This document shows, piece after piece, positions 1 through 64,000 of a stretch of 64,000 nt of DNA. Source of the stretch: Patescibacteria group bacterium (GTDB lineage Bacteria > Patescibacteriota > Patescibacteriia > 2-12-FULL-57-11); assembly GCA_004299275.1 (NCBI GenBank), contig SCSU01000066.1, positions 14,277 through 78,276 on the forward strand. Direction: 5' to 3'. Made by a program: the position numbers and the translations under genes. Numbering within the stretch: position 1 is the stretch's first letter; each line of letters starts with the position of its first letter. A model generated the notes under the pieces. That model saw only the letters and a list, made by a program, of their open reading frames with translations, made no database searches and was not told the origin of the DNA.

Positions 1-132
1 TTCCTGTCTTTCTGCGCTTTTGGCGCTTTTGGGTTAAGGAGCTCTTTATCTCTCTCGGACACGCCCGAGGGAGAAAAGCAACCAACAAGGTTAAGCGAAA
101 ATCAGAAATTTGTCAACCGGTGGATGTCTCTT

Positions 133-168
133 GACCTTCAAGGTCTGTTTTACAGACCTTCAAGGTCA
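133..168. repeat. GACCTTCAAGGTC hairpin doublet (TTCAA-loop family), copy 1
   Basis: ttGACCTTCAAGGTCtgttttacaGACCTTCAAGGTCaa. Same architecture as the copies at 7221, 41348 and 59507. Confidence 0.7.
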
Positions 169-1307
169 ATCGGCTTTTTGCCAATCCACTCGGCGACGAT
201 TTCACGGATATCTGCGGCCGACACCGTGGGCCGCGCGGCAGTAAGTTCTTTCCTGCGCAGTTTCTCCATGGCCCCAACCAGGTGCTCCAGGCGGCTGCGG
301 ATTTCCGTGAGTTCCGCTTCCTCGGTCAGTTCTGATTCCAAAGCTTTGAGATGTTCGAGTTCATCGCGCAGGCGTTTTTCTTCCTCGGATAAAGTTTGTC
401 CCCGCGTGGCGACGGCGGCGCCGGCGGCATGGAGCAGTCCCATGGCATGTTTGGCGTTGTGCGCCGCTTCAATCGAGACTTTGGCGCCGGCTTCGTCCAT
501 GAGGTCAATGGCTTTGTCCGGCAGATAGCGGTCTTTGATGAATTTTTTGGAGAGCTTGACGGCGGCGAGGAGCGCCGCGTCGTCAAAGACGACTCCATGA
601 TGCGCCTCATAGACCTCTTTAATGCCGCGCAGTATCTGGAGTGTGGCTTCCTCTGACGGCTCGCCGACAATCACCGGCTGGAAGCGGCGGTTCAGGGCGT
701 CGTCGGGTTTGATTAAATGTTCATATTCTTTCCAGGTGGTGGCGCCGATGGCCTGGAGCTCGCCGCGAGAGAGCGCCGGTTTTAATATATCCGAGACGTT
801 CATCGCTCCCTCGGCCCCTTTGGCCTGCTCGATCATGTGCACTTCGTCAATAAAGAGAATGATCCGCCGCGCCGTCCCCTTGATTTCATCGGTCAATTTT
901 TTCATCCGCTCTTCGAACTCGCCGCGATACTTGGTGCCGGAGATGAGGCCGCCTAAGTCCAAAGCGAGCACCCGTTTGTCACGGAGATTGTCGGGCACGT
1001 CGCCGGCGGCGATGCGCCGGGCGATTCCTTCCACGACCGCAGTTTTACCGACTCCGGGCTCGCCCAAAAGCAGAGGATTGTTTTTGGTGCGGCGCGAGAG
1101 AATGTGGATTACTCGGTCAATCTCCTCGGCGCGGCCGATGACCGGGTCGAGCGCCTTAGCCTCGGCCTCTTTGGTCAAATCGCGGGTGTAGGTTTGGAGC
1201 ACCGTTCCCTTGAAGCCGCCGCCGGCTCTCTGCCGCGAGTTGTACCACCAATAGAGCAGTCCAGCCAAAGCCAGCACCAAAACGATGAATATTTGAGTAG
1301 TGGCCAT
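150..1307 (-). CDS. Clp/Hsp100-family AAA+ ATPase with only the first nucleotide-binding domain (NBD1) and a coiled coil; N-terminal TM helix; ends just before where ClpB NBD2 would begin
   Basis: Walker [11 protein letters not shown] and a conserved Clp NBD1 block ([19 protein letters not shown]). The last ~9 codons and the stop codon are supplied by the dispersed hairpin repeat at 133-168. Confidence 0.8.
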
Positions 1308-1310
1308 AGA

Positions 1311-1883
1311 TTATTGCGTGCCTTTAATCTCCTGCGCCAGCGCTTCACGGTGCCATTTTTGGTCGGCCTGCACCAGTTCGAGAATTTTACGGGCAATGTC
1401 ATGAGGGTAAGGGATGCCGGCGAATTCAAATTGCGCCTTTTCTCCGGCGCTTTGCACGCGGATTAAACCGTAGTGGAAGATGGTGGCAAAAACGCCCTTC
1501 TGCTCCGAGGCGACATCCTGCACTTTGGAGAGCTGGAGTTCGGCAATCTCGCGGCCAAAGACGCCGTGCTGGTTCACGTCTACAATGCGTTCGTTGGTCA
1601 CGACCCAGATATCCAGATACCAGTCCATGTAGGCGGCGTAGAAGAGCAGGAGGACAAAAAGATCGTAGAGCGTGACCAGCAGGAGCACCGCCGGGCCGAG
1701 CGTGGGATGGTTCAGCCACTCGACCGCAACATCGCGGAGCACGAGATAGGCAATATATGGTCCGGTGAGCAGGGCGAGATAGAGCAAGGACTGGCCGAAA
1801 AGAATCAGCGGATGCTTGCGCATGAAAATCGCCGGCTTTTCCATTTCGCCGCCGTGGATTTTTATGAGAAAAGGGAAGTGCAT
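1311..1883 (-). CDS. membrane protein with a bacterial PH (YdbS/YdbT-like) domain
   Basis: Two TM helices followed by a PH-like segment (VTNERIVDV...GVFGREI...IPYPHDI). Confidence 0.5.
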   Translation of the reverse strand: MHFPFLIKIHGGEMEKPAIFMRKHPLILFGQSLLYLALLTGPYIAYLVLRDVAVEWLNHPTLGPAVLLLVTLYDLFVLLLFYAAYMDWYLDIWVVTNERIVDVNQHGVFGREIAELQLSKVQDVASEQKGVFATIFHYGLIRVQSAGEKAQFEFAGIPYPHDIARKILELVQADQKWHREALAQEIKGTQ

Positions 1884-1891
1884 AGCAAAAA

Positions 1892-2134
1892 TTAAAAGCT
1901 GGCTGAGGAAAAAATTGAAAAATTCAGGAGCGGCTGGTTCCAGTCAACTCCCCCGAGCTCGTTCCAGGCGAAAAAAAGGACGGTCGCGGCGCCGGCCCAA
2001 AACAGGAAAGTCGCGAGAAAAGCGGAAAAATCCCCGCCGAAGTTATAGAGGGAAATCATTGTGAGCAGACCGTAGAGCAGCACCCCGCCAGCGAAGAGGG
2101 CAAAGGGGATGAGAATTATATATAAAGGAAGCAT
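1892..2134 (-). CDS. small integral membrane protein, hypothetical
   Basis: 80 aa with two hydrophobic helices; tightly packed between neighbouring genes. Confidence 0.4.
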   Translation of the reverse strand: MLPLYIILIPFALFAGGVLLYGLLTMISLYNFGGDFSAFLATFLFWAGAATVLFFAWNELGGVDWNQPLLNFSIFSSASF

Positions 2135-2139
2135 GGCGT

Positions 2140-3162
2140 TTACAAAAGCGTCGGTCTCTCCGGCGGCTTTAGTCCCAGATGTTCGTAAGCGCGTGGCGTG
2201 GCGAGGCGGCCGCGCGGCGTGCGTTCGAGGAACCCCAGCCGGAGCAGGAACGGTTCGTAAATTTCTTCAATCGTGTCCACTTCTTCCGCCGTGGCGGCGG
2301 CGAGCGCCGAAAGTCCGACCGGACCGCCGCGGAAGCGCTCGATAATGGCTGTGAGGAGCCGCCGGTCAACAGCGTCCAGTCCGAGTCGGTCAACCTCGAG
2401 CGAAGCGAGGGATTGGACGGCGATTTCACTCGTGATTGTACCGGAATGCCGGACTTCGGCATAGTCGCGGACGCGCTTCAATAACCTGTTGGCGACCCGC
2501 GGCGTGCGGCGCGAGCGGCTGGCAATTTCCTGGAGCGCAATTTCTCCCGCAGCAACTCCGAGCAGTTTGGCGCTGCGTTTCAAAATTGAAAGGATTTCTT
2601 TTTCTTCGTAATAGTCCAGCCGGTAGGTGACGCCAAAGCGGTCGCGGAGCGGCGAGGAGAGGAGCGACATCCGCGTGGTCGCGCCGATTAAGGTAAAACG
2701 CGGGAGGGTGAGCCGGAGGGTGCGCGCCGCCGGCCCCTTGCCCACGACGAGGTCTAGGGCAAAATCCTCCATCGCCGGGTAGAGCACCTCTTCAATTTGC
2801 CGGTTTAAGCGGTGGATTTCGTCCACAAAAAGCACCTCGCCCGGCTCGAGCGATGAGAGAATCGCGGCGAGGTCGCCGACTTTTTCGAGCGCCGGACCAG
2901 AGGTCACTTTAATCGGCACCCGCATCTCAGCCGCGATGACGTGAGCCAATGTGGTCTTGCCCAAGCCCGGGTTGCCGTAAAGGAGCACGTGTTCAATCGG
3001 CTCTTTGCGCCGGCGCGCGGCTTCGAGAAATATTGACAGGTTCTCCTTGATTTTTTCCTGGCCGACAAACTCGGCGAGCGTCTTGGGGCGCAGGGTTTGC
3101 TCAAAAATTTGCTCATCCGGCGCGGCTGCGGCGGCAGTGGGGCGTAGGTCGGGGAGAGGCAT
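2140..3162 (-). CDS. ruvB: Holliday junction branch migration helicase RuvB
   Basis: [18 protein letters not shown] Walker A, DEIHRL, and the conserved RuvB C-terminal domain. The start is chosen at MPLPDL, so the upstream part of the ORF is probably not translated. Confidence 0.93.
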
Positions 3163-3227
3163 ACTACAGAGAGCGTATATCGGCGAATAGCAAATGGCAA
3201 ATTGTGAGTAGCACTTTGAAAATTCAA

Positions 3228-3300
3228 TTCGTATTTTCGTACCCATTCGTACTTTCGTCGTCTGATTATTCGTAAATTAGCGTTGATTCGTAATTCGTAT
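3228..3300. repeat. TTCGTAA/ATTCGTA heptamer array (locus A), just upstream of ruvB
   Basis: cattcgtactttcgtcg...attcgtaaatt...gattcgtaattcgtatcc. Related arrays occur at 4262-4360 and 45699-45748. Confidence 0.7.
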
Positions 3301-3400
3301 CCTATAAAAAAACCGCCTCGGGCCGTGGCCTCTAGCGGAGATGGACCTGTCCACCGGCTTGCCCCCCGAATCCGCCAGTTGGCGGAGAAGGGGGGAGCTC

Positions 3401-3688
3401 CTAGCGGAGATGAAAGAGAATCGCGTCCGAGCTGTGGACACACTCGCGGATTGCTCCTGGGCCGAATGCGCCGGCGACGGCGTCCATGATGATGACGCGG
3501 GCGGTCAGCAGAGCATTCCCCACGGGCTTGGTTTCGCGCCAGTCGGCGAGCAGTCCTCCGGCTCGGTCGCGGACGAAGACCCGGAGCTTGCCGTTGCCCT
3601 CGTCGCCCCAGCTCACGTGGACTGTTGCGATTTCGCCGCGCACCTCGCGGAGAGGGCGGAGGAGGGTCACTGGTTTATCAGCCATCAC
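3401..3688 (-). CDS. hypothetical protein (B-type); a paralog lies at 4452..4736
   Basis: 95 aa; aligns with the 4452..4736 product (VHVSWGDEGNGKLRVFVRD vs VQISWDSVGEDGSMEVRLFD). Confidence 0.55.
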   Translation of the reverse strand: MMADKPVTLLRPLREVRGEIATVHVSWGDEGNGKLRVFVRDRAGGLLADWRETKPVGNALLTARVIIMDAVAGAFGPGAIRECVHSSDAILFHLR

Positions 3689-3702
3689 TTTTCCCTCCGG
3701 TG

Positions 3703-4152
3703 CTAGATGAGCGAAAAGCCGGCGTAACCGTGCCAGAGGAGCACCGCTTCGTTCCGAGGGTCGAGGATTGTCTCCTCGCCCGAGAAGTCAGCGAAGTCGA
3801 GGTTGGCTGGGAGATTGTGGTACTCGAGTCCGTCGCTCGTGAAGTGCGTTGGCCCGCGGCCGCCGACCCAGATCTCCTCCTCGTAGGCCGAGAGCAATGC
3901 TTGCCTCAAGAAGGGAATGACGCGCTCGTCGTCCTTGCGCCAGCCGCGGTAGTGCATTCCCCAGACCGGCTGCTCCCGCCACCAGATGAGTATCTGGCCG
4001 AGGACCCGCTTGCCGATCGTGTGGCAGTCATCGGTGTAGCGCCAGTCCCCCTTTTGGTAGAAGGCGCTGGCAGCTGCCTCGGCTCCTGATTTTCGGCAGG
4101 CCTCCCGGCTGGCCCCGAAAAAGAACTGCTTGATTTCGGCATGGTTCGGCAC
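3703..4152 (-). CDS. hypothetical protein (A-type), co-oriented with the B-type gene
   Basis: 149-aa ORF with 15 nt to the next gene; no domain recognised. Confidence 0.5.
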   Translation of the reverse strand: MPNHAEIKQFFFGASREACRKSGAEAAASAFYQKGDWRYTDDCHTIGKRVLGQILIWWREQPVWGMHYRGWRKDDERVIPFLRQALLSAYEEEIWVGGRGPTHFTSDGLEYHNLPANLDFADFSGEETILDPRNEAVLLWHGYAGFSLI

Positions 4153-4261
4153 GTTCCCCTCCTTTGTTTGGGCGCGATGAAGGTATCAGGTAATTTTTTT
4201 TGAGGCAAGTGGATGCTCGCCAGAGGCTCGACCTCCTCAGAGGTCGAGCCTCTGGCGAGCA

Positions 4262-4360
4262 TTCGGTTATTCGTACGTTCGTCGCCTGCTTAGTCGTACT
4301 TTCGCAAAATTCGTAATTCGTAGATTTGTACTGATTCGTAATTCGTAATCCGTAATTCGT
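4262..4360. repeat. TTCGTAA heptamer array (locus B), preceded on the - strand by a hairpin plus T-run terminator
   Basis: attcgtaattcgtagatttgtactgattcgtaattcgtaatccgtaattcgtaaccc. Then ataaaaaaaccgcgagacgtgtagtccgcgg, which is a rho-independent terminator in - sense. Confidence 0.7.
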
Positions 4361-4451
4361 AACCCATAAAAAAACCGCGAGACGTGTAGTCCGCGGCGGG
4401 GGCCGTCCTTCGCTAAAGCTACGGACGGTAAATGGCGTGCGATGACTCCGC

Positions 4452-4736
4452 TCATTGGATTTTGAAGCTGATGGAGCGGTTCCGGATGGTGCTCTGGCGC
4501 ACACGGTTGGGGCCGAGCGCTCGTTCGACGATGAGCGCGAGGAACCTCCAGACGATGGCGTCTTTGGGCGGAACAATCATCGGGCCGGCCCAGACGTCGA
4601 AGAGGGTCCCGCCCGAGTCGAAGAGGCGCACCTCCATACTGCCGTCCTCCCCGACGCTGTCCCAGCTGATTTGCACTTCCCCGATGCCCGCCTGGTGTCT
4701 GGTCAGGTGGTTGTGGAGCTCTTCCGACGGTGTCAC
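4452..4736 (-). CDS. hypothetical protein (B'-type paralog)
   Basis: 94 aa, homologous to 3401..3688. Confidence 0.55.
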   Translation of the reverse strand: MTPSEELHNHLTRHQAGIGEVQISWDSVGEDGSMEVRLFDSGGTLFDVWAGPMIVPPKDAIVWRFLALIVERALGPNRVRQSTIRNRSISFKIQ

Positions 4737-4809
4737 GCGATGTCTCCTCCTGGGGAGGAGTACAGCACAATCAGTGTAATTTGACTAGTCCCTCGGAGTT
4801 GGCTGTTCG

Positions 4810-4845
4810 GCAACAAAAAACGCGAAATCTAATTTCGCATTTTTT
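4810..4845. terminator. bidirectional hairpin terminator
   Basis: aaaaaacGCGAAATctaATTTCGCatttttt. Confidence 0.55.
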
Positions 4846-4867
4846 GGTGCCTGGGGTGGGACTCGGG
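4846..4867 (-). repeat. 3' fragment of tRNA-Leu (T-loop to CCA), partial direct duplication
   Basis: tggtgcctggggtgggactcg matches the 3' ~20 nt of the intact tRNA at 4996-5078. Perfect hairpins at 4898-4920 and 4951-4996 lie between the fragment and the intact gene. Confidence 0.7.
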
Positions 4868-4995
4868 TTCGCCTTGGAGCGGCTCACCCCTGGGCTTGCG
4901 CCGGTCCGATACCATCGGACCGGCTCGAGCCCGTTCGACTCCCACATTTCGGGAACACTTCGGAAAGCCTCGCATAGAAGCGAGGCTTTCCGAAG

Positions 4996-5078
4996 TGCCT
5001 GGGGTGGGACTCGAACCCACACGGCCTTGCGGCCACTCAATTTTAAGTCGAGCGCGTATACCATTCCGCCACCCAGGC
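4996..5078 (-). tRNA. tRNA-Leu (anticodon TAA), long variable arm
   Basis: 7-bp acceptor stem gcctggg/cccaggc, anticodon loop cttaaaa, T-arm gggttcgagtccc, no encoded CCA. Confidence 0.85.
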
Positions 5079-5348
5079 AAAGCTTTCTTGCAACATCATC
5101 CTTAAGGTACTTTTCCCCTTGGAAGTCTTGAGGTATTTTTCTCTTCTGATTGCGTCATCTTTTGAAAGGAATACCTCGAAAAAGAGCAGTTTAACCGGCA
5201 GCACCCGTCGCGTCGTCCATGTTTTACCCGCGTTATGTTCCTTGATTCTGCTTTCAAGATTTTCAGTTCGGCCAATATAGAGCCTTCCGTCTCTTAAGCT
5301 TACCAAGACGTAAACCGTGTGCATAAAGGAGATTTTACCCAGCACCAC
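5043..5348 (-). CDS. GIY-YIG nuclease-domain protein (YhbQ/UPF0213-like)
   Basis: YVLVSLRDGRLYIGRTENLESRIKEHNAGK...REKYLK. The last 12 codons and the stop overlap the 5' end of tRNA-Leu, and the TAA stop codon is the tRNA anticodon. Confidence 0.75.
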   Translation of the reverse strand: MVLGKISFMHTVYVLVSLRDGRLYIGRTENLESRIKEHNAGKTWTTRRVLPVKLLFFEVFLSKDDAIRREKYLKTSKGKSTLRMMLQESFAWVAEWYTRST

Positions 5349-5388
5349 GTTGGGTGCTGGGTACCCCGTACCCTACGTGGTACGGGGT

Positions 5389-5471
5389 AAGTCGAGCGCG
5401 TATACCACCTGCCCCGTGCCGTCCCCCGACGTAACATCGGGGGACTGGTTCGGGGTTCCGCCACCCAGGCC
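5389..5471 (-). repeat. 5' fragment of tRNA-Leu (positions 1 to ~35) with a 49-bp insertion bearing a perfect 9-bp-stem hairpin
   Basis: taagtcgagcgcgtatacca[cctgccccgtgccGTCCCCCGAcgtaacaTCGGGGGACtggttcggggt]tccgccacccaggcc. Two further perfect hairpins lie at 5347-5388. Confidence 0.7.
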
Positions 5472-5473
5472 AG

Positions 5474-7213
5474 TCATCGTTTTAACGCTTTAAGGAACGC
5501 CTCGCAAGGGAGAGTGTTTAAAATATCCTTTTCTGTTGCCCAGCCGCGGCGCGCTTGGGCGACTCCGAGCTCGAGCCAAGAGTAGTGGTGCGGGGCGTGG
5601 GCGTCGGAGTCAACCACCAGTTTCACCCCGAGTTTGACCGCCTCGCGGATGTGGCTATCGCGGAGGTCTAACCGTTCCATCGAGCCGTTTATTTCCACGG
5701 CCACGCCGTACTCTTTGGCCGCGCGGAGAATTTTTAAAATATCCACTGGATACGGTTCGCGGCGGCCGATCAGCCGTCCGGTCGGGTGGAAGAGAACGTT
5801 CACCAGTGGGTGCTTTAGCGCGCGGATAATTCGGTTGGTCATTTCTGATTCGGAAAGGTTGAAATGCGAGTGCACGGCGACACAGACCAAATCCAATTTT
5901 TTGAGCGCCGCGTCGGCGATGTCGAGCATTCCGTCTTTTAAGATATTAACTTCGGCGCTTTTTAAAATTCGGAATTTTCGATGTAGAATTTTGTATTTCG
6001 AATTTAGTGCTTCGATTTCTTTACCCTGCTTCTCCAAATCTTTTTCCGTCAGCCCGCCGGTCATGGCTAACTGCCGCGTGTGGTCAGTAATGGCGATATA
6101 AGACAGGCCGTTCTTGGCCGCGGCCTCGGCCATCGCGGCGATTGACGCCGCGCCGTCAGTCCAGTTGGTCTGCACCTGGAGATCGCCCTTAAGCGAGCCG
6201 TAAGGGATGAGTTGGGGCAGGGCGTGTTTGGCCGCCGCCTCAATTTCGCCGGCAGCGCTGCGGAGCTCGGGCGGAATCCAGTCCAAGCCGAGTTTTTGAT
6301 AAATTTCTTGCTCCGTTTTTCCCGCGATGTGTTTCTCTCCCTTGAACAGCCCGTATTCCGAAAGCTTCCACCCCTTTTTAATGGCGATTTTTCGGATTTC
6401 GATGTTATGCGTTTTGTCGCCGGTAAAATACTGGAGCGCGGCGCCAAAACTCGCCGGCGGCAGGACGCGCAAATCGGCCTCGATCCCGGCGCTGAGGCGC
6501 ACGTTGGCTTTGGTCGGCCCGCGGCCGGTGACCTCGAGCACATCCGGGTGTTTGCAAAAAACATCCAGCGTCCGTCCGGAATTTTTGGCGATGGCCAGAA
6601 TATCAATATCGCCAACTGTTTCCTGCCGGCGCCGATAGGAGCCGGCAATAACCACTTCCTCCACACCGGGAACTTTGCGGATGGCGTCGGTCAGACGTCG
6701 GGCAACGGGGTCAACCGCGCCGAGCATAAAACGGCCGCGGCTTCGTTTTTGAAATTCAATACTCCGCAGAATTTTTTGCTCGGCGCGCGCTCCGTGGCGC
6801 GGCAGAGTGCGGATTTTGCCGGCGCGCGCCGCTTGCTCGAGGTCAGCGACCGTGCGCACTTTGAGTTTTTTCCAGAGCAGTTTGATGGTCTTCGGTCCCA
6901 CGCCTTCGACCGCGGTGAGCGCCTCCACGTCCACCGGCATTTTCTTTTTTAATTTTTCGTAGTAGGCGAGCTTGCCGGTCTTGAGCAGTTCTTCAATTTT
7001 TTCGGCGATGCTCACGCCGACTCCGGGCACGGAGTTGAGCGCTTTGATTCCCCCCTCGTTGTAGATATCTGCTAGCGACTGACCCAGGGACTCAATCGTC
7101 GCCGCCACGCGCTGGTAAGCGCGGGGCTTAAACGGTATCTCGTCCATTTCCAAAAAATCGGCGATGGTGTAGAAAATTTCGGCGATTTCCTGATTAGAAG
7201 GAATACGCGCCAT
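5474..7213 (-). CDS. polX: family X DNA polymerase with a C-terminal PHP domain (PolX)
   Basis: HhH motifs, GSYRRRQETVGDIDIL nucleotidyltransferase motif, and PHP histidines at the C-terminus (HTRQLAMTGG..., HSHFNLSE). Confidence 0.9.
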   Translation of the reverse strand: MARIPSNQEIAEIFYTIADFLEMDEIPFKPRAYQRVAATIESLGQSLADIYNEGGIKALNSVPGVGVSIAEKIEELLKTGKLAYYEKLKKKMPVDVEALTAVEGVGPKTIKLLWKKLKVRTVADLEQAARAGKIRTLPRHGARAEQKILRSIEFQKRSRGRFMLGAVDPVARRLTDAIRKVPGVEEVVIAGSYRRRQETVGDIDILAIAKNSGRTLDVFCKHPDVLEVTGRGPTKANVRLSAGIEADLRVLPPASFGAALQYFTGDKTHNIEIRKIAIKKGWKLSEYGLFKGEKHIAGKTEQEIYQKLGLDWIPPELRSAAGEIEAAAKHALPQLIPYGSLKGDLQVQTNWTDGAASIAAMAEAAAKNGLSYIAITDHTRQLAMTGGLTEKDLEKQGKEIEALNSKYKILHRKFRILKSAEVNILKDGMLDIADAALKKLDLVCVAVHSHFNLSESEMTNRIIRALKHPLVNVLFHPTGRLIGRREPYPVDILKILRAAKEYGVAVEINGSMERLDLRDSHIREAVKLGVKLVVDSDAHAPHHYSWLELGVAQARRGWATEKDILNTLPCEAFLKALKR

Positions 7214-7220
7214 ATATCAG

Positions 7221-7263
7221 CACGGACCTTGAAGGTCCGTTTTTCAGACCTTTAAGGTCCGTG
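7221..7263. repeat. GGACCTTGAAGGTCC / CAGACCTTTAAGGTCC hairpin doublet, copy 2
   Basis: cacGGACCTTGAAGGTCCgtttttCAGACCTTTAAGGTCCgtg. Confidence 0.75.
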
Positions 7264-7266
7264 TCA

Positions 7267-7542
7267 CTATTTGACGAGCCGGAAGGGGTTCACGGCATTC
7301 TCCCACTGCGGTTCCTTTTTCATTTTCCGTTTTTTGTTCGCTTCAAGAATTTCCCGGAAGATTTTGTAGTCCAAAGGTTCAATCGCATATTCGCGCTGGA
7401 GCGTCACGATGTATTCGGTCTGGGTGATGGTTTTGTAGAGGTAATTGTAAAGAAAGAAAAAAATGAACAGGACGGAGATGAACACGCTCACAATCATAAT
7501 GAGGAGCGAAAGCCGGTAGATTTGTTTCAAAGTCAGCTTCAT
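7267..7542 (-). CDS. small membrane protein, hypothetical
   Basis: 91 aa with one TM helix; its end overlaps the next gene by 4 nt. Confidence 0.45.
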   Translation of the reverse strand: MKLTLKQIYRLSLLIMIVSVFISVLFIFFFLYNYLYKTITQTEYIVTLQREYAIEPLDYKIFREILEANKKRKMKKEPQWENAVNPFRLVK

Positions 7543-8084
7543 AATTTAAAAGAGTCCGCTTCCGGCCAGGAAATCCAGCCATTGATTGTCGCTTCGGCGA
7601 CGCCGTCTTTGTCGGTGGAAAACACTTCAATTGTAGCGATGTTAAATAGCGGGTCAATCCGTTCCAGAGCGGAGAGAAATTTGCCGAGGCGGCGGGGATC
7701 GCCGGTTAGCCGCAGCTCAACCGTTAGTTTGCTGTTCAAATCAATCGGACCTCCTTGCGGCGGAATCAGCCGAATTTTTTCCTGAACCGAGTTCGCGGCG
7801 GCCAAATTTTCAATTGTCTCCACCAAGCCGACCTCTTGGCCGCGAGCGAGCGTGAGCGCGCGCAGTTCCGGCAGGTCGTGTTTGATTTTGGTCATATACT
7901 CGATGGTTTTGCGCACTTTCTGCCGATGGAAATAACGTTCTTCAACCATGACGCGTTCGTTGTTGATGAGTCCGCGGATGGAAAGGATTTTTTTGACTGT
8001 CGGGACGATGAGCGCGGCGAAAGTCACGCTGATCAATAGCAGGGCAGTCGCGAGGGACAGGATGATTTTTTGACGTCTGGTCAT
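7539..8084 (-). CDS. pilO: type IV pilus assembly protein PilO-like
   Basis: N-terminal TM helix, then a coiled coil and a periplasmic domain; position directly after pilM-pilN. Confidence 0.5.
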   Translation of the reverse strand: MTRRQKIILSLATALLLISVTFAALIVPTVKKILSIRGLINNERVMVEERYFHRQKVRKTIEYMTKIKHDLPELRALTLARGQEVGLVETIENLAAANSVQEKIRLIPPQGGPIDLNSKLTVELRLTGDPRRLGKFLSALERIDPLFNIATIEVFSTDKDGVAEATINGWISWPEADSFKL

Positions 8085-8818
8085 AAAGTGGAGGTAGCGG
8101 TTTCCCGATTGACGGTGGCCGGGAAAATCGGGGTGGGCACGGCGTCAATTTGCAATCGGCCAGAGAACTCAAAGGGGATATTTTGCTTCACAAACAGGTT
8201 GGAGAGAGGGGACTCCAAGTTGGCGATGAGCGGCGAGGCGGCGAGAGCATCGCGCAGGCGGTTTAAATCTTGGCGTTTTTCGGCGACGCCGCGCAAGAGC
8301 AGATTTTTTCCGGCGATGTTCAAGTGGAGCGTGTTCAGCGCTATTCCCGACGGCACCAGGGCGAGGATGCCGCCGTAGAGGTCGCCGCTCGGGACAAACT
8401 GGCTTTGAATTTTTTGTAGGTTCCTGATTTCCTCGTTCAGCGCGCGGATTTCGCGGTTGCTGGCGCCGAAGGTCGTGGCGATACTCAGCGCTTGTTCAAC
8501 CGATTGGCGAAAATTGACTTCCAGAATATGGCGTCCGACGACAAGGAGCGAGCCCAAGAGCAAGGTCTCAACAAGCAAGACGAAGAACACATTCCTAAAG
8601 GTCAAAGAGATGAGATGACCTCGGAGCGACTTTTTCTGTTCCTCGGTCAGGAGGTTCAACCGCCACTGATTCGGGAACAGCGTCGTGCCCGGCTGCATTT
8701 TGCTCGCCGAGCGCGTCGGCGGAGCCGAGCGCGCGGCGTCCGTAATTTTCGCGAGGAGATTTTTTTGGTGGAGAGGGCGCAGAGGCATAGAGGTCAGCTG
8801 ATAATTCCGTTTCGTCAA
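8081..8818 (-). CDS. pilN: type IV pilus assembly protein PilN-like
   Basis: Single TM helix plus a periplasmic coiled coil; synteny with pilM. The true start may be the ATG in ...tgacctctATGcctctg. Confidence 0.5.
   Translation of the reverse strand: MTKRNYQLTSMPLRPLHQKNLLAKITDAARSAPPTRSASKMQPGTTLFPNQWRLNLLTEEQKKSLRGHLISLTFRNVFFVLLVETLLLGSLLVVGRHILEVNFRQSVEQALSIATTFGASNREIRALNEEIRNLQKIQSQFVPSGDLYGGILALVPSGIALNTLHLNIAGKNLLLRGVAEKRQDLNRLRDALAASPLIANLESPLSNLFVKQNIPFEFSGRLQIDAVPTPIFPATVNRETATSTL
8790..8815. repeat. solo terminal-inverted-repeat (TIR)-like segment of the GAGGTCATCTGAGAATTCCGTTTCG element family
   Basis: gaggtcagctgataattccgtttcgt, preceded by gcatag exactly as in the copy at 13294. 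Confidence 0.5.
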
Positions 8819-8820
8819 CG

Positions 8821-9936
8821 TTAGACGGAGTTCATGTGGCCGGAGGCCTCCATGGGGAGGAATCGCGCCGCGCGCCGCGCTAAACCGAGAGCCGTGGTGA
8901 ACGAGGCCGTTCGCTCGCGCGGGAATTTGTCGGGGATGGTGAGCCCGCCGAGCGGGTTGCCGCGAGAGACGCGCGTGAGCAGTTTTTGCGCCAGGTAGGA
9001 GTCGATTTTGAGCGTGTTGGCGCTGCCGCCGGCAAGCAGAATGCGTCTGACGCGGTGCCCGCCGGGGTTGCCACGGCGGTAGGCGAGTGTCGCGGCGCGG
9101 ACGTCCTCAATCAAGTCGCGCAGGATTCCAGCAACCACCGGACGGATACGATTGCCGCACCGCGCCGGGTCAAGACCGCAGCTGACCTTGGCTTTTTCCG
9201 CTTCCACCAGCGATACCTTGAGCCATTCCGCGATCTGCGCGGTCGCGACATCGCCCGAGAAGGAGAGAGAGGTCGTAAGCTGAATGGTTCCTTGGTCGTA
9301 GATGATAACGTTGGAGCGCGAGGCGCCGAGGTCGAGGACGGCGATGGCTTCGTCGTTTTGGCTCAGGATTTCGATTAGCAGGCCGCGGACAATGGCGATG
9401 GCCTCGATCTCTACCGCGAGGATGGTGAATCCGGCGGCCTCGAGCGCTGTCGAAAAATTTTCCACGAGCTCCCGCGGGGCGACGGCAACAATTACGCGCT
9501 GCCGCTCCGCGGCGGTCACGCCCGGAAGCGGCGGCAAGAGCTGCCAGTCCAGGGTCGCTTCTTCAAAGGCGAGGGGGATATGCGCCGCCGCCTCGCGAAT
9601 GACTTCGTCGCCGATGCGCTCCGATTCAACTTTTGGAATTTCGATGGTTTTGATGAAAGTTGTGGTTTCGGGCAGCGAGACGACGGCACTGCGCGTTTTT
9701 ATCGCTTTCGGCGTCGCCGTGCGGACCACCGCGCGGAGCAGTTTGGCGGCGGTTTCGGCTTGCTCCACCCTGCCCGGGGAAAATACCCCATCGGGCACCC
9801 GAACTTCGTTCCAAGTGCTCAATTCAAGGCGCGGTTTGCCGAAGACCAGCCGGTTGTACTGCAAATCCACCGCTTTAATTGAGCGGTCGCCGATGTCCAG
9901 TCCAAAGGCGTGATACGAGGATTCGAGCGAGGGCAT
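8821..9936 (-). CDS. pilM: type IV pilus assembly protein PilM (actin-like ATPase fold)
   Basis: FGLDIGDRSIKAV N-terminus and the general layout of PilM. Confidence 0.8.
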   Translation of the reverse strand: MPSLESSYHAFGLDIGDRSIKAVDLQYNRLVFGKPRLELSTWNEVRVPDGVFSPGRVEQAETAAKLLRAVVRTATPKAIKTRSAVVSLPETTTFIKTIEIPKVESERIGDEVIREAAAHIPLAFEEATLDWQLLPPLPGVTAAERQRVIVAVAPRELVENFSTALEAAGFTILAVEIEAIAIVRGLLIEILSQNDEAIAVLDLGASRSNVIIYDQGTIQLTTSLSFSGDVATAQIAEWLKVSLVEAEKAKVSCGLDPARCGNRIRPVVAGILRDLIEDVRAATLAYRRGNPGGHRVRRILLAGGSANTLKIDSYLAQKLLTRVSRGNPLGGLTIPDKFPRERTASFTTALGLARRAARFLPMEASGHMNSV

Positions 9937-9964
9937 ATTGGTTTGCGTAAGCGAGCGAGCCGCG

Positions 9965-11755
9965 TCACTTGATTTCGCGCCAGCTGTCTTTGGCTATCTT
10001 CCAAGTGCCGCCCGCGCCGCCAGTAAAACGGGAGTCGGCGAGCCCCGAGTCGTAGACGAGCGTCGCGTTGTTGGAGAGGTTGACTTTTTTGGCCGTGAGC
10101 GAGATAAGGCGCACGTTATTCTGCAGCTTGGCGAGCCCGTTCGGAGCAAAGAAGACTGCTCCCGTGACATTGTTCTGGAAATCCATAGCTGGATTGTCGT
10201 CGCCGCCCGCGGCGGTGGAGATAACCAGCACATAGGACCCCGCGCCCGCGCCTTGGAAGGCGGCGTTATTGGACACGCGCAGCCAGCCGTTACTCACCAG
10301 TACGCCGCCGTTCGAACCATAGCCGGCATCAAGGCGAATCTGCGAGTTGTTGTCTATGGTGACGTTGCCGCGGACGAAAAGCGTGCCGGTCATAATCAGC
10401 GTTTGGTTGTTGTCAAGAATCAGATTGCCGGTGATTTCTTTGGGGCCAAGATAGTTCGTGCTGTCCGCCGCCGGGCGGTAATCGCCGGTGATGACCCCGC
10501 CGCTTGAGGCCCCCTGCTGCCAATCATTGATTTGCGCATCGGAGAGCGGATAGACCGTCGGTCCCGGGTCGGGCGAGCCCGGGTAAGCGGTGCCGGCAAT
10601 TGAACAGCTCGCGATGGCCTGATAATAAGCGTCGCCAGTCACGCTGCAGTTTTTTATCGTATTGGCGCGGAGCGTTCCGCTGACCGTGACTTTGTCTAGA
10701 AACGTGGGGATGCCGCCCATCCAGGTTTTAAAGCCGAGGTCGGAATTGGCGTCGGACCAAACCAGGGTGGCTGGGCTGGTTTTGCCTGTGCCGCTCGCGT
10801 AGCCCTGGGCGGTGTCCTTGCCCCAGACCAGGTAATTTGAGGCGTCCAGCGTGGAGTTAATTACTATCCAGTATAGCCGACCGGCGGTGAGTGTCGGCGG
10901 CGCGGCAAAGCCGACTGTAACCCAGCCATAGGCGCCAGTCACTTGCGAGGACTCCAGCGTGGCGCTCGCGAGCGCACCGGTTTCCGGCTTGCCGCCGTCG
11001 TCCCCATTGATGCTCACGGTTTTGTTTGACGGCGAGCCGACCTTCTTTAAATAAAGCGAGACCAGGTTCAGCGGTCCGCCGGCCGTAGGGATAAAACTCT
11101 GCGCCGCGTTAATCACGGTCACTTCTTGGCCAAAAGGCAGGTCGTCGTTTTGGGCGAGCGATTGCTGGTTGGCCAGCGGTTGGGTGCCGCCGGCAATCCA
11201 AACATTGTTGGTAATGACCACGTTGTTACTGCCATTGATGTTGCCGTTCGAGTAGACATTGCCGACGACGGAAGAGTTGTTGTCCATTTCGAGTCCGCCC
11301 TCGCCGACCTGCAAAGCGTAGTTAAAAGACAAATTTTCGGACTTAATCGTCGCCTTGGCGCGGAAGCGCTGAGTCGCAATTGGCGCGGCGGCGTTTGGGG
11401 AGTAGGCGGTAACGTCAATCTGTTTGGTTAGGGGGTCGATTGTAGTGATGCTCGAGGTGTAGGTTGCTCCGGCGAGCGGGACGTTGTTTTCGCCGGTAAA
11501 ATTGCCGCCGGCGGCGCCGTTGCAGTCGGTTGCGGCTGTTGGGTTATTGAGGCACCAGACGGCTTTTTGAACTCCGGCGCTTGCCGCTGCGTTGGCCACC
11601 CGGCTCTTAGCTAAAGTATTGCCGGCGCGGAAGACCGCCTGATTAGTCTCGGAGAGGGCGACGGTGAGCGCTAGCACAAAAAAAAGCAGGACGGTCGCGA
11701 TCAGGATTGTCTGGCCGCTGGTTTGCCGGGTAAAAAATTGAGACGCGCGGGTCAT
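9965..11755 (-). CDS. large pilin-like/pseudopilin surface protein (N-terminal TM helix, 596 aa)
   Basis: N-terminal GQTILIATVLLF hydrophobic helix and a long Thr/Asn/Gly-rich extracellular region; lies within the pilus cluster. Confidence 0.5.
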   Translation of the reverse strand: MTRASQFFTRQTSGQTILIATVLLFFVLALTVALSETNQAVFRAGNTLAKSRVANAAASAGVQKAVWCLNNPTAATDCNGAAGGNFTGENNVPLAGATYTSSITTIDPLTKQIDVTAYSPNAAAPIATQRFRAKATIKSENLSFNYALQVGEGGLEMDNNSSVVGNVYSNGNINGSNNVVITNNVWIAGGTQPLANQQSLAQNDDLPFGQEVTVINAAQSFIPTAGGPLNLVSLYLKKVGSPSNKTVSINGDDGGKPETGALASATLESSQVTGAYGWVTVGFAAPPTLTAGRLYWIVINSTLDASNYLVWGKDTAQGYASGTGKTSPATLVWSDANSDLGFKTWMGGIPTFLDKVTVSGTLRANTIKNCSVTGDAYYQAIASCSIAGTAYPGSPDPGPTVYPLSDAQINDWQQGASSGGVITGDYRPAADSTNYLGPKEITGNLILDNNQTLIMTGTLFVRGNVTIDNNSQIRLDAGYGSNGGVLVSNGWLRVSNNAAFQGAGAGSYVLVISTAAGGDDNPAMDFQNNVTGAVFFAPNGLAKLQNNVRLISLTAKKVNLSNNATLVYDSGLADSRFTGGAGGTWKIAKDSWREIK

Positions 11756-12354
11756 CGGTTTTCAAGTTTACTTTGAGTCGAGAGCGCCGAGCGGATGGCG
11801 GCGTTGCCGGCAATCTCTTTGGTCTCGAGGTAGATTTCCACGAGTGTGGAGTTTGCCGGCGTGCTGGTATTGTATCTAATTCGGAAAACATCCACAAAAC
11901 TGGCGATGGTGTAGCGGCCGGTGCGCCGCACACTGCTTGTGGCCGCCTCAATTTCCTCCAAAAGAATGGTGTTGTCGCCGGGGTCTCGCCGGAAGCCGAT
12001 GAGGTCTGCGCCAGAGAGGAGCGCGCCGGCGGCGTTAATCGCCGGGAGACTGAAGACCACGGTGGAAGTGCCGGAAGTAAACGGTGTTCCGTTGACGGTG
12101 GCGCTCGCGAGCACCGCCGAGGCGCCCTTGGCCGCCTCGCGGATTAATTCGATGCCGCCCGCGGTCCGGCGCTCGACGTCCGCGGCCGCCCCCTCGCGGG
12201 TGTTAAAACGGATGACCGCGGCGGTCATCTCGGCGATAGCCAGCGCCAGTAGGGTAAAAACCGCCGCGGCGACGGTGAGTTCCACGGCCGTGAGTCCGCG
12301 CTGGTCAAACGGCGCGAAATTTTTTTTTGGCGCGAAATTTTGTTTGCGGAACAT
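11752..12354 (-). CDS. type IV pilin-like protein (prepilin N-terminal methylation domain)
   Basis: QRGLTAVELTVAAAVFTLLALAI matches the prepilin cleavage motif (G/LTAVE). Start chosen at MFRKQNF. Confidence 0.7.
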   Translation of the reverse strand: MFRKQNFAPKKNFAPFDQRGLTAVELTVAAAVFTLLALAIAEMTAAVIRFNTREGAAADVERRTAGGIELIREAAKGASAVLASATVNGTPFTSGTSTVVFSLPAINAAGALLSGADLIGFRRDPGDNTILLEEIEAATSSVRRTGRYTIASFVDVFRIRYNTSTPANSTLVEIYLETKEIAGNAAIRSALSTQSKLENR

Positions 12355-12359
12355 ACTAG

Positions 12360-13301
12360 CTAACGGGCGTAGCCGGTCGCCGTCACGTTTTGCGTCCCGA
12401 TCGCCGTGCTCCACTGGATGCGGGTTTTAATTCGCGCCAGATTGCCGCCGGTGAAAGGGTGGTCAATAGTGATGTCGCCCGCGCCTCCGGGCAGGTCGGC
12501 GGCGCTGAGCGTCCGCCAGTCAACCGGAGGCAAGCCGACGGCGTCGGCGTCAAAGCGCCAGGTAGCGGTGGCCGCGCCGGTCACGGCCACGTCATCAAAG
12601 GCCGCGGCTAAATTTCCCATCGCGACCAACGCGAGGTCGCCGGAGCCCCAAGTGGAGTCGGTGACTATGGTGAGCGGGACGCCGTCTTTGGAGAGCGATA
12701 GTTGGCTGCCGCTTGCGGAGATGGCAAGCGTGGTCCAGGTGTCCGGCGCGGCGCTGGTGCTCAAGGTATAGAGTTCGGTCGCGACCCCGTTCGTGAGCCG
12801 TTCCAAAGTTACCGTGGCGGCGCCGAAGGTATAACGGTAAGTATTGCCGAGGTCGCGGCTCCGGAAGAGCAAGCCGGCGCGCCAGCCGCTCGGCGGACTC
12901 GGGGGAACATAGATTGCGGCGGCGAGCGCGCCATTGGCGCTCGGCGGCGTGATGAGCCGTAGAGCGGCAGTTGTGCCGGCAATCGCCGGCGAGGAGGTCG
13001 CGATGGCGAGGACATTGGGGGCCGACGGCGCGCCGGTCTGCGCGCGCACCCACCATTGTCCGCGTTTTTCGGTAAAACCGATGAGCGGCGCGCTGACCCG
13101 GTCGGTGAGCGCTGAGCTCGGCAGGGCAAGCGCGGCGGCGAGCGCGCCCTCGGCGAGCGCTGTCGCCTTGGTTTCGTAATTGACTCGGACTCGGAGCGTG
13201 CGGGCGGAGAGCATGCTGGCGAGCGCGGCAAACATCGCGCCCACGAGCGCGATGGCTACGACGACCTCGAGGAGTGACATTCCGCGGCGCATAGAGGTCA
13301 T
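12360..13301 (-). CDS. type IV pilin-like protein
   Basis: MRRG|MSLLEVVVAIALVG prepilin leader with Glu at +5. The true start is probably the second ATG (13292). Confidence 0.7.
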   Translation of the reverse strand: MTSMRRGMSLLEVVVAIALVGAMFAALASMLSARTLRVRVNYETKATALAEGALAAALALPSSALTDRVSAPLIGFTEKRGQWWVRAQTGAPSAPNVLAIATSSPAIAGTTAALRLITPPSANGALAAAIYVPPSPPSGWRAGLLFRSRDLGNTYRYTFGAATVTLERLTNGVATELYTLSTSAAPDTWTTLAISASGSQLSLSKDGVPLTIVTDSTWGSGDLALVAMGNLAAAFDDVAVTGAATATWRFDADAVGLPPVDWRTLSAADLPGGAGDITIDHPFTGGNLARIKTRIQWSTAIGTQNVTATGYAR

Positions 13302-13457
13302 TTGAGAATTCTGTCCCGCCGTGGTGGGATTACGGGATTTGGAACGAGGCGAGGAGCGACGACGAAGGCGTATATGGAATATACGTCAAGGAGGAGCGAC
13401 CAAGCCGTAGTCCAAATACCGTAATTGCAGCAGAAAAAGGAATTTTCAGATGACCTC
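13294..13457. mobile_element. MITE-like element with 18-bp terminal inverted repeats GAGGTCATTTGAGAATTC / GAATTTTCAGATGACCTC, copy 1 (164 bp)
   Basis: Perfect TIRs. The internal end ...attgcagcagaaaaaggaRttttcagatgacctcat is shared with the copy at 24604-24676. Confidence 0.65.
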
Positions 13458-13462
13458 ATTAT

Positions 13463-14575
13463 CTAAATCGTTTCCGAGAGCGTGTAAATCGGCGAGATAA
13501 TGGCGACGGCAATGCCGGCGACCGCGGCGCCCAAAATCAGGATGAGCAGCGGTTCAATAATCTGGGTGAGGTTGGAGAGCGTCGAGTCCACTTGGGCCTC
13601 GTAAAAATTCGCGACCTCGCCGAGCATCTCATCCAGTTTTCCCGACTGTTCGCCGACCGTGGTCATTTGAATCACGAGCGGCGGAAAAAGCCGAGGGTAT
13701 TTGGCGAAAGACTCGCCGACTTTGGTGCCGCGCCGGAGTTCGTCCTCCGCGGCGACGAGCGCTTTTTGATAGTGGACGTTGCCGACGACCTCGGAAGTGA
13801 TTTGAAACGCTTCAATCACCGGAATTCCCGTGCGGAGCAGAGTCGCGAGCGTGCGGAGCGCGCGGGCGAGATTAACTTTTTTCACGATCGGGCCGATGAT
13901 GTAGAACCTGAGGAACGTCCAGTGGAGCAGTGTTCGGCCGCCGGGCGTCCGGGCGAGATAAACAAGCAGGGCGACGAAGAGCAGCACTCCCAGCGCGACC
14001 AGCGGGCCCCGCGTGGTGATGGCTTGGGAAACTGCTAGGAGAATTTTAGTGGGCAGCGGGAGCTCGGCTTTGAATTCCTTAAAGATGTCCAGGATGCGGG
14101 GCACGACAAAAATGAACAAGGCGATTGAGATCAGCACCGTGGCTGAGAGGGTGATGGCCGGGTACATCAGCGCGCCGCGGATTTTGCCGCGCATGGTCAG
14201 CTCCTTTTTCATCTGCAGTCCGAGTTCTTCCAAAGATTTTTCCAGCGTCCCGGAGACCTCGCCGACCCGGACCATGCTCACAAAAAACGGCGGGAAGTCC
14301 TCGTGGTGGGTGAGCGCGCCGGCAAAGGATTCGCCACGCTCCAACCTTTTCGCGATATCCTGCAGTATCAGCCGCCAGCGCTTTTTTTCCGCCTGCAGAA
14401 TCAGCGTCTCAAAGGCCTGGGTGTAAGAGAGGCCGGCGCGGACCATGACGCGTAGGTTTTCCACGAAAAAAATTTTTTGCGCCAAGGGAATGCCGAGGCG
14501 CGGCAGCCAGGAGCGGCGTTTGCCTTTGGCGTCGGCTGCCGGTTTTTGGGCGGGGTTTTCCGAAGTAGCGGCCAT
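13463..14575 (-). CDS. pilC: type IV pilus platform protein PilC (GspF family)
   Basis: Two T2SS-F repeats and three TM segments. Confidence 0.9.
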   Translation of the reverse strand: MAATSENPAQKPAADAKGKRRSWLPRLGIPLAQKIFFVENLRVMVRAGLSYTQAFETLILQAEKKRWRLILQDIAKRLERGESFAGALTHHEDFPPFFVSMVRVGEVSGTLEKSLEELGLQMKKELTMRGKIRGALMYPAITLSATVLISIALFIFVVPRILDIFKEFKAELPLPTKILLAVSQAITTRGPLVALGVLLFVALLVYLARTPGGRTLLHWTFLRFYIIGPIVKKVNLARALRTLATLLRTGIPVIEAFQITSEVVGNVHYQKALVAAEDELRRGTKVGESFAKYPRLFPPLVIQMTTVGEQSGKLDEMLGEVANFYEAQVDSTLSNLTQIIEPLLILILGAAVAGIAVAIISPIYTLSETI

Positions 14576-14580
14576 GGTGG

Positions 14581-16308
14581 CTAATCTTTGGTTACGCGGA
14601 AGACTTCGGCGAGCGAGGTCAGCCCGCGGGCGGCTTTAACCACGCCGTCATGGAACATGGTGAGCATGCCGTCCGCGTGGGCCTGGCGCTTGAGCTCGTC
14701 CACCCCCGCCCGTTTGGCGATGAGCGCGGCGAGCGCCGGGGTAACCTCCAGAATTTCGTAAATGCCGATGCGGCCGCGATAGCCCTCTTGGTTGCATTTA
14801 CTGCAGCCCACGCCGCGCGCGAGCATGAGCGAGTTCAGACGGGCGGAGGCGGACAGTTCCTTGGCCCGGACCAAGTCGCGGAAGAGTTCCGCCGAACCGC
14901 CGACTCTTCGGTCGAGTTCTTCGAGCTCGGCGGCGGTGATTTTGTAGTTGGTCGAGCAATCCTTACAGACCTTCCGGACCAGGCGTTGGGCGATAATCAG
15001 GTTGGTGGTAAAAGCGACGAGGAACGGCGCGACGCCTAAGTCGTCGAGCCGGGTAATCGCGCTCGGCGCGTCGTTGGTATGGAGGGTGGAGAGCACGAGG
15101 TGGCCGGTCAAGGCCGAGTTCGCGGCGATGTCGGCGGTCTCGTTGTCGCGGATTTCGCCGACCATGATGATGTTCGGGTCCTGGCGGAGGATGGAGCGGA
15201 GGCCGTTCGCGAAAGTGTAGCCGATGCGCGGGGCGACCTGGCTTTGGTTCACGCCGGCCATGCGGTATTCAATCGGGTCTTCCACGGTCACGATGTTGAC
15301 GCCCGGTTTGTTTAAGATGCCGAGGAGCGAATAGAGTGTCGTGGTTTTGCCGGAGCCGGTCGGACCGGTGGCGTAGATAATGCCGTGGGGACGGGTGACG
15401 GCGCGTTCCACGAGCTCGCGCGGCGAGTTTAAGAGTCCTAGTTCTTCCAGAGTCAGGGCCTTAGCGCTCTCGGCCAGGAGCCGCATCACGACTTTTTCCC
15501 CGTCGTAGACGGGCAGAATCGAGACGCGGATGGAGTAGCGGTAGTCCGGCGACTGGACTTTAAAGCGCCCATCCTGCGGCAGGCGGTGCTCGTCAAGTTT
15601 TAAGTTGGCGAGGATTTTGATGCGCGCGAGGACCCCGTCCTGCGCCGCCTTGGGCAGAGTCATCACCTGCCGGAGCACGCCGTCAATGCGGTAACGGATG
15701 GCGAGCGCCTCCTCGGCCGGCTCGATGTGGATGTCCGAGGCGTTCTCGTACGTCGCGTGCTCAAGCAGCGAGTCCACAATGCGCACAATCGGGATGTCCT
15801 CGGCCAATTGTTTAAGGTCCTTTTCTTCCGCTGGTTTACCCTTGGCGGCGCCGGTCGTGAGTTCCTCGAATTCGGCGGTGAGACTCCGGCGGTAGGATTT
15901 GAGCACCGTGGCGATGCCGGCCGGAGTCGTTAAATGCACTTTGACCGGCAGGCCGGCGCGGCGGCGGATGAATTCGAAAGTTTGGAGGTCCTCGGGGTCG
16001 GTCGTGGCAATCAAGACCTCTTTGTCTGTCTGATCGAAAGGGATGACGGAGTGGCTCGCGGCAATCGGCTCGGGAATCAAGAACAAAACATCTTTGCGGA
16101 CAACTTTGGAAGTGAGGTCAATAAAAGGCAGATTGACCAGGCGAGCCAGCTCGCGATAAAGGGCCTCCTCGGAAACGAGGCCGCTTTTAACCAAAAGTGG
16201 TCCGAGCAGGGTGTGTTCCTTCTCCGCCTGCGCCGCGGTTTTGCGCAGGGCCGAGGCGGGAATGATAGTGGAGTGCCGGAGCAGACGAGTGAGACGGATG
16301 TCAAGCAT
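14581..16308 (-). CDS. pilB: type IV pilus assembly ATPase PilB (GspE family)
   Basis: Walker A GPTGSGKTTTLYS, Walker B and Asp/His boxes, and a CxxC...CxxC zinc motif at the C-terminus. Confidence 0.95.
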   Translation of the reverse strand: MLDIRLTRLLRHSTIIPASALRKTAAQAEKEHTLLGPLLVKSGLVSEEALYRELARLVNLPFIDLTSKVVRKDVLFLIPEPIAASHSVIPFDQTDKEVLIATTDPEDLQTFEFIRRRAGLPVKVHLTTPAGIATVLKSYRRSLTAEFEELTTGAAKGKPAEEKDLKQLAEDIPIVRIVDSLLEHATYENASDIHIEPAEEALAIRYRIDGVLRQVMTLPKAAQDGVLARIKILANLKLDEHRLPQDGRFKVQSPDYRYSIRVSILPVYDGEKVVMRLLAESAKALTLEELGLLNSPRELVERAVTRPHGIIYATGPTGSGKTTTLYSLLGILNKPGVNIVTVEDPIEYRMAGVNQSQVAPRIGYTFANGLRSILRQDPNIIMVGEIRDNETADIAANSALTGHLVLSTLHTNDAPSAITRLDDLGVAPFLVAFTTNLIIAQRLVRKVCKDCSTNYKITAAELEELDRRVGGSAELFRDLVRAKELSASARLNSLMLARGVGCSKCNQEGYRGRIGIYEILEVTPALAALIAKRAGVDELKRQAHADGMLTMFHDGVVKAARGLTSLAEVFRVTKD

Positions 16309-16407
16309 AGATTGTGTTGGTTGCTCTTATGATACCACGCGGACGACGACAAAAAAACGGCTCCGCATTTTGCGGAGCCGTTTTTTCGACGGCGAGCAGG
16401 AGGCCGT

Positions 16408-16899
16408 CTATTTTACGTAGAGCGTCCAGGCGCCGCGATAAGCGCCGGTGTCCCAGAATGAAGAGAAAGTGATATTGCCTTCGGCCGGAAAGGAGACGGA
16501 TTTGGAAGTCCCTCCTTTGACCAGTCCCAGGTCGTATTTGTTGGATTTGATAATCAGCCCGTTGTAAATCACGTTGGAAGAACGAACTTTAAAGGTAACC
16601 GTGACCAGCGACCCTTTGCGCGCGGTGCCAGAGACCGGGTAAAAGCCCTTGTCGTCGGCTTCAACATAAAATGACGTTTTCGGAGCGGCGGCGGGGGCCG
16701 TCGCTGTTTTTGGTTTTGTCGGAGCGTTGACGTTGGCGTTAGCGTTTGTCGTGGTCGCGGCGGCGGCAGTCGTGGTGGCTGTCTTTTCCTCTGCCGGCGG
16801 CGCTGGCGGAGCGTTGACATTGCTCGGCGCGGCAGCTTTGAGACAGCCGAAGCCGAAGAGCGTGAGTCCGGCCAAAATTCCAATTATTGCGCGGTTCAT
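16408..16899 (-). CDS. secreted/lipoprotein-like hypothetical protein with an Ala/Thr-rich linker
   Basis: Signal peptide MNRAIIGILAGLTLFGFGC and a low-complexity TTTAAAATTTNANANVN segment. Confidence 0.55.
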   Translation of the reverse strand: MNRAIIGILAGLTLFGFGCLKAAAPSNVNAPPAPPAEEKTATTTAAAATTTNANANVNAPTKPKTATAPAAAPKTSFYVEADDKGFYPVSGTARKGSLVTVTFKVRSSNVIYNGLIIKSNKYDLGLVKGGTSKSVSFPAEGNITFSSFWDTGAYRGAWTLYVK

Positions 16900-16956
16900 A
16901 GTTACAAAGGGTAAGTATACGCCTTTTGCGGGCAAAGACAACCGCGCGAACCGGAA

Positions 16957-16987
16957 GAGGTTGGATCTCCCAAGGAGATCCAACCTC
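16957..16987. repeat. GGAGATCC palindromic hairpin (GAGGTTGGATCTCC-caa-GGAGATCCAACCTC)
   Basis: Perfect 14-bp stem; family members at 33631-33662 and 36879-36913. Confidence 0.75.
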
Positions 16988-17045
16988 GAGGAGGTTTGCG
17001 GCCTTGCCTCTGTCCGTTCCTGTTGTTAAACTCATCGCACAAAAT

Positions 17046-17120
17046 CGCGGGTATCGTATAGCGGCTATTATGCCACCTTGCCAAGGTGGAGATGGGGGTT
17101 CAACTCCCCCTACCCGCTCC
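17046..17120 (+). tRNA. tRNA-Gly (anticodon GCC)
   Basis: Acceptor gcgggta/tacccgc, anticodon loop ttGCCaa, T-arm gggggttcaactccccc, CCA encoded. Confidence 0.85.
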
Positions 17121-17121
17121 A

Positions 17122-17160
17122 AGAAAACACGCTCCTCTTCACGAGGGGCGTGTTTTCTTT
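17122..17160 (+). terminator. hairpin terminator after tRNA-Gly
   Basis: gaaaacacgctcctcttcacgaggggcgtgttttcttt. Confidence 0.6.
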
Positions 17161-17215
17161 GTAGTCGGTCGTGGGGAGTTGAACCTGCCTGCCGGCTGGC
17201 AGGCGGCAGAAGCGA

Positions 17216-17240
17216 GCCGAGGTGATAATTCAAGACCTGC
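17216..17240. repeat. 22-bp direct repeat (left) flanking the low-GC GH5 island
   Basis: gtgataattcaagacctgcccc; partner at 19405-19430 (gtgataattcaagacctgacccc). Confidence 0.7.
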
Positions 17241-17451
17241 CCCCCGTGTGACGCCCCCCGTGACCCCTTATTGCCCTAGCACCTTCAACATGCGATATTG
17301 TGTAATATGAGACTGTAGAAAAATGATTTTTATTGCCTGATCTTGTCGAAGGCCATAATGAAACGTAGCCAAAAACCCCTTCGACTCCTCCGCCGGCTGG
17401 CGGATTCGCTTGGGGAATAACACTTTTAGGTACTTTTTCTACAGTCTCAAT

Positions 17452-19104
17452 ATGAATATTCAACGCCCCTCTCTCCATTCTCTCCTCTTTGTCACAGGAT
17501 GCGTTTTTGCATTTCTATTTGCAGCCAACTTACCCGTTACCGCCGCAATGAGTGCTTCAGGGCAAGAAAAGTTTTCCCTATGGAAAAAGCCATCTTTTTT
17601 TCGCGGCGCGGCAATACATCCATATAATCCTTACTACGATGGTGTTAAAATTTTTAGCTTCGTGACAAAAGAAGACTTTGCCTCCTTGAGGAATCAGGGA
17701 GCGAACGTTGTCTCTTTGAATTATCCAGGGCCGTATCGCGCAGATCCCCCGTATGCGCTTGATCCTATTAAGCTGAAATGGCTTGATGATGCAGTCGGCT
17801 GGGCAGAGGAGGTGGGGCTGTACGTCGTAATTCATTTTCGAAACGGGCCTGGAAAATCAGAAGCGACCTTTGCCGGTTCACCCGACGGAGCGGATGAGAT
17901 TCTTTGGTATTCTCAAACAGCGAAAGACAAGTGGGTGGACATGTGGCGATTTGTCGCTGACAGATACAAAAATCGAACGCACGTCGTCGCGTACAATTTA
18001 ATGGTTGAACCGCATCCAGATGTTCCGGTCAAACAGCCGCCGCTCCCGGCTTCTGTCTGGTTCGATCTCGCGAAACAAATAACCAAAGGAATCCGTGAGG
18101 TTGATACCCAAACTCCGATTATCGTACCTGCGACCACGTGGTCAAATCCGCTCGCCATGGAAGACGCGGTGCCGACAGGCGATGCGCGCACCATCTATAG
18201 TTTTCACATGTATGAACCTTTTGATTTTACCCATCAGGGTTTTGATTGGGCGGGAAAAGGCAATATTTCCGGCCTCGTGTATCCGGGGAAGATACCGTCT
18301 GATATTTATCCAGAAACAATGTATTGGGATAAAAATCGACTAAGGGACGTGATGAAACACGCTCTGGCGTTTCAAACCAAATATCAAACACCGATTTTTA
18401 TCGGTGAGTTTGGATGCAACCGCCGGGTCCAAAGCTGTATTGTGTTTCTTGATGATCTTCTGTCTATTTTTGAAGAATATGGCTGGAGTTACACTCACTT
18501 TGTGTGGCGTGATGGGGCGGAGTCTGGAGCCGGGGGCGGTGATTTTGATTACGAAACCGAACCAACGGGAACTGCTCCAGTTTTAGAATCGAGTTATATG
18601 CGGATGTTTAAGAAACATTGGAAAGCGGCTGAAACCATTTCTCCGGCTCCGGGCTCTCTTATAAAACAAACCTGCCCAAGTGGAGCTACGGCGGCTCATC
18701 CATGTAAGGCCGTCTATTATTACGGCCAAAATGGCAAGCGTTTCGTGTTTCCAAATTTTATGACGTTTACCACTTGGTATCCAGATTTCACCACCATTAA
18801 AACCATCAGCCCCGAAACCTTATCTTCCATCCCGCTCGGGGGCAACGTCACCTATCGTCCGGCGGTCAAACTGGTCAAAATCACCACCGACCCCAAGGTC
18901 TATGCTGTGGCTGTCGGCGGCGTTCTCCGTTGGGTCAGAACCGAAGCTCTAGCTATTTCCCTCTACGGTACAGATTGGAACCAAAAGATAGATGACGTCC
19001 CCGACGCCTTTTTCGTGAACTACAGCGTGGGGGCAGATATTACGACAGTCTCCGACTTTTCTCCGGCGGCAGAGCTGGCCGCCGCCAGCAGTATTAATTA
19101 TTGA
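17452..19104 (+). CDS. secreted glycoside hydrolase family 5 (cellulase-like) with a C-terminal extra domain
   Basis: Signal peptide; conserved Glu in NLMVEPH, nucleophile motif IFIGEFG. GC content is markedly lower than the flanking DNA. Confidence 0.8.
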   Translation: MNIQRPSLHSLLFVTGCVFAFLFAANLPVTAAMSASGQEKFSLWKKPSFFRGAAIHPYNPYYDGVKIFSFVTKEDFASLRNQGANVVSLNYPGPYRADPPYALDPIKLKWLDDAVGWAEEVGLYVVIHFRNGPGKSEATFAGSPDGADEILWYSQTAKDKWVDMWRFVADRYKNRTHVVAYNLMVEPHPDVPVKQPPLPASVWFDLAKQITKGIREVDTQTPIIVPATTWSNPLAMEDAVPTGDARTIYSFHMYEPFDFTHQGFDWAGKGNISGLVYPGKIPSDIYPETMYWDKNRLRDVMKHALAFQTKYQTPIFIGEFGCNRRVQSCIVFLDDLLSIFEEYGWSYTHFVWRDGAESGAGGGDFDYETEPTGTAPVLESSYMRMFKKHWKAAETISPAPGSLIKQTCPSGATAAHPCKAVYYYGQNGKRFVFPNFMTFTTWYPDFTTIKTISPETLSSIPLGGNVTYRPAVKLVKITTDPKVYAVAVGGVLRWVRTEALAISLYGTDWNQKIDDVPDAFFVNYSVGADITTVSDFSPAAELAAASSINY

Positions 19105-19404
19105 TATAGATAAAAAACTGGCTGCGATGTCTCCAGCTCCTTTATTATTTCTTTTCCTTGCATGATAGTGCCGATTTTTTCCGCATATTTTTGGTTCCCA
19201 ATGATGATTCCGCGGCACGCATGCTTCCAATTTTGTCTATCGTCATCCCTGCCGTTCTCGACGGATTTTTTGATATTCGCTCTGTGCGATAGTTCGATGG
19301 AGGGTGAACTGTGAGCGTATCCAATCGCACGTGAGGAAAAGCGGGTTTTCTCTTAGCATAGCGCAGATCCTAGAACGATTGGATTGTCAGAGGACAGGGG
19401 TGTG

Positions 19405-19430
19405 GAAAGTGATAATTCAAGACCTGACCC
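19405..19430. repeat. 22-bp direct repeat (right) flanking the GH5 island
   Basis: See 17216-17240. Confidence 0.7.
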
Positions 19431-19512
19431 CCAAACAACAAACACAATAAAAAAATCCACCGCGGCTTGAGAGTCAGCTTTGGTGGATGGCTTAACCCCG
19501 GCTTTGGCCGGT

Positions 19513-19722
19513 TTAGAGCTCGGAGTGGGCGGGCGGCGGACGCGCTCCCGTGCGGAGCGTCGGCGGGTCTTGTTCGCGGAGCGTATCCGGCGACTCGTCG
19601 CCGTAGATCTCCCTTTCCGTCACGTCGTTCCAGTCTTCGATGACGAACGATTGCCCAGTGAGGAGCGAGGTGGCGATCCAGCGGCTTCTGCCGGCGGACC
19701 AGTAGACGAGGTAGTGAGTCAT
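19513..19722 (-). CDS. small hypothetical protein; start/stop overlap with the upstream gene
   Basis: ATGA overlap with 19719..20546; a hairpin plus T-run terminator follows at 19458-19495 on the - strand. Confidence 0.4.
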   Translation of the reverse strand: MTHYLVYWSAGRSRWIATSLLTGQSFVIEDWNDVTEREIYGDESPDTLREQDPPTLRTGARPPPAHSEL

Positions 19723-20546
19723 CGCGAGGCCTCCCAGTCGGCGATGATGGCGCCGGTCAGGAGCTCTTCGGTCTGGCCCTTGATGCTCTTCCGGTCCGGC
19801 GCGATTTTGCCGAAGTAGATGATGGTGTCGTCCTTGAGCCGGACCTCATCGCCGACCACGATGCCCTTGATCTGCCAAGGGAGGAGAAAGAGCTCGCGGC
19901 CGCCTTGGACCACGGTCGTCTTGACGCACCCCTCCCCGAAGCTGGCGCCGGAAAAGCACCAGTCGCCCTCGAGGTTAACCACGCCCCGGACCTTGATGGG
20001 CAGGCAAACCTTGGGCAAACAGTCGAAGGACTCGTAGACTGGTTCGCTGCAGGCGTTTTGAGCGCAGACCTCGAAAATCGTTTCCGGCTCCGTCGTGCCG
20101 TCGCCGTCGAAGAGGTCTCGGGTTCCCCGGCCGTAGACCGAGTTGCGCTCCGGGAGCCAGGGGTAGGTGCCGACCGTGGCCCAGAGCGGCGCGCCGGAAG
20201 TCCAGTCGAGAGCGGCCTTGACCTTCCAAAGCAGGCCGTCCTCCTCGTGGTAGGGCGTGACCTCGGCGATCTCGCCGCAGGTGGCTGAGTCGCGGTTCCG
20301 GGGCAGAGCGAGCTCGGGCGGGTAGACCTTGCAGGTCTTGACCATGAGCCCGGTCACGTCTTGCGAGGCCGGCGGCATTCCGCCCTCGTTGACACTCCGG
20401 TTCGGCGGCGCGCCGCTGTCCGGCGAGGGGGATGTTTCGGCTTCGCGCCGCGGCGAGGGGATGAGTTCCTCCCCGTAGAGGCAGGCCGGAGCGGAGACGA
20501 ACGGAACGATGATGGAAAAGAACAGGTGGTTGATTGGTTGCTTCAC
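19719..20546 (-). CDS. secreted Cys-rich hypothetical protein
   Basis: Signal peptide and multiple Cys residues; no recognised domain. Confidence 0.5.
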   Translation of the reverse strand: MKQPINHLFFSIIVPFVSAPACLYGEELIPSPRREAETSPSPDSGAPPNRSVNEGGMPPASQDVTGLMVKTCKVYPPELALPRNRDSATCGEIAEVTPYHEEDGLLWKVKAALDWTSGAPLWATVGTYPWLPERNSVYGRGTRDLFDGDGTTEPETIFEVCAQNACSEPVYESFDCLPKVCLPIKVRGVVNLEGDWCFSGASFGEGCVKTTVVQGGRELFLLPWQIKGIVVGDEVRLKDDTIIYFGKIAPDRKSIKGQTEELLTGAIIADWEASR

Positions 20547-20630
20547 GACACTTCTCCTTTTTCGGTTTCTGTTTCTGTTACTGTTTCTTTTCTACGTTCT
20601 ACATCCTACGTTCTACCTACTACCTACTGT

Positions 20631-23498
20631 TTAATAATCACCTCCTTTCTGTGCAGTCGAACGCTTAAGAATTTTTTCCGCGAGTTCGGCCAGCCGCCGC
20701 CGCCAAGGGAGAGCCGCTCCCCAGCCGGCGGTGAGCAGTACGCCGCCCGCGGCGCCGGTGGCGCCGGCGCTGGCCGGAGAAATCGGCGGCTCGTTTTTTC
20801 CCGGTCGCGGCGGCAAGGGCGCGGGCAAGAGCACTTGGAGGTCACCTCCGTCGCGTACGGCCAGTTCGCGTTCGCCTTTGGTCGTGAGCCGCAGAATTCC
20901 GGTGGCTCGTACTTCGGCACCGACCGCATAGGCGTCGCGGCTTTTAAGTTTTGTCGGGAGCTTTAGGTCCAGCTCGCCCTGCCGCGAAAGAGTGATTTTT
21001 TGCGCGGTTTTATCAATTACGGTTCCTTCAGTAGTGAGGAGCGTGAGGAGCGGCGCGTCTTCGGCTTCCTCGAGCGCGGCGAGAAATTGCGGCTCTGGCG
21101 CCGCGCCGGGTTCGGCGGCAATCGTCTGCGCGCGAACCCGCTCCTGACCGCTGCGCGTGATTGTCGTTCCAGTCACTTTTAGACGATCGCCGCGGTTTAT
21201 TTCCCTTGCGTCTTTAGGGAGCTCAATCAAAATGCCGCCGGTCTCGGTCAGGACTGGAATGGTTTGAGCGCCGAGCGGCCCGCGTTCAGCGAGCGCGATG
21301 CCGCCTAAAGTGATACGCGGAGATTTTTTGGGGCTGGTTGTTTTTTTCTTAGATTTAATTCGGTAGGTTCGGTTCGAAGAAGTTTTAACGCTGGCGATTT
21401 CCATTACCGCCTCTTCTTCTTCCGCCAAATCTTTTTTATAGACGCGCAGTGAACGCTTTAGTGTGGAAGATGCTCCGGCGGCGTCAGCAACAGCCAGAGA
21501 GACAGAAAATTTTCCGGATGAGGCGTAGACATGCGCCGCCGACACTCCCTCGGCCGTCAGGCCGTCGCCAAAGTCCCAGCGGTAGGCGGAGAGCGGACCG
21601 TCGGCGTCCCAGGATTCCCCGGCGTCAAAGATAAAGGGGTCGCCGGGGGAATCCGGCCGCGTGATGTCTATCGCCGGCCGCGGCAGATGAACAGGGGCAG
21701 CGATAATATTTGTCTCCCCCGGCGTTGGCTGGCTGGTCCAGTTGGGCTCGCCGTCGCCGCCGCGGCCGCGGGCAATACCGGATTCAGCCGCCTCGTAACC
21801 GAGCCGGTCAGCGATGGCGCCATCCGGCGCGATTAGAGCGAGCTCGGCGCCGGAGTTGGGGAGAGCGATTTTTATTTCTTCACGATTAAGCGCGACAAAG
21901 CCGCCGACTGGGATTGTAATTTCCGGGAGCGCGCTCGGCCGGCGGGAGTCAAACGCGACTTTCCAGCCGGCGAGCTTTTGGCTTGAGCTGGAAATGTTCT
22001 GAATCTCCACGAACTCGCCTAGGGCATCCGGGCCGGCCGGGTTCGGGAGTATCTCGGAAATTCGGAGCGGGGCGATTCCAGAGAGGAGCGTGGTGATTTC
22101 ATTTGTCCCGCCTGGGGTTGGCGTGGCGGACTCGGCAAAGTCTTCAGCCGCGTTGCCGCTGGAAAATCCGTCAAAAACGCGGGCAATGCTCGTGCCGGGG
22201 CGGCTCCCGGCTGGCGCGTTATCCTCGGGCGTTCCGTCGCCGCTCCCCCAAATTACCTGCTCGCTGGTGTAGCCCTCCGGGTCAATCAGAAAAATAATGC
22301 CGCTTTCTTTGTTGATTGCGCCGGTAAGACTCGGGACGAGCAGATGTGCGTCTCCGGCCAGCGTGCCGGTGAGCGCCACGGGCTCGTCGGTATTGGCGCG
22401 GAGCCGCCAACCGGCGAGCGACACCGCGCGCGGCTCCGGATTAGCCAGCTCCACCCAAGCGCTCAGAGCGTCGTCGGGGTAAATTTCGTTGACTAAAACT
22501 CGCCCCGGAGGATAGCGGCGTTCCGCTGACTCGACGCTCGTGTTTCGTTTTTTATTTGATATCGGCGCAACAACCACGTTTTGACCACCGGGAGTTGGCG
22601 CGGCGGTCAGCCGCCAGGCGCCGTCGGGCAAAGTCTCTCGCGCGATTGATTGCCCGGGTTCTGGTGCGGGCAGAGCAGAGCCGCCGTAGTTGATTGTGTC
22701 CTCGGTCGCCCCGTTGCAGATGAGCGACACCGTGTCCCCGTCGTTGTTTAGTTTGGCGGAGGGGAGATAGACCGTGAGATAAGCCGCCGGCACATTGAGC
22801 TCAGCGACAGACGCTATTTTTCCGTGACTGTCGTGAAGCTCGCAGAAATCAGCGGGGACTGTTGCTGGGCCGGCATTAAAGAGTTCAACCCACTCTTTTC
22901 CATCGGCTGCCGGCGCGGGAAAAATTTCCGATAATTTGAGCGTTAGAGGAGGGGGTGTCGGCTCGGCGGGCAGCTCTTCGATTTTTCCGCAGTCATTCTC
23001 GAGGCCGGCGCTGTCGCCCTCCAGCCGCTCGCACCAATTTTCCGGCAATGGTTCGGCGTGCGAGTCGCGCCGCTCGATGACTTTGTTTTTGGTGGCCGGA
23101 TAGGTAAAAACCTCGGCCAGCGTTCCCGAGGCGTCGCGTAAGCCGATTTCTTCGCCGGATTCGGCAAGCGAGCCCCAAGCGGAGTCAAAAACAGTCAGTG
23201 TGCTTGAGGCCTTATCGGCGAGAAATGTCGCCGCATCCCCGGCAATAATAGCCAGACCTTGCGGCGGGAGGAGATTGCCGCCCTGATAGGATTTAATGCC
23301 GTGGTTGGTCTTCTGTTCCCAAAATTTCCAAAGTGTGAGGTCAATCGGCGCTTCGGAGATGTTTTGAATTTCAAGCCACTCGTGCTCCGCCGCGCCAATA
23401 GTCGAAATTTCGGTAATAACCAGCGGGCTGGCGGCGCGGACAACAGTCGGCGCGAGCAGAAGGAGCAACGAAAAAACCAGAGAGGGGAGAAAACGCAT
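20631..23498 (-). CDS. large surface protein with repeated lamin-tail (LTD) domains and a PKD domain; C-terminal TM anchor
   Basis: LTD motifs (ITEISTIG..EWLEIQN; LSEIFPAP..EWVELFN; LVNEIYPD..AWVELAN; ISEILPNP..EFVEIQN), PKD signature WDFGDG, N-terminal signal peptide, C-terminal hydrophobic helix. Confidence 0.7.
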   Translation of the reverse strand: MRFLPSLVFSLLLLLAPTVVRAASPLVITEISTIGAAEHEWLEIQNISEAPIDLTLWKFWEQKTNHGIKSYQGGNLLPPQGLAIIAGDAATFLADKASSTLTVFDSAWGSLAESGEEIGLRDASGTLAEVFTYPATKNKVIERRDSHAEPLPENWCERLEGDSAGLENDCGKIEELPAEPTPPPLTLKLSEIFPAPAADGKEWVELFNAGPATVPADFCELHDSHGKIASVAELNVPAAYLTVYLPSAKLNNDGDTVSLICNGATEDTINYGGSALPAPEPGQSIARETLPDGAWRLTAAPTPGGQNVVVAPISNKKRNTSVESAERRYPPGRVLVNEIYPDDALSAWVELANPEPRAVSLAGWRLRANTDEPVALTGTLAGDAHLLVPSLTGAINKESGIIFLIDPEGYTSEQVIWGSGDGTPEDNAPAGSRPGTSIARVFDGFSSGNAAEDFAESATPTPGGTNEITTLLSGIAPLRISEILPNPAGPDALGEFVEIQNISSSSQKLAGWKVAFDSRRPSALPEITIPVGGFVALNREEIKIALPNSGAELALIAPDGAIADRLGYEAAESGIARGRGGDGEPNWTSQPTPGETNIIAAPVHLPRPAIDITRPDSPGDPFIFDAGESWDADGPLSAYRWDFGDGLTAEGVSAAHVYASSGKFSVSLAVADAAGASSTLKRSLRVYKKDLAEEEEAVMEIASVKTSSNRTYRIKSKKKTTSPKKSPRITLGGIALAERGPLGAQTIPVLTETGGILIELPKDAREINRGDRLKVTGTTITRSGQERVRAQTIAAEPGAAPEPQFLAALEEAEDAPLLTLLTTEGTVIDKTAQKITLSRQGELDLKLPTKLKSRDAYAVGAEVRATGILRLTTKGERELAVRDGGDLQVLLPAPLPPRPGKNEPPISPASAGATGAAGGVLLTAGWGAALPWRRRLAELAEKILKRSTAQKGGDY

Positions 23499-23705
23499 AA
23501 CTTTTTGGCGCCCCTCTCTGGCGCGTTATCCACAGTTCAGCGTAACACGAACCTTCCCTGCCTTGTGGATTACTCCTTGTCAAGCCCCCGAGTTTAGTCC
23601 CGAATTTCGTGATTTAAGTTCCCGAGCAAAGTCGAGGGACTACATAAAATCCGCATTTTGATCTCGACTAAGCGCTTCCTTATATATATGATGCCTTTGC
23701 CAGCC

Positions 23706-23737
23706 AAGGTCTGACCTTGCAAGGCCAGACCTTGATG
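23706..23737. repeat. overlapping GACCTTGCAAGG palindromes immediately upstream of tRNA-Leu(TAG)
   Basis: caaGGTCTGACCTTGCAAGGCCAGACCttg. Confidence 0.55.
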
Positions 23738-23738
23738 T

Positions 23739-23820
23739 GCCGGTGTGGCGAAATTGGCAGACGCACCAGCCTTAGGAGCTGGGGCCGCAAGGCATGGGGG
23801 TTCGAGTCCCTCCACCGGCA
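23739..23820 (+). tRNA. tRNA-Leu (anticodon TAG), long variable arm
   Basis: Acceptor gccggtg/caccggc, anticodon loop cTTAGGa, T-arm gggggttcgagtccc. Confidence 0.85.
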
Positions 23821-23836
23821 TCAGGATTAACTTTTT

Positions 23837-24463
23837 ATGAAAAAAATTATTGTAAGCACGATCGGCTTAATAGGATTAAGTTTTTCTCTTGCCGGTTTTG
23901 CTTTGGCGCAAGGAATGCCCGCTGCGACGAGTACAGACGGAAACACGGCGCGCGAAGAAGCTGAGGGCAAGGCTGTTTGGGATAAACTGCAAGCGAAAAC
24001 GTTCGCCTGTGACAAGCTAACGAATGACAACCTCGAACTTTTGGGCGAATACTTTATGGGACAGATGGCGGGGACTGCCCATGAAGCGATGAATAACATG
24101 ATGCTTCAGATGATGGGTGAAAATAACGAGGCACAAATGCACATTACGCTCGGCAAGCGACTTTCCGGTTGCGATAAAGCCGCGGCATTTCCTCTGCAGG
24201 GCGCCGGTTTTATGCCGATGATGCAGATGATGATGGGCGGCGGCATGATGGGCGGGTGGTCTGCCCGCCAAAGCCTTGGCGACGGCGGGTCAAACTCATC
24301 CTCACTAAATAATTTTAATAATCCTATGATGGGGAATTGGGGTCAAAATCCAATGGGGTGGGTTGGAGTTGGTTCGTGGCTCGTAACCTTAACTTGGGTA
24401 GTCTGGCTGGCTGTCGGCGTTCTGGCGGCAATTTGGCTGTGGCGGCAGATTAACAAAAAATAA
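23837..24463 (+). CDS. secreted Met/Gly-rich protein with a C-terminal TM helix
   Basis: Signal peptide, MQMMMGGGMMGGW and NMMLQMMGENNEAQMH Met-rich tracts, and a C-terminal hydrophobic helix. Confidence 0.6.
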   Translation: MKKIIVSTIGLIGLSFSLAGFALAQGMPAATSTDGNTAREEAEGKAVWDKLQAKTFACDKLTNDNLELLGEYFMGQMAGTAHEAMNNMMLQMMGENNEAQMHITLGKRLSGCDKAAAFPLQGAGFMPMMQMMMGGGMMGGWSARQSLGDGGSNSSSLNNFNNPMMGNWGQNPMGWVGVGSWLVTLTWVVWLAVGVLAAIWLWRQINKK

Positions 24464-24603
24464 ATCAACCCATTCGACACTGCGGGCTAAAGCCCGCGTT
24501 ATGCTCAGGGTTGATACTGAGCCGCGCCTTAAACCGCGCCCTTTAGGGCACGGTTTGGCGCGAGTCGAAGTATCAAAAAAATGGCGCCAAAAATTTGAAA
24601 TTG

Positions 24604-24676
24604 AGGTCATCTGAGAATTCCGTTTCGTAGCGAAATTACGCGATTGCAGCAGAAAAAGGAGTTTTCAGATGACCTC
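24604..24676. mobile_element. MITE-like element, copy 2 (73 bp), TIRs GAGGTCATCTGAGAATTC / GAGTTTTCAGATGACCTC
   Basis: Perfect inverted termini; internal gcagcagaaaaagga shared with copy 1. Confidence 0.65.
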
Positions 24677-24690
24677 ATCATGAAACTCAT

Positions 24691-25338
24691 ATGCCCGAGC
24701 GCGGATTTGACCCCAACAGAACAATAATCGGCGAGTGGCGGCCGACGCCGGAAGATTTGGCGCGTCTGCCCGAAGAGCTCCGCAAAAATTTTGAGCGGAC
24801 TGCGCTGGAAGTCCCCCGTCCCGCGGGGGAGCGGAGGCGGGAAAAGCGCGCTGAGGCGGAAGCCGCCGCCGAAGCGCCGCCGGCTCTTGAATCCTTTGTC
24901 GCTGATGAGGCGGCCAATTATTTAGAGAGCGCGCGAACGACAGAGAGCTTGCTTTTGGCTGACCAGGAAGCCGTTCAACGCAAGGCATTCTCCGATACCA
25001 TCATGCCCATTGGCGAGGAATCCTACACCGATGCTCTGGTGCGCCACATCCAGCAGCTGGAGCAGTCGCAGATAGCGCTCCGCGACAGCATTCTCGCCGA
25101 CCGGATGCGCGCCGACTCGCTCCTTGAGGGAATTGAGGCCATCGGCCGCGGCGAACCGCCGCCGGCGGACTTTAAGGCGACCTTGGATTTGATTGAGAGA
25201 GAAGCCGTCACGGCGGTCGGCAGCAGGAGCGCCGAATTGGAGAAAAACCCAAATGCGCTGGGTTATAAGGAAGAGCTGAAAAAAGCGCAAAAGCGGCTTA
25301 AGACTATTGCCGATTTGCGGCGTAAGGCAGGTGTTTAA
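24691..25338 (+). CDS. hypothetical coiled-coil protein
   Basis: 215 aa, charged and helical; followed by a terminator. Confidence 0.5.
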   Translation: MPERGFDPNRTIIGEWRPTPEDLARLPEELRKNFERTALEVPRPAGERRREKRAEAEAAAEAPPALESFVADEAANYLESARTTESLLLADQEAVQRKAFSDTIMPIGEESYTDALVRHIQQLEQSQIALRDSILADRMRADSLLEGIEAIGRGEPPPADFKATLDLIEREAVTAVGSRSAELEKNPNALGYKEELKKAQKRLKTIADLRRKAGV

Positions 25339-25351
25339 TCAAAAACAAAAA

Positions 25352-25382
25352 ATACTCCGACACTTTGGTCGGGGTGTTTTTT
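25352..25382 (+). terminator. rho-independent terminator
   Basis: ccgacactttggtcggggtgttttttt. Confidence 0.7.
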
Positions 25383-25395
25383 TAATTTCGGGAAT

Positions 25396-26361
25396 CTATT
25401 GCGGCGCGATTAACGGGTTAGTCGCGGCACTCCCAGTCGCGCTCGCACTCGTATCAAGCGGTGTTGTTGGTTCGTTTACGACTGGCGGCGGCGGTTCGTC
25501 AACCGTCGCCGCGGTCGGCGCGGCAAAGAGCGTGTCGTAAGCGTTCTTGAGCGCCGCCTGCTCGGAGGAGTCCGCCGTGAGCGCGATGTCCACTGCGGCG
25601 CCGACTTCTGATAGCGTTCCCATCACTCCTACCGCCGTCGCTTCTTCGGCCGGCTGGCCGGCTGCAGCTTCGGTTTCAAATTGCGCATCAGCTCGCTCGT
25701 TCTCCGTAAACCATTCTTCTTTCTGGACTTCTTCGGGGATAGGGCTCACGGCTTCATCCAGATTAGGAATAACCACATCCTCCGGCGGCAGGCTCAGGCG
25801 ATAATTTTCGGAAAGAGCCAGTTCTTGGCCGGCGCGCGCCACCGTAACGACGCTTTCGGCGACGTCAATATTTACGCCGCCGCTCTCCTCCACCGCAAAG
25901 TTAAAGGCGGTGCCGCGGACAGTCGCCACCGTCGTGGAATGAAAGACCTCGTAGCGGGAATTTTTGTCGAGGAATTTGAGTACGCGCGACCAGACCCGGC
26001 CCTTAACCGCCTCGAGGCGGACAACTTGCCGCCGCCGATTGCCGGCCGTTACCGAAGTTTCTTTACTGATTTCAATTTCCGTATTTTTGTCGAGCCGCGC
26101 CTCAGCCCGCCCGAAAAAGACGATTGTCGCGCGGCCGTCAGCACCGGTGCGAATGCTTTCCCCCGGCGAGAACAGCGCTCCAGCGCGGGCCGGCCGCCAG
26201 ACGAAAGAATCTGGAGCCCGTCTCTCCACCGTCCCCCGAGCTTCCGTGAGCCTGACCACGAGCGGTGGCGTGATTTTTGCCCGCGCGGCAGAGCGCAGTC
26301 CAATCAGGGCGATGACCACTAGCGCCACCAGAACGGCGATGATAATGATTCGCGTTTTCAT
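25396..26361 (-). CDS. FecR-domain membrane-anchored protein
   Basis: N-terminal TM helix, then a FecR-like beta-sandwich region (GRATIVF..ARL..NTEIEI) and an acidic, Pro-rich tail. Confidence 0.5.
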   Translation of the reverse strand: MKTRIIIIAVLVALVVIALIGLRSAARAKITPPLVVRLTEARGTVERRAPDSFVWRPARAGALFSPGESIRTGADGRATIVFFGRAEARLDKNTEIEISKETSVTAGNRRRQVVRLEAVKGRVWSRVLKFLDKNSRYEVFHSTTVATVRGTAFNFAVEESGGVNIDVAESVVTVARAGQELALSENYRLSLPPEDVVIPNLDEAVSPIPEEVQKEEWFTENERADAQFETEAAAGQPAEEATAVGVMGTLSEVGAAVDIALTADSSEQAALKNAYDTLFAAPTAATVDEPPPPVVNEPTTPLDTSASATGSAATNPLIAPQ

Positions 26362-26445
26362 AGGGTTTTTCCGGCGTTTTTGGCTCGGCGCGGCAGCGGA
26401 GAGCTGACCCCCGTTTTTTACTATACAAAATTAACAATCATTTGT

Positions 26446-26474
26446 CTCTTGACTGCGATGTCAGCTTACCATAG
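26446..26474 (+). promoter_or_regulatory. sigma70-like promoter TTGACT-17-TAGAAT
   Basis: tcTTGACTgcgatgtcagcttaccaTAGAATag, followed by a gggaggagag ribosome-binding site and the ATG at 26520. Confidence 0.55.
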
Positions 26475-26519
26475 AATAGCGGCGCTTCGTTTGCAAAAAT
26501 ACCGAGAGGGAGGAGAGAG

Positions 26520-27086
26520 ATGCAAATTGAAAGTTCAAATCCGCCCCCCGGGCGGATTACCCCGCGTCCATCAGCGCGGGGAGCGCCGGTTTCCGAAGAG
26601 GGGAGTCCTGAGGATGCCCGGAGCGCGCTCCGCAGGCGGCGACTGGAGACGGTGCTCCGCGAGAGCCGGCTCATGCGGCGAGTGCTCCGGAACGCGCCGG
26701 TGCCCATCATCGTAACCGACCTCGACTGGCGCGTGCGCCTGGTGAATCTCGCCGCGGTCGCCGCCTACGGCTATCTGAAGCGCGAGTTCAAAAACGCGCC
26801 CGCGCCCTTCGTCCGCCTTGGCGAGTGCGATCCGCAAAAACCGGAACGCCCGGTTTACCTCTCCGACCTGGAGAGAATCCAGCGGGAACTCGCGCGGTTC
26901 GCCGGCCAGTTCCTCGAGACCCGCACGCTCATCAGATTGGCCAACGACGAATGCGAGCCGGTCGTCCTGCGGATTTCCCACCTCTTCTCCGAGGAAGATG
27001 CGTGGGAGGGAGTCATCATTGCGATTCTCCCCGACGAATCGCCGCCGGAGTCCGCGCCGCCGACCGCGCCAGCTCGGCAAACGTAG
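26520..27086 (+). CDS. stand-alone PAS-domain sensor protein
   Basis: PAS core PIIVTDLDWRVRLVNLAAVAAYGY. Confidence 0.5.
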   Translation: MQIESSNPPPGRITPRPSARGAPVSEEGSPEDARSALRRRRLETVLRESRLMRRVLRNAPVPIIVTDLDWRVRLVNLAAVAAYGYLKREFKNAPAPFVRLGECDPQKPERPVYLSDLERIQRELARFAGQFLETRTLIRLANDECEPVVLRISHLFSEEDAWEGVIIAILPDESPPESAPPTAPARQT

Positions 27087-27149
27087 CCGGCCTTTGCGCC
27101 AAAGGTTGCGCGTTATGCCGTCAGTTTCTTCCCGCCGGAAGCGCCGACG

Positions 27150-27182
27150 GCTTTTTTTATAAAAAAACCGCGACCATCGGTC
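27150..27182. terminator. bidirectional terminator between convergent genes
   Basis: ggctttttttataaaaaaaccgcgaccatcggtcacgg. Confidence 0.5.
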
Positions 27183-27723
27183 ACGGAGCCCCCTTGGCCT
27201 CGCCGGCGTAGCGTTTGGTTTGGAAGAGCACCTTTCCTCCGGCGTCGAGTATTCTGAGCTCGAGGCGCTGGCAGGCGAGCAGTCCCTCGAGCGTCTTGCC
27301 GGCTTCGGTGATCGCCGCGTCGATTGCCCGGAACTGCTCCTCCACCCGTTCTTTTTTCGGCGCGCGCTTCCCTGACAGCAGCAGCCGGAGGTCGGAGATT
27401 CTGTTCTCCGCCAGCTCGGCTGATTGCCGGTATACCTTCTCCTCGCGGCCGCACGGCCGCGACTTCGCCTCGTCTTTGTACTCGCGCGAGCGGGAGTACC
27501 CTTGCCCAAAGGCCGCGAGACGGAGCGTGGCGCTTTTGAGCTCCCTCGAGACGGGGAGGAGCGTTTCCTGCCCCGTATTGTCTTCTTCACCCTGCTCTTC
27601 CACGGCCGGCCCCGCTGCTGGCGGGGCGGCCGGGGGCGGAATCGCAGGCGGCGGCGCGGTGTTCTTGGCGCAGTGCGCGCAAGTCAGAGCAACCGCGGCG
27701 GCCAGTGTCAGCAGAAGTCGCAT
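27181..27723 (-). CDS. lipoprotein, hypothetical (Pro/Ala-rich linker)
   Basis: Signal peptide plus an LTCAHC lipobox-like segment. Confidence 0.5.
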   Translation of the reverse strand: MRLLLTLAAAVALTCAHCAKNTAPPPAIPPPAAPPAAGPAVEEQGEEDNTGQETLLPVSRELKSATLRLAAFGQGYSRSREYKDEAKSRPCGREEKVYRQSAELAENRISDLRLLLSGKRAPKKERVEEQFRAIDAAITEAGKTLEGLLACQRLELRILDAGGKVLFQTKRYAGEAKGAP

Positions 27724-27862
27724 TTCCTCTCCTCAGTGGCGCTCAGTCCAGAGTGCCGCCAAGAGAACCCTGCCTCCGCCTCTTTAAATGTCAACCCCCT
27801 TGACGCCTTTTTGGCCCTTCATTACACTAGCCATACTGCGGCTGTGGATAAAGGAGGTCTTA

Positions 27863-27922
27863 ATGCGTAATAACCAGCAAAATATGCGGCTTTCGCACGA
27901 ACTAACCCTAAGCGGTGCCTAA
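27863..27922 (+). other. 19-codon sORF with a perfect ribosome-binding site (aaggagg) in the rRNA leader region
   Basis: aaggaggtcttaATG...; encodes MRNNQQNMRLSHELTLSGA. Its 3' half sits in a 9-bp-stem hairpin (cgaactaac/gttagttcg). Confidence 0.25.
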
Positions 27923-29656
27923 CCTAACCGTTAGTTCGGTGCACGCCGCTTGGGAGCCCCCGAGCGGTTTTTCGTTTCTAAGAGCTTCCGCGTTTGGCGC
28001 ATTGTGTTGACGAGACGTTGTCTTTGGCCACTGACGCTAGTGGGTGTCCAAAGTTCAGCGGAACGTGGCGGGACTTTGACAATTTAATGACGAATAAAAA
28101 GGGTAATGAAAAATAGCTCCATAAGCGCGAAAAGGACGTTTTCGTGCTTCAGTGGAGTGAGAGCATACACTAAGGGCAAACGGTGGATGCCTCGACACAA
28201 GAAGCCGATGAAGGACGTAGCAGCCTGCGATAAGCCCCGGGGAAGTGGCAAGCAACTTTTGATCCGGGGATTTCCGAATGGGGAAACCCATCGTGCTGGA
28301 AGAGCACGGTATCGTGCGCTGAATCCATAGGCGTACGAAGGGCACCTGGCGAAGTGAAACATCTCAGTAGCCAGAGGAAGAGAGACAAAAAATGCTGACC
28401 CAACAGACAACCGACAACTTACAACGAACAACCGAAAGGTTGGGAGTTGTTCGTTGATCGTTGTCCGTTGCGTCAGCTGGATTCCCCTAGTAGTGGCGAG
28501 CGAACGGGGACCAGCCGAAACTCCAGGCGTGATTCACCGAACTGACCCCGACTTTACGTCGGGGCGCAGACGGCTGATGAAGGTGTAGGCCGCTGCGCCT
28601 GGAGGGTAACAGGATCGTGACGTCGGACGCCTACTCGTCCGGGTAGAGGAAACCGCAAGGACATGTCTTCCCAAGCAGAATCCGCTGGAAAGCGGAACCA
28701 GAGCGGGTGATAGTCCCGTACGCGAATGGGGACATAACTCTACTGTCGCGAACCCTCAGTACCGCGGGTCTCGTGAAAGCCTGCGGGAAAGCGCCGCGAC
28801 TATGCGGCAAGGCTAAATACTTCTTGTGATCGATAGTGAACCAGTACCGTGAGGGAAAGGTGAAAAGCAGCCCGGAAGGGCGATGAAACAGTATCTGAAA
28901 CCGTTTGCTTACAAGGAGTCAGAGCCGTGCGCAGCACGGCGACTATCAACTACCAACTATCAACAAAACAACGGTCAATAATTCTGTTGCCCGTTGTGTG
29001 TTGTAAGTTGTGTGTTGGTTGTTGCCGCGCTGTGCGCGGTGATGGCGTTCCTATTGAAGAATGAGCCAACGAGTTTGCCGTGCGTCGCTTAGGTTAAGTC
29101 CCTGAGGGGACGAAGCCGGAGCGAAAGCGAGTCTGAATAGGGCGTATGGACTTTAGAGGCGGAGTTGGAGCCGGCGCGCAAGCGTCAAACCTCCAACTTC
29201 TCACCTCTAATTTCCAAAGGTGGCGCACGCAAGACCCGAAACCCGGTGACCTAGCCATGACCAGGGTGAACTCCGCCGAAAGGCGGAGGGAGGCCCGAAC
29301 CCGTAAGCCGTGCAACACTTTGGGATGAGTCGTGGTTAGCGGAGAAATTCCAATCGAACTGGGTGATAGCTGGTTCTCCCCGAAATAGCTTGAGGGCTAG
29401 CGTCGGTTACACCTCGCGAGGGGTAGAGCACTGAAAGGAAAGCGGTGGAGCAATCCTACGCGTTCCTACCAAACTCCGAATACTCGCGGGGCATCCCGGC
29501 AGTCAGAGCATGGGGGCTAAGCTCCATCGCTCAAAAGGGAAACAGCCCAGATCGCAGTCTAAGGCCCCTAAATCTTCCCGACCTAAAGTCGGGACTCCGA
29601 CACCGCAAGGTCGTCGGAGCGGTTAAGTGTCAAAGGTTGTGGAGTAACTTAAACAA

Positions 29657-29687
<31 letters not shown>

Positions 29688-30780
29688 TAAAGAAAGCGTA
29701 ACAGCTCACTGGTCAAGTCGCTCTGCGCCGAAAATATACCGGGGCTAAAACCGAGTGCCGAAGACGCGACTCCGACGTAAGTCGGAGGGTAGGGGAGCAT
29801 TCTGTCCGCGCTGAAGCCGCGCCGTAAGACGCGGTGGAGCGAACAGAAGGGAGAATGTTGGCATAAGTAGCAAAAAGACGGGTGAGAACCCCGTCCGCCG
29901 TAAACCCAAGGTTTCCTGGGCAACGCAAATCGTCCCAGGGTTAGTCGGTCCTAAGGCGAGGCCAAGAGGCGTAGCCGATGGATGAGCAGGTTAATATTCC
30001 TGCACTACGGCCGTGTCAGGCGCGAGAGGACGCGTCGCAATATCTTCCGAGTTCGAAGGCTACACTTCCGGTGTCGCAAGCCGGCCGCGAGGCAAATCCC
30101 GCGGCGCAAAGCAAGCGATGCCGGCTAGTCTGCGAGTAATCGCGGGCAAGGGAAGAAAATGTGGCGCCTAGAAAAGTCTCGCGATAACGGCATGGCCGCA
30201 CCCGTACCGGAAACCGACACAGGTGGGTGGGCATAAGTGTGCCCAGGCGTACGAGAGAAACATCGTTCAGGAACTCGGCAATACAGCGGCCGTAACTTCG
30301 GGATAAGGCCTACCCCGACGTAAAGTCGGGGTCGCAGCGAAAGACGCTTAGCGACTGTTTACCAAAAACACAGGTCCCTGCGAAGTCGAAAGACAATGTA
30401 TAGGGGCTGATGCCTGGCCAGTGTCAGAACGTTACGGGGAGAGGTCATGGCCGACGCAAGTCGGCCGGCAGCCTTGAACCTAAGCGCTGATGAACGCCGG
30501 CGATAACTATAATCGTCCTAAGGTTCCCTGAATCACTGGCAAGTGGTTCCGGGTAGGACTGGGACGATTATCGAATGGTGAACAAGCAAGCTACCTTGCT
30601 CTGCAGCAATGCAGAGAAAAAGTCCGTTAATGGCTAAATACCTACGTTTCCGAAGAACTAGGTAGGGAAGTCCGATTTTTCGGACCCCGAGAGACCATAC
30701 GCCATGCTCCCGACATACCGTCGGGATGAAGACATGGTCCTTCGTTTAAGGAATCGGAGAGCGAAATTCCTTGTCGGGTG

Positions 30781-30811
<31 letters not shown>

Positions 30812-31050
30812 GAGCGACTGTCTTAACGATGTACTCGGCGAAATTGCAAGATGAGTGAAGATGCTCATTACCCGTGGTTAGACGAAAAGACCCCGTGAAG
30901 CTTTACTACAACTTGCTATTGGCTGCATGCTTCGCCTGTTCAGCGTAGGTGGGAGGTCCGACGAAAGTCGGACCAACAATGAGACACCACCCTTGCGCTG
31001 CGTGCAGTCTCATCTCCGGCCGTGATCCGGCTGGGGAGACAGTAGCTGGT

Positions 31051-31096
<46 letters not shown>

Positions 31097-31166
31097 TTTA
31101 CCAAGGTCGGCTTAGCTCCGATGGAAACGGAGCTGGACGTGCAAGCGCACAAGCCGGCTTTACTGC

Positions 31167-31198
<32 letters not shown>

Positions 31199-31268
31199 AA
31201 GCTAGTGATCCGACCGTTCGAAGTAGGACGGCGGAAGCTCATCGGATAAAAGCTACTCCGGGGATAAC

Positions 31269-32119
31269 CCCAAAAGGGTTGTTGTCCCGATCCGACGGTA
31301 ACGTCGGATCATGAAAACGGCTAATAACGGTGGAGTCCCGCCAGGCGGGATAATACCGTGGGAAGTTCTTCGTCTCATCATCATAATTATGATTGAACGC
31401 GAACGAAATATCGTGATTGGTTGCGTACTTGGCGACGGTTTTCTCCAATCGACCGGAAGACATAACGCGCGGCTGCGGCTCGAGCATTCCATCAAACAGA
31501 AGGAATATCTCGAGTGGAAGTGGCGCGAACTGGCGCGCTATATGCAAGATCGCCCCAAGCGCCTGGTTCGTTGGAATCCGGTTTGGAAAAAACGTTACGA
31601 GTATCTGCGATGCCAATCGCACAGTTCGCCGCAATTCGGCAAGCTTCGGGAATTATTCTATCGCGATCAGACGCGGCAGGTTCCCGATGAGATAGCCAAG
31701 TTGCTGCGCTCGCCGCTCTCGTTGGCGGTTTGGTTTATGGATGACGGATATTACTATACGCGAGATCGCGTAGCGTATATCTATCTTCCTAAACTATCCG
31801 CCGATGACATTCGGCGTTTGTGTCAAGCATTAAATGATGATTTTGATCTTCATCCGAAGGTCGAACGCAAGAAAACTGGGGCACTAAACCTCAAATTTTC
31901 TGCGGCAGAAACGAAAAAATTAATTAAGATAATCGCCCCGCATATAATCAAAAGTATGCGGTACAAAATCGGCGAAGAACCCCGTATCGACTGAGTCCTA
32001 TGGACGAGGTGGCGCAGAGGAGGGAATATCCGCGCCACAATATGCCGTACTCCTTGTCTGGCGAGACAAGGATGAAGATATAGTCAGTGCCCTTAGTAAT
32101 AAGGGAGTAAAACATGAAC
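31269..32119 (+). mobile_element. group I intron 1 in the 23S peptidyl-transferase region (after GGGGATAAC), carrying a LAGLIDADG ORF
   Basis: The exon sequence GATAAC|AGGCTGATC is split by ~850 nt. Confidence 0.75.
31311..31994 (+). CDS. LAGLIDADG homing endonuclease (intron-encoded)
   Basis: Two LAGLIDADG-type motifs, [11 protein letters not shown] and [10 protein letters not shown]. Confidence 0.85.
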
Positions 32120-32200
32120 AGGCTGATCGGGTCCAAGAGTCCACATCGACGACCCGGTTTGGCACCTCGATGTCGGCCCGTCGCATCCTGGGGCTGGAGA

Positions 32201-32937
32201 AAACATACCTTCTCTCCTGCGAGGAAACTCGCGGGTAATAAACAAGCTCAAACGGTAGAGACCACACCATACGACCTTCCTGTTTCGGAGGTCCCAGGTC
32301 TGCTATAGTGCAGATGTATGACGGTTAATGCCGTAGGAAAGGAATGCGTTGAAGTCGATCGAGCATATCTTGCCGGTCTCATTGACGGTGATGGTGCCAT
32401 CATGGCTATCATCGAACCGCACAGTGAGAAGAAATTTCGTTTCCGTGTTCGGATCGAAGTAAAAGTGACTCAAAAGCATGAGGAAGACGTCTCGTTTTTG
32501 CCGAAACTTTTGGGTTGCGGATTGATTCGAACAAATAGGACAACGTATGAGTGGATTACACGAGACCAGCAACATGTCTTGCGTATCCTCTCAATGGTTC
32601 GTCCTTATACGAGAATGAAAAATCGGCAGATGGAAATAGCAATGAAGATCATCCGTACTCCGATACGGACTCAGGGTGATCTTTTGCGCGTTGCTCGATT
32701 GGCAGATGCATTGGCGCGTTTCAACGTGCGATCCAACAATCGCCGTAGGAACTATGCGACAATGATCGAAACGCATTTCTCCTCTAACGACTGATTGGTA
32801 AACGTTGGGTTTACCATGAGATATGCCCCGCCATGGCGGGGGTATCATACGGCTTGCACCTGTGTTGTGTCCGGTGACGGATATCAATATGGTGATGGAA
32901 TAGTCTGATACTCGCGGAAACGCGAGATAACAAAAAT
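32201..32937 (+). mobile_element. group I intron 2 in the 23S (after CCTGGGGCTGgag), carrying a LAGLIDADG ORF
   Basis: The exon sequence GGGGCTG..AGGTCCCAAGGGT is split by ~740 nt. Confidence 0.75.
32318..32794 (+). CDS. LAGLIDADG homing endonuclease (intron-encoded, single-motif type)
   Basis: YLAGLIDGDG motif. Confidence 0.85.
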   Translation: MTVNAVGKECVEVDRAYLAGLIDGDGAIMAIIEPHSEKKFRFRVRIEVKVTQKHEEDVSFLPKLLGCGLIRTNRTTYEWITRDQQHVLRILSMVRPYTRMKNRQMEIAMKIIRTPIRTQGDLLRVARLADALARFNVRSNNRRRNYATMIETHFSSND

Positions 32938-32965
32938 GAGGTCCCAAGGGTTTGGCTGTTCGCCA

Positions 32966-33288
<323 letters not shown>

Positions 33289-33630
33289 TCGGTCTCCTAT
33301 CTACCACGGGCGCAGAAACTTGCGGGGGCGCTCTCTCAGTACGAGAGGACCGGAGAGCACGAACCTCTTGTGTACCAGCTGTCCTGCCAAGGGCATCGCT
33401 GGGTAGCGAAGTTCGGAACGGATAAACGCTGAAAGCATCTAAGCGTGAAGCCGTCCCCAAGATTAGGTTTCATTACGAGACCCCAGAGAGATGATCTGGT
33501 TGATCGGCGGCAGGTGTAAGGCCCGCAAGGGTTTGAGCCGAGCCGTACGAATCGGTCCAGTGTGCTCCTCTAACCACTGAAGCACGAAGCCGTTCTTCAT
33601 TACCTATTTATTCGTCAATTTCAAAAGACA

Positions 33631-33662
33631 GAGATCCGATCTCCCATAGGAGATCGGATCTC
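33631..33662. repeat. GGAGATCC palindromic hairpin (GAGATCCGATCTCC-cata-GGAGATCGGATCTC) in the 23S-5S spacer
   Basis: Perfect 14-bp stem. Confidence 0.75.
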
Positions 33663-33687
33663 GATGTCGCTTTGGCCGCAGCATTCT

Positions 33688-33808
33688 CGGTGCCTCGAGC
33701 GAGGTGGTCACACCCGTTCCCATCCCGAACACGGCAGTTAAGCACCTCAGCGCCGATGGTACTTGGCGTAAACTAACGCCCGGGAGAGTAGGCCGGTGCC
33801 GAGTATAT
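33688..33808 (+). rRNA. rrf: 5S rRNA
   Basis: ggtggtcacacccgttcccatcccgaacacggcagttaagc...cccgggagagtaggccggtgccgag. Ends are approximate. Confidence 0.8.
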
Positions 33809-33902
33809 TGAGGCTAAAGTTGGCGCGGGGCAGGCACGGCAGCCCGCCTTCGCAAGCGCTACGGCGGACAAGCAGGCCCCGTACCAAAGCCGCCCAAACA
33901 AG

Positions 33903-34037
33903 GGCGGCTTTTGGTTCGGGGTTAAGCACCTCAGCGCCGACCTGCCCTGTACCGTCCGACGCGCGTCGGACTGGTACGGGGGTGGTACTTGGCGTAAACT
34001 AACGCCCGGGAGAGTAGGCCGGTGCCGAGTATATTGA
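33903..34037 (+). repeat. partial duplicate of the 5S 3' half, interrupted by a 38-nt near-perfect hairpin insertion
   Basis: ggttaagcacctcagcgccga[cctgccctgtaccgtccgacgcgcgtcggactggtacggg]ggtggtacttggcgtaaactaacgcccgggagagtaggccggtgccgagtat, plus the same 3' flank as the intact 5S. Confidence 0.75.
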
Positions 34038-34165
34038 GGCCAAAGCTGGCGCGGGGTAGACCGGCGCCGTGACCCTGAACTCTTTTTGGTTTTATAGTTG
34101 ACGCGGCGGAATAGATGCGATAGCGTTTCTTCACCAATAGTGTCGGGTCGGCGTAACGTTATTCT

Positions 34166-34837
34166 ATGGCCATTGACCGCGTCATCCTTGACCTCGACAA
34201 CACCCTTTTCCATACTTCCAATTTTAAGGTTGCCCTGCTCGGCGCGCTCAAACCGCTCGGGGTAACTGACGAGGCTTTCTGGGGAACATACCGCCATGCT
34301 CGGGATCCTCACCATGGAGCCTGCCAGTATCGTTTTAAAAATCATGTTGATTTAATCGCTCAACGCCAACCGCTTGACCAGGCCGCCGCGTTGAACGCCC
34401 TCGGAGAGGTGCTCGCGCGTTCCGAGGAATTTCTTTTTCGCGACAGCAAAGATTTCCTTTCCCGAATTATTTCCTTGGGAATCTCTTCAATCCTGCTTAC
34501 TCGCGGCGACCCTGAGTTTCAGCAGGCGAAGATTGCGGCGAGCGGCATAGACAAATTAGTGGAGCGCATCATCGTCACCGAAGAACCGAAAATTAATCGT
34601 ATTTCTGAATGTCTCGAGGGAGCGCGCGGTGCGGTTTACATGGTCGATGACCACCTGGACGCCACCTTGGAGATCGTCCGGCGTTACCCGAATATCGTGC
34701 CGATTTTAAAACGCCGCCCTGACCTGCCGCCGGAGCGTTACCTTGGCTCCCGGATTCTTAACTTCAAAACTTTGGAGGAAATCCGCGATTATTTAACTAT
34801 AGTCCAGGCGACCAACCCCCACTATGCCGGGGAGTGA
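34166..34837 (+). CDS. HAD-superfamily hydrolase
   Basis: DLDNTLF motif I and conserved later motifs. Confidence 0.75.
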   Translation: MAIDRVILDLDNTLFHTSNFKVALLGALKPLGVTDEAFWGTYRHARDPHHGACQYRFKNHVDLIAQRQPLDQAAALNALGEVLARSEEFLFRDSKDFLSRIISLGISSILLTRGDPEFQQAKIAASGIDKLVERIIVTEEPKINRISECLEGARGAVYMVDDHLDATLEIVRRYPNIVPILKRRPDLPPERYLGSRILNFKTLEEIRDYLTIVQATNPHYAGE

Positions 34838-35627
34838 AAACTCGACTGACGTCATTATTCTCGCCGCCGGCAAAGGCAAACGCATGCACCAGGCCTTCCC
34901 CGGTGTGCCCAAGGCGCTGGTGCCGCTCGCGGGCAAACCGATGCTCATCCGCGTGCTGGACGCCGTGGAGCGTTCCGGCGCGGCGCGGCGCGTGTTTGTA
35001 GTCGTTGGCCCGGCGGTGGAAGCAAAGGTGCGCGCCGCCCTCAAAGGACGCGAGATAACTTTTGTTCTCCAGGGCGAACCGAAGGGCACGGGCCATGCCG
35101 TGCTCTGCGCCCGGCCGCAAGTTTCGGATGACGCCGAGCACCTGCTCGTGCTCTACGGCGATCACCCGCTCTACTCCGCCGGAACGATTCGCCGCCTGGT
35201 TCGGCAACATATAAAAAGCAGCGCGCCGGTGACCATGCTTACCGTGCCGCTCGCCGATTTCAAAGACTGGCGGGCGTCATTTGCCGACTGGGGCCGCGTA
35301 ATCCGCAGCGCGGACGGCAAGTTCAAACAAGTGGTTGAAGCCAAGGATGCCACGGGTAAGCAGCTAGCGGTGACCGAGGTCAATCCGGCGCTCTATTGCT
35401 TTCGCGCCGACTGGCTTTGGCGGCATCTGCCGCAAGTTAAGTGCGAAAATGTTCATAGGGAATATTATCTGCCCGATGTCCTCGGTTTTGCGGTAAAAGA
35501 AGGGGAGATGGTGGAGACCGTTCCCGTGCCCGACGCCCGCGAGGCGATGGGCGCCAACACTCCCGAACAACTCTCGATGCTGGAGGAAATTTACGCCAGA
35601 GTCAAAGAGATTTGGGGAAAAGGGTAG
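34824..35627 (+). CDS. sugar-phosphate nucleotidyltransferase (GlmU N-terminal / NDP-sugar pyrophosphorylase-like)
   Basis: VIILAAGKGKRM...PKALVPLAGKPML signature. Confidence 0.75.
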   Translation: MPGSENSTDVIILAAGKGKRMHQAFPGVPKALVPLAGKPMLIRVLDAVERSGAARRVFVVVGPAVEAKVRAALKGREITFVLQGEPKGTGHAVLCARPQVSDDAEHLLVLYGDHPLYSAGTIRRLVRQHIKSSAPVTMLTVPLADFKDWRASFADWGRVIRSADGKFKQVVEAKDATGKQLAVTEVNPALYCFRADWLWRHLPQVKCENVHREYYLPDVLGFAVKEGEMVETVPVPDAREAMGANTPEQLSMLEEIYARVKEIWGKG

Positions 35628-35680
35628 CTACGCAGTCGAGTTCCGATTCCCTCCGGAGATCGGCTCTCGTGCGTTATTTT

Positions 35681-36667
35681 ATGGACTCCAAAAAAATCGT
35701 TACCATTGGCGGCGGAACGGGCAATTTTACCGTTCTCTCCGGACTTAAGGAATACAAGCATCAGCTTTCGGCCATAGTTTCCATGGCCGACGACGGCGGC
35801 TCAACCGGCGTGCTCCGGACCGAGCTCGGCGTCCTGCCGCCCGGCGACGTGCGGCAGTGCCTGGTCGCGCTCTCCCGCTCCTCGGCGCTCTTACGAGACC
35901 TCTTCACTTACCGTTTCGAGTCCGGCCGTTTCGAGGGCGCTAATCTCGGCAACCTTTTCCTCTCGGCGCTCCAAAAAATCACCGGCGATTTTGATACGGC
36001 CGTTCAGCGCACCGGCGAAGTACTTCGCATTCGCGGGAGCGTCATTCCGGTCACAACCGAAAACATCACTTTGGTGGCGACTCTCTCCGATGGCTTCGTC
36101 GTGCGCGGTCAGGCGGAGATTAACAATACCGTTCTTACTGCTGCTGTGTCCTTGACTCTTGACCCGATGCCGCGGGCTAATCCGCGCGCGCTCGCGGCCA
36201 TCGCCGAGGCGGACCTGGTCGTCATCGGGCCGGGGGACCTCTTCACCAGCATTATCCCCAATCTTCTCGTCCGAGGCGTGCCGGCAGCGCTCAGCTCCTC
36301 GTCGGCGCGGAAAGTTTATGTCGCCAACTTGGTCAATAAGCCGAATCACACAAAGGATTTCCATGTCGCCGACTATGCGCTGGTAATCGAAAAATATCTC
36401 GGCGCGCGCGCCTTTGATGCGGTCATCTACAACACCGAGCCGCCCTCAGCCGAGCTTTTGTCGCGCTACGCGCGGGAAGGGGAGAGGCCGGTCCGCTCTG
36501 ACGGCGAAGGGTTCGAGGGAGCGGCATATCGGGCAATCGGCGCGCCGCTCCTCTCCGAGAAAATTGTCGCCCCGCAGAACCCCCATGACCAGATTGAACG
36601 CACTCTTATCCGCCACGACTCGGTAAAATTGGCCAAAGTTTTGCTCGAGCAATTTCTCGACCGATAG
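35681..36667 (+). CDS. YvcK/CofD-like (UPF0052) gluconeogenesis factor family protein
   Basis: IVTIGGGTGNFTVLSGL...SMADDGGSTG...PGDVRQCLVAL. Confidence 0.85.
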   Translation: MDSKKIVTIGGGTGNFTVLSGLKEYKHQLSAIVSMADDGGSTGVLRTELGVLPPGDVRQCLVALSRSSALLRDLFTYRFESGRFEGANLGNLFLSALQKITGDFDTAVQRTGEVLRIRGSVIPVTTENITLVATLSDGFVVRGQAEINNTVLTAAVSLTLDPMPRANPRALAAIAEADLVVIGPGDLFTSIIPNLLVRGVPAALSSSSARKVYVANLVNKPNHTKDFHVADYALVIEKYLGARAFDAVIYNTEPPSAELLSRYAREGERPVRSDGEGFEGAAYRAIGAPLLSEKIVAPQNPHDQIERTLIRHDSVKLAKVLLEQFLDR

Positions 36668-36674
36668 GACTAAT

Positions 36675-37949
36675 ATGAAAACCATCCTTGACCTCCATAT
36701 CCACTCGCGTTTTTCGCGGGCCTGTTCCAAGGACCTCACCCTTCCGAATATCGCCCGGTGGTGCGAGCGGAAGGGGATTGACATTGTGGGCACTGGAGAT
36801 TTTACGCATCCGGTCTGGCTTTCGGAAATCAAAAACCAGCTCACCGAGAGCGAGCCGGGAATTTTTCGGCTCAGGATCGGAGATCCAATCTCCAGAACGG
36901 AGATTGGATCTCCAGCCCGTTTCATGCTCACGACCGAACTTTCCTCAATCTACAAACAGGGCGATAAGGTGCGTCGCGTGCACCATCTAATTTGCATGCC
37001 GACGATCGCGGCAGTAGAGCGTTTGGTCGCGGCGCTGGAAGCGCGCGGCTGTAACCTCAAGTCCGACGGCCGGCCGATTCTCGGCCTGAACTCCAAAGAA
37101 CTTCTACAGATAGTACTGGAAGCTGACAGCCGTTCGCTGCTCATCCCGGCGCACGCTTGGACGCCATGGTTCGCGATTTTCGGCTCGGAGTCCGGGTTTG
37201 ATTCCATTGAAGAATGTTTTGGTGACGAGTTAGCCAAGGAAATCCATGCCATCGAAACCGGACTTTCCTCGGACCCGCCGATGAATTGGCGACTGTCGGC
37301 GCTTGACCGCGTGATGCTCGTTTCCAATTCCGACGCGCACTCGCTCCGGAACCTCGGTCGCGAGGCGAATCAGCTGGACCTTGCCGAGCAGTCTTTTGAC
37401 GCTTTTTCCTCCATTTTGAAAAATCGGGACAGAACACGCTTTCTCCAAACGCTTGAATTTTTTCCCGAGGAGGGCAAGTATCACGCTGACGGCCATCGGC
37501 TCTGCGGCGCGCGCTTGACCCCGGCGGAGACTAAGCGGCAGGGCGGCAAGTGCCCGGTTTGTGGCAAGCCGGTCACGGTCGGCGTGCTCCATCGCGTGGA
37601 CGCGCTCGCCGACCGGCCGGAAGGGACGCGCTCGCCGAGCGCGGTGCCCTTTACCCATTTAGTACCGCTCGAAGAGGTCATTGCCGACACCCTCGGCAAA
37701 GGCAAGGGGACAAAAACCGTGAATGATTTGTATCTGAAGCTGACCGACATTGCGCCGGAGTTCTCGCTGCTCTTTGACTTTCCGCTTGCCGACCTCGCGG
37801 GAAGAGTTGCTGAACCGATTATTGAAGCGCTTCGTCGCTTGCGGGAGGGAAAGGTAAAAGTGCTCCCGGGCTACGACGGCGAGTATGGGACAATCAAAAT
37901 TTTTTCTGAAGAGGAACGACGCGGGCCGGCGCAGGGAAAATTAATTTAA
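36675..37949 (+). CDS. PHP-domain nuclease with a zinc ribbon, endonuclease Q-like
   Basis: LDLHIHSRFS PHP start, conserved His/Asp, and CPVCGKPVTVGVLHRV. Contains an in-frame 35-nt palindromic insertion at 36879-36913. Confidence 0.55.
   Translation: MKTILDLHIHSRFSRACSKDLTLPNIARWCERKGIDIVGTGDFTHPVWLSEIKNQLTESEPGIFRLRIGDPISRTEIGSPARFMLTTELSSIYKQGDKVRRVHHLICMPTIAAVERLVAALEARGCNLKSDGRPILGLNSKELLQIVLEADSRSLLIPAHAWTPWFAIFGSESGFDSIEECFGDELAKEIHAIETGLSSDPPMNWRLSALDRVMLVSNSDAHSLRNLGREANQLDLAEQSFDAFSSILKNRDRTRFLQTLEFFPEEGKYHADGHRLCGARLTPAETKRQGGKCPVCGKPVTVGVLHRVDALADRPEGTRSPSAVPFTHLVPLEEVIADTLGKGKGTKTVNDLYLKLTDIAPEFSLLFDFPLADLAGRVAEPIIEALRRLREGKVKVLPGYDGEYGTIKIFSEEERRGPAQGKLI
36879..36913. repeat. 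GGAGATCC palindromic hairpin inserted in-frame in a CDS (encodes ...GDPISRTEIGSPA...)
   Basis: GGAGATCCAATCTCC-agaac-GGAGATTGGATCTCC, a perfect 15-bp stem. Confidence 0.75.
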
Positions 37950-38000
37950 TACAAAACTTCCTCGCGATGCGGGGAAGTTTTGCGAAAGAACAAAGCGGGT

Positions 38001-38048
38001 TTAGCGCTTCTTCTTTTTTTTCATCGCCTTCTTTTTCTTCTTTGCCAT
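38001..38048 (-). other. 15-codon Lys-rich sORF (MAKKKKKAMKKKKKR) with a perfect ribosome-binding site
   Basis: ggaggtgaccgaaATGgcaaagaag...cgcTAA in - sense. Confidence 0.3.
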
Positions 38049-38258
38049 TTCGGTCACCTCCTTCCGTAAAAAGTTTTTCGATTGCGGCGCGGAAAAAATT
38101 TTCCCGCCCCGTTCGTCCGTATTGTCTCAAGTTTTTTTCTTGTCAACAAGAGAAATAGCGCGAGTTATGCACAGGTAAGATTTTTTTTCGCTTGATGCCG
38201 GCTATTTGGCATTCGGCCGAAGTTTGGTAAACTAAAGTCAAATACAATCTAAACTCTT

Positions 38259-38675
38259 ATGTTTGATTTTTTATTCTCCCTTAATTTTTTCTCGGACTTT
38301 GGACTGTTCGTTCTCCGTCTCGCCATTGCCGCGATTTTTATCGTTCATGGCGTTAAAAAGTGGGCGATGTGGAAGATGCAACCGTCGCCGCAGATGCCCG
38401 CGGGGATGCTCTCGGTTATGAAAATCCTTGCTATTGCCGAGCCGTTCGGGGGGCTGGCGCTGCTGGCTGGTTTTCTCACCCAGCTCGCCGCTCTGGGGTT
38501 CTCAATCATTATGCTCGGAGCGATTTACTATAAAACCCGGGTCTGGAAGACGCCCTTCGCCGCGCAGGACAAAATGGGTTGGGAATTTGACCTCGTCCTC
38601 CTAGCGGGAAACCTTCTGTTGCTTATCGCCGGCGCGGGCGTCCTTTCCCTCGATCGAGTGTTTTTGGGGTTGTAA
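38259..38675 (+). CDS. DoxX-family membrane protein
   Basis: Four TM helices and the characteristic DoxX hydropathy pattern. Confidence 0.5.
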   Translation: MFDFLFSLNFFSDFGLFVLRLAIAAIFIVHGVKKWAMWKMQPSPQMPAGMLSVMKILAIAEPFGGLALLAGFLTQLAALGFSIIMLGAIYYKTRVWKTPFAAQDKMGWEFDLVLLAGNLLLLIAGAGVLSLDRVFLGL

Positions 38676-38733
38676 TTTGGCCGAAAAAGAGATTGGACCT
38701 CCCGCGGAGGCCCAATCTCTGTTATTATTTCAT

Positions 38734-39714
38734 CTATCGTTTTTTCACGAGAAATGCCAGATACCCGGGCACGAATACATTCACCCCAGGAACCAGAATA
38801 AGGAGTCCAATCCATGATGGCGCGCCGCGCGTGACGGCAATCTTAATCCAAGTAATCGCGAAGGCGACGACATTGACTCCCGGGATCAGGTAGAGCACAT
38901 ACCAAAACCCTGGTTGGCCGGCGATCTCGATGCAGTAGAAAAAGTTGATGAGCGGTACCCAGGCGGCCCAACGATGCTCCCGTTTGGCATCGGCGGCGAG
39001 CACGGACAGGGCGTAGGAGAAGTAGAGGTGCACGGCCAGAAGGAAAAAGACATTGGCGATTCCCGGATCTTGCGAGTAGAGAAAAATCGCGATGATCGCA
39101 ATGACGGCGATTGCCCAGCGCGGCAGTTTTGTGCCGACGACGGAGACCGGTTTTGTAAAAAGCGGCTTTAGGCCCGCGCTCGGTGCCGCCGGCTGGACCG
39201 ACGGTTCTTGGAGCACTTTATAGACTTTGATTTCGTGCGGGATTCCCTTGAGATGCCGCACACCGACCTCGGCGCTCGGCACTTCGGCCTTGTTCATCGC
39301 GAGGTAAACCGCTTCGGTAAAGTAGATCTCGTTGACCTCGGCGATGCCCTCAATCCGCGCGGCGATGTTGACCGGCTCGCCGAAGACGTCGTTATCTTTC
39401 ACCGTCACCTCGCCGGAGTTGATAGCCACCCGCACCTCGATCCGCTCATTGGGGTGAGCCGAGGCATTGTGCGCTTTGAGGATGCGCTGGATTTCCATGC
39501 CGCAGAGGACGGCGTCGGTGGGACTCTCGAAAGTGACCAAAAAGGCGTCGCCGATGGTTTTGACCACTGTGCCGCCGAATTTTTCAAAGACCGGGCGCAC
39601 TAAGCGGTCATGTTCTTCAAGCAGTCCGAGGAGTTCTTCGCGAGTTTTCTCCGAGGACTTGACCGTATAATTCTTAATGTCCGTGAACATCACCGTCAGA
39701 TGCTTGGTTTGCAT
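38734..39714 (-). CDS. class III adenylate/guanylate cyclase with a C-terminal membrane domain
   Basis: VMFTDIKNYT...KTIGDAF...IEVRVAINSGEV..GEPVNIAARIE catalytic motifs, followed by four TM helices. Confidence 0.85.
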   Translation of the reverse strand: MQTKHLTVMFTDIKNYTVKSSEKTREELLGLLEEHDRLVRPVFEKFGGTVVKTIGDAFLVTFESPTDAVLCGMEIQRILKAHNASAHPNERIEVRVAINSGEVTVKDNDVFGEPVNIAARIEGIAEVNEIYFTEAVYLAMNKAEVPSAEVGVRHLKGIPHEIKVYKVLQEPSVQPAAPSAGLKPLFTKPVSVVGTKLPRWAIAVIAIIAIFLYSQDPGIANVFFLLAVHLYFSYALSVLAADAKREHRWAAWVPLINFFYCIEIAGQPGFWYVLYLIPGVNVVAFAITWIKIAVTRGAPSWIGLLILVPGVNVFVPGYLAFLVKKR

Positions 39715-39736
39715 ATATAGGTATCCTACTTTTATC

Positions 39737-39768
39737 AGGTTAGACCTTGCAAGGTCTAACCTTGACCA
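39737..39768. repeat. perfect palindrome TTAGACCTTGCAAGGTCTAA upstream of tRNA-Ile
   Basis: 20-bp perfect palindrome with the GACCTTGCAAGGTC core shared with 23706-23737. Confidence 0.6.
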
Positions 39769-39809
39769 TCGGCGGTGTTTTTTTTACACTTCCCTCGCGT
39801 TAAAGACAG

Positions 39810-39886
39810 GGGCGTGTAGCTCAGTTGGTTAGAGCGTCACACTGATAATGTGAAGGTCGGTGGTTCGACTCCACCCACGCCCACCA
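39810..39886 (+). tRNA. tRNA-Ile (anticodon GAT)
   Basis: gggcgtgtagctcagttggttagagc...ctGATaa...ggttcgactcc..cacgccca+CCA. Confidence 0.9.
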
Positions 39887-39887
39887 A

Positions 39888-39925
39888 GGAAAATGCTCCA
39901 GGTTCCCCTGGGGCATTTTCCTTTT
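39888..39925. terminator. hairpin terminator after tRNA-Ile (possibly bidirectional)
   Basis: aaggaaaatgctccaggttcccctggggcattttcctttt. Confidence 0.65.
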
Positions 39926-39947
39926 GATGAGTAAGGTCGTGGAAGAC

Positions 39948-40394
39948 TTATTCGACCACAATTGTTCCAGTGTCTGCAGGGTTTACGTGGTTGTGGTATT
40001 TCCAACTGCCGGCGAGGTCGAACTTAAAAGTCCAGGAAGCGCCGGGCCGGATGCTGACGCAGGCGTCAAAGGTGCTCGCAATGCAGCCGCCGGTTGTCGG
40101 ATAGGCCGCGTGCGATGGGTGGACTGCCGACGCCGTCCACATCGCGCGGGAACTGGTATTTTTGAAAGTGACCGTCTCGCCAGTTTTGATGTTAAGCGTT
40201 TTGGGCGAATAGCCGCTGTCGCTGTAAGTCACGACATTTTTTTCGGCCGGAGCAGTCGGCGTAGTTTTTGGCGTTGCCGCAGTCGAAACAGGGGCGTTAT
40301 AACTTGGCGCCGCCGGTTGCTTGCCCTTAAGAAGAAAATAACCGCCGCCGATGACTACGACGGCAATGATAATGTAGAGAAGATTTTTTTGCAT
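39948..40394 (-). CDS. secreted cupredoxin-fold (plastocyanin-like) protein
   Basis: Signal-anchor helix, Thr/Pro-rich linker, and a C-terminal beta-rich domain with candidate Cu ligands (H..H, GGC, H.H). Confidence 0.45.
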   Translation of the reverse strand: MQKNLLYIIIAVVVIGGGYFLLKGKQPAAPSYNAPVSTAATPKTTPTAPAEKNVVTYSDSGYSPKTLNIKTGETVTFKNTSSRAMWTASAVHPSHAAYPTTGGCIASTFDACVSIRPGASWTFKFDLAGSWKYHNHVNPADTGTIVVE

Positions 40395-40456
40395 AAGATT
40401 AATTAATAAGTATTATTCTCCCTTTCTTAAAGGGAGTACCCGCAGGGGGGAGGGAT

Positions 40457-40861
40457 TTATAAAATTTTGTTATTTTGATTTTTCTGCAGAGCAATAATTT
40501 TATCGGCGAGAGTTTTGGGCAGGGCATCGGCCATGAGCGCCACGGTCGCGGTTAAAATCGCTATATCCCTCACCGTGATATCGGTAATGCCGCTCACGGT
40601 GAGGACAATCACGAGGTGAATCGCGCCGACGGCCGCCGCGAGCCAGACGTAAGTGTCCAGCAAAAGCAGGGCGCCGATTAGGATGTCTAAAATCGCCGTC
40701 CCGAGCATCGCTTGGGTCAGGGGTATCGGCAATAACCCGGCGGCCCAGGGCTGGAGATAGCCGCCCCAGGCCTCGGGTTCTTTGAAAATCAAAACTCCAA
40801 TCCAGAGGAAGGTTATACCCACGCCGACCCGCAGGATGTGGAATGAGGGCTTTTTCATCAT
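40457..40861 (-). CDS. DoxX-family membrane protein
   Basis: Four TM helices; adjacent to the VKOR gene. Confidence 0.5.
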   Translation of the reverse strand: MMKKPSFHILRVGVGITFLWIGVLIFKEPEAWGGYLQPWAAGLLPIPLTQAMLGTAILDILIGALLLLDTYVWLAAAVGAIHLVIVLTVSGITDITVRDIAILTATVALMADALPKTLADKIIALQKNQNNKIL

Positions 40862-40862
40862 A

Positions 40863-41309
40863 TTAAACCGCCAGACTTGCGATTATTATAAACCCCATGA
40901 GCCAGATGGTAAAAGCCGACATCAGACACCAAAAACACCAGGCGCGGATGACTTGCCACTGGAGGTAGGTGAGGAGGAGTGAGACGAGCGCCGCGGCGGC
41001 CACCAGAATTTTTAGGAAAATGTCCCACAAAGATGTCGGCTCAACGCCGATGACGAGCAGGGCGGCGATCGTAGCAATCACGATATAGGCCAAGAGCCCG
41101 AGGGTGTCATTGGGGACAATAAAAATTTTGTTGTATTTGCTCGTGAGCACTTGGGCACAGCCGCCGCCGATAGGGCAAATTGGTTTTTCCGCCGCAATTC
41201 TTTTTCGGATGAGATAGACGGTCTCGCTCACGCCAACAGCGGCCAGGGTAAAAAGCAGAGCAAAGGCGGTCATACCCGGTACTAGAATGCCGACTCCGAA
41301 CCCCGCCAT
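40863..41309 (-). CDS. vitamin K epoxide reductase (VKOR) family protein
   Basis: Loop cysteines CPIGGGC and active-site CFWC inside a TM helix; 4-5 TM topology. Confidence 0.65.
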   Translation of the reverse strand: MAGFGVGILVPGMTAFALLFTLAAVGVSETVYLIRKRIAAEKPICPIGGGCAQVLTSKYNKIFIVPNDTLGLLAYIVIATIAALLVIGVEPTSLWDIFLKILVAAAALVSLLLTYLQWQVIRAWCFWCLMSAFTIWLMGFIIIASLAV

Positions 41310-41347
41310 GCGGGATTCGGCCAGCGAACATCCTTTACGATTATTAG

Positions 41348-41391
41348 CACGGACCCTAAAGGTCCGTTTTTACAGACCTTCAAGGTCTGTG
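41348..41391. repeat. GGACCCTAAAGGTCC / CAGACCTTCAAGGTCTG hairpin doublet, copy 3
   Basis: cacGGACCCTAAAGGTCCgtttttaCAGACCTTCAAGGTCTGtg. Confidence 0.75.
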
Positions 41392-41464
41392 TCCAGCTTG
41401 CTGTCGTCGTTTCAGTACCGGGCATACCCGGCATTATAGCGCATTTGGAGCTGGATGAATTGCT

Positions 41465-42019
41465 CTAGCGCTCGACGTGGCGGTCGGCGACGGCGGCGGC
41501 GGCGTAGGCCTCGGGTTTGATGCGGGCGACAAAGCCGTTGCCGCGGACAACGCCGATGACTTCCTGAATCATTTGTTTGGTCGGGCCGTTCGGGCCGACG
41601 TCAACGTGGATTTCGATGTTCGGCGGCGGTTGTTCGCTCCCGAAGAGTTCAACAAGGCGTTGGGCGCAGTTGATGGAAAAAAGGGCTTCCTGCCAGATGC
41701 GGTCGCGGAGCGTGGCGAAGCGCGGGCTCCGGCTGTGTGTCCAAAAATAGCGGCCGCCGCGGCCGACGCGGTGCACAACTACGGCAGTCACAAAATCAAC
41801 CTCGAGCCCGACTTCGGAATCCGAGCCGACGACCAGCGAATAGCGGCAGGCGGGCTCGGCCTGGATGTAGGCGAGGATTTCCTCGGCGACTTCGTTTTCC
41901 TTGAGCAGACCTTTGCTGGGGCTCCTAAAAACAAGCTGCCTGGTTTGATTGTTCTGTGCTGTTTCGGACACGCGTTCCATAGTTCCAATCAGCCTAGCAG
42001 AGCTTGGTTTTTGGTTCAA
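41465..42019 (-). CDS. YkuK/DUF458-like RNase H-fold protein
   Basis: VVGSDSE..., VHRVGRGGRYFW, IHVDVG..K..IQEVIG.V.G.G pattern. The family assignment is from memory. Confidence 0.45.
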   Translation of the reverse strand: MNQKPSSARLIGTMERVSETAQNNQTRQLVFRSPSKGLLKENEVAEEILAYIQAEPACRYSLVVGSDSEVGLEVDFVTAVVVHRVGRGGRYFWTHSRSPRFATLRDRIWQEALFSINCAQRLVELFGSEQPPPNIEIHVDVGPNGPTKQMIQEVIGVVRGNGFVARIKPEAYAAAAVADRHVER

Positions 42020-42051
42020 CCTTGGCGGCAGAGCCGAGCGGCCAATCCCCC

Positions 42052-42085
42052 CTTGACTTTTCCCTAATTTTTTTGCTATTTTATC
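42052..42085 (+). promoter_or_regulatory. putative sigma70 promoter TTGACT-N18-TATTTT plus a leader hairpin
   Basis: ccTTGACTtttccctaatttttttgcTATTTTat, then ccgcggtttcctctccaccgcgg and an aaaggagagg ribosome-binding site. Confidence 0.4.
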
Positions 42086-42162
42086 CCGTTACTATCCGCG
42101 GTTTCCTCTCCACCGCGGGGGTAAGTTCATTAACCAAAGGAGAGGCGAAAGAGGAAAGTTCG

Positions 42163-43305
42163 ATGGGCATCAGCACGGAGAAGATGGTGAAGATCGAGTC
42201 GCGGAGCGACACTGGGAGCTTTCTCGTGCCCTGCTACGGGTTCGAAAAGCCGGGACAGGCGATCAAGTACGCGGTCGGGCCGTGGGCCGGCGAGTGCCGC
42301 CTCATCGGCCCGGAGGACGCCTACAGCCCGATTTTCTGGGGGCATAAGTCCTACGTGGCGCGCGTGAGCGCCCAGAGCAGCAAGTGGCGCGCGGGCGAGT
42401 TCATTTCGCGGAGCGAGTCGCGTCACCGCGACAGGCCCGCCATCTGGGAGATGATCCGCGGCAAGGACACGGCGAAGCCCGACGGCGCCTATCACGCGGC
42501 GCTCCTCGTCGAAGGCCGGCGGCAGTTCTACCACCACTCCCGCGAGACCACCAAACACCCCAAATGGTGGTACCGGCTCTCGGACGGCTGGAAGGACTGC
42601 TACGCGGTCTGGGCCCGCCGCGACGGGAGCGAGATCGCCGACGGTATGTTCGTCGATGGCGACCGGCGCGTCTTCGTCGCACGGAGCGCCCGCGGGGTGC
42701 TCTACTCCCGCGAGATGCTTTTCGCGAACAGCGGTGAGCCCTGCGGCTGGCGCGTGGAGCTCGTTCGGGTCGAGTTATCGATTTTGGACCGGGACCCGGC
42801 CAAGGACGACATGCTCAAGGTCGCCGTGGTCAACACCACCTTCTCGTCCGAAGAGCCGGCGAAGGTTCCCGAGTTGTCGCTGGACCATCTTGACGAGGTC
42901 TGGCGGGGGCTCATCGGGGATGCGATCGACGGTTTCGAGGAGCACTGCCAGCCGGTATCGCAGAAGGTCGAGGCGTGGCGCCAGTTTTTCCTCGACCAGC
43001 GGGAGAAGGCCGAAGCAGACCGGCGGCGCTACAGCGATAGCTTTGCCGAGCGCGTGAAGGCGCTCGACTGGCAGGAGGCGCTGTGGCAGGTGGAGGAGCC
43101 CTGGCAGCTCGCGGCTGTGGTTGGCGCGCACGCGCGCAAGTCCGAGTTCTACGACAGCCCGGGCTACTCGGGCGCGACCGGCACCCGGGTGCGGAACATG
43201 CTCGCACTGCAAGTCTGCGACGATGCTCGGCGCGAACAGCTCCAGAAGATGGTCGCCGACTACGTCGAGCACGGCGACAGCCTTTGGGACTACACCGGGG
43301 ACTAG
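42163..43305 (+). CDS. hypothetical Trp-rich protein, unusually high GC (~66%)
   Basis: 380-aa ORF (start chosen at MGISTEKM), no recognisable domain, followed by a terminator. Confidence 0.6.
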   Translation: MGISTEKMVKIESRSDTGSFLVPCYGFEKPGQAIKYAVGPWAGECRLIGPEDAYSPIFWGHKSYVARVSAQSSKWRAGEFISRSESRHRDRPAIWEMIRGKDTAKPDGAYHAALLVEGRRQFYHHSRETTKHPKWWYRLSDGWKDCYAVWARRDGSEIADGMFVDGDRRVFVARSARGVLYSREMLFANSGEPCGWRVELVRVELSILDRDPAKDDMLKVAVVNTTFSSEEPAKVPELSLDHLDEVWRGLIGDAIDGFEEHCQPVSQKVEAWRQFFLDQREKAEADRRRYSDSFAERVKALDWQEALWQVEEPWQLAAVVGAHARKSEFYDSPGYSGATGTRVRNMLALQVCDDARREQLQKMVADYVEHGDSLWDYTGD

Positions 43306-43317
43306 AGGCGCACGGCT

Positions 43318-43360
43318 CGGCGGCGGATTCGCAACAGCGGATTCGCCGCCGGGCCTCTTT
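43318..43360 (+). terminator. rho-independent terminator
   Basis: cggcggattcgcaacagcggattcgccgccgggcctctttttt. Confidence 0.6.
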
Positions 43361-43367
43361 TTTATTT

Positions 43368-43388
43368 ATCGGATGTTCAACATCCGAT
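43368..43388. repeat. perfect palindrome ATCGGATGTTCAACATCCGAT (TTCAA-loop hairpin family variant)
   Basis: 10-bp arms; a related half-site gttcaacatccgat lies at 63485-63498. Confidence 0.6.
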
Positions 43389-43435
43389 AATTGCACATTT
43401 GCCGTGTTTGTGCCATCTTTTTTGCAGGAGGTCTG

Positions 43436-43747
43436 ATGCCGGTACAAAGTAAAAGGCGGTTTCGATTCCTGCGATTCACGGCGTCAGTCGAGCTCGCGCA
43501 CAACGTGATCGACGGACCCCAAGAGATGCGAGTTCTCTCGGAGATTGACGCGGAAGACGGCTGGCTCATCACTCTGAACTCCGGCTGGTTCGAAATCCGA
43601 ATGTGGCGCGATGGACACTGGCTCGATGAGGGCGGCGGCTTAGTGGAACGCGCTCGCATCGCGGCGGCCATCCCCTACGAGTACCCGGACGGCACGGAGA
43701 TCTCGGAGGAATTTCCGGATGACCTTTATCCGGAACGGTACGGATGA
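43436..43747 (+). CDS. small hypothetical protein
   Basis: Start chosen at MPVQSKRRF; acidic C-terminus. Confidence 0.4.
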   Translation: MPVQSKRRFRFLRFTASVELAHNVIDGPQEMRVLSEIDAEDGWLITLNSGWFEIRMWRDGHWLDEGGGLVERARIAAAIPYEYPDGTEISEEFPDDLYPERYG

Positions 43748-43831
43748 TTGCTCACGTCAGTCATCCTTTTTTTGTTATCAAAACCCCGCCATGAGAGCGG
43801 GGTTTGTTTTTTCAAGCCAATGTCATTTCCT

Positions 43832-43849
43832 TGACGGTTGCAACGTCTG
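43832..43849. promoter_or_regulatory. 16S pre-rRNA processing-stem half (inverted-repeat partner at 45676-45693)
   Basis: ttgacggttgcaacgtct here, and agacgttgcaaccgtcaa on the other side of the 16S (exact reverse complement, 18 bp). Confidence 0.65.
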
Positions 43850-43984
43850 GCGCCGGAGGCGCAACAGTTAACTTTCAACTTACAACTTTCAACTTGGTTG
43901 ATTGTTGTTTGTTGATTGTTTTACAGTTGCGCTGCTTCGCAGCGCTCGACCTGGTTGTCATCCGCCTTACGGCGGAGTAACTCC

Positions 43985-45560
<1,576 letters not shown>

Positions 45561-45675
45561 AGAGAAAACCCCTCTACCCTCGCGGGTTTCGGGGCTCAAT
45601 CAATGAGTCATTACCCAACTTGCCTGCCATAGGCAGGCGTTGTTTTTGTTGTTGGAGTTTCACTCGAAAATTATA

Positions 45676-45693
45676 GACGTTGCAACCGTCAAA
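45676..45693. promoter_or_regulatory. 16S processing-stem half (partner of 43832-43849)
   Basis: See 43832-43849. Confidence 0.65.
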
Positions 45694-45698
45694 GACAC

Positions 45699-45748
45699 GA
45701 TATCCTACGAATTACGAATCAGATACGAATTTACGAATCCGTAATGTT
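45699..45748. repeat. TACGAAT/TTCGTAA heptamer array (locus C), upstream of the 16S
   Basis: ctacgaattacgaatcagatacgaatttacgaatccgtaatgttcgtagg. Confidence 0.7.
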
Positions 45749-45995
45749 CGTAGGCCATTGCCTAGACGGTTTTTGGCTTGATGTTTGTTCGTCTTCAGTT
45801 GTCAAAGTCCCGCCGCGGCCTTGGCCACGGTGCGAGCAGTATATAAGGAAGGCGTCTAGGGCGTCAAGGAGCCGGTGTCAGGTTGTGTCCACCGGGCTTC
45901 CTCAATGCTCAGATAGCTGATTTTGCCATTATTTTTACAACTTTTGACCTCGGGGAGCGATTGGCTTATATTGTTCGGGCGCCAAGGAGGAGAAC

Positions 45996-46541
45996 ATGCG
46001 CAACTTGAGTCCGCCGGTCTTGGACCGGCGTCAGTTCTGCGGCGGAACAGTCGCTGTCGGTCTCGGCCTCACCGGTTCGCTCGTCACGGCCTGTCTCGCG
46101 CCGCGGGACGAAGAGGAGGAAGAGGGCTACGACGAAGTTGCCTATTTCCAGGCGACCGCGAGCGATGACGGCCACACGGCGCACGGAGTCATCCTGCGGC
46201 GTTACGACCGTTTCCGCTCTGTGCCGATGAGGCTCTTCGCGGACGGCGACCGCTCGCGTCCGGTCATGGTCGGCGGCCGGCCGGTTTCCGGCCCGCTCGT
46301 CTACGCCATCCCCGGGCTCGGCGGCAAACCCAGCGAGCCGCACGCCTACGAGATCCACTACGTCCAGTCGAACAGCGAACGGGTATGGCTCTCGTTGGCC
46401 TGGCATCTTCAGCCGCTCGTGGCGGGACACGCCTACGCCGTGCTCCGCAAGCGGGCGCGACTCGCACTGCCCGCACCCGAGGAACTCTACGCCGAGGACC
46501 GCGCCATCATCGCCAAGGAAGAGGCCTGGGCGCTCGGCTGA
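45996..46541 (+). CDS. Tat-signal lipoprotein, hypothetical; very high GC (~68%)
   Basis: DRRQFCGGTVAVGLGLTGSLVTAC twin-arginine motif plus a lipobox. Confidence 0.55.
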   Translation: MRNLSPPVLDRRQFCGGTVAVGLGLTGSLVTACLAPRDEEEEEGYDEVAYFQATASDDGHTAHGVILRRYDRFRSVPMRLFADGDRSRPVMVGGRPVSGPLVYAIPGLGGKPSEPHAYEIHYVQSNSERVWLSLAWHLQPLVAGHAYAVLRKRARLALPAPEELYAEDRAIIAKEEAWALG

Positions 46542-46660
46542 AATAGAACGCCCCGACGTTTCGGTCGGGGCGCGACGCAAGAGGTTGCGGAAGCGACCTC
46601 TTTTTTTCTCACCTTGATTGCCAGCAGGTTGGAAATTATACTTGGTCGTGGAGAAAAACT

Positions 46661-47206
46661 ATGGAACAGCTGACATCACAGAGGCCGACGACTTGGGAAC
46701 AGGTGCTTACCGACTGGCGCAGTCGCGAGGCGAACCGTTGGGGTTGGGAAAAAATTTGGCGCGAGCGCGGTTTCGCTTCTTGGGACGCTTGGCGGGCTAC
46801 CTATTTTGAATCGCTGCATCTCATGGAGCGGTCGTGGGCCGAGTACCGCGTCGCAGACCCCGAGGTATTCATTCCCAAGATGTGGGCCGTGGCCTATAGC
46901 GGCTGGAAGCGCTACTACCCGCCGGGTGCGGTTAAGGCGCGTCTGGCTGATATTGCCGGACACCCGGAACTGCCGGCTAATGGTAAAGTCATGAGCCTGC
47001 TCAAGACTTTTCCCAACCCGACCACGATTATTGGCATCCGTTGTCGCGACGAACTGGCGCTTTTTGAGGGCATGCACCGCGCGGCCACCATCGCTTTGGC
47101 CGCGAGGAGAGGGGAGATGGTCGTGGTGGAGTTACGACTTGTACTTACCGAGTTCCGAAGCGACGAAGCTGGACTCTTCGAAAAAGTCATCACGCAGCAG
47201 GAGTGA
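46661..47206 (+). CDS. hypothetical Trp-rich protein
   Basis: 181-aa ORF, no recognised domain. Confidence 0.5.
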   Translation: MEQLTSQRPTTWEQVLTDWRSREANRWGWEKIWRERGFASWDAWRATYFESLHLMERSWAEYRVADPEVFIPKMWAVAYSGWKRYYPPGAVKARLADIAGHPELPANGKVMSLLKTFPNPTTIIGIRCRDELALFEGMHRAATIALAARRGEMVVVELRLVLTEFRSDEAGLFEKVITQQE

Positions 47207-47242
47207 CGCTTATGAAAGACAACCACCAGCAGGTGATTTTTA

Positions 47243-47905
47243 TTAGGAATGCTTCTTTCGCCAGGCGGCGATTTTTTTGTGGTCGCCGGAGAGAAGAACC
47301 TCGGGAACCTTGGCGGCAATCGTGCGTTTGCCGATTTTGAGCTTCGCCTCGCGCGGGCGGGTGTACTGCGGAAAACTGCCTTTGATTTCCTCGAGCGACT
47401 CCTGTTTGCCAAGCACTCCGGGAATCTGGCGGCTCACGGCATCTACCACGACCAATGCCGGCAACTCGCCGCCGGAGAGCACAAAGGGGCCGAGAGATAA
47501 TTCTTCGTCAGCGATGTGTTCGGCCACGCGTTCGTCCACCCCCTCGTAGCGGCCGCAAATCAAGATGAGCTGGTCGTATTTCGCGAGCCGCCGCGCCTCG
47601 GCTTGGCTGAACTCTTTACCGCGAGTGGAAAAAAGGATAACCCGGGCTTTTCTTTTGTTGCGTCCGCGCAGAGCGCTGACGGCGCGGGCAATCGGCTCCA
47701 CCGCGAGCACCATCCCCGGCCCGCCGCCAAAGGGTTTGTCGTCCACCGTGCGGCGGCGGTCGCGCGTCCAGCGCCGGAGGTCGTGGCCGGCAATTTTAAT
47801 CAGCTTGCGCTTGGCCGCCCGCGCCAAAATTGACTCATTGGCATAGGCAGCAATAATCTCGGGAAAGATGGTGATGATATCGAAGCGTTTCATATCAGGT
47901 GTCAT
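47243..47905 (-). CDS. trmD: tRNA (guanine37-N1)-methyltransferase TrmD
   Basis: MKRFDIITIFPEII...HDLRRWT...DDKPFGGGPGMVL SPOUT knot motifs. Confidence 0.95.
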   Translation of the reverse strand: MTPDMKRFDIITIFPEIIAAYANESILARAAKRKLIKIAGHDLRRWTRDRRRTVDDKPFGGGPGMVLAVEPIARAVSALRGRNKRKARVILFSTRGKEFSQAEARRLAKYDQLILICGRYEGVDERVAEHIADEELSLGPFVLSGGELPALVVVDAVSRQIPGVLGKQESLEEIKGSFPQYTRPREAKLKIGKRTIAAKVPEVLLSGDHKKIAAWRKKHS

Positions 47906-48017
47906 CCCGAGCGCAGGTCATCCGACGTTACGTCGGAGGACCGCAGCCGAGGGAACTTCTACTCTCTATCGCAGAATTGAAGTTCTCTCCGCCCGGGTCG
48001 AGATGACATTTTATATT

Positions 48018-48052
48018 GTAACGCCTTTAGGGAAATTTGGTATATTCTGCAC
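48018..48052 (+). promoter_or_regulatory. putative promoter TTGTAA...TGgTATATT (extended -10)
   Basis: atTTGTAAcgcctttagggaaatttgGTATATTct, with aaagggggtgg ribosome-binding site before the ATG at 48084. Confidence 0.4.
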
Positions 48053-48083
48053 AGAAACACAGCAAAGAAAGGGGGTGGCTCAA

Positions 48084-48692
48084 ATGAAAATCTATCGTCA
48101 ATTAACAGTTGGTTTGACTGCGGGGGCAATGCTTGTCGCCGCTCTGCCGGCTTTGGCTACGGACGCGGCCGCAACGGCCCCCAAAACCGAGGCTGTGGCT
48201 AAAAAGGCCGAGACGGCCAAGTGTCTCACTGCCGCGCGGGAGAAGTATTTTAAGGCCATGGCGGCGAGCCGCGAGGCCTACGACAAAAAGCGGCTCGCGG
48301 CTTGGGACGCCTACTCCGCGGCATTAAAGCCAGCGCAGGAGAAGCGTAATGACGCGGTCAGGACCGCTGTCGTCAACTGGGAGTCCAGTATGAAGAGCGT
48401 CAGGGAAACTCTCTCGGCCGCACTGGAGAAGGCCAAGCAGGAGGGGGATTCTAAGGCGGCTCGTGAGGCGGCCTTAAAGGCGTTTAAGCTCGCGCGCGAG
48501 TCGGCGGCCAAAACCCGGGAAGAGGCGGTAAAAGCGGCTAAAGAATCTTTCCGCTCAACTTTGGAGGCCGAGCGCGAAAAGCGGACCAGCGCGGTTAAAT
48601 CCGCCAAGGATATTCTTAGGACAGCTTGGGATAGCGCTAAAGAAGTTTGGAAGATGGACCGTGACGCTTGCAAACCAGCCAGCGCGCAGTAG
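48084..48692 (+). CDS. secreted alpha-helical Ala/Lys/Glu-rich protein
   Basis: Signal peptide MKIYRQLTVGLTAGAMLVAALPALA, then repetitive helical AKxA segments. Confidence 0.55.
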   Translation: MKIYRQLTVGLTAGAMLVAALPALATDAAATAPKTEAVAKKAETAKCLTAAREKYFKAMAASREAYDKKRLAAWDAYSAALKPAQEKRNDAVRTAVVNWESSMKSVRETLSAALEKAKQEGDSKAAREAALKAFKLARESAAKTREEAVKAAKESFRSTLEAEREKRTSAVKSAKDILRTAWDSAKEVWKMDRDACKPASAQ

Positions 48693-48749
48693 TTTGTGGA
48701 AATAGAAAAACTCTCCGCTTGCGGCGGAGAGTTTTTGTTTTTTTCCTCT

Positions 48750-48911
48750 GAGGTCATCTGAAAATTCCAGATTTGGTCGAAATCGCCCAGTTTTGGCTGC
48801 ACCGACCTTCTCGACCCTCACAAGATACTCCGTATATTGTTCGGGTCTGCGGCGGCCGGCTCGCTCAAAACTGGACAATTTCGCTTCAAAAGCGAATTTT
48901 CAGATGACCTC
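48750..48911. mobile_element. MITE-like element, copy 3 (162 bp), TIRs GAGGTCATCTGAAAATTC / GAATTTTCAGATGACCTC
   Basis: Perfect 18-bp inverted termini; the interior is unrelated to copies 1 and 2. Confidence 0.6.
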
Positions 48912-48912
48912 T

Positions 48913-49245
48913 CTATATTTTGAGGTCATCAAGCGCGTCAAGCGACAAGGGGTCGCCTCCCGCTGCTCCGCCGCCGCGTTCCCGGCCCTGGCGCGAGCCC
49001 TCAGGTTCGTAAATCTTCAGACTCACGCGGGCGTTGGACTTGGCGCCGACGGCGCGGACGAGACGGCGGAGCGACTCCGCGGTCTTGCCGTCCTTGCCGA
49101 TGACGTAACCCATGTCCTCAGGGTTGACGTGCAGAGTGATGAGCACTCCTTCGTTGTCCACCTTCCGTTCGGTTTTGACGTCTTCCGGATGGTTGACGAT
49201 GGCTTTGACGATGTATTCAACAAATTGTTGTTCAACTTCGGCCAT
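48913..49245 (-). CDS. KH-domain RNA-binding protein (YlqC/UPF0109-like)
   Basis: VIGKDGKTAESLRRLV KH motif; located between rpsP and trmD as in the canonical operon. Start chosen at MAEVEQQ. Confidence 0.75.
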   Translation of the reverse strand: MAEVEQQFVEYIVKAIVNHPEDVKTERKVDNEGVLITLHVNPEDMGYVIGKDGKTAESLRRLVRAVGAKSNARVSLKIYEPEGSRQGRERGGGAAGGDPLSLDALDDLKI

Positions 49246-49446
49246 AACATTCTGATTTTTTATCGATAGATTACAGTCCTGTCGACCTGCCGGAACACGG
49301 CACGCTGATTTACGGCGCTGATAGACGCTGTTCATCAGCGTAAATCTGCGCAAACAATCTGCGGGTAAAAAATCAGCGGGCTTCGGTTCGCGTTTTCAGC
49401 ACTGGTAACTGTCAGTATAACGCCTGATTGTCGGTTGTCAAAATTT

Positions 49447-49758
49447 TTAACTGACGGCCGCCGGTTCGGCTTCCTTTTTCGTTTCGTCTTTTTTTGGAGG
49501 TGGCACTATTTGGCGCTTTTTCCCCTCCACCAAGTTTAGGGAAAGCAAAAGATTCCAGACCGTGTCCGAGGTTTGCGCGCCGCGGCTGAGCCAATGACGG
49601 ACGCGTTCGGCGTCGAAGTCGGCTTTTTTGGTGCGGGGGTTGTAGTTGCCGAGGATTTCCACAGCCACGCCCCAGGGGTCGCGGGCCTTCTCCGACACAA
49701 TCAGCCGATAGTAGGGTTGTTTTGTTTTTCCCGTGCGGGAGAGACGGATGGTTAACAT
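49447..49758 (-). CDS. rpsP: 30S ribosomal protein S16
   Basis: MLTIRLSRTGKTKQPYYRLIV...GNYNP. Confidence 0.95.
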   Translation of the reverse strand: MLTIRLSRTGKTKQPYYRLIVSEKARDPWGVAVEILGNYNPRTKKADFDAERVRHWLSRGAQTSDTVWNLLLSLNLVEGKKRQIVPPPKKDETKKEAEPAAVS

Positions 49759-49911
49759 GAGGTTAGTAGTTGGAGGTTAGAGGTTAGAGGTTGGATGTGG
49801 GGACTTTTTTGACTGGTTGAGTATAGGGGAGCAGCGGCCGGGAGTCAAGAGTTTGCCGACCGCGATGACAAAACGGCCTGGCTCTGTTACATTCCTCTCC
49901 GGAGGTGTCCG

Positions 49912-50154
49912 TTGTGGTGGTTTATTGCGGCGCTGTTCGCCTCAATGGGCGCGCTAACGGCAATCGCGCTCTGGCGTCGTCGGCGGACTCAAAAGTCTGA
50001 GCTCCGGCGTGCGAGCGTTGATGACCTCTTGGCGCGGGTCAAGCAAAAAGATGTCGAAATTCGCGAGACGCGCCGCGACCCCGGGACTTACCCGGTTTGG
50101 CCGGGTTATCTCGGGGAGGACGACGATGATGAGCCGGATGGCATCATCCACTAG
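49912..50154 (+). CDS. small membrane protein, hypothetical
   Basis: One TM helix and an acidic C-terminal tail. Confidence 0.4.
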   Translation: MWWFIAALFASMGALTAIALWRRRRTQKSELRRASVDDLLARVKQKDVEIRETRRDPGTYPVWPGYLGEDDDDEPDGIIH

Positions 50155-50217
50155 CGCGCGCGGACTCGGCCTGTTCTTCGGAGCAGGCATTTTTTTATTG
50201 GAGTTCAATCAGGTAGA

Positions 50218-51510
50218 ATGGATGCAATTAAGGCAATTATGAAAAAACGAATCCGCGGCTGGCTCGGCCGTTTTTGGAAGATTCTCGGCCCGGGGGTCAT
50301 CACCGGCGCTTCGGACGACGACCCATCGGGTATTGTGACCTACGCCATTGCCGGGGCGAAGGGCGGGTTTTCATTGCTTTGGACGGCCTGGCTCACCACC
50401 CCGCTTATGGCCGCGGTTCAGGAGATGTGCGCGCGAATCGGAATCGTGACCGGCAAGGGGCTCGCCGGAGTGATGAAGCGCCGTTACCCTCGTCCGCTCC
50501 TTTGGCTCGTGGCGATTTTGGTGGTCGGTGCTAACACAATAAACATCGGCGCCAACATCGGCGGCATGGCCGAGGCCACCGCCCTGCTCGTGCCCTTGCC
50601 CCAGATTTTTTTGGGTTTTGTTTTTACCATTTTAATCGTCGGGCTGATGATTTATCTCCCTTACCGCAAAATTGCCGGCTCTCTCAAATGGCTGACTTTC
50701 GCGCTTTTCGCTTACATTCTGGCGGCTTTCGCCAGCCGTCCAGATTGGCTAGTCGTCCTCTCCCAAACTTTTACCCCAAAAATTCAATGGAACGGTGAAA
50801 CCTTGGTTTTGCTCACCGCGATTTTGGGCACCACCATTTCTCCCTACCTTTTCTTTTGGCAGACCTCCGAGGAGGTGGAAGAACGGACGGAGAAAAGCAG
50901 GTTCCGCTTCCAGCACCACATTGTCACGCGGCAGGAATTAAAACAGATGCGCGAGGACGTTAATCTGGGGATGGTTTTTTCCAATTTGGTGATGTTTTTT
51001 ATTATGGTCAACGCCGGCACGGTTTTCCACAGTCGTGGTATCACCGAGCTCGCGACCGCCGGTCAAGTCGCCTCGGCGCTCGAACCGCTGGTCGGGCAAT
51101 TCGCCTCAATAATTTTTTCGCTGGGGATTATCGGCACCGGACTTATTTCCATCCCGGTCTTGGCCGGTTCTGCGGCTTATGTCGCGGCCGAGACCTTTGG
51201 CTTGAGCGAGGGACTCGGCAAACGCTTCCAGCAAGCCCGGGCTTTCTACGGCATCATCGCTCTGGCCACCTTTGTCGGTTTTGCCATGAATTTTTTCGGC
51301 ATCAGCCCGGTGCGGGCGCTGTTTGCCACGGCCGTGATTTTTGGCCTTATTGCGCCGCTCCTGATTTTGCTCATCTTGGACATCGCCAACCGGCGCGAGG
51401 TGATGGGCGGAAAGATTAATAACTGGTTCCAGAATCTGCTGGGCTCGGCGGCGTTCTTGATAATGTTTTTTTCGGCGCTCGCCACCGGGGCGGTTTTTTT
51501 GGTGAAGTGA
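50218..51510 (+). CDS. mntH: Nramp-family divalent metal transporter
   Basis: GPGVITGASDDDPSGI...MAAVQEM consensus; 11-12 TM helices. Confidence 0.9.
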   Translation: MDAIKAIMKKRIRGWLGRFWKILGPGVITGASDDDPSGIVTYAIAGAKGGFSLLWTAWLTTPLMAAVQEMCARIGIVTGKGLAGVMKRRYPRPLLWLVAILVVGANTINIGANIGGMAEATALLVPLPQIFLGFVFTILIVGLMIYLPYRKIAGSLKWLTFALFAYILAAFASRPDWLVVLSQTFTPKIQWNGETLVLLTAILGTTISPYLFFWQTSEEVEERTEKSRFRFQHHIVTRQELKQMREDVNLGMVFSNLVMFFIMVNAGTVFHSRGITELATAGQVASALEPLVGQFASIIFSLGIIGTGLISIPVLAGSAAYVAAETFGLSEGLGKRFQQARAFYGIIALATFVGFAMNFFGISPVRALFATAVIFGLIAPLLILLILDIANRREVMGGKINNWFQNLLGSAAFLIMFFSALATGAVFLVK

Positions 51511-51564
51511 ATTATAAAAATACCGGACTCAGGCATAATATCAGAGTCTGGTTTTCATTTTATA

Positions 51565-51735
51565 CTATGAGGCCGTTGCAAAATCCCGTTTTGTCTGTCA
51601 TTCCTGCGCAGGCAGGAATCCAGAAGTGGAAAGATGCGGGGTAAACTCCGGCAGGAATCCAGACGGTTGTTTTTAAGCGAATTTTCTGGATCCCGCATCA
51701 AGTGCGGGATGACAGGTTTATAGTTTTGCAATAAT
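51565..51735. repeat. palindromic CCGTTGCAAAA...TTTTGCAA element with internal inverted repeats (caggaatccaga x2)
   Basis: gaggccgttgcaaaatcccg ... agttttgcaataa; sits between the convergent genes mntH and smc. Confidence 0.5.
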
Positions 51736-51737
51736 CT

Positions 51738-53990
51738 CTATCTCTCTTTCACTTCCTCCAGACTTACCGAAAGGAGCTGGCTCGTGCCGTCCTCGCGCAT
51801 GGTGACGCCGTAGAGGATGGCCGACTTTTCCATGGTGTAGCGGTTGTGAGTAATCACGATAAATTGCGATTTGGCCGAGAGTTCGTCAACGATGGCGGCA
51901 AAGCGGATGGAGTTGGACTCGTCGAGCGCCGCGTCCACCTCGTCTAAGACCACGAACGGGGAAGGGTTGTTGGAGATGATGGCCGAGACCAGAGCGATGG
52001 CGGTCATCGCCCGTTCGCCGCCCGAGAGCATGGTGGTGGACTTAATCCGTTTGCCGGGCGGGTTGGCCGAAATCTCAATAGAGTAATTTTCGCTGGCGAA
52101 TTTTTCCGCGATGGTCTTGGGTTTTTCTTCCGGCGCTTCACCCTGCTCCAGCGCTTCTTCTGCCGGAGTATGCTCCGGTTCGAGACGATGCTTGGCGAGC
52201 GAGGCTGTGCCGCCGCTGAAGAGGATTTTGAAGTAGCGGCCGAAGTCGTCGGAAAGCTTGGTAAAAGCGCGCTCGAATTGTTCTTCGATCTGCCGGTTGA
52301 GTTCGGTGATGATTTTTTCCAGATCGTTTAGAGAGCGGCGCAAATCATCGGATTGGGTTTTTAGAAAATTGTAGCGTTCGCTGGTCTCCCGGTGTTCTTT
52401 GACGGTTTCGGGGTCAATGCCGCCGATTAGCTCCAAATTGTATTTGAGTTTTTGGATACGGGCTTGCGCTTCGACCACGTCGATTGCCGCCGCCTCGCCG
52501 CCGGAGCTCCCTTCGGCGCGGACGCGCTCCAGCCGTTCGCGGAGTTCCGCCACCATTTCCTGTTCCAGCGACTCTCTTCTGGTCTCGTGGCGCGCCATCT
52601 CCACTTTGATTTCATTTTCCCGACTTTCCAGAGTATGCAGTTCCGCGAGTTTCGTCTCGAGCCGGCGCTGGGCGCCAAAGATGGCTGACTTTTTTTCTTT
52701 TTCCTCGTCGCCGCGTTTTTCGAGCGACTTCGCCGCCGCCGCGAGTTCAGAGTCAAGCTTGGCCAGTTGATTTTTTATTTCGCGGCTTTCGGCCTCGAGC
52801 TTCGGGTCAATTTTCCTTTGACCTTCGGCCTGGGGCGGATGCTCCAGACGATCAACCAATTCGGCGCCCGCCTCGGCGAGCCGTTCCGCTTCCTTGGCCA
52901 GGGCGCGCGCCTCCTCGAGGGTTTTAGCCTCGGCTATCCGCCGCGCCAGCGCCGCGCAGTTTTGGCGGAGGTCCTGCACTTCGCGGATGATTTGGGTGAG
53001 CGGCAAGGGGATGGGGAGTTCAGCAACGCTCTCGGCGCGCATAATGGCGCTTTCAATTTCCAAAAGCCGCGACTGCAGTCTGTTCTTTTCCTTTAAGATC
53101 GCCTGCGAGCGTTCCTGAAATTTAATCAGTTCGCCGGCGCGCGTCTCCTCCTTTTCCAGCCCGGCGAATTCGGCGCGGATTACCTCCACTTCTTTTTGCT
53201 TTTGCTCGCGGGTGGCCGCCGCGGCCGCGAGCAGTCCTTCCGTTTTTTTGATTTTTTCCGCGAGTTCGCGCCAAAGAGTCAGGTAATAGGCCTGCTGGAG
53301 ACCTTGGAGTTCTGCTTCAATCGTCTGCCGTTCCTCCAGTTTTTTGACCATGCGGTTCAGCGTTCTGAGGCGCGGTTCAATTTCGCGGATAAGTTCCATG
53401 GCGCGGAACAGGTTTTCCTCGGTGAGGCGCAGTTTGGCCAGCGACTGCTCCTTTTTGATTTGGAACGGTTTGACTCCGGTGGCCTCGTCAAAAAATTCTT
53501 TGCGCTCCTCGGGCGAGAGTTGGAGAATGGACTCAATCATCCCTTGGCCAATGACCGAGTAATGCCGTTCGCCGAAGTTGGCCCGGGCCAAAAGGAGCTG
53601 GATGTCCGCGAGCCGGACTTTACTCTTGTTAATCAAGTACTCGGACTCGCCGTCGCGGTAGAGGCGTCTCGTAATCGCGACCTCGGGGTATTCGATGTCC
53701 ACCTTGCGGTCTTCGTTATTCAAAAACAAGGTGACTTCGGCAAAACCGGAACGGGCTTTTTTGCCCGAGCCGGAAAAAATAACATCCTCCGACTTTTTGC
53801 CGCGGAGTAGCTTTAGCGATTGTTCGCCGAGAACCCAGCGGATGGCGTCGGCGACGTTGGACTTGCCCGAGCCGTTCGGGCCGACGATGGCGGTCACGCC
53901 CTTGGTTTGGGCGCTGCGGCCGACAAACTCAAGCGTCGTCCGAGCGGCGAACGACTTAAACCCCTGCATTTCAAGTTTTTGCAGAAACAT
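51738..53990 (-). CDS. smc: SMC-family chromosome segregation ATPase, short form (750 aa)
   Basis: N-terminal Walker A GPNGSGKSN and C-terminal signature LSGGERAMTAIALV plus Walker B VLDEVDAALD; coiled coil much shorter than in canonical SMC. Confidence 0.8.
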   Translation of the reverse strand: MFLQKLEMQGFKSFAARTTLEFVGRSAQTKGVTAIVGPNGSGKSNVADAIRWVLGEQSLKLLRGKKSEDVIFSGSGKKARSGFAEVTLFLNNEDRKVDIEYPEVAITRRLYRDGESEYLINKSKVRLADIQLLLARANFGERHYSVIGQGMIESILQLSPEERKEFFDEATGVKPFQIKKEQSLAKLRLTEENLFRAMELIREIEPRLRTLNRMVKKLEERQTIEAELQGLQQAYYLTLWRELAEKIKKTEGLLAAAAATREQKQKEVEVIRAEFAGLEKEETRAGELIKFQERSQAILKEKNRLQSRLLEIESAIMRAESVAELPIPLPLTQIIREVQDLRQNCAALARRIAEAKTLEEARALAKEAERLAEAGAELVDRLEHPPQAEGQRKIDPKLEAESREIKNQLAKLDSELAAAAKSLEKRGDEEKEKKSAIFGAQRRLETKLAELHTLESRENEIKVEMARHETRRESLEQEMVAELRERLERVRAEGSSGGEAAAIDVVEAQARIQKLKYNLELIGGIDPETVKEHRETSERYNFLKTQSDDLRRSLNDLEKIITELNRQIEEQFERAFTKLSDDFGRYFKILFSGGTASLAKHRLEPEHTPAEEALEQGEAPEEKPKTIAEKFASENYSIEISANPPGKRIKSTTMLSGGERAMTAIALVSAIISNNPSPFVVLDEVDAALDESNSIRFAAIVDELSAKSQFIVITHNRYTMEKSAILYGVTMREDGTSQLLSVSLEEVKER

Positions 53991-54023
53991 GGGGATAGTA
54001 TATAGAAAAAAAGGAGTGAATTA

Positions 54024-54040
54024 CAGACGTTGAACGTCTG
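54024..54040. repeat. CAGACGTTGAACGTCTG hairpin (TTGAA-loop family), left flank of the small zinc-ribbon gene
   Basis: Identical copy at 54472-54488; a degenerate copy at 60661-60677. Confidence 0.7.
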
Positions 54041-54145
54041 TAGGGGGATCTGACACAGGGTCTTGCCGCGCCGGTCCTTATTAGCTTATAGTTTTGGTGT
54101 AGGCGCTGACGAACTGTCAGGTCGGCATCAAGGGAGTTCATTGAG

Positions 54146-54409
54146 ATGAATATCGCGATAATCATCTGGGTCCTGTCTGTTGTTCTGACATTCATCGGGA
54201 TCCCGCTGACGATCTTTCTCTGGTTCAAATACCAGAAGTACAAAGACGGCCACTGTCCTGACTGCAAAACGCCACTCGAGAAGGGGGAGACTAGGACGGA
54301 TGTAGCTATCAGCAGCGGCTTCTTCGAGGACCAGACGGACTTGCATTGTCCTCGTTGCAAGAAGATCGCCAGGGTCGAGCATTACAACAGTTGGATGTAC
54401 GGCAACTGA
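54146..54409 (+). CDS. small membrane protein with two CxxC pairs (zinc-ribbon)
   Basis: TM helix; CPDC...CPRC. Confidence 0.5.
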   Translation: MNIAIIIWVLSVVLTFIGIPLTIFLWFKYQKYKDGHCPDCKTPLEKGETRTDVAISSGFFEDQTDLHCPRCKKIARVEHYNSWMYGN

Positions 54410-54471
54410 TGCCCCGCAGTCCTCGGTCCCGGACACGACGATGTCCGGTTTTTTATACCGAAAGTTGGTTA

Positions 54472-54488
54472 CAGACGTTGAACGTCTG
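54472..54488. repeat. CAGACGTTGAACGTCTG hairpin, right flank
   Basis: Exact repeat of 54024-54040. Confidence 0.7.
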
Positions 54489-54518
54489 GGTCTTTTATGG
54501 TAGGGTCAGACCTTCTAT

Positions 54519-55484
54519 ATGATGGATCGACTTTACCGACAGGCCTACCAAACGGCGCTCGCCGCGCGGCATCCGCTGTTGGTTTCCCATCCCAAACCCG
54601 ACGGGGATACTCTCGGAGCGATGCTCGCTTTCGGCGCCACTCTTGAGGCCGCGGGCAAAACGCACACCCGTTTTTGCGCTGACGCGGTGCCCAGACAGTA
54701 TCGCTTTATGGCCGGAGTGGAGCGGGTGACGGCGGACCGCGAGGCCGTCGGCCGGAGCTCTCCCGACGCGGTTTTTGTTTTTGACGCCGGCGACCTCAAA
54801 TATGCCGGCATTGAAGAGCTGATTCGCGAACTCGGCCGCCCGAAAATAGTGAACATTGACCACCACAATTCCAACCAACGCTACGGCGACATCAACGTGG
54901 TTGTTCCGGACGCTTCTTCCACCGCCGAAGTGGTCCATCGCCTGCTCGCCGCGAATGGCGCCATCGTGGACCGCGAAATCGCCACCTGTCTCTTAACCGG
55001 ACTCTGCACCGATACTTCCAATTTCAGCAACCCGGCGACGTCAGCCAGCGCGCTCAAGCTCGGCGCCGAACTCCTCCGGCGCGGGGCCAAATTTGCCGCC
55101 GTGCAGAAGTATTTATTTCAAAATAAGTCGGCGGCCGCCTTGCGCCTTTGGGGAATCGCGCTCTCGCGGCTTACGGTCAACGAAAAGTACGGCCTCGCTT
55201 TTACGGTGATTACGGAAAACGATTTGGAACACACAGCCGCCAAGGGCGAAATCACGGAAGGCATCTCCAATTTTTTAAACGCCGTGCTCAATGTGCCGAC
55301 GGTGCTGGTTTTGCGCGAAGACGCCGGCGGGCTAGTCCGCGGCTCGCTCCGGACCAACGGCGGACGCGACGTGAGCCGTTTGGCGCAAGCGCTCGGCGGT
55401 GGCGGGCACAAAAAGGCGGCCGGGTTTACCATTAAAGGGCGGCTGGTCGAGGAGCAGGGGAATTGGAAAATAAAACAGTTTTAA
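54519..55484 (+). CDS. nrnA: DHH-family phosphoesterase (NrnA-like nanoRNase/pAp phosphatase)
   Basis: DHHNSNQRYGD DHH motif and GGGH in the DHHA1 domain. Confidence 0.85.
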   Translation: MMDRLYRQAYQTALAARHPLLVSHPKPDGDTLGAMLAFGATLEAAGKTHTRFCADAVPRQYRFMAGVERVTADREAVGRSSPDAVFVFDAGDLKYAGIEELIRELGRPKIVNIDHHNSNQRYGDINVVVPDASSTAEVVHRLLAANGAIVDREIATCLLTGLCTDTSNFSNPATSASALKLGAELLRRGAKFAAVQKYLFQNKSAAALRLWGIALSRLTVNEKYGLAFTVITENDLEHTAAKGEITEGISNFLNAVLNVPTVLVLREDAGGLVRGSLRTNGGRDVSRLAQALGGGGHKKAAGFTIKGRLVEEQGNWKIKQF

Positions 55485-55757
55485 GAGAATAAAATTTTTG
55501 TTCTGTGCGTAAGATGTGGGCAGAGCTGTGGGTAACAGGCCAAATGGGCGCTGATTTCGCTTGACCGCGCACAAAAACGATGATATATTTATCCTTCCCA
55601 CATTATGCCCGGTAGTGAAACGCCGACAGTGTTACTAAAGCAAAGTTTCTCCTGGACAATGCAGTATATTCCAGAACAGAGGCTGATAATATTAAAGTAA
55701 AGTTCGCTTGCTGAACCCCGCCTAGCGGGGTTCAGAGTCGGCGTTCTACTACCGGGT

Positions 55758-56360
55758 ATGAGCAATCCTTACGAAATTCGCAGTCAATTTTTGATTCCGA
55801 CAGTGATTGAAAAAACTTCCTACGGCGAACGGGCTTATGATATTTATTCCCGTTTACTTAAGGACCGCATAATTTTTCTCGGTGACGAAATCCATGACGG
55901 CCTGGCCAACACCGTCATCGCCCAGATGCTTTTTTTGGAAAGCCAGGACAAAGAAAAAGACATTAAGCTCTACATCAATTCTCCGGGCGGCTCGGTGACC
56001 GCCGGCATGGCGGTCTACGACACCATGCAGTACATCAAGCCGGATGTTTCCACCATCTGTATCGGCTTGTCCGCCTCGATGTCGGCCATCCTGCTCGCCG
56101 CGGGAAAAAAGGGGAAGCGTTTTGTCCTGCCCAATTCCGAAATCATGATTCACCAGATTATGGGCGGCGCCGAGGGTCAGGCCACGGACATCAAAATCCG
56201 CGCCGAGCGCATTCTCAAAATGAAGCAACGTTTAAACGAGCTTTTGGCCCGCCACACCGGGCAAAAAATTGAAAAGGTGGAAAAGGACTCCGACCGCGAT
56301 TATTTTATGTCGCCGACCGAGGCGGTTGCCTATGGTTTGGCGGACAAGATCATCTCTTAG
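55758..56360 (+). CDS. clpP: ATP-dependent Clp protease proteolytic subunit
   Basis: [15 protein letters not shown]..., catalytic Ser/His/Asp context, IMIHQ. Confidence 0.95.
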
Positions 56361-56484
56361 CCCGTTGCAAAACTCGCGATCTGTCGGCTTGCGTGGCCCC
56401 GCCACCCCCTCAACGTACGTTTTAAGTACGCCTCGGGGGCTGGCTACCCCGCGTGCCGACATCTCATCAAGTTTTGCAACGGTC
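56361..56484. repeat. ~125-bp imperfect palindromic element CCGTTGCAAAACT...AGTTTTGCAACGG
   Basis: agcccgttgcaaaactcgcgatctgtcggc...gccgacatctcatcaagttttgcaacggtctg; second family member at 51565-51735. Confidence 0.55.
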
Positions 56485-56892
56485 TGCGTGCCCTCTTGAC
56501 AGTAAAAACACGCTGTGATAACTTATCGGGTCGCACTGCTTAAGGTTTGGCTTTCCCAAACCGCTCCGACGTGAGGTCGGGGCATAAGCGACTCCTCATG
56601 TCCCCGCCTTGGCGGGGTTGCGGACGAGCGCTTTATTTATGCCGAGAGACCAGCGCTCACGACAAGCATGGAGGCTCGTAACAGGTTTACTCTGGCCTCG
56701 GCTAGATTTCTCCTGCTTCGAACCTTCTTGAGCGCTGTACGTTCGGCAAAAAGAGAGCTCTCCTTTGCGCCAAAAAATCCCCCGCGGGGGATTTTTGGTT
56801 TTTTACCACCTTCGCCGAAAGCCACGGGTGAATACCCGTGGCTGCATGTGGAAAGGATAACCCACCGGTAGCCTAAGCGAAGGCGGGTGTGC

Positions 56893-58815
56893 TCAATTTG
56901 TCTTGTTCGGCGTGCCGGTGGTGTTGGTGCTCGGCGCGGGGATGTCCGCGGTGGGTATCATTTCGCCGTCTGTGGTTTGGCCGGCGACTTCTTCCGGCGT
57001 CGCGCCGATCATGCAGATTTGCGGCAGGGCGCGGTAATGGCTGGTAAAGACGCGTTCCGTTTTGGTCCCGTCCGATTTTTCTACGGTGTAAGTGAAGCTG
57101 GTGTCCGCGCCCTTGAAGGCGTTTTGGCACTCCTTGGTGCCGACGGGGAGGTCGGTGGTCTTGATTTCCTTCGGCGCCGGCGGTGGGTACCACTTGCTCA
57201 CGTTCGGCGCGGAGTAAGAACCCTGGCGTCCGTCCTTGGTGCCCCAAAAGACGAATCGGAGGTCGCCCATTTTTTCGTCCATCAGCGCTTGGAAGAAAAT
57301 ATAGTTCCCCGTGTCGTTCAGGAAACGGAAGTCGGGGGACGGCTCGTAGATGGTCGCGTCAGTGCCCGGGTTGCCGTTTCTTGGGTCGCTATAGTATTTC
57401 ACCACCAGCGAATGGCTGGTCCGTTGCGTTATCGGCAGGCCGCTCATCATCGCGGCGCGGAAAGTGGTGGTGCCGATCTGACAGGCGCCGCCGCCGATCT
57501 CGGGTTTAATCCGGTCGCCCTTAATCACTTTTTCCGGCAGATAGCCGCCTTCCGCGGTAAAGGGCTGGAGCGCCTTGAGCAGAGAGAATTCTTCCCCGGG
57601 CTTAATCAAAATGCCGTTCAGTTTGCGGACGGAGTTCCGGATGTTTTTGACGCGGTTGACCGGACTGCCCGCGAAATTGGAGGTGCCGACCCCGAGGATT
57701 TCTTTAATGCCGAGGTTATTGGAGGATTCGGTAGTGATTTTTGGCGCGGCAGTTTTTATCGCCAGTTCAACAATTTGAGTCTGGCCGCTTAGCCACTCTT
57801 TTTCCAAGATAGAAATTAACGCTTCGCGGTCAATCTCTTTGCCGTCGCGGCTTGCCTCAAAAGCTACCACGCGGTCATTTTTAACTTCAAAGACGGCATC
57901 AGTCGGTTCCACTTCCACCGCCGCCGCGATGGGGGAGAGGATCTCTTTGAGCTCCTCGACCGCGATACCCAGCTTGGCGTAGCCTCCGGCCTTTTGGGGA
58001 GCGATGAGCCGGGCGCGATTGAGCGCGGCGAGCTCCCATTTTTTGTCTTCAAAAACGAGCGTGAGCGGCGAATCAAAGGCGATTTTTTTGGCTTCCTCAG
58101 CAAGATCCTTGGCTTCCGAATCGGAAATCGTCGGTTCCGCTTGCCGGCTTTTAATTTTGATTGGTTCATTTTTTAGAGCAAGGAAATCTTGTTCCATCGT
58201 CTGAATCGCCGCGTCCAGGTTAAAAAAGCGTCCCGGAGAACCCGGCTGAACTCTAACGGCCAGTTTTTTGTCGCGCTCTTCACTCCATTTAAATTGCGGT
58301 TCGGAGACCGTTTTTTGCAAGGTTTCTAATTTTACGCGGAGGAGGTCAGCGGCCGCCGCGCGGTTGAGCGAAATCTGGAGCGGCAGACGGGCGGGTATAA
58401 CCAGGCTCGCCGCGGTCGTGAGCGCTCGCGCCGGCAGGAGCCCGCGGTGTCCGCGCTCCATGGCGCGGCTGAGCGTCTGGTCGGCATCCAGATGGACGAT
58501 ATCATTGGTCTGGTCCGGGTCGTTCCAGCCAAAACTGCCGCGGTCCAGAACAACACGTTGGCCGTCGGCGATAAAAACAAAGCCATTCCCGACGTATTCG
58601 TCAAAAGCGCGGTTTACCCGTTCCGCCGCTTCCGCTCGCTCGAGACCCGAGATGTCCACGCCGCCAACAGAAGTGTTGGGCAAAAATCGTCCGGTGTAAC
58701 GCTCGGCCAAAACCATTCCGGTTGTGACGGCGATGCCAGCGGCTACGAGTAAAACAAAAGCCGCGGTCAGAAGAATTTTTTTCTTTTTGCTTAGTTTTTG
58801 AAAACTTTTGTTCAC
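56893..58815 (-). CDS. VanW-family protein (N-terminal TM anchor)
   Basis: C-terminal GGGACQIGTTTFRAAMMSGLPITQRTSHS VanW signature. Confidence 0.65.
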   Translation of the reverse strand: MNKSFQKLSKKKKILLTAAFVLLVAAGIAVTTGMVLAERYTGRFLPNTSVGGVDISGLERAEAAERVNRAFDEYVGNGFVFIADGQRVVLDRGSFGWNDPDQTNDIVHLDADQTLSRAMERGHRGLLPARALTTAASLVIPARLPLQISLNRAAAADLLRVKLETLQKTVSEPQFKWSEERDKKLAVRVQPGSPGRFFNLDAAIQTMEQDFLALKNEPIKIKSRQAEPTISDSEAKDLAEEAKKIAFDSPLTLVFEDKKWELAALNRARLIAPQKAGGYAKLGIAVEELKEILSPIAAAVEVEPTDAVFEVKNDRVVAFEASRDGKEIDREALISILEKEWLSGQTQIVELAIKTAAPKITTESSNNLGIKEILGVGTSNFAGSPVNRVKNIRNSVRKLNGILIKPGEEFSLLKALQPFTAEGGYLPEKVIKGDRIKPEIGGGACQIGTTTFRAAMMSGLPITQRTSHSLVVKYYSDPRNGNPGTDATIYEPSPDFRFLNDTGNYIFFQALMDEKMGDLRFVFWGTKDGRQGSYSAPNVSKWYPPPAPKEIKTTDLPVGTKECQNAFKGADTSFTYTVEKSDGTKTERVFTSHYRALPQICMIGATPEEVAGQTTDGEMIPTADIPAPSTNTTGTPNKTN

Positions 58816-58824
58816 ATCTCTAAT

Positions 58825-59064
58825 TTATTCAGCGGCCGACGACGATTTAAGGAGCTCGTTTAACATCGCGGCCGCGAGGCGGTTCCGCTCTACTTCTTCG
58901 GTTTCGGCAGAAATGATTTTTAAGCAGAGACCGTCCGCGCCCAGCGCGGCCGGCGGCAGGTCGGCCGCGAGCCAGCGGACCTCCGCACCGTCAGGGTCGG
59001 AGAAGACGGCTTGGTCGCCGTCCAAACGGAGAAACTTTAATTTTTTTTCAAAATTTTGATTCAT
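58825..59064 (-). CDS. small hypothetical protein, downstream of hsp20
   Basis: 79-aa ORF overlapping the hsp20 stop. Confidence 0.35.
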   Translation of the reverse strand: MNQNFEKKLKFLRLDGDQAVFSDPDGAEVRWLAADLPPAALGADGLCLKIISAETEEVERNRLAAAMLNELLKSSSAAE

Positions 59065-59494
59065 GGTTGCTGAGCGGAATTTTTCCGTGCAAAACAGTCT
59101 TCGGCAGGCGAATGGTCAGAATGCCGTTTTTGAGCTCAGCCGTCGCCTCCTCGGAGCGAACCGGAGCGGGCAGGATTATTGAGCGGGAGAACGGACCCCA
59201 GTGACACTCTTGGTGCAGGGTCCGGCGCGAATCAGCGGACTCCTCCTCGGTTCTTTTTCCGCGAATCGTGAGCATATCATGGTGCAGAGAGAGGTCAAGG
59301 TCCTCGGGCCGGACGCCGGCGATGGGCGCGCGGACAACGATGGCCTCGGGGTATTCCAAGACATCAACAGAGAGTGCCCCCTCGTTTTCCGCGAGCCAGG
59401 GGTGAGTGGACGTCGCTTCCGCCGCCGCGCCGCCATCGGCGGCCCGACGGATGGGGAAAAGGGGCGTATTGGGTTGGGACCAGGGTGTTGGCAT
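59048..59494 (-). CDS. Hsp20/alpha-crystallin family small heat-shock protein
   Basis: Alpha-crystallin domain ending in the GILTIRLPK motif; start chosen at MPTPWS. The longer ORF N-terminus is encoded by the hairpin repeat. Confidence 0.8.
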   Translation of the reverse strand: MPTPWSQPNTPLFPIRRAADGGAAAEATSTHPWLAENEGALSVDVLEYPEAIVVRAPIAGVRPEDLDLSLHHDMLTIRGKRTEEESADSRRTLHQECHWGPFSRSIILPAPVRSEEATAELKNGILTIRLPKTVLHGKIPLSNHESKF

Positions 59495-59506
59495 AACCGG
59501 TACTAG

Positions 59507-59550
59507 CACAGACCTTGAAGGTACGTTTTTACAGACCTTCAAGGTCTGTG
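59507..59550. repeat. CAGACCTTGAAGGTACG / CAGACCTTCAAGGTCTG hairpin doublet, copy 4
   Basis: gcaCAGACCTTGAAGGTACgtttttaCAGACCTTCAAGGTCTGtg, in the divergent region between hsp20 and 59622. Confidence 0.75.
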
Positions 59551-59621
59551 TACCGCTTCATTATATAAAAGAGAAATGCGCTATACTATAGCTGTCGCGT
59601 TTAATCTATCCCCAGACGATT

Positions 59622-60644
59622 ATGAAGAAGACGGTTGCGGTTATGGCCGCGTTTTTGCTCCTGCTTGGCGCGGGCTGTGCCTTAGCATCGAAAGAGAGTC
59701 CAGCCGCCAAGTATGGCGTGGCCTATTCGCCCCGCGGCTATCCGGACAGCGTCACCGATGCTGATGTCCGCGCCTTTTTTGCTGACGCCCGGGGGCTCGG
59801 CGGGCTGGTCGCTTTCCACACCAACTGGCGGGACAACCAGAGCGCGGCCGGCGAGATTCCCCAAGTGACGCAGTTTGCCCGCGCCGCGGCCAAAGAGTTT
59901 GGCATTGTACCGGCTGTTGGTTTTGGCTGGACTGTTGGCGACCAAGCGGATTTGGTGAGCGTCGCGGCGCCTAAAAATAATTCTTGGCTCAACGAGGAAA
60001 CGCGGCAGAAGTTTAGAGAGATGGTTGTGAGCTACGCCAAAGAGAACCAGCCGCGTTTTCTTTTTTTAGGCAACGAGATTGATGGCTACTATCTTCGGGC
60101 GTCAAAAAAAGAGTGGCAGGCCTGGGTCTCTGAGTTTCGTGAAACCTACGACGCGGTTAAGGCAGCGAGCCCTAAGACAATAGTTTTTACTACTTTACAG
60201 TTGGAGCGGTTGAAGGGCAACGGCAAGAAGAACGGCTGGCGGAACGCGCCGGCTTGGGAGCTCGTCAAGGATTTTGGCGACAAGATTGACGCGCTCGGTT
60301 TTACGACCTATCCCTATTTTGACTACGACGCGCCCGCGGCGATTCCCGACGATTACTATAGCGAGATAAAAAAGTATTGGAGCGGGCCGGTGATTTTTAC
60401 CGAGCTCGGCTGGCTGGCCAAAAATTCTGGGCCGTATCGCGGCAGTGAGGCCGAGCAGACGGCGTTTGTGAAAAAGTTTTTTGGGCTGACCAAAGAATTG
60501 GAGGTAAAATATGCGGCCTGGCTTTTTGCGCATGACCTTTCTAAAGCGCCGCCGGCTTTTGACGGCATTGGGCTCAAAGCGGCGGACGGCGCGCCGCGCC
60601 CCGCCTACGCCGCCTGGCGCGAGATGGTGGCGGGGAAGAGGTAG
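59622..60644 (+). CDS. lipoprotein, putative TIM-barrel glycoside hydrolase (GH5/GH26-like)
   Basis: Lipobox LLGAGC; FLGNEID and TTYPYF segments resemble beta-strands of a GH clan. Confidence 0.4.
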   Translation: MKKTVAVMAAFLLLLGAGCALASKESPAAKYGVAYSPRGYPDSVTDADVRAFFADARGLGGLVAFHTNWRDNQSAAGEIPQVTQFARAAAKEFGIVPAVGFGWTVGDQADLVSVAAPKNNSWLNEETRQKFREMVVSYAKENQPRFLFLGNEIDGYYLRASKKEWQAWVSEFRETYDAVKAASPKTIVFTTLQLERLKGNGKKNGWRNAPAWELVKDFGDKIDALGFTTYPYFDYDAPAAIPDDYYSEIKKYWSGPVIFTELGWLAKNSGPYRGSEAEQTAFVKKFFGLTKELEVKYAAWLFAHDLSKAPPAFDGIGLKAADGAPRPAYAAWREMVAGKR

Positions 60645-60704
60645 AAAGTAGAGGAAGACACAGACGTTTGACGTCGGCAAAAAATAGAGCTACTTTATTA
60701 CCGT

Positions 60705-60926
60705 ATGAAACAGCAATTTACCGCGATTTATGAAAAGCGGGGCAAGTGGTATTTGGGCTGGGTGGAAGAGATCCCCGGCGTTAATACGCAGGGGAAAACA
60801 TTGAAAGAAGCAAAAGAAAATCTCAAAGAAGCCCTGGAGCTTATTTTGGAAGTCAACCGCGTAATGTCCCGTAAAGAAATATCCGGCCGGGTCATCCGGG
60901 AGCCTGTAGTTCTCGCGCACACATGA
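60705..60926 (+). CDS. hicB: HicB-family antitoxin
   Basis: IPGVNTQGKTLKEAKENLKEALELIL, typical of the HicB N-terminal domain; overlaps the following gene by 4 nt. Confidence 0.6.
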   Translation: MKQQFTAIYEKRGKWYLGWVEEIPGVNTQGKTLKEAKENLKEALELILEVNRVMSRKEISGRVIREPVVLAHT

Positions 60927-61108
60927 AACGGAAAAGCCTCATTCGACACATCCTCAAAGCGGGATGTGTTTTCATACGTGAGGGAGCGAACCATAGCGTA
61001 TTTTTTAATCCGTCGCTTCGACGAACATCAACCGTGCCGCGTCACGCTGAAGTTGACGATTTCCTGGCCAAGAAAATTTGCGAAGATTTGGGTATTTCGC
61101 CACCGTGA
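60923..61108 (+). CDS. hicA: HicA-family toxin (mRNA interferase)
   Basis: 61 aa with GCVFIREGANHSVFFNP...VPRH.E.....KICEDLGI. Confidence 0.6.
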   Translation: MKRKSLIRHILKAGCVFIREGANHSVFFNPSLRRTSTVPRHAEVDDFLAKKICEDLGISPP

Positions 61109-61194
61109 CAAATTTTGGCGTTTTGATTGTCGGCTGAGGACCGAAAATTGACCTGGAGAATTTTTTAGAGTACCATCGTGCCGCCGCGATGCAT

Positions 61195-61216
61195 GGCCCC
61201 ATCGTCTAACGGCTAG
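61195..61216 (+). repeat. 5' fragment of tRNA-Glu (acceptor to D-loop), followed by two perfect hairpins
   Basis: ggccccatcgtctaacggctag equals the first 22 nt of the intact tRNA-Glu at 61539. Then CCCGGCgaCCCTGGCaaaGCCAGGGgGCCGGG and TCCGGCctGCGGCttctGCCGCggtaGCCGGA. Confidence 0.7.
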
Positions 61217-61280
61217 CCCGGCGACCCTGGCAAAGCCAGGGGCCGGGTCCGGCCTGCGGCTTCTGCCGCGGTAGCCGGAG

Positions 61281-61553
61281 ATGCCACATACCATGTATTA
61301 CGTTTACATTCTCGAACGCTTGAAAGACGCTCGATGGTACATTGGCAGTACAAAAAATGTTGAGGAGCGACTCACCTATCACAATGCCGGGAAAATCACG
61401 TCAACGCGTCCCCATCGGCCTTATCGGCTTGTCTATCTCGAATCGTTCGAGAACAAAACTCAAGCGCTTCTCCGTGAGAAACAAATCAAAAAATCGGGTA
61501 TCATCCGGAAAGCGATTAAATCGCGAGTTGAAAAATACGGCCCCATCGTCTAA
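61281..61553 (+). CDS. GIY-YIG nuclease-domain protein (YhbQ/UPF0213-like), second copy
   Basis: YYVYILERLKDARWYIGSTKNVEERLTYHNAGK...REKQIK. The stop codon TAA lies in the D-loop of the downstream tRNA-Glu (15-nt overlap). Confidence 0.75.
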   Translation: MPHTMYYVYILERLKDARWYIGSTKNVEERLTYHNAGKITSTRPHRPYRLVYLESFENKTQALLREKQIKKSGIIRKAIKSRVEKYGPIV

Positions 61554-61610
61554 CGGCTAGGACGCCACGCTTTCAATGTGGCAATGGGGGTTCGATTCCC
61601 CCTGGGGCTA
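61539..61610 (+). tRNA. tRNA-Glu (anticodon TTC)
   Basis: ggcccca..gtctaacggctaggac..ccacgcTTTCaatgtgg..gggggttcgattccccc..tggggct+a. Confidence 0.85.
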
Positions 61611-61648
61611 AACACAAACCCGTCACACAAGGTGACGGGTTTGTGTTT
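61611..61648 (+). terminator. perfect 16-bp-stem hairpin immediately after tRNA-Glu
   Basis: AACACAAACCCGTCACacaagGTGACGGGTTTGTGTT; another perfect hairpin lies at 61716-61749. Confidence 0.55.
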
Positions 61649-61779
61649 AGCTCTGAGGTGGAAGGGGAATCGAACGGGCAGAAGCGAGACAATCCCGCCA
61701 TAGGCGGGAGCAGACGAGCGTCGGCAACGCCAATGGCTTGGCGTTGCCGCTGCCCAGGACAAGGAGCGTAAGCGACGCG

Positions 61780-61797
61780 TAATTCCCCCTGGGGTTA
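61780..61797 (+). repeat. 3' fragment of tRNA-Glu (T-loop to acceptor)
   Basis: taattccccctggggtta versus cgattccccctggggcta in the intact gene. Confidence 0.55.
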
Positions 61798-61833
61798 ATA
61801 ATTTCCTCCTCACTTTTGTGGGGAGAAAATTTT

Positions 61834-61905
61834 TATTCTCGCGGGAATCGAACCCGCCTTCGCTAATTCAGCCGTCGTAGCTATAGGCTACCATGGCGGA
61901 GTTGG
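61834..61905 (-). pseudogene. tRNA-like remnant (T-arm and D-arm present, acceptor stem cannot close)
   Basis: gcggg-aatcgaa-cccgc (reverse complement of a T-arm) and gtagctataggctac D-arm-like segment on the - strand; no 7-bp acceptor pairing found. Confidence 0.3.
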
Positions 61906-61962
61906 CAGTTTCTGCGGGCAGGCAGGGGAGGGCGTCGGTGGAATAAAAAAAGACCGCGCGCT

Positions 61963-62568
61963 TTACTCCAGCGGACGGTCGGCCTCCCAGAAGCTCATGG
62001 CGACGACACGCGGATCCGAAGCGAGCTGGTGCGCGCGCAGCAGGAGCGGTGCGATAAGCCGCATGGCCGGACTTGTCACCGCGGTGCCGTAATAGTCGAA
62101 GTCCGCCGTGATCGTCTCCTGCAGATGTTCACCGCGTCCGTAGGCCCAAACCCCGCTCATTTTCGCGCAGGCATGGATTTTGAGGACGGGAAGAGGTCCG
62201 GCAACGGAGTCCACAGTTTCGGGACGCGGTACGCGTGGCCAGAGAACAAGGGTGCCGAATGCACCGTCTTCTCCGCGCCAGCCGATCGCGCCGGCGAAGC
62301 CCGTGTAGCGGTGATCCGGCCGGAGTGCTATGCAGCGCCAGCGATCGCCGCGGTTGGCGATATTGAACAGCTCTCCGGTGCCGAGGACCTCGCGCACCTC
62401 CTCGAAGAGCATCTCCGGAATCGTCAGCAGGGAAACGTTTCCGGGTTCCGGCGCGGACTGCTCGGCGGTCAGAGCGCCGCCCTTTTTCTGCAATTTATCG
62501 GTCACGAGTACCTCCGACCATAGATGTAGCAGATAGGCGGGAGTATGTCGAGGTTCCTTGACAGACAT
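61963..62568 (-). CDS. hypothetical protein
   Basis: 201-aa ORF, no domain recognised. Confidence 0.45.
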   Translation of the reverse strand: MSVKEPRHTPAYLLHLWSEVLVTDKLQKKGGALTAEQSAPEPGNVSLLTIPEMLFEEVREVLGTGELFNIANRGDRWRCIALRPDHRYTGFAGAIGWRGEDGAFGTLVLWPRVPRPETVDSVAGPLPVLKIHACAKMSGVWAYGRGEHLQETITADFDYYGTAVTSPAMRLIAPLLLRAHQLASDPRVVAMSFWEADRPLE

Positions 62569-62642
62569 TACTTTTAGAGATTAAACTTCTCCACTCTGCT
62601 GGTGAACGCATCGCCTAATGCAGAAAAGAAAGGAGACGTACC

Positions 62643-63422
62643 TTGAGAGGCATATTCCCCTTGTACGTGACACAGGAGCCCGACATGCACTCTGGCGCTG
62701 TGACCGCCGCGTTGTCAGGCATCGAAGAAATGCTTGAGATCGCCGGCGTCAGCCAGATGATTTCCGTTGGCAATCTCGGTGTCTGGCGGGCTAGCGACTA
62801 CCGCGATGGCAGTCGTCTGCGCGAATACCGGAGTATCGACTGGTATCTCGCGCGTGGCCGTCAGACCGGGAGGCGTGGTCAGCTCAACGCGAGCACCATC
62901 ACCTTCGATCTTATGGAAGAGCCATGGCGTCGGCAGGAGCACCATTACGATGTCATTCTGCTCGAGAGCGACATCTACAATGGCGGCAACACCAACTTTG
63001 TTCTTGGTGTCGGGACGCAAGCCAGCTCCGCCATCATCTCTAGGCATCGTTTGAGCCGCAGATACCTACCGGAGCTTCCGGAGGACGAGCTCATCGAGTG
63101 CTACAAGACAGCCGTCATGCATGAGGTTGGGCACATGCTCGGGCTCCCGGGGCGCTTCGGCACCCGCGGCCACCTCGAGGAGAGTCTTGGCATGCACTGC
63201 ACGAACACCTGTCTCATGCGTCAGCGCCTGCGTCTTGAGGGCTGGGAAGAGCTCACTGCTGACCGATTGCGTCGCGGCTCTCTCTGCATCGAGTGCAGGA
63301 GAGAGATAGTGAATTTCTTCCAGGACATGCTGCCGGACGGGCACTTCGAGCCGATGGAAAGCTCGGAGGCATCTTTCCGGCCGGTGGGGGATGACCAGTT
63401 CATTCCGATCGGGCGACGGTAA
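62643..63422 (+). CDS. archaemetzincin-family zinc metalloprotease
   Basis: HEVGHMLGL....CTNTCLM...(17)...CIEC matches the archaemetzincin HEXXHXXGX3CX4CXMX17CXXC signature. Confidence 0.7.
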   Translation: MRGIFPLYVTQEPDMHSGAVTAALSGIEEMLEIAGVSQMISVGNLGVWRASDYRDGSRLREYRSIDWYLARGRQTGRRGQLNASTITFDLMEEPWRRQEHHYDVILLESDIYNGGNTNFVLGVGTQASSAIISRHRLSRRYLPELPEDELIECYKTAVMHEVGHMLGLPGRFGTRGHLEESLGMHCTNTCLMRQRLRLEGWEELTADRLRRGSLCIECRREIVNFFQDMLPDGHFEPMESSEASFRPVGDDQFIPIGRR

Positions 63423-63585
63423 CGCCATTTGCGAGATAATCGGGCATTGAGCACATGACCCGATTTTTTTATCTTTCATCAGCTGTTCAACATCCGATTT
63501 TTTGGTATTGTGGGTGTCGTTATGCGGATTCTTGGAAATATAACCCCTCACATTCTCCTCTTACTCTAAGGGGAGGAGAGCAGGT

Positions 63586-64000
63586 ATGAGAATCCTTGGT
63601 ATTGAAACCTCTTGCGACGAGACGGCGCTCGCGATTGTTGAGGGCAAGGGCGAGCGGGTGCGGGTGGCGCGAGAGCTCGTTGCCTCGCAGGTTAAAATTC
63701 ACAAAAAGTACGGCGGGGTGGTGCCGGAAGTGGCGGCGCGGCGGCATGCCGAAGTGATGCCGTGGATGCTTAAAAAAATGCTCGGCCGAGAACGAGCGCG
63801 GGCTTTTGATGTGATTGCCGTGACCGCCGGTCCGGGGCTTATCACTTCGCTCCGCGTCGGCGTGGACACGGCGCGCTCGCTCGCTTACGCCTGGGGTAAG
63901 CCGCTCGTGGCTGTGAATCATCTCGCGGGGCACATTGCTGCCAATTTTATTGACGAAATAACAAATACCAAATACCAAATTCCAAATACCAAATTCCAAA
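63586..64000 (+). CDS. tsaD: tRNA N6-adenosine threonylcarbamoyltransferase TsaD (5' portion; runs off the window)
   Basis: MRILGIETSCDETALAIV...GGVVPEVAARRHAE...AVTAGPGLITSLRVG...AVNHLAGH. Confidence 0.9.
   Translation, partial: MRILGIETSCDETALAIVEGKGERVRVARELVASQVKIHKKYGGVVPEVAARRHAEVMPWMLKKMLGRERARAFDVIAVTAGPGLITSLRVGVDTARSLAYAWGKPLVAVNHLAGHIAANFIDEITNTKYQIPNTKFQ

What the first reader, a model, noticed from the sequence alone, without database searches (positions are those of the whole stretch)
13294..13457. MITE-like elements with 18-bp TIRs (GAGGTCATCTGARAATTC) that also place a TGACCTCTATG start context in front of pilus genes
Full copies of 164, 73 and 162 bp lie at 13294-13457, 24604-24676 and 48750-48911, each with perfect terminal inverted repeats; a solo TIR lies at 8790-8815. 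Copies 1 and 2 share their internal right end, while copy 3 shares only the TIRs. The TIR contains ATGACCTC. At 13292 (pilin, leader MRRG|MSLLE) and 8788 (pilN) the start ATG directly follows ...tgacctct. The elements may therefore have been co-opted as 5'-UTRs or promoters, or the TIR may be a regulatory motif propagated by the element.
Basis: seen in the sequence. Interest (0 to 1): 0.6.

Follow-up and report, generated by a model that had tools for sequence, protein, structure and literature searches.

The report
Hairpin MITEs in a Patescibacteria genome
These are small non-coding mobile DNA elements (MITEs) that carry the end sequence of an IS5-type transposon and fold into long hairpins, and they sit in short gaps between genes, including inside the type IV pilus operon; a new family of an ordinary kind of element rather than a new regulatory system.

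Summary
The repeat is real. The 18-mer GAGGTCATCTGARAATTC has 8 matches with up to 3 mismatches in the window, against 0.03 expected. It bounds three elements: 13294-13457 (164 bp), 24603-24676 (74 bp) and 48750-48911 (162 bp). There is also a solo end at 8790-8820.

Two details in the finding are wrong. Only copy 3 has perfect TIRs (copies 1 and 2 are 16/18). Copy 3 is homologous to the others along its whole length, but inverted.

Each element is one long hairpin. Across five long copies from four genomes the TIR stem is invariant in sequence. The inner stem varies but keeps pairing (24 of 55 pairs change on both sides; 0 of 500 shuffles reach this).

The same 18 nt form the exact terminus of an 864-bp IS5-family insertion sequence with a 3-bp TAA duplication, and of its relatives. 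The window copies show 3-bp flank repeats: 2 of 7 perfect, 14 of 21 positions matching, P about 0.02. Relatives with the same pilus operon lack the element, and their pilin starts MRKG directly after pilC. The pilin ATG is therefore ancestral and was not supplied by the element. No promoter consensus was found.

Verdict: a new MITE family in Patescibacteria. A regulatory role is not shown. Any effect on pilin translation is inference only.

The parts
13294..13457 (+). Copy 1: full-length element, 164 bp, written in its A-to-B orientation (plus strand). It lies between the pilC stop (13463) and the pilin ATG (13292), both on the minus strand. TIRs are 16/18.
   Evidence: 162.7 bits. RNA fold -78 kcal/mol (z -9.3) on the plus strand and -55 (z -6.2) on the minus strand.
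24603..24676 (+). Copy 2: 74-bp derivative lacking the apical ~90 nt. Both ends and the sub-terminal sequences are retained. TIRs are 16/18. It lies between two plus-strand ORFs of unknown function (23837-24463 and 24691-25338).
   Evidence: 75 bits on plus, 41 on minus. Its ends align with L109.
48750..48911 (-). Copy 3: full-length element, 162 bp, with its A-to-B orientation on the minus strand. TIRs are 18/18 and the flanks carry a TCT/TCT repeat. It lies between convergent genes, 1 nt after the stop of a KhpA-like KH-domain gene (48913-49353, minus strand) and next to an intrinsic terminator at 48706-48736.
   Evidence: (144 bits on minus, 66 on plus).
8790..8820 (+). Solo A-end fragment (GAGGTCAGCTGATAATTC plus CGTTTCGTCAACG). 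It fills the spacer between the pilM stop (8821) and the pilN ATG (8788).
   Evidence: The interior 8 nt match the A end of copy 2, and the relatives have 1-3 nt spacers at this junction.
48921..48930 (+). Isolated terminal 10-mer TGAGGTCATC, 9 nt from copy 3 and inside the last codons of the KH-domain gene. It may be a relic of another insertion.
43709..43726 (-). Weak TIR-like match (15/18, AAGGTCATCCGGAAATTC), with no partner arm. It may be a decayed solo end or chance.
56358..56486 (-). 129-nt hairpin with different ends (CCGTTGCAAAACT / AGTTTTGCAACGG) and an apex resembling the family apex (GAGGCGTACTT...GTACG). It lies between convergent clpP and vanW-like genes. It is either a distant relative or a separate hairpin family.
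   Evidence: 29 bits, E about 3.5e-5; -79.7 kcal/mol, z -9.4.
13298..13459 (-). 53-codon ORF that runs through copy 1 on the operon strand. Its ATG is rebuilt from the duplicated target (AT) plus the first TIR base (G). Its stop TGA (13300-13298) lies in the far TIR and overlaps the TIR ATG (13301-13299), which is in frame with the pilin ATG at 13292.
   Evidence: Sequence reading; frame analysis. The peptide is not conserved between copies, and its function is inferred only.
12360..13292 (-). Pilin-like gene with leader MRRG|MSLLE, directly downstream of copy 1.
   Evidence: N_methyl motif, E 0.0011, below the Pfam cutoff; leader comparison with the relatives.
13463..14575 (-). pilC (T2SSF family), directly upstream of copy 1.

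Best explanation
[quoted passage not shown] They are non-coding, non-autonomous derivatives of an IS5-family insertion sequence, and they are moved in trans by a DDE transposase that recognises the 18-19-bp terminal inverted repeat (T)GAGGTCATCTGARAAYTC and makes a 3-bp target duplication.

They have landed in the few A/T-rich non-coding nucleotides between tightly packed genes. Two of these sites are junctions of the type IV pilus operon. One copy has since lost its apex (copy 2) and one has decayed to a solo end (8790).

Beyond the TIR, the whole element is an imperfect palindrome that is kept as a hairpin. The element has a fixed polarity, with conserved non-palindromic sub-terminal and apical segments that are purine-rich on one strand.

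Shown here: the repeat, its structure, covariation, polarity, distribution, empty sites in relatives, and identity of the terminus with IS5-family ends. Inferred: transposition itself, the identity of the mobilising transposase (none was found in the window), and why the hairpin is maintained. The hairpin could be kept by selection, so that read-through transcripts fold the insert out of the way, or by arm-to-arm templated repair.

For copy 1, the sequence permits non-polar expression of the pilin. The ancestral initiation site now opens a 53-codon frame that crosses the element and stops at an ATGA overlap 9 nt before the ancestral pilin ATG. This is an inference, not a result.
For: Repeat significance: 8 hits against 0.03 expected.

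Long hairpins: z-scores -6 to -12.5.

Common polarity of all copies: same-orientation alignment scores exceed the reverse-complement scores for all 10 pairs, and the covariance model prefers one strand for every copy.

Structure: 93.4% of cells are paired, against 32-44% with slid partners. 24 of 55 pairs change on both sides, and 0 of 500 shuffles reach this. In the TIR helix, 14 of 19 pairs never vary. In the inner helix, 11 of 17 pairs change on both sides.

Other copies in different contexts: Saccharibacteria MAGs L011 (161 bp) and L041 (55 bp), Parcubacteria MAG L096 (cut off, next to a tRNA), and metagenome contigs L109 (163 bp) and L111 (174 bp).

Empty sites: relatives with the same operon order (PilC 56-68% identical) have no TIR. 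In L118, pilC TGA-G-ATG leads straight into the pilin, and pilM TGA-T-ATG leads straight into pilN.

Target duplications: TCT/TCT (copy 3) and AAT/AAT (L109) are perfect, three more copies match 2 of 3, and 14 of 21 positions match overall, shuffle P about 0.02.

IS link: L121 2896-3759 is an 864-bp element with ends GAGGTCATCTGAGAATTC (18/18 identical to the A end of copy 2) and GAGGTCGTCTGGAAATGT, flanked by TAA/TAA. It encodes DUF4096 (E 1.3e-12) and DDE_Tnp_1 (E 1.2e-5) fragments, with NCBIfam transpos_IS5_3 as the best model. Its 249-251-aa relatives have ends TAA|GAGGTCGTCTGAGAATTT and TAA|GAGGCCGTCTGAGAATAT. Six contig ends of one Ardenticatenaceae MAG finish in ...GGAATTTTCAAATGACCTC followed by T[TA]A. 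A 3-nt insertion site and a size near 0.9 kb are reported for IS1031/IS427-type IS5 elements (PMC2516522).

No Rfam family matches.
Against: No transposase of this type was found in the window (20 large ORFs scanned) or in any Patescibacteria DNA held (tblastn). The IS elements with this terminus come from other organisms: a bin labelled as a giant-virus MAG, marine metagenomes, and Chloroflexota.

The flank repeats are perfect in only 2 of 7 copies, and they are not the TAA/TNA seen at the IS copies.

The empty sites come from distant relatives only, so recent mobility is not shown.

DDE transposition does not require the strong covariation of the inner stem, the conserved polarity, or the purine-rich unpaired segments (63-84% purine on one strand in all five long copies). 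These features hint at an additional constraint.

Genome-wide copy number is unknown.
Confidence: 0.8

Rival explanations
1. The elements are, or have become, structured RNA elements under selection. One possibility is intercistronic hairpins processed by RNase III or acting as stability or translation-coupling modules that set pilin expression relative to pilC. Another is small RNA genes of A-to-B polarity. On this view the TIR stem serves as the closing helix and the mobile-element origin is secondary.
For: The inner stem covaries strongly while its sequence diverges completely. The A-to-B strand folds more stably than its complement in all 7 complete copies, by 6-23 kcal/mol. Unpaired positions are 63-84% purine on that strand, and G:U pairs outnumber A.C pairs 14 to 5. 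Non-palindromic sub-terminal segments are conserved across genomes. Relatives carry unrelated hairpins at the same pilC-pilin (L116) and pilM-pilN (L114) junctions. RNase III cleavage of MITE TIR stems in transcripts is documented for Correia elements (PMC10969869).
Against: Copies lie in both orientations relative to neighbouring genes: antisense polarity in the pilus operon and L011, sense in copy 2, copy 3 and L109. No promoter or U-tract terminator is associated with them. Truncated, apex-deleted and solo-end copies exist. The G:U count is biased because the structure was predicted on that strand, and 14 against 5 is not significant. Arm-to-arm templated repair of a DNA palindrome would give the same covariation without selection. 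There are no expression data.
Confidence: 0.15
2. The 18-mer palindrome pair is a protein-binding regulatory site (an operator) or a DNA-uptake-type signal linked to the type IV pilus and competence machinery. On this view the elements merely carry it around.
For: Two of the sites lie in the pilus operon. The core AGGTCATCTGAA is 11/12 identical to a Neisseria DUS dialect (from memory), and Neisseria DUS copies turned up in the scan. Saccharibacteria are reported to be naturally competent (PMC10633639, abstract).
Against: Sub-words of the TIR of 9 nt or more occur almost only at element ends: 5 to 8 copies in 64 kb, against roughly one DUS per kb in Neisseria (from memory). The other copies sit beside unrelated genes (KH-domain protein, hypothetical genes, tRNA, a P-loop gene). 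The sequence is the terminus of IS5-family elements in unrelated organisms.
Confidence: 0.03
3. The copies are chance or assembly artefacts, or simple intrinsic terminators that happen to share a stem.
For: Copy 3 and the 56.4-kb hairpin lie between convergent genes, where terminators are expected.
Against: The statistics. There is full-length homology with copies in independent assemblies from other samples. No U-tract follows the stems. Copy 1 sits inside an operon. An independent Logan assembly of the same population contains the same pilC-element junction (L113).
Confidence: 0.01

Closest known systems
Bacterial MITEs in general (Correia/NEMIS of Neisseria, ERIC of enterobacteria, Nezha, Chunjie of Geobacter uraniireducens)
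   Same: They are 50-250 bp, non-coding, bounded by TIRs and intergenic. They have size variants, and partial copies that look like solo ends. They fold into very stable RNA hairpins. Chunjie sits inside an operon without breaking it (PMC3184786, PMC10969869). Correia TIR stems in transcripts are cut by RNase III (PMC10969869).
   Different: There is no sequence relationship. Chunjie has 21-bp TIRs and 9-bp direct repeats (PMC3184786), whereas this family has 18-19-bp TIRs and about 3-bp repeats. The host lineage is Patescibacteria, for which the MITE review read here lists nothing (0 mentions in PMC10969869; no co-mention). The marked inner-stem covariation and fixed purine-rich polarity are not standard features reported for these families.
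IS5-family insertion sequences of the small DUF4096 + DDE_Tnp_1 type (NCBIfam transpos_IS5_3; IS1031/IS427-like groups)
   Same: The outer 18 nt are identical or nearly so: GAGGTCATCTGAGAATTC in L121, GAGGTCGTCTGAGAATTT in L130, GAGGCCGTCTGAGAATAT in L134. The duplication length is 3 bp, and the terminus starts with GAG. A 3-nt insertion site is reported for the IS1031 group (PMC2516522).
   Different: The window elements have no transposase and share nothing with these IS elements beyond the TIR. Their flank repeats are not TAA/TNA. The IS copies found are from other organisms, and assignment to a named ISfinder group was not tested.
REP/BIME elements and integron attC sites (repeats conserved in structure but variable in sequence)
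   Same: They are imperfect palindromes whose pairing is conserved while the sequence drifts. They have strand polarity and lie in intergenic DNA.
   Different: REPs are 20-40 nt, have no TIR-defined ends, and are linked to RAYT transposases. attC sites have RYYYAAC/GTTRRRY cores, lie in cassette arrays and need an IntI integrase. None of these features is present here (from general knowledge; no integrase or RAYT among the ORFs scanned).

Membership tests
MITE | Small size (under about 300 bp) and no transposase or conserved ORF | tested here: met
   Copies are 55-174 bp. A stop-free frame exists on one strand, but the peptide is not conserved and frames shift between copies.
MITE | Terminal inverted repeats | tested here: met
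   18-19-bp TIRs, 16-18/18 within copies and near-invariant between genomes.
MITE | Target-site duplication flanking each copy | tested here: inconclusive
   With 3-bp flanks, 2 of 7 are perfect (TCT, AAT), 3 of 7 match 2 of 3, and 2 of 7 are poor. 14 of 21 positions match, shuffle P about 0.02.
MITE | Multiple dispersed copies in a genome | tested here: met
   There are 3 complete copies, 1 solo end and 1-2 fragments in 64 kb.
MITE | Presence/absence polymorphism (empty sites) | tested here: met
   The element is absent from the orthologous pilC-pilin and pilM-pilN junctions of L114, L118 and L119. These relatives are only 56-68% identical in PilC, so no strain-level comparison was possible.
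MITE | TIRs matching an autonomous IS that can supply transposase | tested here: inconclusive
   The termini match IS5-family elements exactly. No such IS was found in the window or in any Patescibacteria DNA held.
IS5 family, small IS5_3 / IS1031-like type (as source of the ends) | Terminus GAG..., about 0.85-0.9 kb, DUF4096 + DDE_Tnp_1 transposase | tested here: met
   This holds for the reference IS (L121, 864 bp) and its relatives. The window elements share only the terminus.
IS5 family, small IS5_3 / IS1031-like type (as source of the ends) | 3-bp duplication of a TNA/TAA target | tested here: not met
   The length (3 bp) fits, but the sequence does not. The window and related copies show TCT, AAT, ATA/ATT, ATT/ATC and ACT/AGT, whereas the IS copies and the Ardenticatenaceae ends show TAA/TTA.
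Known structured RNA families (Rfam 15, including 6S and Y RNA types) | Match to a curated covariance model | tested here: not met
   There are no gathering-score hits. Only sub-threshold matches to generic hairpins such as miRNA precursors appear.
DNA uptake sequence (DUS/USS) | Hundreds to thousands of dispersed copies per genome, including inside genes | tested here: not met
   TIR sub-words of 9 nt or more occur only 3-8 times in 64 kb, nearly all at element ends.

The most novel reading that the evidence does not exclude
The hairpin interior is maintained by selection at the RNA level. On this reading the elements have been domesticated as fold-out intercistronic modules. In the pilus operon, the copy between pilC and the pilin would couple pilin translation to a through-ORF ending at an ATGA overlap in the TIR, or would be an RNase III processing site. 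A selfish MITE would thereby become a tuner of the pilin:PilC ratio in an episymbiotic, ultrasmall bacterium. Unrelated hairpins recur at the same junctions in relatives, which would then reflect convergent use.
Probability: 0.12. Interest if true: 0.55.

Novelty: new member of a known kind. Interest (0 to 1): 0.3.

Why it matters
Patescibacteria (CPR) have tiny, gene-dense genomes, and their mobile-element content is poorly described. The MITE review read here does not mention them. This result documents a MITE family shared by several Patescibacteria assemblies (labelled Saccharibacteria, Parcubacteria and unclassified).

It ties the family's ends to an IS5 subgroup that is spread across very different hosts. 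It also shows that such elements can sit in the 1-3-nt junctions of the type IV pilus operon, a machine central to the episymbiotic lifestyle, apparently without destroying the operon.

Practically, the elements explain some assembly breaks: a Logan contig ends inside copy 1. They can mislead ORF callers, because the longest pilin ORF starts at the TIR ATG. They could also serve as strain markers.

The strongly covarying inner stem is a clean small data set for asking whether bacterial palindromic repeats are kept by selection or by templated repair.

Tried and rejected
1. DUS-like uptake signal: rejected on k-mer counts.

2. Known RNA family (6S-like rod, Y RNA and others): no Rfam hit, even at E up to 10.

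3. My own reading of 8790-8842 as a degenerate complete copy: withdrawn after comparing PilM C-termini.

4. Element-encoded peptide: a stop-free frame exists on the pyrimidine-rich strand in 6 of 7 copies. However, the chance per long copy is 0.2-0.36, the peptide is not conserved and frames shift between copies.

5. The outward-facing SD-like sequence plus ATG in the TIR as a general start-codon donor: only copy 1 is in frame with its neighbour, and the others hit stops within a few codons.

6. Promoter inside the element: no sigma-70 consensus in copies 1 or 2, and one weak 9/12 match in copy 3.

7. Parent IS in the window: none among 30 ORFs scanned.

8. Parent IS among the 129 fetched loci: only L121.

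9. Extending the source genome beyond the window: only short Logan contigs were retrievable.

10. Sliding-window hairpin census: my filter was too permissive to be informative.

11. L110/L112 from the metagenome scan: they match the search pattern but not the model, so I treat them as unrelated.

12. My recollection that Chunjie is an IS5-type MITE with a TWA duplication: wrong according to PMC3184786 (21-bp TIRs, 9-bp repeats).
Full report

Yes. GAGGTCATCTGARAATTC has 8 matches with up to 3 mismatches in 64 kb. The expectation from dinucleotide-preserving shuffles is 0.03, and no shuffle reached 8. Six matches form the two ends of three elements, at 13294-13457 (164 bp), 24603-24676 (74 bp) and 48750-48911 (162 bp). 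One match is the end at 8790, and one is a weak 15/18 match at 43709.

Only copy 3 has perfect 18/18 TIRs. Copies 1 and 2 are 16/18, and their differences are transitions. Sub-words of the TIR of 9 nt or more occur almost only at these ends. The motif is therefore not a dispersed signal such as a DNA uptake sequence.

**2. Anatomy**

Every element folds as a single long hairpin far beyond the TIR. Copy 1 gives -78 kcal/mol (z -9.3) on the plus strand and -55 on the minus strand. Copy 3 gives -73 on plus and -91.5 (z -12.5) on minus. Copy 2 gives -38.6 and -28.

The elements are not symmetric. All copies can be put in one orientation, which I call A to B:
- The A end is the TIR followed by yGTTTCGTAGCGAAATT.
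- The B end is ATTGCAGyAGAAAAAGG followed by the TIR and an A.

In that orientation the interiors align with each other and not with each other's reverse complements. For example, copy 3 against L109 scores 23 against 2. A covariance model built from five long copies scores copy 3 at 144 bits on the minus strand against 66 on the plus strand. Copy 2, and L041 in another genome, are the same element with the apex deleted.

I first took the 8790 copy for a degenerate complete copy. Comparison with relatives showed that the supposed second arm is the conserved end of pilM.

**3. Relatives elsewhere**

The genome-collection scan with the 18-mer returned mostly chance single hits, as expected for 596 Gb. 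It also returned paired ends in two Saccharibacteria MAGs (L011, 161 bp; L041, 55 bp) and a cut-off copy next to a tRNA in a Parcubacteria MAG (L096). A paired-end pattern in the metagenome collection found L109 (163 bp) and L111 (174 bp). All are confirmed by the model.

The window itself is from an NCBI 'Patescibacteria group bacterium' MAG. The family is thus shared by several Patescibacteria genomes with G+C of 45-57%, always in different gene contexts.

**4. Structure conservation**

I aligned five long copies from four genomes:
- 93.4% of cells in the 55 predicted pairs are standard pairs, against 32-44% when partners are slid by 1-3 columns.
- 24 pairs show changes on both sides.
- None of 500 column shuffles reaches the observed values.
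- In the TIR helix, 14 of 19 pairs never vary.
- In the 17-bp inner helix, 11 pairs change on both sides.
- The A-to-B strand folds better than its complement in all 7 complete copies.
- Unpaired positions are 63-84% purine on that strand.

The pattern is a sequence-constrained terminus, as for a protein-binding site, plus a structure-constrained interior with fixed polarity. Whether the interior is kept by selection (RNA or single-stranded DNA) or by arm-to-arm templated repair of a DNA palindrome cannot be decided from five sequences.

**5. What the ends are**

In a viral/metagenome collection, the same 18-mer lies at three copies of one repeat in a bin labelled as a giant-virus MAG. One of these, L121 2896-3759, is a complete 864-bp element:
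- Its ends are GAGGTCATCTGAGAATTC (identical to the A end of copy 2) and GAGGTCGTCTGGAAATGT.
- It is flanked by TAA/TAA.
- It encodes fragments of an IS5-family transposase: DUF4096 (E 1.3e-12) and DDE_Tnp_1 (E 1.2e-5), with NCBIfam transpos_IS5_3 as the best model.

Intact relatives of 249-251 aa have ends TAA|GAGGTCGTCTGAGAATTT, TAA|GAGAGCGTCTGACAAAAT and TAA|GAGGCCGTCTGAGAATAT. Six contig ends of an Ardenticatenaceae MAG finish in ...GGAATTTTCAAATGACCTC followed by T[TA]A, which is the signature of a multi-copy element that breaks assemblies.

The TIR is therefore the characteristic terminus of a subgroup of small IS5-family elements that duplicate 3 bp. A 3-nt insertion site and a length near 0.9 kb are reported for IS1031/IS427-type elements (PMC2516522).

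The window copies have 3-bp flank repeats that are perfect in copy 3 (TCT) and L109 (AAT) and match 2 of 3 in copies 1, 2 and L111. Overall 14 of 21 positions match, with shuffle P about 0.02. They are not TNA, which is a difference from the IS copies.

No transposase of this kind was found in the window or in the other Patescibacteria DNA held.

**6. The pilus-gene context**

The minus strand carries, in transcription order:
- pilB (14581-16308)
- pilC (13463-14575)
- copy 1
- a pilin-like gene (12360-13292)
- two more genes
- pilM (8821-9936)
- the solo end
- pilN (8081-8788)

This is shown. Relatives with PilC 56-68% identical have the same gene order and no TIR. In L118 the junctions are pilC TGA-G-ATG (pilin leader MRKG|FTLVE) and pilM TGA-T-ATG.

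The window pilin start, MRRG|MSLLE, is therefore ancestral. The element was inserted into a spacer of about 3 nt. On the operon strand the flanks read AAT|element|TAT-G, so the AT of the start codon lies in the duplicated target. That explains the shared TGACCTC-T-ATG without any 'start context' function.

Other copies abut a stop codon (copy 3), a tRNA (L096), or provide the last codons of a gene (L041). Orientation relative to neighbours is mixed. The promoter scan finds nothing in copies 1 and 2. I therefore do not support the promoter or regulatory-motif reading.

**7. How can an operon tolerate a 164-nt, -55 kcal/mol hairpin 1 nt before the pilin ATG?**

The sequence offers one answer, which I mark as inference. 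At the pilC side, the duplicated AT plus the first TIR base rebuilds an ATG (13459-13457) in the ancestral initiation context. That frame is open through the whole element. It stops at TGA (13300-13298) inside the far TIR. This TGA overlaps the TIR ATG (13301-13299, forming ATGA), which is in frame with the pilin ATG at 13292 and would give MTS-MRRG|MSLLE.

Translation of this through-ORF would melt the hairpin and deliver ribosomes to the pilin start. The stop-free frame occurs in 6 of 7 copies, but it is only weakly beyond what the composition predicts. The idea needs experiments.

Relatives carry unrelated hairpins in the same spacers: L116 at pilC-pilin and L114 at pilM-pilN. This may mean only that these spacers are the permissive landing sites.

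**8. Comparison with known elements, and novelty**

The elements behave like classical bacterial MITEs. Chunjie is the nearest analogue in behaviour: a hairpin-forming element inside an operon. It has 21-bp TIRs and 9-bp repeats and is unrelated (PMC3184786). Correia elements show that TIR stems in mRNAs can be RNase III targets (PMC10969869).

No Rfam family matches. No paper in the library contains the TIR sequence. The MITE review read here does not mention Patescibacteria.

I classify this as a new member of a known kind. Interest is modest. The residual interesting point is the strongly covarying, polar interior.

Noticed in passing
window 28160-33560: The 23S rRNA gene is interrupted in its 3' third by about 1.85 kb of intervening sequence. 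It contains two LAGLIDADG homing-endonuclease ORFs (31311-31994 and 32318-32794) and a group I intron (32887-33227). The whole-window Rfam hit ended falsely at 31397, but a restricted scan aligns LSU model positions 2098-2912 to 30900-33559. The 16S gene is unlinked and on the opposite strand (43989-45566).
   Followed up: partly
window 134-166, 7226-7258, about 41354-41386, 59512-59545: Four intergenic sites each carry two tandem palindromes, CAGACCTTSAAGGTCYG, separated by TTTTTA. This looks like a paired operator motif of an unidentified regulator. Similar ACCTT-N-AAGGT palindromes occur in the Anaerolineae loci L029 and L086.
   Followed up: no
window 17047-17189, 61539-61675, 4933-5078: Three tRNA genes (Gly, Glu, Leu-taa) are each followed by a terminator-like hairpin and then an inverted copy of their own T-arm (for example GGGGAGTTGAACC). 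This gives 84-96-nt hairpins of about -60 kcal/mol. In L096 a tRNA is flanked by an inverted repeat that extends its acceptor stem. The meaning is unknown.
   Followed up: no
window 56358-56486: A 129-nt hairpin (-79.7 kcal/mol, z -9.4) lies between convergent clpP and vanW-like genes. Its apex resembles the MITE apex but its ends are different (CCGTTGCAAAACT / AGTTTTGCAACGG).
   Followed up: partly
L116 about 9838-9935; L114 about 15845-15915: Relatives with the same pilus operon carry unrelated long hairpins in the same spacers. L116 has a 21-bp perfect stem, GATGTAGGGAATAGCGATAGG, between pilC and the pilin. L114 has a GAAGCGTAAGC... hairpin between pilM and pilN.
   Followed up: partly
L004, L050, L051, L064, L073, L080 (Ardenticatenaceae MAG CAYXUZ01); L029, L035, L086 (Anaerolineae MAG): Chloroflexota assemblies have multi-copy elements with the same terminal 18-22 nt. 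Six contig ends in one MAG are each followed by T[TA]A. In the other MAG, three loci have the 18-mer at one end of a different repeat of about 150 nt.
   Followed up: partly
L121, L124, L125 (IMG/VR bin GVMAG-M-3300020182-33): A bin labelled as a giant-virus MAG carries at least three copies of an IS5-family element. One copy is complete but has a fragmented transposase. The closest intact relatives include a hit from a eukaryotic alga data set (EukProt, Pinguiococcus).
   Followed up: partly
L003, L090 (Neisseria sicca, N. perflava): The TIR core AGGTCATCTGAA differs by one base from a Neisseria DNA-uptake-sequence dialect (AGGTCGTCTGAA, from memory). The Neisseria hits of the 18-mer scan are DUS copies. 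This is probably coincidence.
   Followed up: partly
L111 2734-3273: The ORF that begins on the TIR ATG next to the L111 copy looks by eye like a truncated rve-type (IS481/IS3-like) transposase. It was not scanned against any library.
   Followed up: no
window 12360-13301: The longest ORF for the pilin starts at the ATG inside the TIR (13301), 9 nt upstream of the ancestral ATG. Automatic annotation may therefore report a prepilin with a leader that is 3 aa longer (MTSMRRG).
   Followed up: yes

What the first reader, a model, noticed from the sequence alone, without database searches (positions are those of the whole stretch)
17216..19430. Low-GC glycoside hydrolase family 5 cellulase island bracketed by 22-bp direct repeats
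The secreted GH5 gene (17452..19104) and its flanks are visibly AT-richer than the ~60% GC surroundings. The segment is bounded by gtgataattcaagacctgNcccc at 17216-17240 and 19405-19430 and sits right after tRNA-Gly; a partial inverted tRNA-Gly T-arm copy is also present at ~17170-17185. This is consistent with a horizontally acquired cassette. An endoglucanase is also a notable capability for a putative episymbiont.
Basis: partly seen in the sequence, partly recalled or inferred. Interest (0 to 1): 0.55.

Follow-up and report, generated by a model that had tools for sequence, protein, structure and literature searches.

The report
Foreign GH5 gene flanked by transposon ends
A low-GC sugar-cleaving enzyme gene in a Patescibacteria (CPR) genome was probably acquired from a related, lower-GC lineage, and its two flanking "direct repeats" are end sequences of a little-studied mobile element (a TIRtron) whose dead transposase gene lies beside it.

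Summary
A 24-nt direct repeat (23/24 identical) sits at 17222-17245 and 19409-19432. tRNA-Gly(GCC) is at 17047-17121, and a 13-nt inverted copy of its T-arm is at 17173-17185. The GH5 gene (17452-19104) has GC 0.48 and GC3 0.48, against a window GC3 of 0.68.

The repeats are not attachment sites or target duplications. The same sequence (GTGATAATTCAAGACCTGNCC) occurs at 105 places in 86 stretches from many other phyla. There it is the terminal inverted repeat of about 0.93-kb "TIRtrons", which carry a Y1/HUH transposase (TIRYT) with a C-terminal HTH, and of gene-less doublets. None of those hits is named Patescibacteria.

In the window, copy 2 is the left end of a decayed minus-strand TIRYT pseudogene (19362-19122; 42 bits, E 5e-12 after correcting one frameshift). 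The closest GH5 homologues (72-78% identity) are Patescibacteria GH5-CTD-GH10 fusions on contigs of GC 0.46-0.51, and the window copy stops before the GH10 module.

The best reading is horizontal acquisition from a lower-GC Patescibacterium together with a TIRtron remnant. How it integrated is inferred, not shown. An empty-site test is impossible because no close relative is in the public data.

The parts
17047..17121 (+). tRNA-Gly(GCC). It is native and marks the left side of the intergenic gap that holds the island.
   Evidence: ARAGORN; Rfam tRNA 60.5 bits
17121..17159 (+). Terminator-like hairpin of the tRNA: 17-nt arms, 94% complementary, followed by a T-run.
   Evidence: I4; one search lists its core, 17134-17148
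17173..17185 (.). 13-nt inverted copy of the tRNA-Gly T-arm (GGGGAGTTGAACC). Together with 17097-17109 it encloses the terminator in a nested hairpin. Its origin is unexplained; it could alternatively be a degenerate left arm of a TIR doublet.
   Evidence: I9; DNA fold z = -8.9; the doublet alternative is by eye
17222..17245 (+). TIR copy 1 (GTGATAATTCAAGACCTGCCCCCC). It is a solo TIRtron terminal repeat whose CCCC tip faces the GH5 gene.
   Evidence: identical to TIRs in L009-L094; L039 shares the C variant at position 19
17239..17264 (+). Short tandem duplication that starts in the TIR tip (GCCCCCCGTGTGAC / GCCCCCCGTGAC). The same kind of footprint is seen next to TIRs elsewhere.
   Evidence: 15 of 105 TIR ends have such a duplication, against 10 of 2100 in shuffled controls
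17308..17449 (+). GH5 leader enclosed by a perfect 16-nt inverted repeat (17308-17323 / 17434-17449) that ends 2 nt before the ATG.
   Evidence: I5; only these 2 copies in the window; RNA fold z = -4.8
17452..19104 (+). GH5-family glycoside hydrolase gene, 550 aa. It has an N-terminal hydrophobic signal-like segment (by eye), a GH5 domain at residues 71-353, and a Patescibacteria-type C-terminal domain at about residues 406-550. It lacks the GH10 module of its closest relatives.
   Evidence: Pfam PF00150 4e-32; PDB endoglucanases down to E 4e-26; P0001 identical, NCBI 'Patescibacteria group bacterium'; 72% identity to P0003 up to its residue 539, where P0003 continues into GH10 at 548-850
19122..19362 (-). 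Decayed TIRYT (Y1/HUH transposase) pseudogene. Only profile positions 145-223 of 286 survive, with a frameshift in an A-run. The catalytic Y1 domain and the C-terminal HTH are missing.
   Evidence: Profile built from 7 intact TIRYTs. The two best hits in the window are adjacent frames at E 4.3e-4 and 7e-4 (next best 0.062). The frameshift-corrected translation scores 42.3 bits, E 5e-12. The top null score in 1.05 Mb of CPR DNA is 18 bits.
19409..19432 (+). TIR copy 2 (GTGATAATTCAAGACCTGACCCCC). It is the left-end repeat (IRL, reading GGGGGTCAGG... on the minus strand) of the dead TIRYT gene. Its tip abuts native sequence.
   Evidence: same IRL-then-gene arrangement as L034, L072, L094; confirmed in L095 and L096
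19433..19488 (-). Native terminator-like hairpin (ATCCACC...GGTGGAT) plus a T-run, belonging to the convergent minus-strand operon (the 69-aa, 275-aa and LTD/PKD protein genes). It marks the right edge of the native DNA.
   Evidence: Read from the sequence. It was not picked up by the simple scan because the loop is long. GC rises to 0.72 from 19500.

Best explanation
A roughly 2.2-kb foreign segment fills the gap between tRNA-Gly with its terminator and the terminator of a convergent native operon. The segment has two components.

1. An intact, probably secreted GH5-family hydrolase gene of a Patescibacteria-specific type (GH5 domain plus a Patescibacteria-type C-terminal module). It lacks the GH10 module carried by its nearest relatives.
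2. The wreck of a TIRtron, a small mobile element made of a Y1/HUH tyrosine transposase (TIRYT) flanked by 23-bp terminal inverted repeats that start with GGGG.

The '22-bp direct repeats' are two copies of that terminal repeat. Copy 2 is the left end of the dead, minus-strand TIRYT gene. Copy 1 is a solo end pointing the same way.

What is shown:
- the identity of the repeats;
- the TIRYT pseudogene;
- the compositional break;
- the Patescibacteria affinity of the GH5 gene.

What is inferred:
- GH5 and the TIRtron remnant arrived together from a lower-GC Patescibacterium.
- They were fixed by recombination at a TIR copy, either homologous or TIRYT-mediated between a TIR on the incoming DNA and a TIR at the target. 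That would leave TIRs in direct orientation on both sides.
- The transposase then decayed, so the island can no longer move itself.
For: - **Repeat identity.** The 21-mer matches 105 places in 86 stretches of GTDB genomes (Acidobacteriota, Bacillota, Nitrospirota, Desulfobacterota, Atribacterota, Binatia, Pseudomonadota and others). The matches are multi-copy and often form close inverted doublets.
- **Element architecture.** In L034, L049, L053, L072, L074, L086 and L094 the layout is IRL (GGGGTCAGGTCTTGAA...), a 283-312-aa ORF, then IRR overlapping or closely following the stop codon. The ORF matches Pfam Y1_Tnp (3.6e-12) plus HTH_23. It scores 79.3 bits on NCBIfam REP_Tyr_transpos, whose cutoff is 80.
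- **Literature match.** This corresponds to the published TIRYT/TIRtron description, with TIR motif GGGGWSAS and a C-terminal HTH, subclass 2.1 (PMC3733652; PMC6006769).
- **Pseudogene.** The window carries a TIRYT pseudogene beside copy 2 in the canonical orientation (42.3 bits, E 5e-12).
- **Composition.** The island has GC 0.48 against 0.57 for the window, and GH5 GC3 has z = -2.6.
- **Homologues.** The closest homologues, P0002 (78%) and P0003 (72%; cluster members named Patescibacteria), sit on contigs of GC 0.46-0.51.
- **Assembly.** The right junction is identical in two independent assemblies.
- **Footprint.** Copy 1 carries the tip-duplication footprint typical of this family's ends.
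Against: - No relative with an empty or differently filled site exists in the public data, so acquisition is inferred from composition only.
- The GH5 gene is mosaic. Its C-terminal domain has intermediate GC3 (0.575). That domain is closer to a GH10 protein of the same MAG (P0053, 75%) than to P0002 (65%) or P0003 (53%). So part of the gene may be resident or converted.
- In TIR-rich genomes, same-orientation TIRs bracket ordinary genes simply because they are dense in intergenic DNA (L073, L063). The bracketing here could therefore be coincidental.
- The two copies differ at one base.
- The TIRYT fragment found nothing in two global protein searches, so its support is local only.
- The left junction is not independently verified.
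Confidence: 0.6

Rival explanations
1. Native gene, unrelated repeats. GH5 is vertically inherited with gene-specific low GC, and two REP-like TIR copies (plus a TIRtron that later decayed) inserted independently into its two intergenic flanks.
For: - In other genomes TIRs are scattered in intergenic regions and bracket ordinary genes (L073: LexA-like and MATE genes; L063: a three-gene block).
- The C-terminal domain is most similar to paralogues of the same MAG and has intermediate GC3.
- Another GH gene of this MAG (L177, GH10) also has lowish GC (0.516; GC3 0.61).
Against: - Only two TIR copies exist in 64 kb, and both lie at the edges of the compositional break.
- The GH5 catalytic part has GC3 0.449, far below the other long genes.
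- The TIRYT pseudogene lies inside the same low-GC block.
- The nearest GH5 homologues come from contigs of GC 0.41-0.51.
Confidence: 0.2
2. Cargo-carrying TIR-ended unit. The stretch 17246-19432 (leader, GH5, dead TIRYT, TIR) is itself a non-autonomous mobile unit. A TIRYT supplied in trans would cut after a TIR tip on one strand and paste the unit next to another TIR tip, as IS200/IS605 peel-and-paste inserts 3' of a short target. This automatically gives TIR-unit-TIR in direct orientation.
For: - Direct orientation is what this mechanism predicts.
- Tandem TIR units with 41-46-nt periods (L028, L057, L073, L030) and tip duplications (15 of 105 against 0.5% in controls) show that new material is repeatedly added right after a TIR tip.
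- The Y1/HUH relatives IS608 and ISDra2 work through single-strand circles (PMC6006769 abstract).
Against: - No second copy of the unit was found anywhere. The GH5 relatives L001-L008 lack the TIR.
- No intact TIRYT lies in the window.
- The biochemistry of TIRYT is unknown in the literature searched.
- The evidence is purely structural.
Confidence: 0.12
3. Classical tRNA-targeted genomic island. An integrase inserted a cassette at tRNA-Gly, and the direct repeats are attL and attR.
For: The island lies next to a tRNA gene, is flanked by direct repeats, has low GC, and has a tRNA-like 13-mer nearby.
Against: - No integrase or recombinase ORF lies in or next to the segment.
- The repeat starts 101 nt after the tRNA and shares no sequence with it.
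- The tRNA fragment is inverted, not direct.
- The repeat is a transposon end present in many phyla.
Confidence: 0.03
4. Assembly or binning chimera. The low-GC piece belongs to another organism and was joined at a repeat.
For: The Logan contig L095 breaks at 17420, inside the GH5 leader. The left junction is unverified.
Against: - Two independent contigs from two runs cross the right junction and continue into native genes at 100% identity.
- The GH5 C-terminal module is Patescibacteria-specific and closest to proteins of the same MAG.
Confidence: 0.03

Closest known systems
TIRtron / TIRYT (TIR-associated tyrosine transposase; Di Nocera et al. 2013, PMC3733652; TnpA_REP subclass 2.1 of Quentin et al. 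2018, PMC6006769)
   Same: - The repeat's outer end fits the published TIR motif GGGGWSAS (copy 2: GGGGTCAG).
- In related loci the repeat flanks, in inverted orientation, a 283-312-aa Y1/HUH protein with a C-terminal HTH (HTH_23, HTH_28 and Bac_DnaA_C-like).
- The repeats also occur as singles, dimers and clusters, as published.
- The window holds a pseudogene of this protein next to copy 2.
   Different: - In the window the transposase is dead: no HUH/Tyr domain and no HTH.
- Only one end is attached to it. The second repeat is in direct, not inverted, orientation.
- A non-transposase gene lies between the two repeats.
- The host is a Patescibacterium, and none of the 86 exact-match stretches in GTDB species representatives is named Patescibacteria.
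- The 20 specified bases of the search pattern are identical across many phyla, which the two papers do not describe.
RAYT / REP / REPIN systems
   Same: They share a homologous Y1 transposase fold. NCBIfam REP_Tyr_transpos scores 79.3 bits, just under the 80-bit cutoff. The repeats are short, intergenic, multi-copy and often form inverted doublets able to fold into hairpins.
   Different: The repeat unit is not itself a palindrome and carries no GTAG or CGTC tag. The protein is longer and has an extra HTH domain. The unit looks like an insertion sequence with true terminal inverted repeats.
IS200/IS605 (IS608, ISDra2) peel-and-paste elements
   Same: They use a Y1/HUH catalytic domain (Pfam Y1_Tnp). 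This gives a possible single-strand mechanism in which insertion happens next to a short specific sequence.
   Different: IS200/IS605 elements have subterminal hairpins and no terminal inverted repeats. Their transposase is about 130-150 aa and has no HTH. None of this mechanism has been shown for TIRYT.
tRNA-linked genomic islands (integrase-mediated)
   Same: A low-GC segment next to a tRNA gene, bounded by direct repeats.
   Different: There is no integrase, and the repeats are not derived from the tRNA 3' end. They are transposon ends.
GH5 endoglucanases (PDB 8b3y, 8ag9, 1cec)
   Same: Same fold family (E down to 4e-26). The nucleophile motif GEFG and the acid/base Glu are present.
   Different: The Asn of the canonical N-E-P motif is Val (L-M-V-E-P) in 46 of the 48 closest homologues aligned (Gly or Lys in the other two). 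The gene carries a Patescibacteria-specific C-terminal module. Relatives are fused to GH10 or GH114-like domains. The substrate is therefore uncertain.

Membership tests
TIRtron / TIRYT | Terminal repeat whose outer end fits GGGGWSAS | tested here: met
   On the minus strand copy 2 reads GGGGGTCAGG, which contains GGGGTCAG. Copy 1 reads GGGGGGCAGG, so the W position is G (a one-base variant that also occurs in L039)..
TIRtron / TIRYT | The repeats flank, in inverted orientation, a Y1/HUH tyrosine transposase gene | tested here: inconclusive
   Met in related loci L034, L049, L053, L074, L086 and L094. In the window only a fragment of the gene survives (profile positions 145-223; 42 bits). It has one TIR in the canonical place, and the other TIR is in direct orientation.
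TIRtron / TIRYT | HUH motif and catalytic Tyr in the encoded protein | tested here: not met
   The window remnant lacks profile positions 1-144, which hold the Y1_Tnp domain. The intact relatives do have that domain: HYHLMIET can be seen in L053.
TIRtron / TIRYT (subclass 2.1) | C-terminal helix-turn-helix extension | tested here: not met
   The window remnant stops at profile position 223, where the GH5 3' end begins. The relatives have HTH_23 at 1.2e-5, HTH_28, and Bac_DnaA_C at 0.15.
RAYT / REP | Repeat is a short self-complementary palindrome with a GTAG (or CGTC) tag | tested here: not met
   The 24-mer has no internal palindrome and no GTAG or CGTC head. Folds of the two copies with their flanks are not better than shuffles (z = -1.6 and +0.1).
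RAYT / REP | Protein reaches the NCBIfam REP_Tyr_transpos (NF047646) cutoff | tested here: not met
   The intact relative from L053 scores 79.3 bits against a cutoff of 80.
tRNA-targeted integrative island | Tyrosine or serine integrase gene at one end | tested here: not met
   The ORF list and Pfam scans of 14.5-22.5 kb show none.
tRNA-targeted integrative island | Direct repeats that duplicate the 3' part of the tRNA gene | tested here: not met
   The repeat starts 101 nt after the tRNA end and is unrelated to it. The only tRNA-like piece is inverted and lies outside the repeat.
Composite transposon | Two complete IS copies whose outer ends face outward around the cargo | tested here: not met
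   There is no intact transposase. The tip of copy 1 faces the cargo rather than away from it.
Glycoside hydrolase family 5 | GH5 (beta/alpha)8 domain with two catalytic Glu (N-E-P acid/base motif and nucleophile) | tested here: inconclusive
   Pfam PF00150 at 4e-32 and PDB endoglucanases at 4e-26. The nucleophile motif GEFG and the acid/base Glu are present, but N-E-P is V-E-P throughout most of the clade. Activity and substrate were not tested.
Horizontally acquired island (operational) | Absent from the same site in close relatives | not testable with these tools
   No close relative is available. The p275 protein is an orphan, and PilB relatives are at most 57% identical with no synteny.
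Horizontally acquired island (operational) | Composition and codon usage deviate from the host genome | tested here: met
   GC 0.48 against 0.57. GC3 is 0.483 against 0.680 +/- 0.076 (z = -2.6). Codon chi-square is among the highest of the real genes.

The most novel reading that the evidence does not exclude
The stretch from just after TIR copy 1 to the tip of TIR copy 2 (leader, GH5, dead TIRYT, TIR) may be a cargo-carrying, non-autonomous TIRtron derivative. A Y1 TIRYT supplied in trans would move it by single-strand peel-and-paste next to a pre-existing TIR tip. This would be the first indication that TIRtrons shuttle metabolic genes, here a secreted glycoside hydrolase, between genomes. 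It would also link CPR bacteria to a transposon pool shared with many other phyla, in which the searched core of the end sequence is identical.
Probability: 0.12. Interest if true: 0.6.

Novelty: new member of a known kind. Interest (0 to 1): 0.3.

Why it matters
**For annotating this genome.** The 'cassette repeats' should be labelled as TIRtron terminal repeats, with a TIRYT pseudogene at 19122-19362. The GH5 gene is a probable intra-Patescibacteria transfer that lost, or never had, the GH10 module of its relatives.

**More broadly.** TIRYT/TIRtrons appear in only two papers in the searched library, and their mechanism is unknown. This locus adds four things:
- an occurrence in a reduced CPR genome;
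- the observation that the 20 specified bases of the end sequence recur unchanged across many phyla;
- footprints at the TIR tip, namely short duplications and tandem units;
- one case in which two same-orientation ends bracket a foreign gene.

These are leads for working out how this Y1 transposase family acts. They are not proof of cargo mobilisation.

Tried and rejected
- **GH10 remnant after the GH5 stop.** A tblastn of P0002 ran past the stop codon, but the extension has no real similarity. Rejected.
- **TIRYT C-terminus on the + strand upstream of copy 2.** By eye, GFSLSIAQILERL looked HTH-like. Pfam gave only HTH_11 at E 0.071, and the profile found the real remnant on the minus strand. 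Rejected.
- **Minus-strand tRNA or tRNA pseudogene across 17160-17245.** ARAGORN and Rfam at E <= 1 found none. Rejected.
- **Known RNA family in the GH5 leader or the flanks.** None found.
- **Motif in GH5 relatives' contigs L001-L008.** Absent, even with 5 mismatches.
- **Motif in viral contigs.** 0 hits.
- **Motif strings in the literature.** No relevant paper.
- **Empty-site search.** The p275 protein is an orphan. Eighty PilB loci share no synteny and have no GH5.
- **Independent left-junction contig.** Look-ups via the GH5 protein, PilB and the 161-aa protein all returned 'not on record'.
- **Global homology searches with the TIRYT remnant.** The word-index search and phmmer against 1.84 billion proteins both found nothing. 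The remnant is too decayed.
- **Flanks as part of a larger conserved element.** A blastn-short of 17122-17221, 17246-17451 and 19105-19408 against the loci gave only chance 13-15-mers.
- **REPIN-type hairpin around copy 1.** The fold is not significant (z = -1.6).
Full report
**1. The observation**

- tRNA-Gly(GCC) occupies 17047-17121. A terminator-like hairpin follows at 17121-17159 (I4).
- A 24-nt sequence, GTGATAATTCAAGACCTG[C/A]CCCCC, occurs at 17222-17245 and again at 19409-19432 on the same strand, 23/24 identical. These are the only two matches in the 64-kb window even at 3 mismatches, and none appeared in 100 shuffles.
- The 13-nt inverted copy of the tRNA T-arm is exact (17097-17109 and 17173-17185, I9).
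- Between the repeats lies one long ORF, 17452-19104 (+), 550 aa, matching Pfam Cellulase/GH5 at 4e-32.
- The interval between the repeats has GC 0.480, against 0.569 for the rest of the window.
- GH5 GC3 is 0.483, against 0.680 +/- 0.076 for 43 other ORFs (z = -2.6). The ORFs with similarly low GC3 lie in or beside the rRNA-intron region.
- Two Logan contigs from two sequencing runs reproduce the right junction and the whole GH5 gene at 100% identity. L095 covers window 23774..17420 and L096 covers 22072..19249.
- The left junction could not be cross-checked.

**2. What the 'direct repeats' are**

I searched GTGATAATTCAAGACCTGNCC in one genome per GTDB species. About one chance hit was expected, by my own estimate from the collection size. 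The search returned 86 stretches holding 105 copies.

- The hosts include Vicinamibacterales and other Acidobacteriota, Syntrophomonadaceae and other Bacillota, Nitrospirota, many Desulfobacterota, Atribacterota, Binatia, Bacteroidota and Pseudomonadota. None is named Patescibacteria.
- Many copies form close inverted doublets (GGGGTCAGGTCTTGAATTATCAC, a 4-60-nt spacer, then GTGATAATTCAAGACCTGACCCC).
- In seven loci the sequence lies next to a 283-312-aa ORF. In six of them recognisable inverted copies sit on both sides. The left copy sits 10-25 nt before the start codon. The right copy usually overlaps the stop codon, so that the TGA lies inside the repeat.
- That ORF carries the IS200-like Y1/HUH domain (Pfam Y1_Tnp, 3.6e-12) and a C-terminal helix-turn-helix (HTH_23, HTH_28, weak Bac_DnaA_C). 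It scores 79.3 bits on NCBIfam 'REP-associated tyrosine transposase', just under the 80-bit cutoff.

This matches what Di Nocera et al. called TIRtrons encoding TIRYTs, with TIRs sharing the outer motif GGGGWSAS (PMC3733652). Quentin et al. place them in TnpA_REP subclass 2.1, which has an HTH extension (PMC6006769). The window repeat fits: on the minus strand copy 2 reads GGGGTCAG. The repeats are therefore ends of a mobile element. They are not attachment sites or target duplications created at this locus.

**3. A dead transposase inside the island**

I built a profile from the seven intact TIRYTs and searched all six-frame fragments of the window.

- The two best hits fall in the 300-nt 'non-coding' stretch between the GH5 stop and copy 2, on the minus strand, in two adjacent frames. 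They are 19386-19246 (profile 145-179, E 4.3e-4) and 19352-19101 (profile 173-223, E 7e-4). The next best hit in the window is 0.062.
- The two frames meet in an A-run. Correcting that single frameshift gives a 91-aa translation that scores 42.3 bits (E 5e-12) over profile positions 147-223.
- The best score in 1.05 Mb of unrelated CPR DNA is 18 bits.
- The remnant lies in the canonical position and orientation relative to copy 2 (TIR, then gene), as in L034, L072 and L094.
- It lacks the catalytic domain (positions 1-144) and the HTH (224-286). Its 3' side is cut off where the GH5 gene ends.
- Global searches with the remnant found nothing, as expected for so decayed a fragment.

**4. The GH5 gene and its likely source**

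- The protein is identical to an NCBI entry from a 'Patescibacteria group bacterium'.
- Its closest homologues are P0002 (78%) and P0003 (72%; cluster members named Patescibacteria). Both are 845-853-aa fusions of GH5, a C-terminal domain (CTD) and GH10. The window protein aligns up to P0003 residue 539 and stops where the GH10 domain would begin. No GH10 remnant follows.
- These homologues sit on contigs of GC 0.46-0.51, and more distant ones on contigs of GC 0.41. That matches the island's 0.48 rather than the host's 0.57. In L001-L005 the gene lies among toxin-antitoxin and other accessory genes.
- The roughly 145-aa CTD recurs at 55-75% identity on GH10, GH44, GH114-like, phosphodiester glycosidase and Ig-like proteins across Patescibacteria. 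Three of these proteins belong to the same MAG.
- The gene is a mosaic. The catalytic part has GC3 0.449. The CTD has GC3 0.575 and is closer to P0053, a GH10 protein of the same MAG (75%), than to P0002 (65%) or P0003 (53%).
- The clade carries L-M-V-E-P in place of the canonical GH5 N-E-P. Val occupies that position in 46 of the 48 homologues aligned. The nucleophile motif GEFG is intact. The best PDB matches are endoglucanases (E 4e-26), but the substrate is open.

**5. How the locus most likely arose**

Shown:
- The segment is compositionally foreign.
- It carries a Patescibacteria-type GH5 gene and a TIRtron wreck.
- Its right edge is the tip of TIR copy 2. That tip directly abuts the T-run and hairpin that end the native convergent operon.

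Inferred:
- GH5 and the TIRtron remnant came in together from a lower-GC Patescibacterium.
- They were fixed by recombination involving TIR copies.

The geometry constrains the mechanism. Both copies read GTGAT...CCCC on the + strand, so the tip of copy 1 faces GH5 and the pair is not a composite transposon. Direct orientation is what a Campbell-type event between a TIR on incoming DNA and a TIR at the target would produce. A peel-and-paste insertion next to a TIR tip would produce it too.

Copy 1 is followed by a short tandem duplication that starts in its tip (GCCCCCCGTGTGAC / GCCCCCCGTGAC). The same footprint occurs at 15 of 105 TIR ends, against 10 of 2100 shuffled controls. Most of the 15 lie next to intact TIRYT genes. 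Tandem TIR units with periods of 41-46 nt occur in L028, L057, L073 and L030. Together these suggest activity at the tip. They do not show how GH5 came to lie there.

**6. Rivals**

- **Classical tRNA-island model.** Contradicted. There is no integrase, the repeat is unrelated to the tRNA, and the tRNA-like 13-mer is inverted.
- **Assembly chimera.** Unlikely for the right junction and given the Patescibacteria-type CTD. The left junction remains unverified, and L095 breaks at 17420, inside the leader's inverted repeat.
- **Coincidental bracketing.** This is the serious rival. TIRs behave like REP sequences and in TIR-rich genomes flank ordinary genes (L073, L063), so two independent insertions around a resident gene cannot be excluded. 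Against it: the window has only two copies, both sit at the compositional edges, and the pseudogene lies inside the low-GC block.
- **Empty-site test.** It would decide the matter, but it cannot be run. The neighbouring 275-aa protein has no homologue except itself. The best PilB relatives in metagenomes are 50-57% identical, with no shared neighbours.

**7. Comparison with known systems, and novelty**

The repeats are members of the TIRtron TIR family: motif and context were tested and met in relatives. The window element fails the tests for an intact TIRtron, because it has no catalytic domain, no HTH and only one properly placed end. I therefore file it as a TIRtron remnant plus a solo TIR.

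It is not a RAYT/REP system (no palindromic GTAG or CGTC unit, and the protein scores just under the family cutoff). It is not an IS200/IS605 element (those lack TIRs and an HTH). It is not an integrase island.

Glycoside hydrolases in CPR genomes and horizontal transfer among them are not surprising (my own knowledge of the field, not tested here). Three things are mildly new:
- a TIRtron in a Patescibacterium;
- the recurrence of the same end-sequence core across many phyla;
- a foreign gene sitting between two same-orientation ends.

TIRYTs are named in only two papers in the searched library.

**Verdict.** I class this as a new member of a known kind, with modest interest (0.3). The most novel reading not excluded is TIRYT-mediated cargo mobilisation, at a probability of about 0.12.

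Noticed in passing
window 28160-33804 and 43989-45566: The rRNA layout is typical of CPR. The 23S match (28160-31397) is about 300 nt longer than the model. It is followed by low-GC ORFs (31311-31994, 32318-32794), a group I intron (32887-33227) and 5S (33686-33804). The 16S is unlinked, on the opposite strand. The ORFs may be intron homing endonucleases.
   Followed up: partly
window 17308-17449: A perfect 16-nt inverted repeat (17308-17323 / 17434-17449) encloses the 110-nt GH5 leader and ends 2 nt before the ATG. The RNA fold has z = -4.8. It occurs only here in the window, and Logan contig L095 breaks inside it. It could be a translational control hairpin or a small MITE.
   Followed up: partly
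window 17097-17185: A 13/13 inverted copy of the tRNA-Gly T-arm forms, with the tRNA 3' half, a long hairpin that nests the tRNA terminator (DNA fold z = -8.9). Alternatively it is a degenerate left TIR arm (GGGG..TTGAA) of a doublet whose right arm is copy 1. Unexplained.
   Followed up: partly
window 17452-19104 (residues about 185-190); proteins P0001-P0052: In this GH5 clade the canonical N-E-P acid/base motif is almost always L-M-V-E-P. Val occupies the Asn position in 46 of 48 aligned homologues, and GEFG is intact. Many members are fused to GH10 or PF03537 (GH114-like) domains, so the 'cellulase' label may be wrong.
   Followed up: partly
window 18667-19101 compared with P0053, P0065, P0067 (same MAG): The C-terminal Patescibacteria module of GH5 is 75% identical to the N-terminal module of a GH10 protein from the same MAG, but only 53-65% identical to the module of its closest GH5 relatives. 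Its GC3 (0.575) lies between the catalytic part (0.449) and the genome (0.68). This hints at domain exchange or gene conversion after arrival.
   Followed up: partly
loci L009-L094 (e.g. L074, L015, L051, L093; L028, L057, L073, L030): TIR ends often carry a short tandem duplication that starts in the tip and includes 5-10 nt of flank (15 of 105 against 0.5% in controls). Some TIRs are tandemly repeated with 41-46-nt periods. This is a possible footprint of TIRYT action at the tip.
   Followed up: partly
TIR inner end (window 17222-17229, 19409-19416; all loci): On the complementary strand the inner end of the TIR reads TTATCAC. This resembles a DnaA box (TTATNCACA) lacking one base, and the TIRYT C-terminus weakly resembles DnaA domain IV (Bac_DnaA_C, E 0.15). 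The published comparison considered only the outer GGGGWSAS motif.
   Followed up: no
window 19719-20546 (-): The 275-aa gene right of the island has the highest GC3 in the window (0.866). It has no Pfam domain and no homologue other than itself among 5.8 billion proteins.
   Followed up: partly
loci L001-L005 (around 8738-9201 and 15543-16179 in L001): In the closest relatives the GH5-CTD-GH10 gene sits in an accessory region. HicAB and HepT/MNT toxin-antitoxin pairs, a Bro-N protein and an AAA_14/DUF4143 ATPase surround it. This is consistent with a mobile or variable neighbourhood in the putative donor lineage.
   Followed up: no

What the first reader, a model, noticed from the sequence alone, without database searches (positions are those of the whole stretch)
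33631..34037. Partial duplicates of structured-RNA genes (5S rRNA, tRNA-Leu) each carrying an inserted perfect hairpin
After the intact 5S (33688-33808) comes a second copy of the 5S 3' half, from GGTTAAGCACCTCAGCGCCGA onwards and including ~25 nt of 3' flank. It is interrupted at one point by a 38-nt near-perfect hairpin (cctgccCTGTACCGTCCGACGcgCGTCGGACtGGTACgggg). The tRNA-Leu 5' fragment at 5389-5471 is interrupted in the same way by a 9-bp-stem hairpin. Either a small hairpin element inserts into RNA genes and the disrupted copy is retained next to a repaired copy, or these are footprints of a target-primed duplication mechanism. It may be mechanistically linked to the tRNA/GIY-YIG modules.
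Basis: seen in the sequence. Interest (0 to 1): 0.6.

Follow-up and report, generated by a model that had tools for sequence, protein, structure and literature searches.

The report
Mobile mini-hairpins in displaced RNA-gene remnants
The two "inserted hairpins" are copies of one tiny (27-48 nt) palindromic mobile element found across ultra-small CPR and Omnitrophota bacteria, even in-frame inside essential protein genes, and here they sit in leftover pieces of a tRNA-Leu gene and a 5S rRNA gene; the tRNA piece was displaced when a small GIY-YIG nuclease cassette inserted into the gene.

Summary
An intact 5S gene (33686-33804) is followed by a second copy of 5S nt 52-119 plus a 29-nt trailer, split by a 42-nt hairpin (33941-33982). 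A tRNA-Leu(UAA) 5' half (5388-5470) is split by a 48-nt hairpin (5408-5455).

New results:
1. The two inserts are homologous: CCTG-CCCYGTRCC-[variable stem-loop]-T-GGTWCGGGG. I call this element "E".
2. Related hairpins sit at both breakpoints (5338-5387 and 33877-33921).
3. E is widespread. About 40% lie in-frame in protein genes, and some lie inside an RNase P RNA gene.
4. The tRNA-Leu fragment is the resident 5' half, displaced by a conserved cassette: ACTTA-hairpin-TA-hairpin-TAAAATC, then a GIY-YIG ORF, then a complete tRNA. The same module is in four other lineages, and a syntenic relative has the empty site.
5. Family-level relatives have a single 5S gene and no E.

However, the tRNA duplication comes from the nuclease cassette, not from the hairpin insert. 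The 5S duplication is probably an ORF-less analogue. What mobilises E is unknown. It is a new variant of known kinds (RPE, REP and GC-cluster elements; free-standing homing endonucleases).

The parts
33686..33804 (+). Intact 5S rRNA gene
   Evidence: Rfam RF00001, 90.2 bits, full model
33737..33833 (+). Copy 1 of the duplicated block: 5S nt 52-119 plus 29-nt trailer. It is part of the functional gene.
   Evidence: the repeat finder D1 and D2; mismatches with copy 2 only at 33815, 33820 and 33831. The two C-to-T differences keep G.U pairing with the 5' leader 33669-33690 (I1; reading of sequence).
33834..33876 (.). Unique 43-nt spacer between the copies. It holds a weak hairpin (CCGCC..GGCGG) and reads CCTG... 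on the - strand.
   Evidence: Sequence; no match elsewhere in the window
33877..33921 (+). E-type hairpin at the breakpoint: CCCCGTACC-AAAGCCGCCC aaacaa GGGCGGCTTT-T-GGTTCGGGG. It abuts the first base of the displaced 5S fragment.
   Evidence: Generalised hairpin scan; DNA fold z = -6.0
33921..33940 (+). Displaced 5S fragment, piece A (5S nt 52-71)
   Evidence: 20/20 identity to 33737-33756
33941..33982 (+). E element, 42 nt (CCTG + 9-bp outer stem + perfect inner palindrome + bulged T + extra G). Inserted between 5S nt 71 and 72 with no target duplication.
33983..34059 (+). Displaced 5S fragment, piece B (5S nt 72-119 plus trailer). The trailer pairs perfectly with the 5' leader.
   Evidence: 96% identity to 33757-33833; inverted repeat I1 33669-33690 / 34025-34046; confirmed by the independent assembly L135
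4995..5078 (-). Complete tRNA-Leu(UAA)
   Evidence: ARAGORN and Rfam
5043..5324 (-). GIY-YIG nuclease ORF, 93 aa. It reads into the tRNA and stops at the TAA anticodon.
   Evidence: Translation; Pfam PF01541, 60.5 bits; identical to NCBI protein P0018
5338..5361 (.). Cassette hairpin hpB: CCCAGCACC-6 nt-GGTGCTGGG
   Evidence: Conserved position in L144, L146, L148 and L150, with compensatory changes.
5364..5387 (.). Cassette hairpin hpA: CCCCGTACC-6 nt-GGTACGGGG. Same stem as E. It abuts tRNA nt 35 at the anticodon-loop breakpoint.
5388..5407 (-). Displaced resident tRNA-Leu fragment, nt 16-35
   Evidence: 20/20 identity to 5044-5063
5408..5455 (+). E element, 48 nt, inserted in the D loop of the displaced 5' half (between tRNA nt 15 and 16) with no target duplication
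5456..5470 (-). Displaced resident tRNA-Leu fragment, nt 1-15, lying 3 nt from the PolX stop codon
   Evidence: the empty-site relative L162 has the intact tRNA at this place

Best explanation
Two layers are superimposed.

Layer 1, shown for tRNA-Leu. A free-standing GIY-YIG endonuclease cassette has inserted into the anticodon loop of tRNA-Leu(UAA). The cassette consists of twin 24-nt hairpins, a roughly 90-aa GIY-YIG ORF and its own copy of tRNA nt 1-35. Its 5' half joins the resident 3' half to give a complete tRNA. The resident 5' half is left upstream as a dead fragment, with the hairpins at the breakpoint.

The 5S partial copy has the same topology: intact gene, short cargo, E-type hairpin at the breakpoint, displaced fragment. 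I infer that it is an ORF-less or ORF-deleted analogue.

Layer 2, shown. Each displaced fragment has then received one copy of "E". E is a 27-48-nt non-autonomous palindromic element with this layout: head CCTG, invariant 9-bp stem CCCYGTRCC/GGTWCGGGG with a bulged T, and a variable top stem in which only pairing is conserved. E inserts precisely, without target duplication, usually between a purine and a T. It persists wherever it is tolerated:
- in-frame in protein genes;
- in variable helices of RNase P RNA;
- in intergenic DNA;
- in dead gene fragments.

Inferred, not shown. E and the cassette hairpins share one recognition stem and are handled by the same hairpin-recognising enzyme acting in trans. 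Candidates are the small GIY-YIG nuclease or an unseen HUH/Y1 transposase acting on single-stranded DNA. Because insertion happens near existing hairpins, all E copies in this window sit next to the cassette-type junctions.
For: E is one widespread family.
- The two inserts match CCTGCCCYGTRCCGTCC...GGACTGGTWCGGGG.
My own estimate is about 4 chance matches in 596 Gb. Of the 80 listed titles, 56 are CPR and 16 are Omnitrophota.
- The inner stem covaries: 113 cells with changes on both sides against 43.7 in shuffles, 0/500 shuffles as high.

E is an insertion, and it is translated.
- Exact insertions are seen against the intact gene copies in the window.
- Homologous proteins differ by clean gaps of exactly the E length: L027/L058, L049/L045, L055/L025, L093/L015, L011/L117.
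- 47 of 52 intragenic copies have lengths that are multiples of 3.
- E is used in all six reading frames.
- One enolase gene carries four mini-insertions.
- Three hairpins lie inside a scoring RNase P RNA gene.

The cassette.
- GIY-YIG homologues in L144, L146, L148 and L150-159 all show ACTTA-hairpin-TA-hairpin-TAAAATC at tRNA-Leu(UAA). Compensatory stem changes occur between lineages.
- The empty site PolX / intact tRNA-Leu is present in the syntenic relative L162/L163.
- The same design occurs at tRNA-Gln (L051, with two E copies in the fragment), at tRNA-Arg in a Bacteroidota genome (L161, CCTG-palindrome in the D loop) and at tRNA-Glu in the window.

Clustering. All 5 E-type hairpins of the 64-kb window lie in the two loci (shuffles give 1.3). 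None occurs in 60 kb from relatives.
Against: - The 5S block has no ORF, and no 5S-targeting cassette was found elsewhere. Its origin is by analogy only.
- Only 5 of 119 E loci have a GIY-YIG gene within 8 kb, and no recurrent transposase lies next to E. The mobilising enzyme is therefore unidentified.
- E is identical in nucleotide sequence at orthologous sites of proteins only 60-70% identical (L080/L084, L017/L022). This is odd for a neutral relic and suggests constraint or homogenisation.
- Twin cassette hairpins are flanked by TA and lack the CCTG head and the inner stem. They are relatives of E, not the same unit.
- Spacing between the junction hairpin and E is 19-21 nt in three fragments (window Leu, window 5S, L051) but 12 and 32 nt in L161 and L146.
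Confidence: 0.6

Rival explanations
1. The hairpin insertion comes first. E hits an essential RNA gene, and only cells that keep or regenerate an intact copy by partial duplication survive. The duplication would then be a by-product of E insertion.
For: An E-type hairpin sits exactly at the breakpoint in the 5S locus. The same holds in L115, where a tRNA-Lys 3' fragment plus flank forms a 39-nt direct repeat with E at the junction. Direct repeats of at least 14 nt spanning E occur in 5 of 121 copies against 4 of 1170 control positions.
Against: The tRNA-Leu duplication exists with no insert in the 5' half in L144, L148 and L150, and it is explained by the cassette plus the empty site. 116 of 121 E copies have no flanking duplication.
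Confidence: 0.12
2. E is not mobile DNA. It is a conserved functional cis-element, for example a binding hairpin for a replication, segregation or nucleoid protein, or an RNA signal. It would be maintained by selection and merely tolerated in the fragments.
For: The stem is invariant across phyla, with a conserved T.T mismatch and a bulged T. E copies are identical in diverged orthologues. Six copies lie directly before a DnaA-box TTATCCACA. E's strand is biased against the coding strand, 36 antisense to 13 sense, p = 0.0014.
Against: Homologues show clean presence/absence. E occurs in all six frames and both orientations, in tandem arrays at spacings of 0, 7 and 12 nt, and is absent from 60 kb of family-level relatives. 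Only 5 of 68 intergenic copies are followed by a T-run, so E is not an intrinsic terminator.
Confidence: 0.1
3. Hairpin / 20 nt of gene / hairpin is a guide-like unit, that is a mini-array or omega-RNA-like module that targets the adjacent RNA gene.
For: The 20-nt (Leu), 19-20-nt (5S) and 21-nt (L051 Gln) gene pieces are each flanked by two related hairpins.
Against: A metagenome scan for E-end / 0-30 nt / E-start gave spacings of 0, 1, 7 and 12 nt for genuine E pairs and none at 19-21 nt. The gene sequence simply continues colinearly after the second hairpin, so it is a plain insertion. No RNA-guided effector gene lies nearby. Spacing is 12 and 32 nt in L161 and L146.
Confidence: 0.03
4. Target-primed or reverse-transcription-mediated copying of RNA fragments. 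The fragments would be cDNA copies of tRNA halves or a 5S 3' part.
For: The tRNA fragments begin exactly at mature nt 1 and end in the anticodon loop, where tRNA halves are cut.
Against: The empty-site comparison shows the fragment occupying the original genomic position of the tRNA 5' half next to PolX. The 5S fragment includes 29 nt of untranscribed or processed trailer. No reverse transcriptase turned up among the ORFs I looked at near either locus.
Confidence: 0.04
5. Assembly artefact of a metagenome-assembled genome.
For: An independent assembly breaks at 34011, inside the repeat.
Against: That contig carries the copy-2-specific bases at 100% identity. The copies differ at 3 positions and by a structured insert. 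The element and the cassette recur in more than 100 unrelated assemblies.
Confidence: 0.01

Closest known systems
Rickettsia palindromic elements (RPE)
   Same: Palindromic repeats with no transposase of their own. They insert in-frame into unrelated housekeeping protein genes and also into non-coding DNA, and they are retained at orthologous sites (PMC10969869).
   Different: RPEs are about 100-150 bp and confined to one genus. E is 27-48 nt, has an invariant 9-bp stem with a free-varying top, and is shared by many CPR phyla and Omnitrophota.
REP/REPIN sequences with RAYT (Y1 HUH) transposases, and IS200/IS605 ends
   Same: A short imperfect palindrome with a conserved 5' tetranucleotide head and an extrahelical base. 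No target-site duplication. Loops typical of stable single-stranded DNA hairpins. (The REP and IS608 features are from my own knowledge.)
   Different: REPs are extragenic and species-specific, and they flank their RAYT gene. E is often intragenic and cross-phylum, and no Y1 gene was seen near it.
Mitochondrial palindromic GC clusters (yeast GC42) and Allomyces double-hairpin elements
   Same: GC-rich palindromes of about 40 nt that proliferate, merge into tandem or composite clusters and mark recombination junctions. Mobilisation by intron-encoded endonucleases has been proposed (PMC4478555; the Allomyces case is from my own knowledge).
   Different: Those are organellar. GC42 makes an AG target duplication. 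E makes none in the two exact cases here.
Free-standing GIY-YIG homing endonuclease genes (phage T4 Seg proteins, e.g. SegB in the tRNA cluster; fungal mitochondrial free-standing HEGs)
   Same: A small GIY-YIG ORF lodged in or next to a conserved gene. It is present or absent between relatives, and it duplicates part of the target so that function is kept (PMC2330249, PMC7487136).
   Different: Here the protein is only the catalytic domain of about 90 aa. The junction always carries twin covarying hairpins flanked by TA. The target is the tRNA anticodon loop, with the whole tRNA regenerated.
Group I intron of tRNA-Leu(UAA) and Patescibacteria tRNA introns
   Same: Same neighbourhood: the anticodon loop, at position 34/35 in tRNA-Leu (PMC13011429).
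   Different: No ribozyme is detectable. The gene is restored by duplication, not by splicing.

Membership tests
REP/REPIN-RAYT | Imperfect palindrome of 20-40 nt with a conserved 5' tetranucleotide head | tested here: met
   CCTG head plus a 9-bp stem with a bulged T and a T.T mismatch
REP/REPIN-RAYT | Extragenic location | tested here: not met
   49 of 117 genuine copies lie inside long open frames; clean in-frame gaps against homologues
REP/REPIN-RAYT | Cognate RAYT (Y1) gene flanked by the repeats in the same genome | tested here: inconclusive
   No recurrent non-housekeeping family in 119 loci of 8 kb. Whole genomes could not be searched.
MITE (TIR transposon derivative) | Target-site duplication flanking the element | tested here: not met
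   Both window inserts compared with the intact copies show no duplicated base. The two inserts in L051 also show none.
Rickettsia palindromic elements | In-frame insertion into protein-coding genes with the reading frame preserved | tested here: met
   47 of 52 intragenic copies are multiples of 3; alignments
Rickettsia palindromic elements | Sequence homology to, and size of, RPE families (about 100-150 bp) | tested here: not met
   E is 27-48 nt. Size alone excludes membership. No sequence comparison with RPEs was run.
Free-standing GIY-YIG homing endonuclease cassette | GIY-YIG catalytic domain | tested here: met
   PF01541, 60.5 and 59.9 bits against a cut-off of 22.6
Free-standing GIY-YIG homing endonuclease cassette | Occupied versus empty target site in related genomes | tested here: met
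   The window has the cassette. L162/L163 (PolX 70% identical, same synteny) has the uninterrupted tRNA-Leu(UAA).
Free-standing GIY-YIG homing endonuclease cassette | Site-specific cleavage of the cassette-less allele | not testable with these tools
   Needs enzyme assays
Group I intron in tRNA-Leu(UAA) | Group I ribozyme core between the exons | tested here: not met
   No Intron_gpI match at E <= 10 in 5080-5480, while the 23S intron in the same window scores 79 bits. A complete tRNA follows the ORF.
CRISPR-like or guide array | Regular repeat-spacer periodicity with unrelated spacers | tested here: not met
   E-E spacings are 0, 1, 7 and 12 nt. The 'spacer' is colinear with the gene fragment.
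Integron attC | R''/R' core sites (RYYYAAC / GTTRRRY) | tested here: not met
   The E termini are CCTGCCCC... and ...CGGGG

The most novel reading that the evidence does not exclude
The invariant stem shared by E and the cassette's twin hairpins is the cis-acting site of the stand-alone GIY-YIG nucleases of about 90 aa. The cassette would be the autonomous form and E the non-autonomous form of a new class of nuclease-driven hairpin mobile element. This class would move without a transposase or integrase, spread between phyla, and be a major source of short in-frame insertions in essential CPR and Omnitrophota proteins and structured RNAs.
Probability: 0.2. Interest if true: 0.9.

Novelty: new variant of a known kind. 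Interest (0 to 1): 0.72.

Why it matters
CPR/Patescibacteria and Omnitrophota have tiny, gene-dense genomes, yet their proteins and RNAs are full of unexplained small insertions. A single hairpin element of about 30 nt appears to supply some of them. It is conserved almost base-for-base across phyla and is written in-frame into enolase, IF-2, aminoacyl-tRNA synthetases, ABC ATPases and RNase P RNA.

The finding also has practical uses:
- It gives a sequence tag for finding these insertions.
- It warns annotators about split tRNA and 5S "pseudogenes".
- It defines a conserved GIY-YIG/twin-hairpin cassette that colonises tRNA anticodon loops while regenerating the tRNA. This is a compact model for how homing endonucleases survive in essential genes.

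I found no description of the element or the cassette in the searchable literature.

Tried and rejected
- Guide or mini-array reading. The metagenome scan for E-end / 0-30 nt / E-start gave no 19-21-nt class.
- Cis-linkage of E to GIY-YIG genes. Only 5 of 119 loci have one within 8 kb.
- A neighbouring transposase. ORF clustering across the loci found only housekeeping families.
- Known RNA family. Rfam gave nothing at gathering threshold or at E <= 10.
- Group I intron in the tRNA-Leu module. None found.
- Phage or plasmid carriage. There were 0 hits in IMG/VR and only partial chance hits in phage and plasmid collections.
- Intrinsic-terminator role. Only 5 of 68 intergenic copies are followed by a T-run.
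- General tRNA association of E. 8 of 121 copies lie within 300 nt of a tRNA, only mildly above my estimate of about 4 expected.
- 5S loci of relatives. All have a single 5S gene, but they are only family-level relatives (HAD 56-59% identical), so the duplication cannot be dated. No other 5S gene is present in the E loci.
- Literature searches for the sequence strings and for CPR palindromic elements found nothing.

Full report
**1. What is in the sequence**

Rfam finds one complete 5S gene at 33686-33804 (90.2 bits). ARAGORN and Rfam find tRNA-Leu(UAA) at 4995-5078 on the - strand.

Downstream of the 5S gene:
- 33921-33940 repeats 5S nt 52-71 exactly.
- 33983-34059 repeats nt 72-119 plus about 29 nt of trailer at 96% identity.
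- Exactly 42 nt lie between these two pieces.

At the tRNA-Leu locus:
- 5388-5407 equals tRNA nt 16-35.
- 5456-5470 equals tRNA nt 1-15.
- Exactly 48 nt lie between them.

Neither insert duplicates a target base. Both fold as DNA hairpins far better than shuffled sequence. An independent assembly (L135) confirms the copy-2-specific bases.

**2.

The two inserts are the same thing: CCTG-CCCYGTRCC-GTCC...GGAC-T-GGTWCGGGG. Three more hairpins with the same outer stem lie at the fragment breakpoints:
- 33877-33921, immediately before the 5S fragment;
- 5364-5387 and 5338-5361, immediately after tRNA nt 35.

A generalised scan (CCNNGNNCC...GGNNCNNGG, at most 1 mismatch) finds these five hairpins and one chance hit in 64 kb. 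Shuffled sequence gives 1.3. The motif GGTWCGGGG occurs 6 times against 1.4 expected, all in the two loci.

**3. The insert belongs to a widespread family ("E")**

By my own arithmetic about 4 matches are expected by chance. Of the 80 titles shown, 56 are CPR/Patescibacteria lineages (Saccharibacteria, Paceibacterota, Nomura-, Uhr-, Doudna-, Yanofsky-, Terry-, Jacksonbacteria and others) and 16 are Omnitrophota. A few Proteobacteria hits look like coding-sequence coincidences (L002, L012, L091, L112).

Typical copies are 27, 33, 36 or 42 nt long. The commonest is CCTGCCCCGTACCGAGCTTGCTCTGGTTCGGGG. Other properties:
- The outer stem is invariant. It has a bulged T and, in 47 of 70 distinct copies, a T.T mismatch.
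- The inner stem varies freely but stays paired: 113 cells changed on both sides against 43.7 in shuffles, 0/500.
- Loops are mostly C-GNA-G or CTTG. From my own knowledge, these are known as very stable DNA mini-loops.
- Flanks prefer G or A at -1 and T at +1 (82/117 each for G and T).
- No Rfam family matches.
- Nothing turned up in IMG/VR, phage or plasmid collections.
- No paper holds the sequence.

**4. E behaves as an insertion that is translated**

About 40% of copies lie inside long open frames, in all six frames. Of the intragenic copies, 47 of 52 are multiples of 3. The five exceptions include the coincidental hits.

Homologous proteins differ by clean gaps of exactly the E length. 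One example is an ABC ATPase...ILFED[PVPQGYGAG]KDILKL... against ...IIFNN---------KDVMRL.... Further pairs are L049/L045, L055/L025, L093/L015 and L011/L117. One enolase (L022) carries four such mini-insertions relative to another (L017).

Three hairpins lie inside an RNase P RNA gene that still scores 146 bits. Tandem arrays with spacings of 0, 7 and 12 nt occur.

E's CCTG strand is antisense to the host gene in 36 of 49 intragenic cases (p = 0.0014).

One result remains unexplained. Orthologues only 60-70% identical can carry base-identical E copies at the same site (L080/L084, L017/L022).

**5. The tRNA-Leu "fragment" belongs to a conserved nuclease cassette**

The ORF 5324->5043 is a 93-aa GIY-YIG protein (PF01541, 60.5 bits). 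It stops at the tRNA's TAA anticodon.

Its homologues were looked up in their contigs. L144, L148 and L150-159 show, like the window's - strand, this order:
- tRNA-Leu nt 1-35 ending ...ACTTA;
- hairpin, TA, hairpin, TAAAATC;
- the GIY-YIG ORF;
- a complete tRNA-Leu(UAA).

L146 has the mirror order: tRNA, ORF, ACTTA-hairpin-TA-hairpin-TAAAATC, then a displaced 3' half.

The hairpin stems differ between lineages by compensatory changes. Examples are CCCCGAACC/GGTTCGGGG, CCCAGCACC/GGTGCTGGG, CCCAGAACC/GGTTCTGGG and CCCCAAACC/GGTTTGGGG.

A syntenic relative (PolX 70% identical) has PolX followed by an uninterrupted tRNA-Leu(UAA). It has no ORF, no fragment and no hairpins. This is the empty site. 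The window's fragment next to PolX is therefore the displaced resident 5' half. The cassette brought the hairpins, the ORF and a new 5' half.

The same design occurs at other tRNAs:
- tRNA-Glu in this window, with a 22-nt fragment at 61195-61216;
- tRNA-Gln in L051, where the displaced half carries two E copies 21 nt apart;
- tRNA-Arg in a Bacteroidota genome (L161), with a CCTG-headed palindrome in the D loop of the displaced half.

No group I ribozyme is present.

**6. The 5S locus**

Family-level relatives (L136, L138, L140/141) have a single 5S gene, then a TrmB-family gene, then the HAD gene. They have no duplication and no E, and there are no E-type hairpins in 60 kb of their sequence.

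The window's 5S arrangement runs: intact gene, trailer, 43-nt spacer, E-type hairpin, displaced 3' fragment carrying an E. This is the L146 topology without an ORF. I infer an ORF-less or ORF-deleted event of the same kind. This step is not shown.

In both window loci the hairpin abuts a displaced fragment that begins (T)TAAG, and the secondary E lies 19-20 nt further in.

**7. How it probably works**

Shown:
- E is a precise, duplication-free insertion.
- E is widespread and is translated when it lies in genes.
- The tRNA fragment is a by-product of cassette insertion.
- The junction hairpins and E share a stem.

Inferred:
- A hairpin-recognising enzyme acts in trans on both. Candidates are the GIY-YIG nuclease or an unseen HUH/Y1 enzyme on single-stranded DNA. 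E's head-plus-bulged-hairpin layout resembles REP and IS608 ends (from my own knowledge).
- New hairpins land preferentially near existing ones or in dispensable DNA. This would explain why every copy in the window sits in the two remnants.

An alternative reading is that insertions which break the direct repeats stabilise the cassette against deletion.

Against a simple link, only 5 of 119 E loci have a GIY-YIG gene nearby, and no transposase is linked to E.

**8. Comparison with known systems and verdict**

The closest known systems are:
- Rickettsia palindromic elements (in-frame palindromes; PMC10969869);
- REP/RAYT and IS200/IS605 ends;
- mitochondrial GC clusters (PMC4478555);
- free-standing GIY-YIG homing endonucleases such as T4 SegB (PMC2330249).

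E fails the defining tests for REP (extragenic location), for MITEs (target duplication) and for RPE (size). The cassette meets the tests for a free-standing homing endonuclease gene that could be run here.

The recent survey of Patescibacteria tRNA introns mentions neither hairpins nor duplications, and the search that retrieved it counted no occurrence of "GIY-YIG" in it.

Verdict: the finding is real and more interesting than first described. It is a new variant of known kinds, with an open and testable question about what mobilises E.

Noticed in passing
window 61195-61610: A second GIY-YIG module. A 22-nt tRNA-Glu 5' fragment (61195-61216) is followed by GC-rich hairpins of a different sequence, an 86-aa GIY-YIG ORF (61293-61553, ending at a TAA in the D loop) and the complete tRNA-Glu (61539-61610).
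   Followed up: partly
window 4847-4865: A 19-nt copy of the tRNA-Leu 3' end plus flank lies about 130 nt downstream of the intact tRNA-Leu. A separate hairpin (ggtccgataccatcggacc) lies nearby. The tRNA-Leu gene therefore has remnants on both sides.
   Followed up: no
window 33631-33662: A perfect 14-bp palindrome (GAGATCCGATCTCC cata GGAGATCGGATCTC) between the 23S 3' end and the 5S gene. It lies inside the finding's coordinates but is unrelated to E.
   Followed up: no
window 7219-7265, 41346-41393, 59504-59551 (and 148-167): A different 48-nt intergenic repeat family made of two hairpins (ACGGACCTTGAAGGTCCGT ttttt ACAGACCTTCAAGGTCTGT). Three to four copies at 89-92% identity.
   Followed up: no
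window 41270-41426 versus 55604-55761: Inverted repeats (60 nt at 87% and 26 nt at 92%) flank a 14-kb segment. That segment holds the 16S rRNA gene (43989-45566) on the strand opposite to the 23S/5S genes. This may be a repeat-mediated inversion that separated the rRNA operon.
   Followed up: no
window 28160-33570: The 23S rRNA carries kilobases of insertions. They include a group I intron (32887-33227, 79 bits) upstream of the 23S 3' end at about 33400-33560. Relatives have LAGLIDADG ORFs and a group I intron in their 23S genes (L136, L140).
   Followed up: partly
window 54021-54040 and 54469-54488: An identical 20-nt hairpin motif (TTACAGACGTTGAACGTCTG) brackets a small ORF (about 54147-54410) that encodes a membrane segment plus CxxC...CxxC motifs.
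   Followed up: no
L043, L064, L071, L085, L089, L095 (E 3' flank): In six genomes E is followed directly by the consensus DnaA box TTATCCACA. This suggests copies in or next to replication origins.
   Followed up: no
L022 about 3300-4700 (enolase gene) compared with L017: One enolase gene carries four separate mini-insertions relative to its 70%-identical orthologue. One is a canonical E, one is a CCTGCCCCGTAGG... variant, and two are copies of a 24-nt CTTG-headed repeat.
   Followed up: partly
L009 609-1149: The RNase P RNA gene (146 bits, 541 nt against a 367-position model) contains three E-type hairpins, one of them at the P3 position. These may be expansion segments derived from the element.
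   Followed up: partly
L004, L115, L029, L056 (E flanks): In several loci the sequence on both sides of E is an inverted repeat of itself, for example GACATCGGATG-E-...CATCCGATGTC. In others the flanks are short tandem heptamer or nonamer repeats (ctctgacac, tccccaa, attcctg). Unexplained.
   Followed up: no
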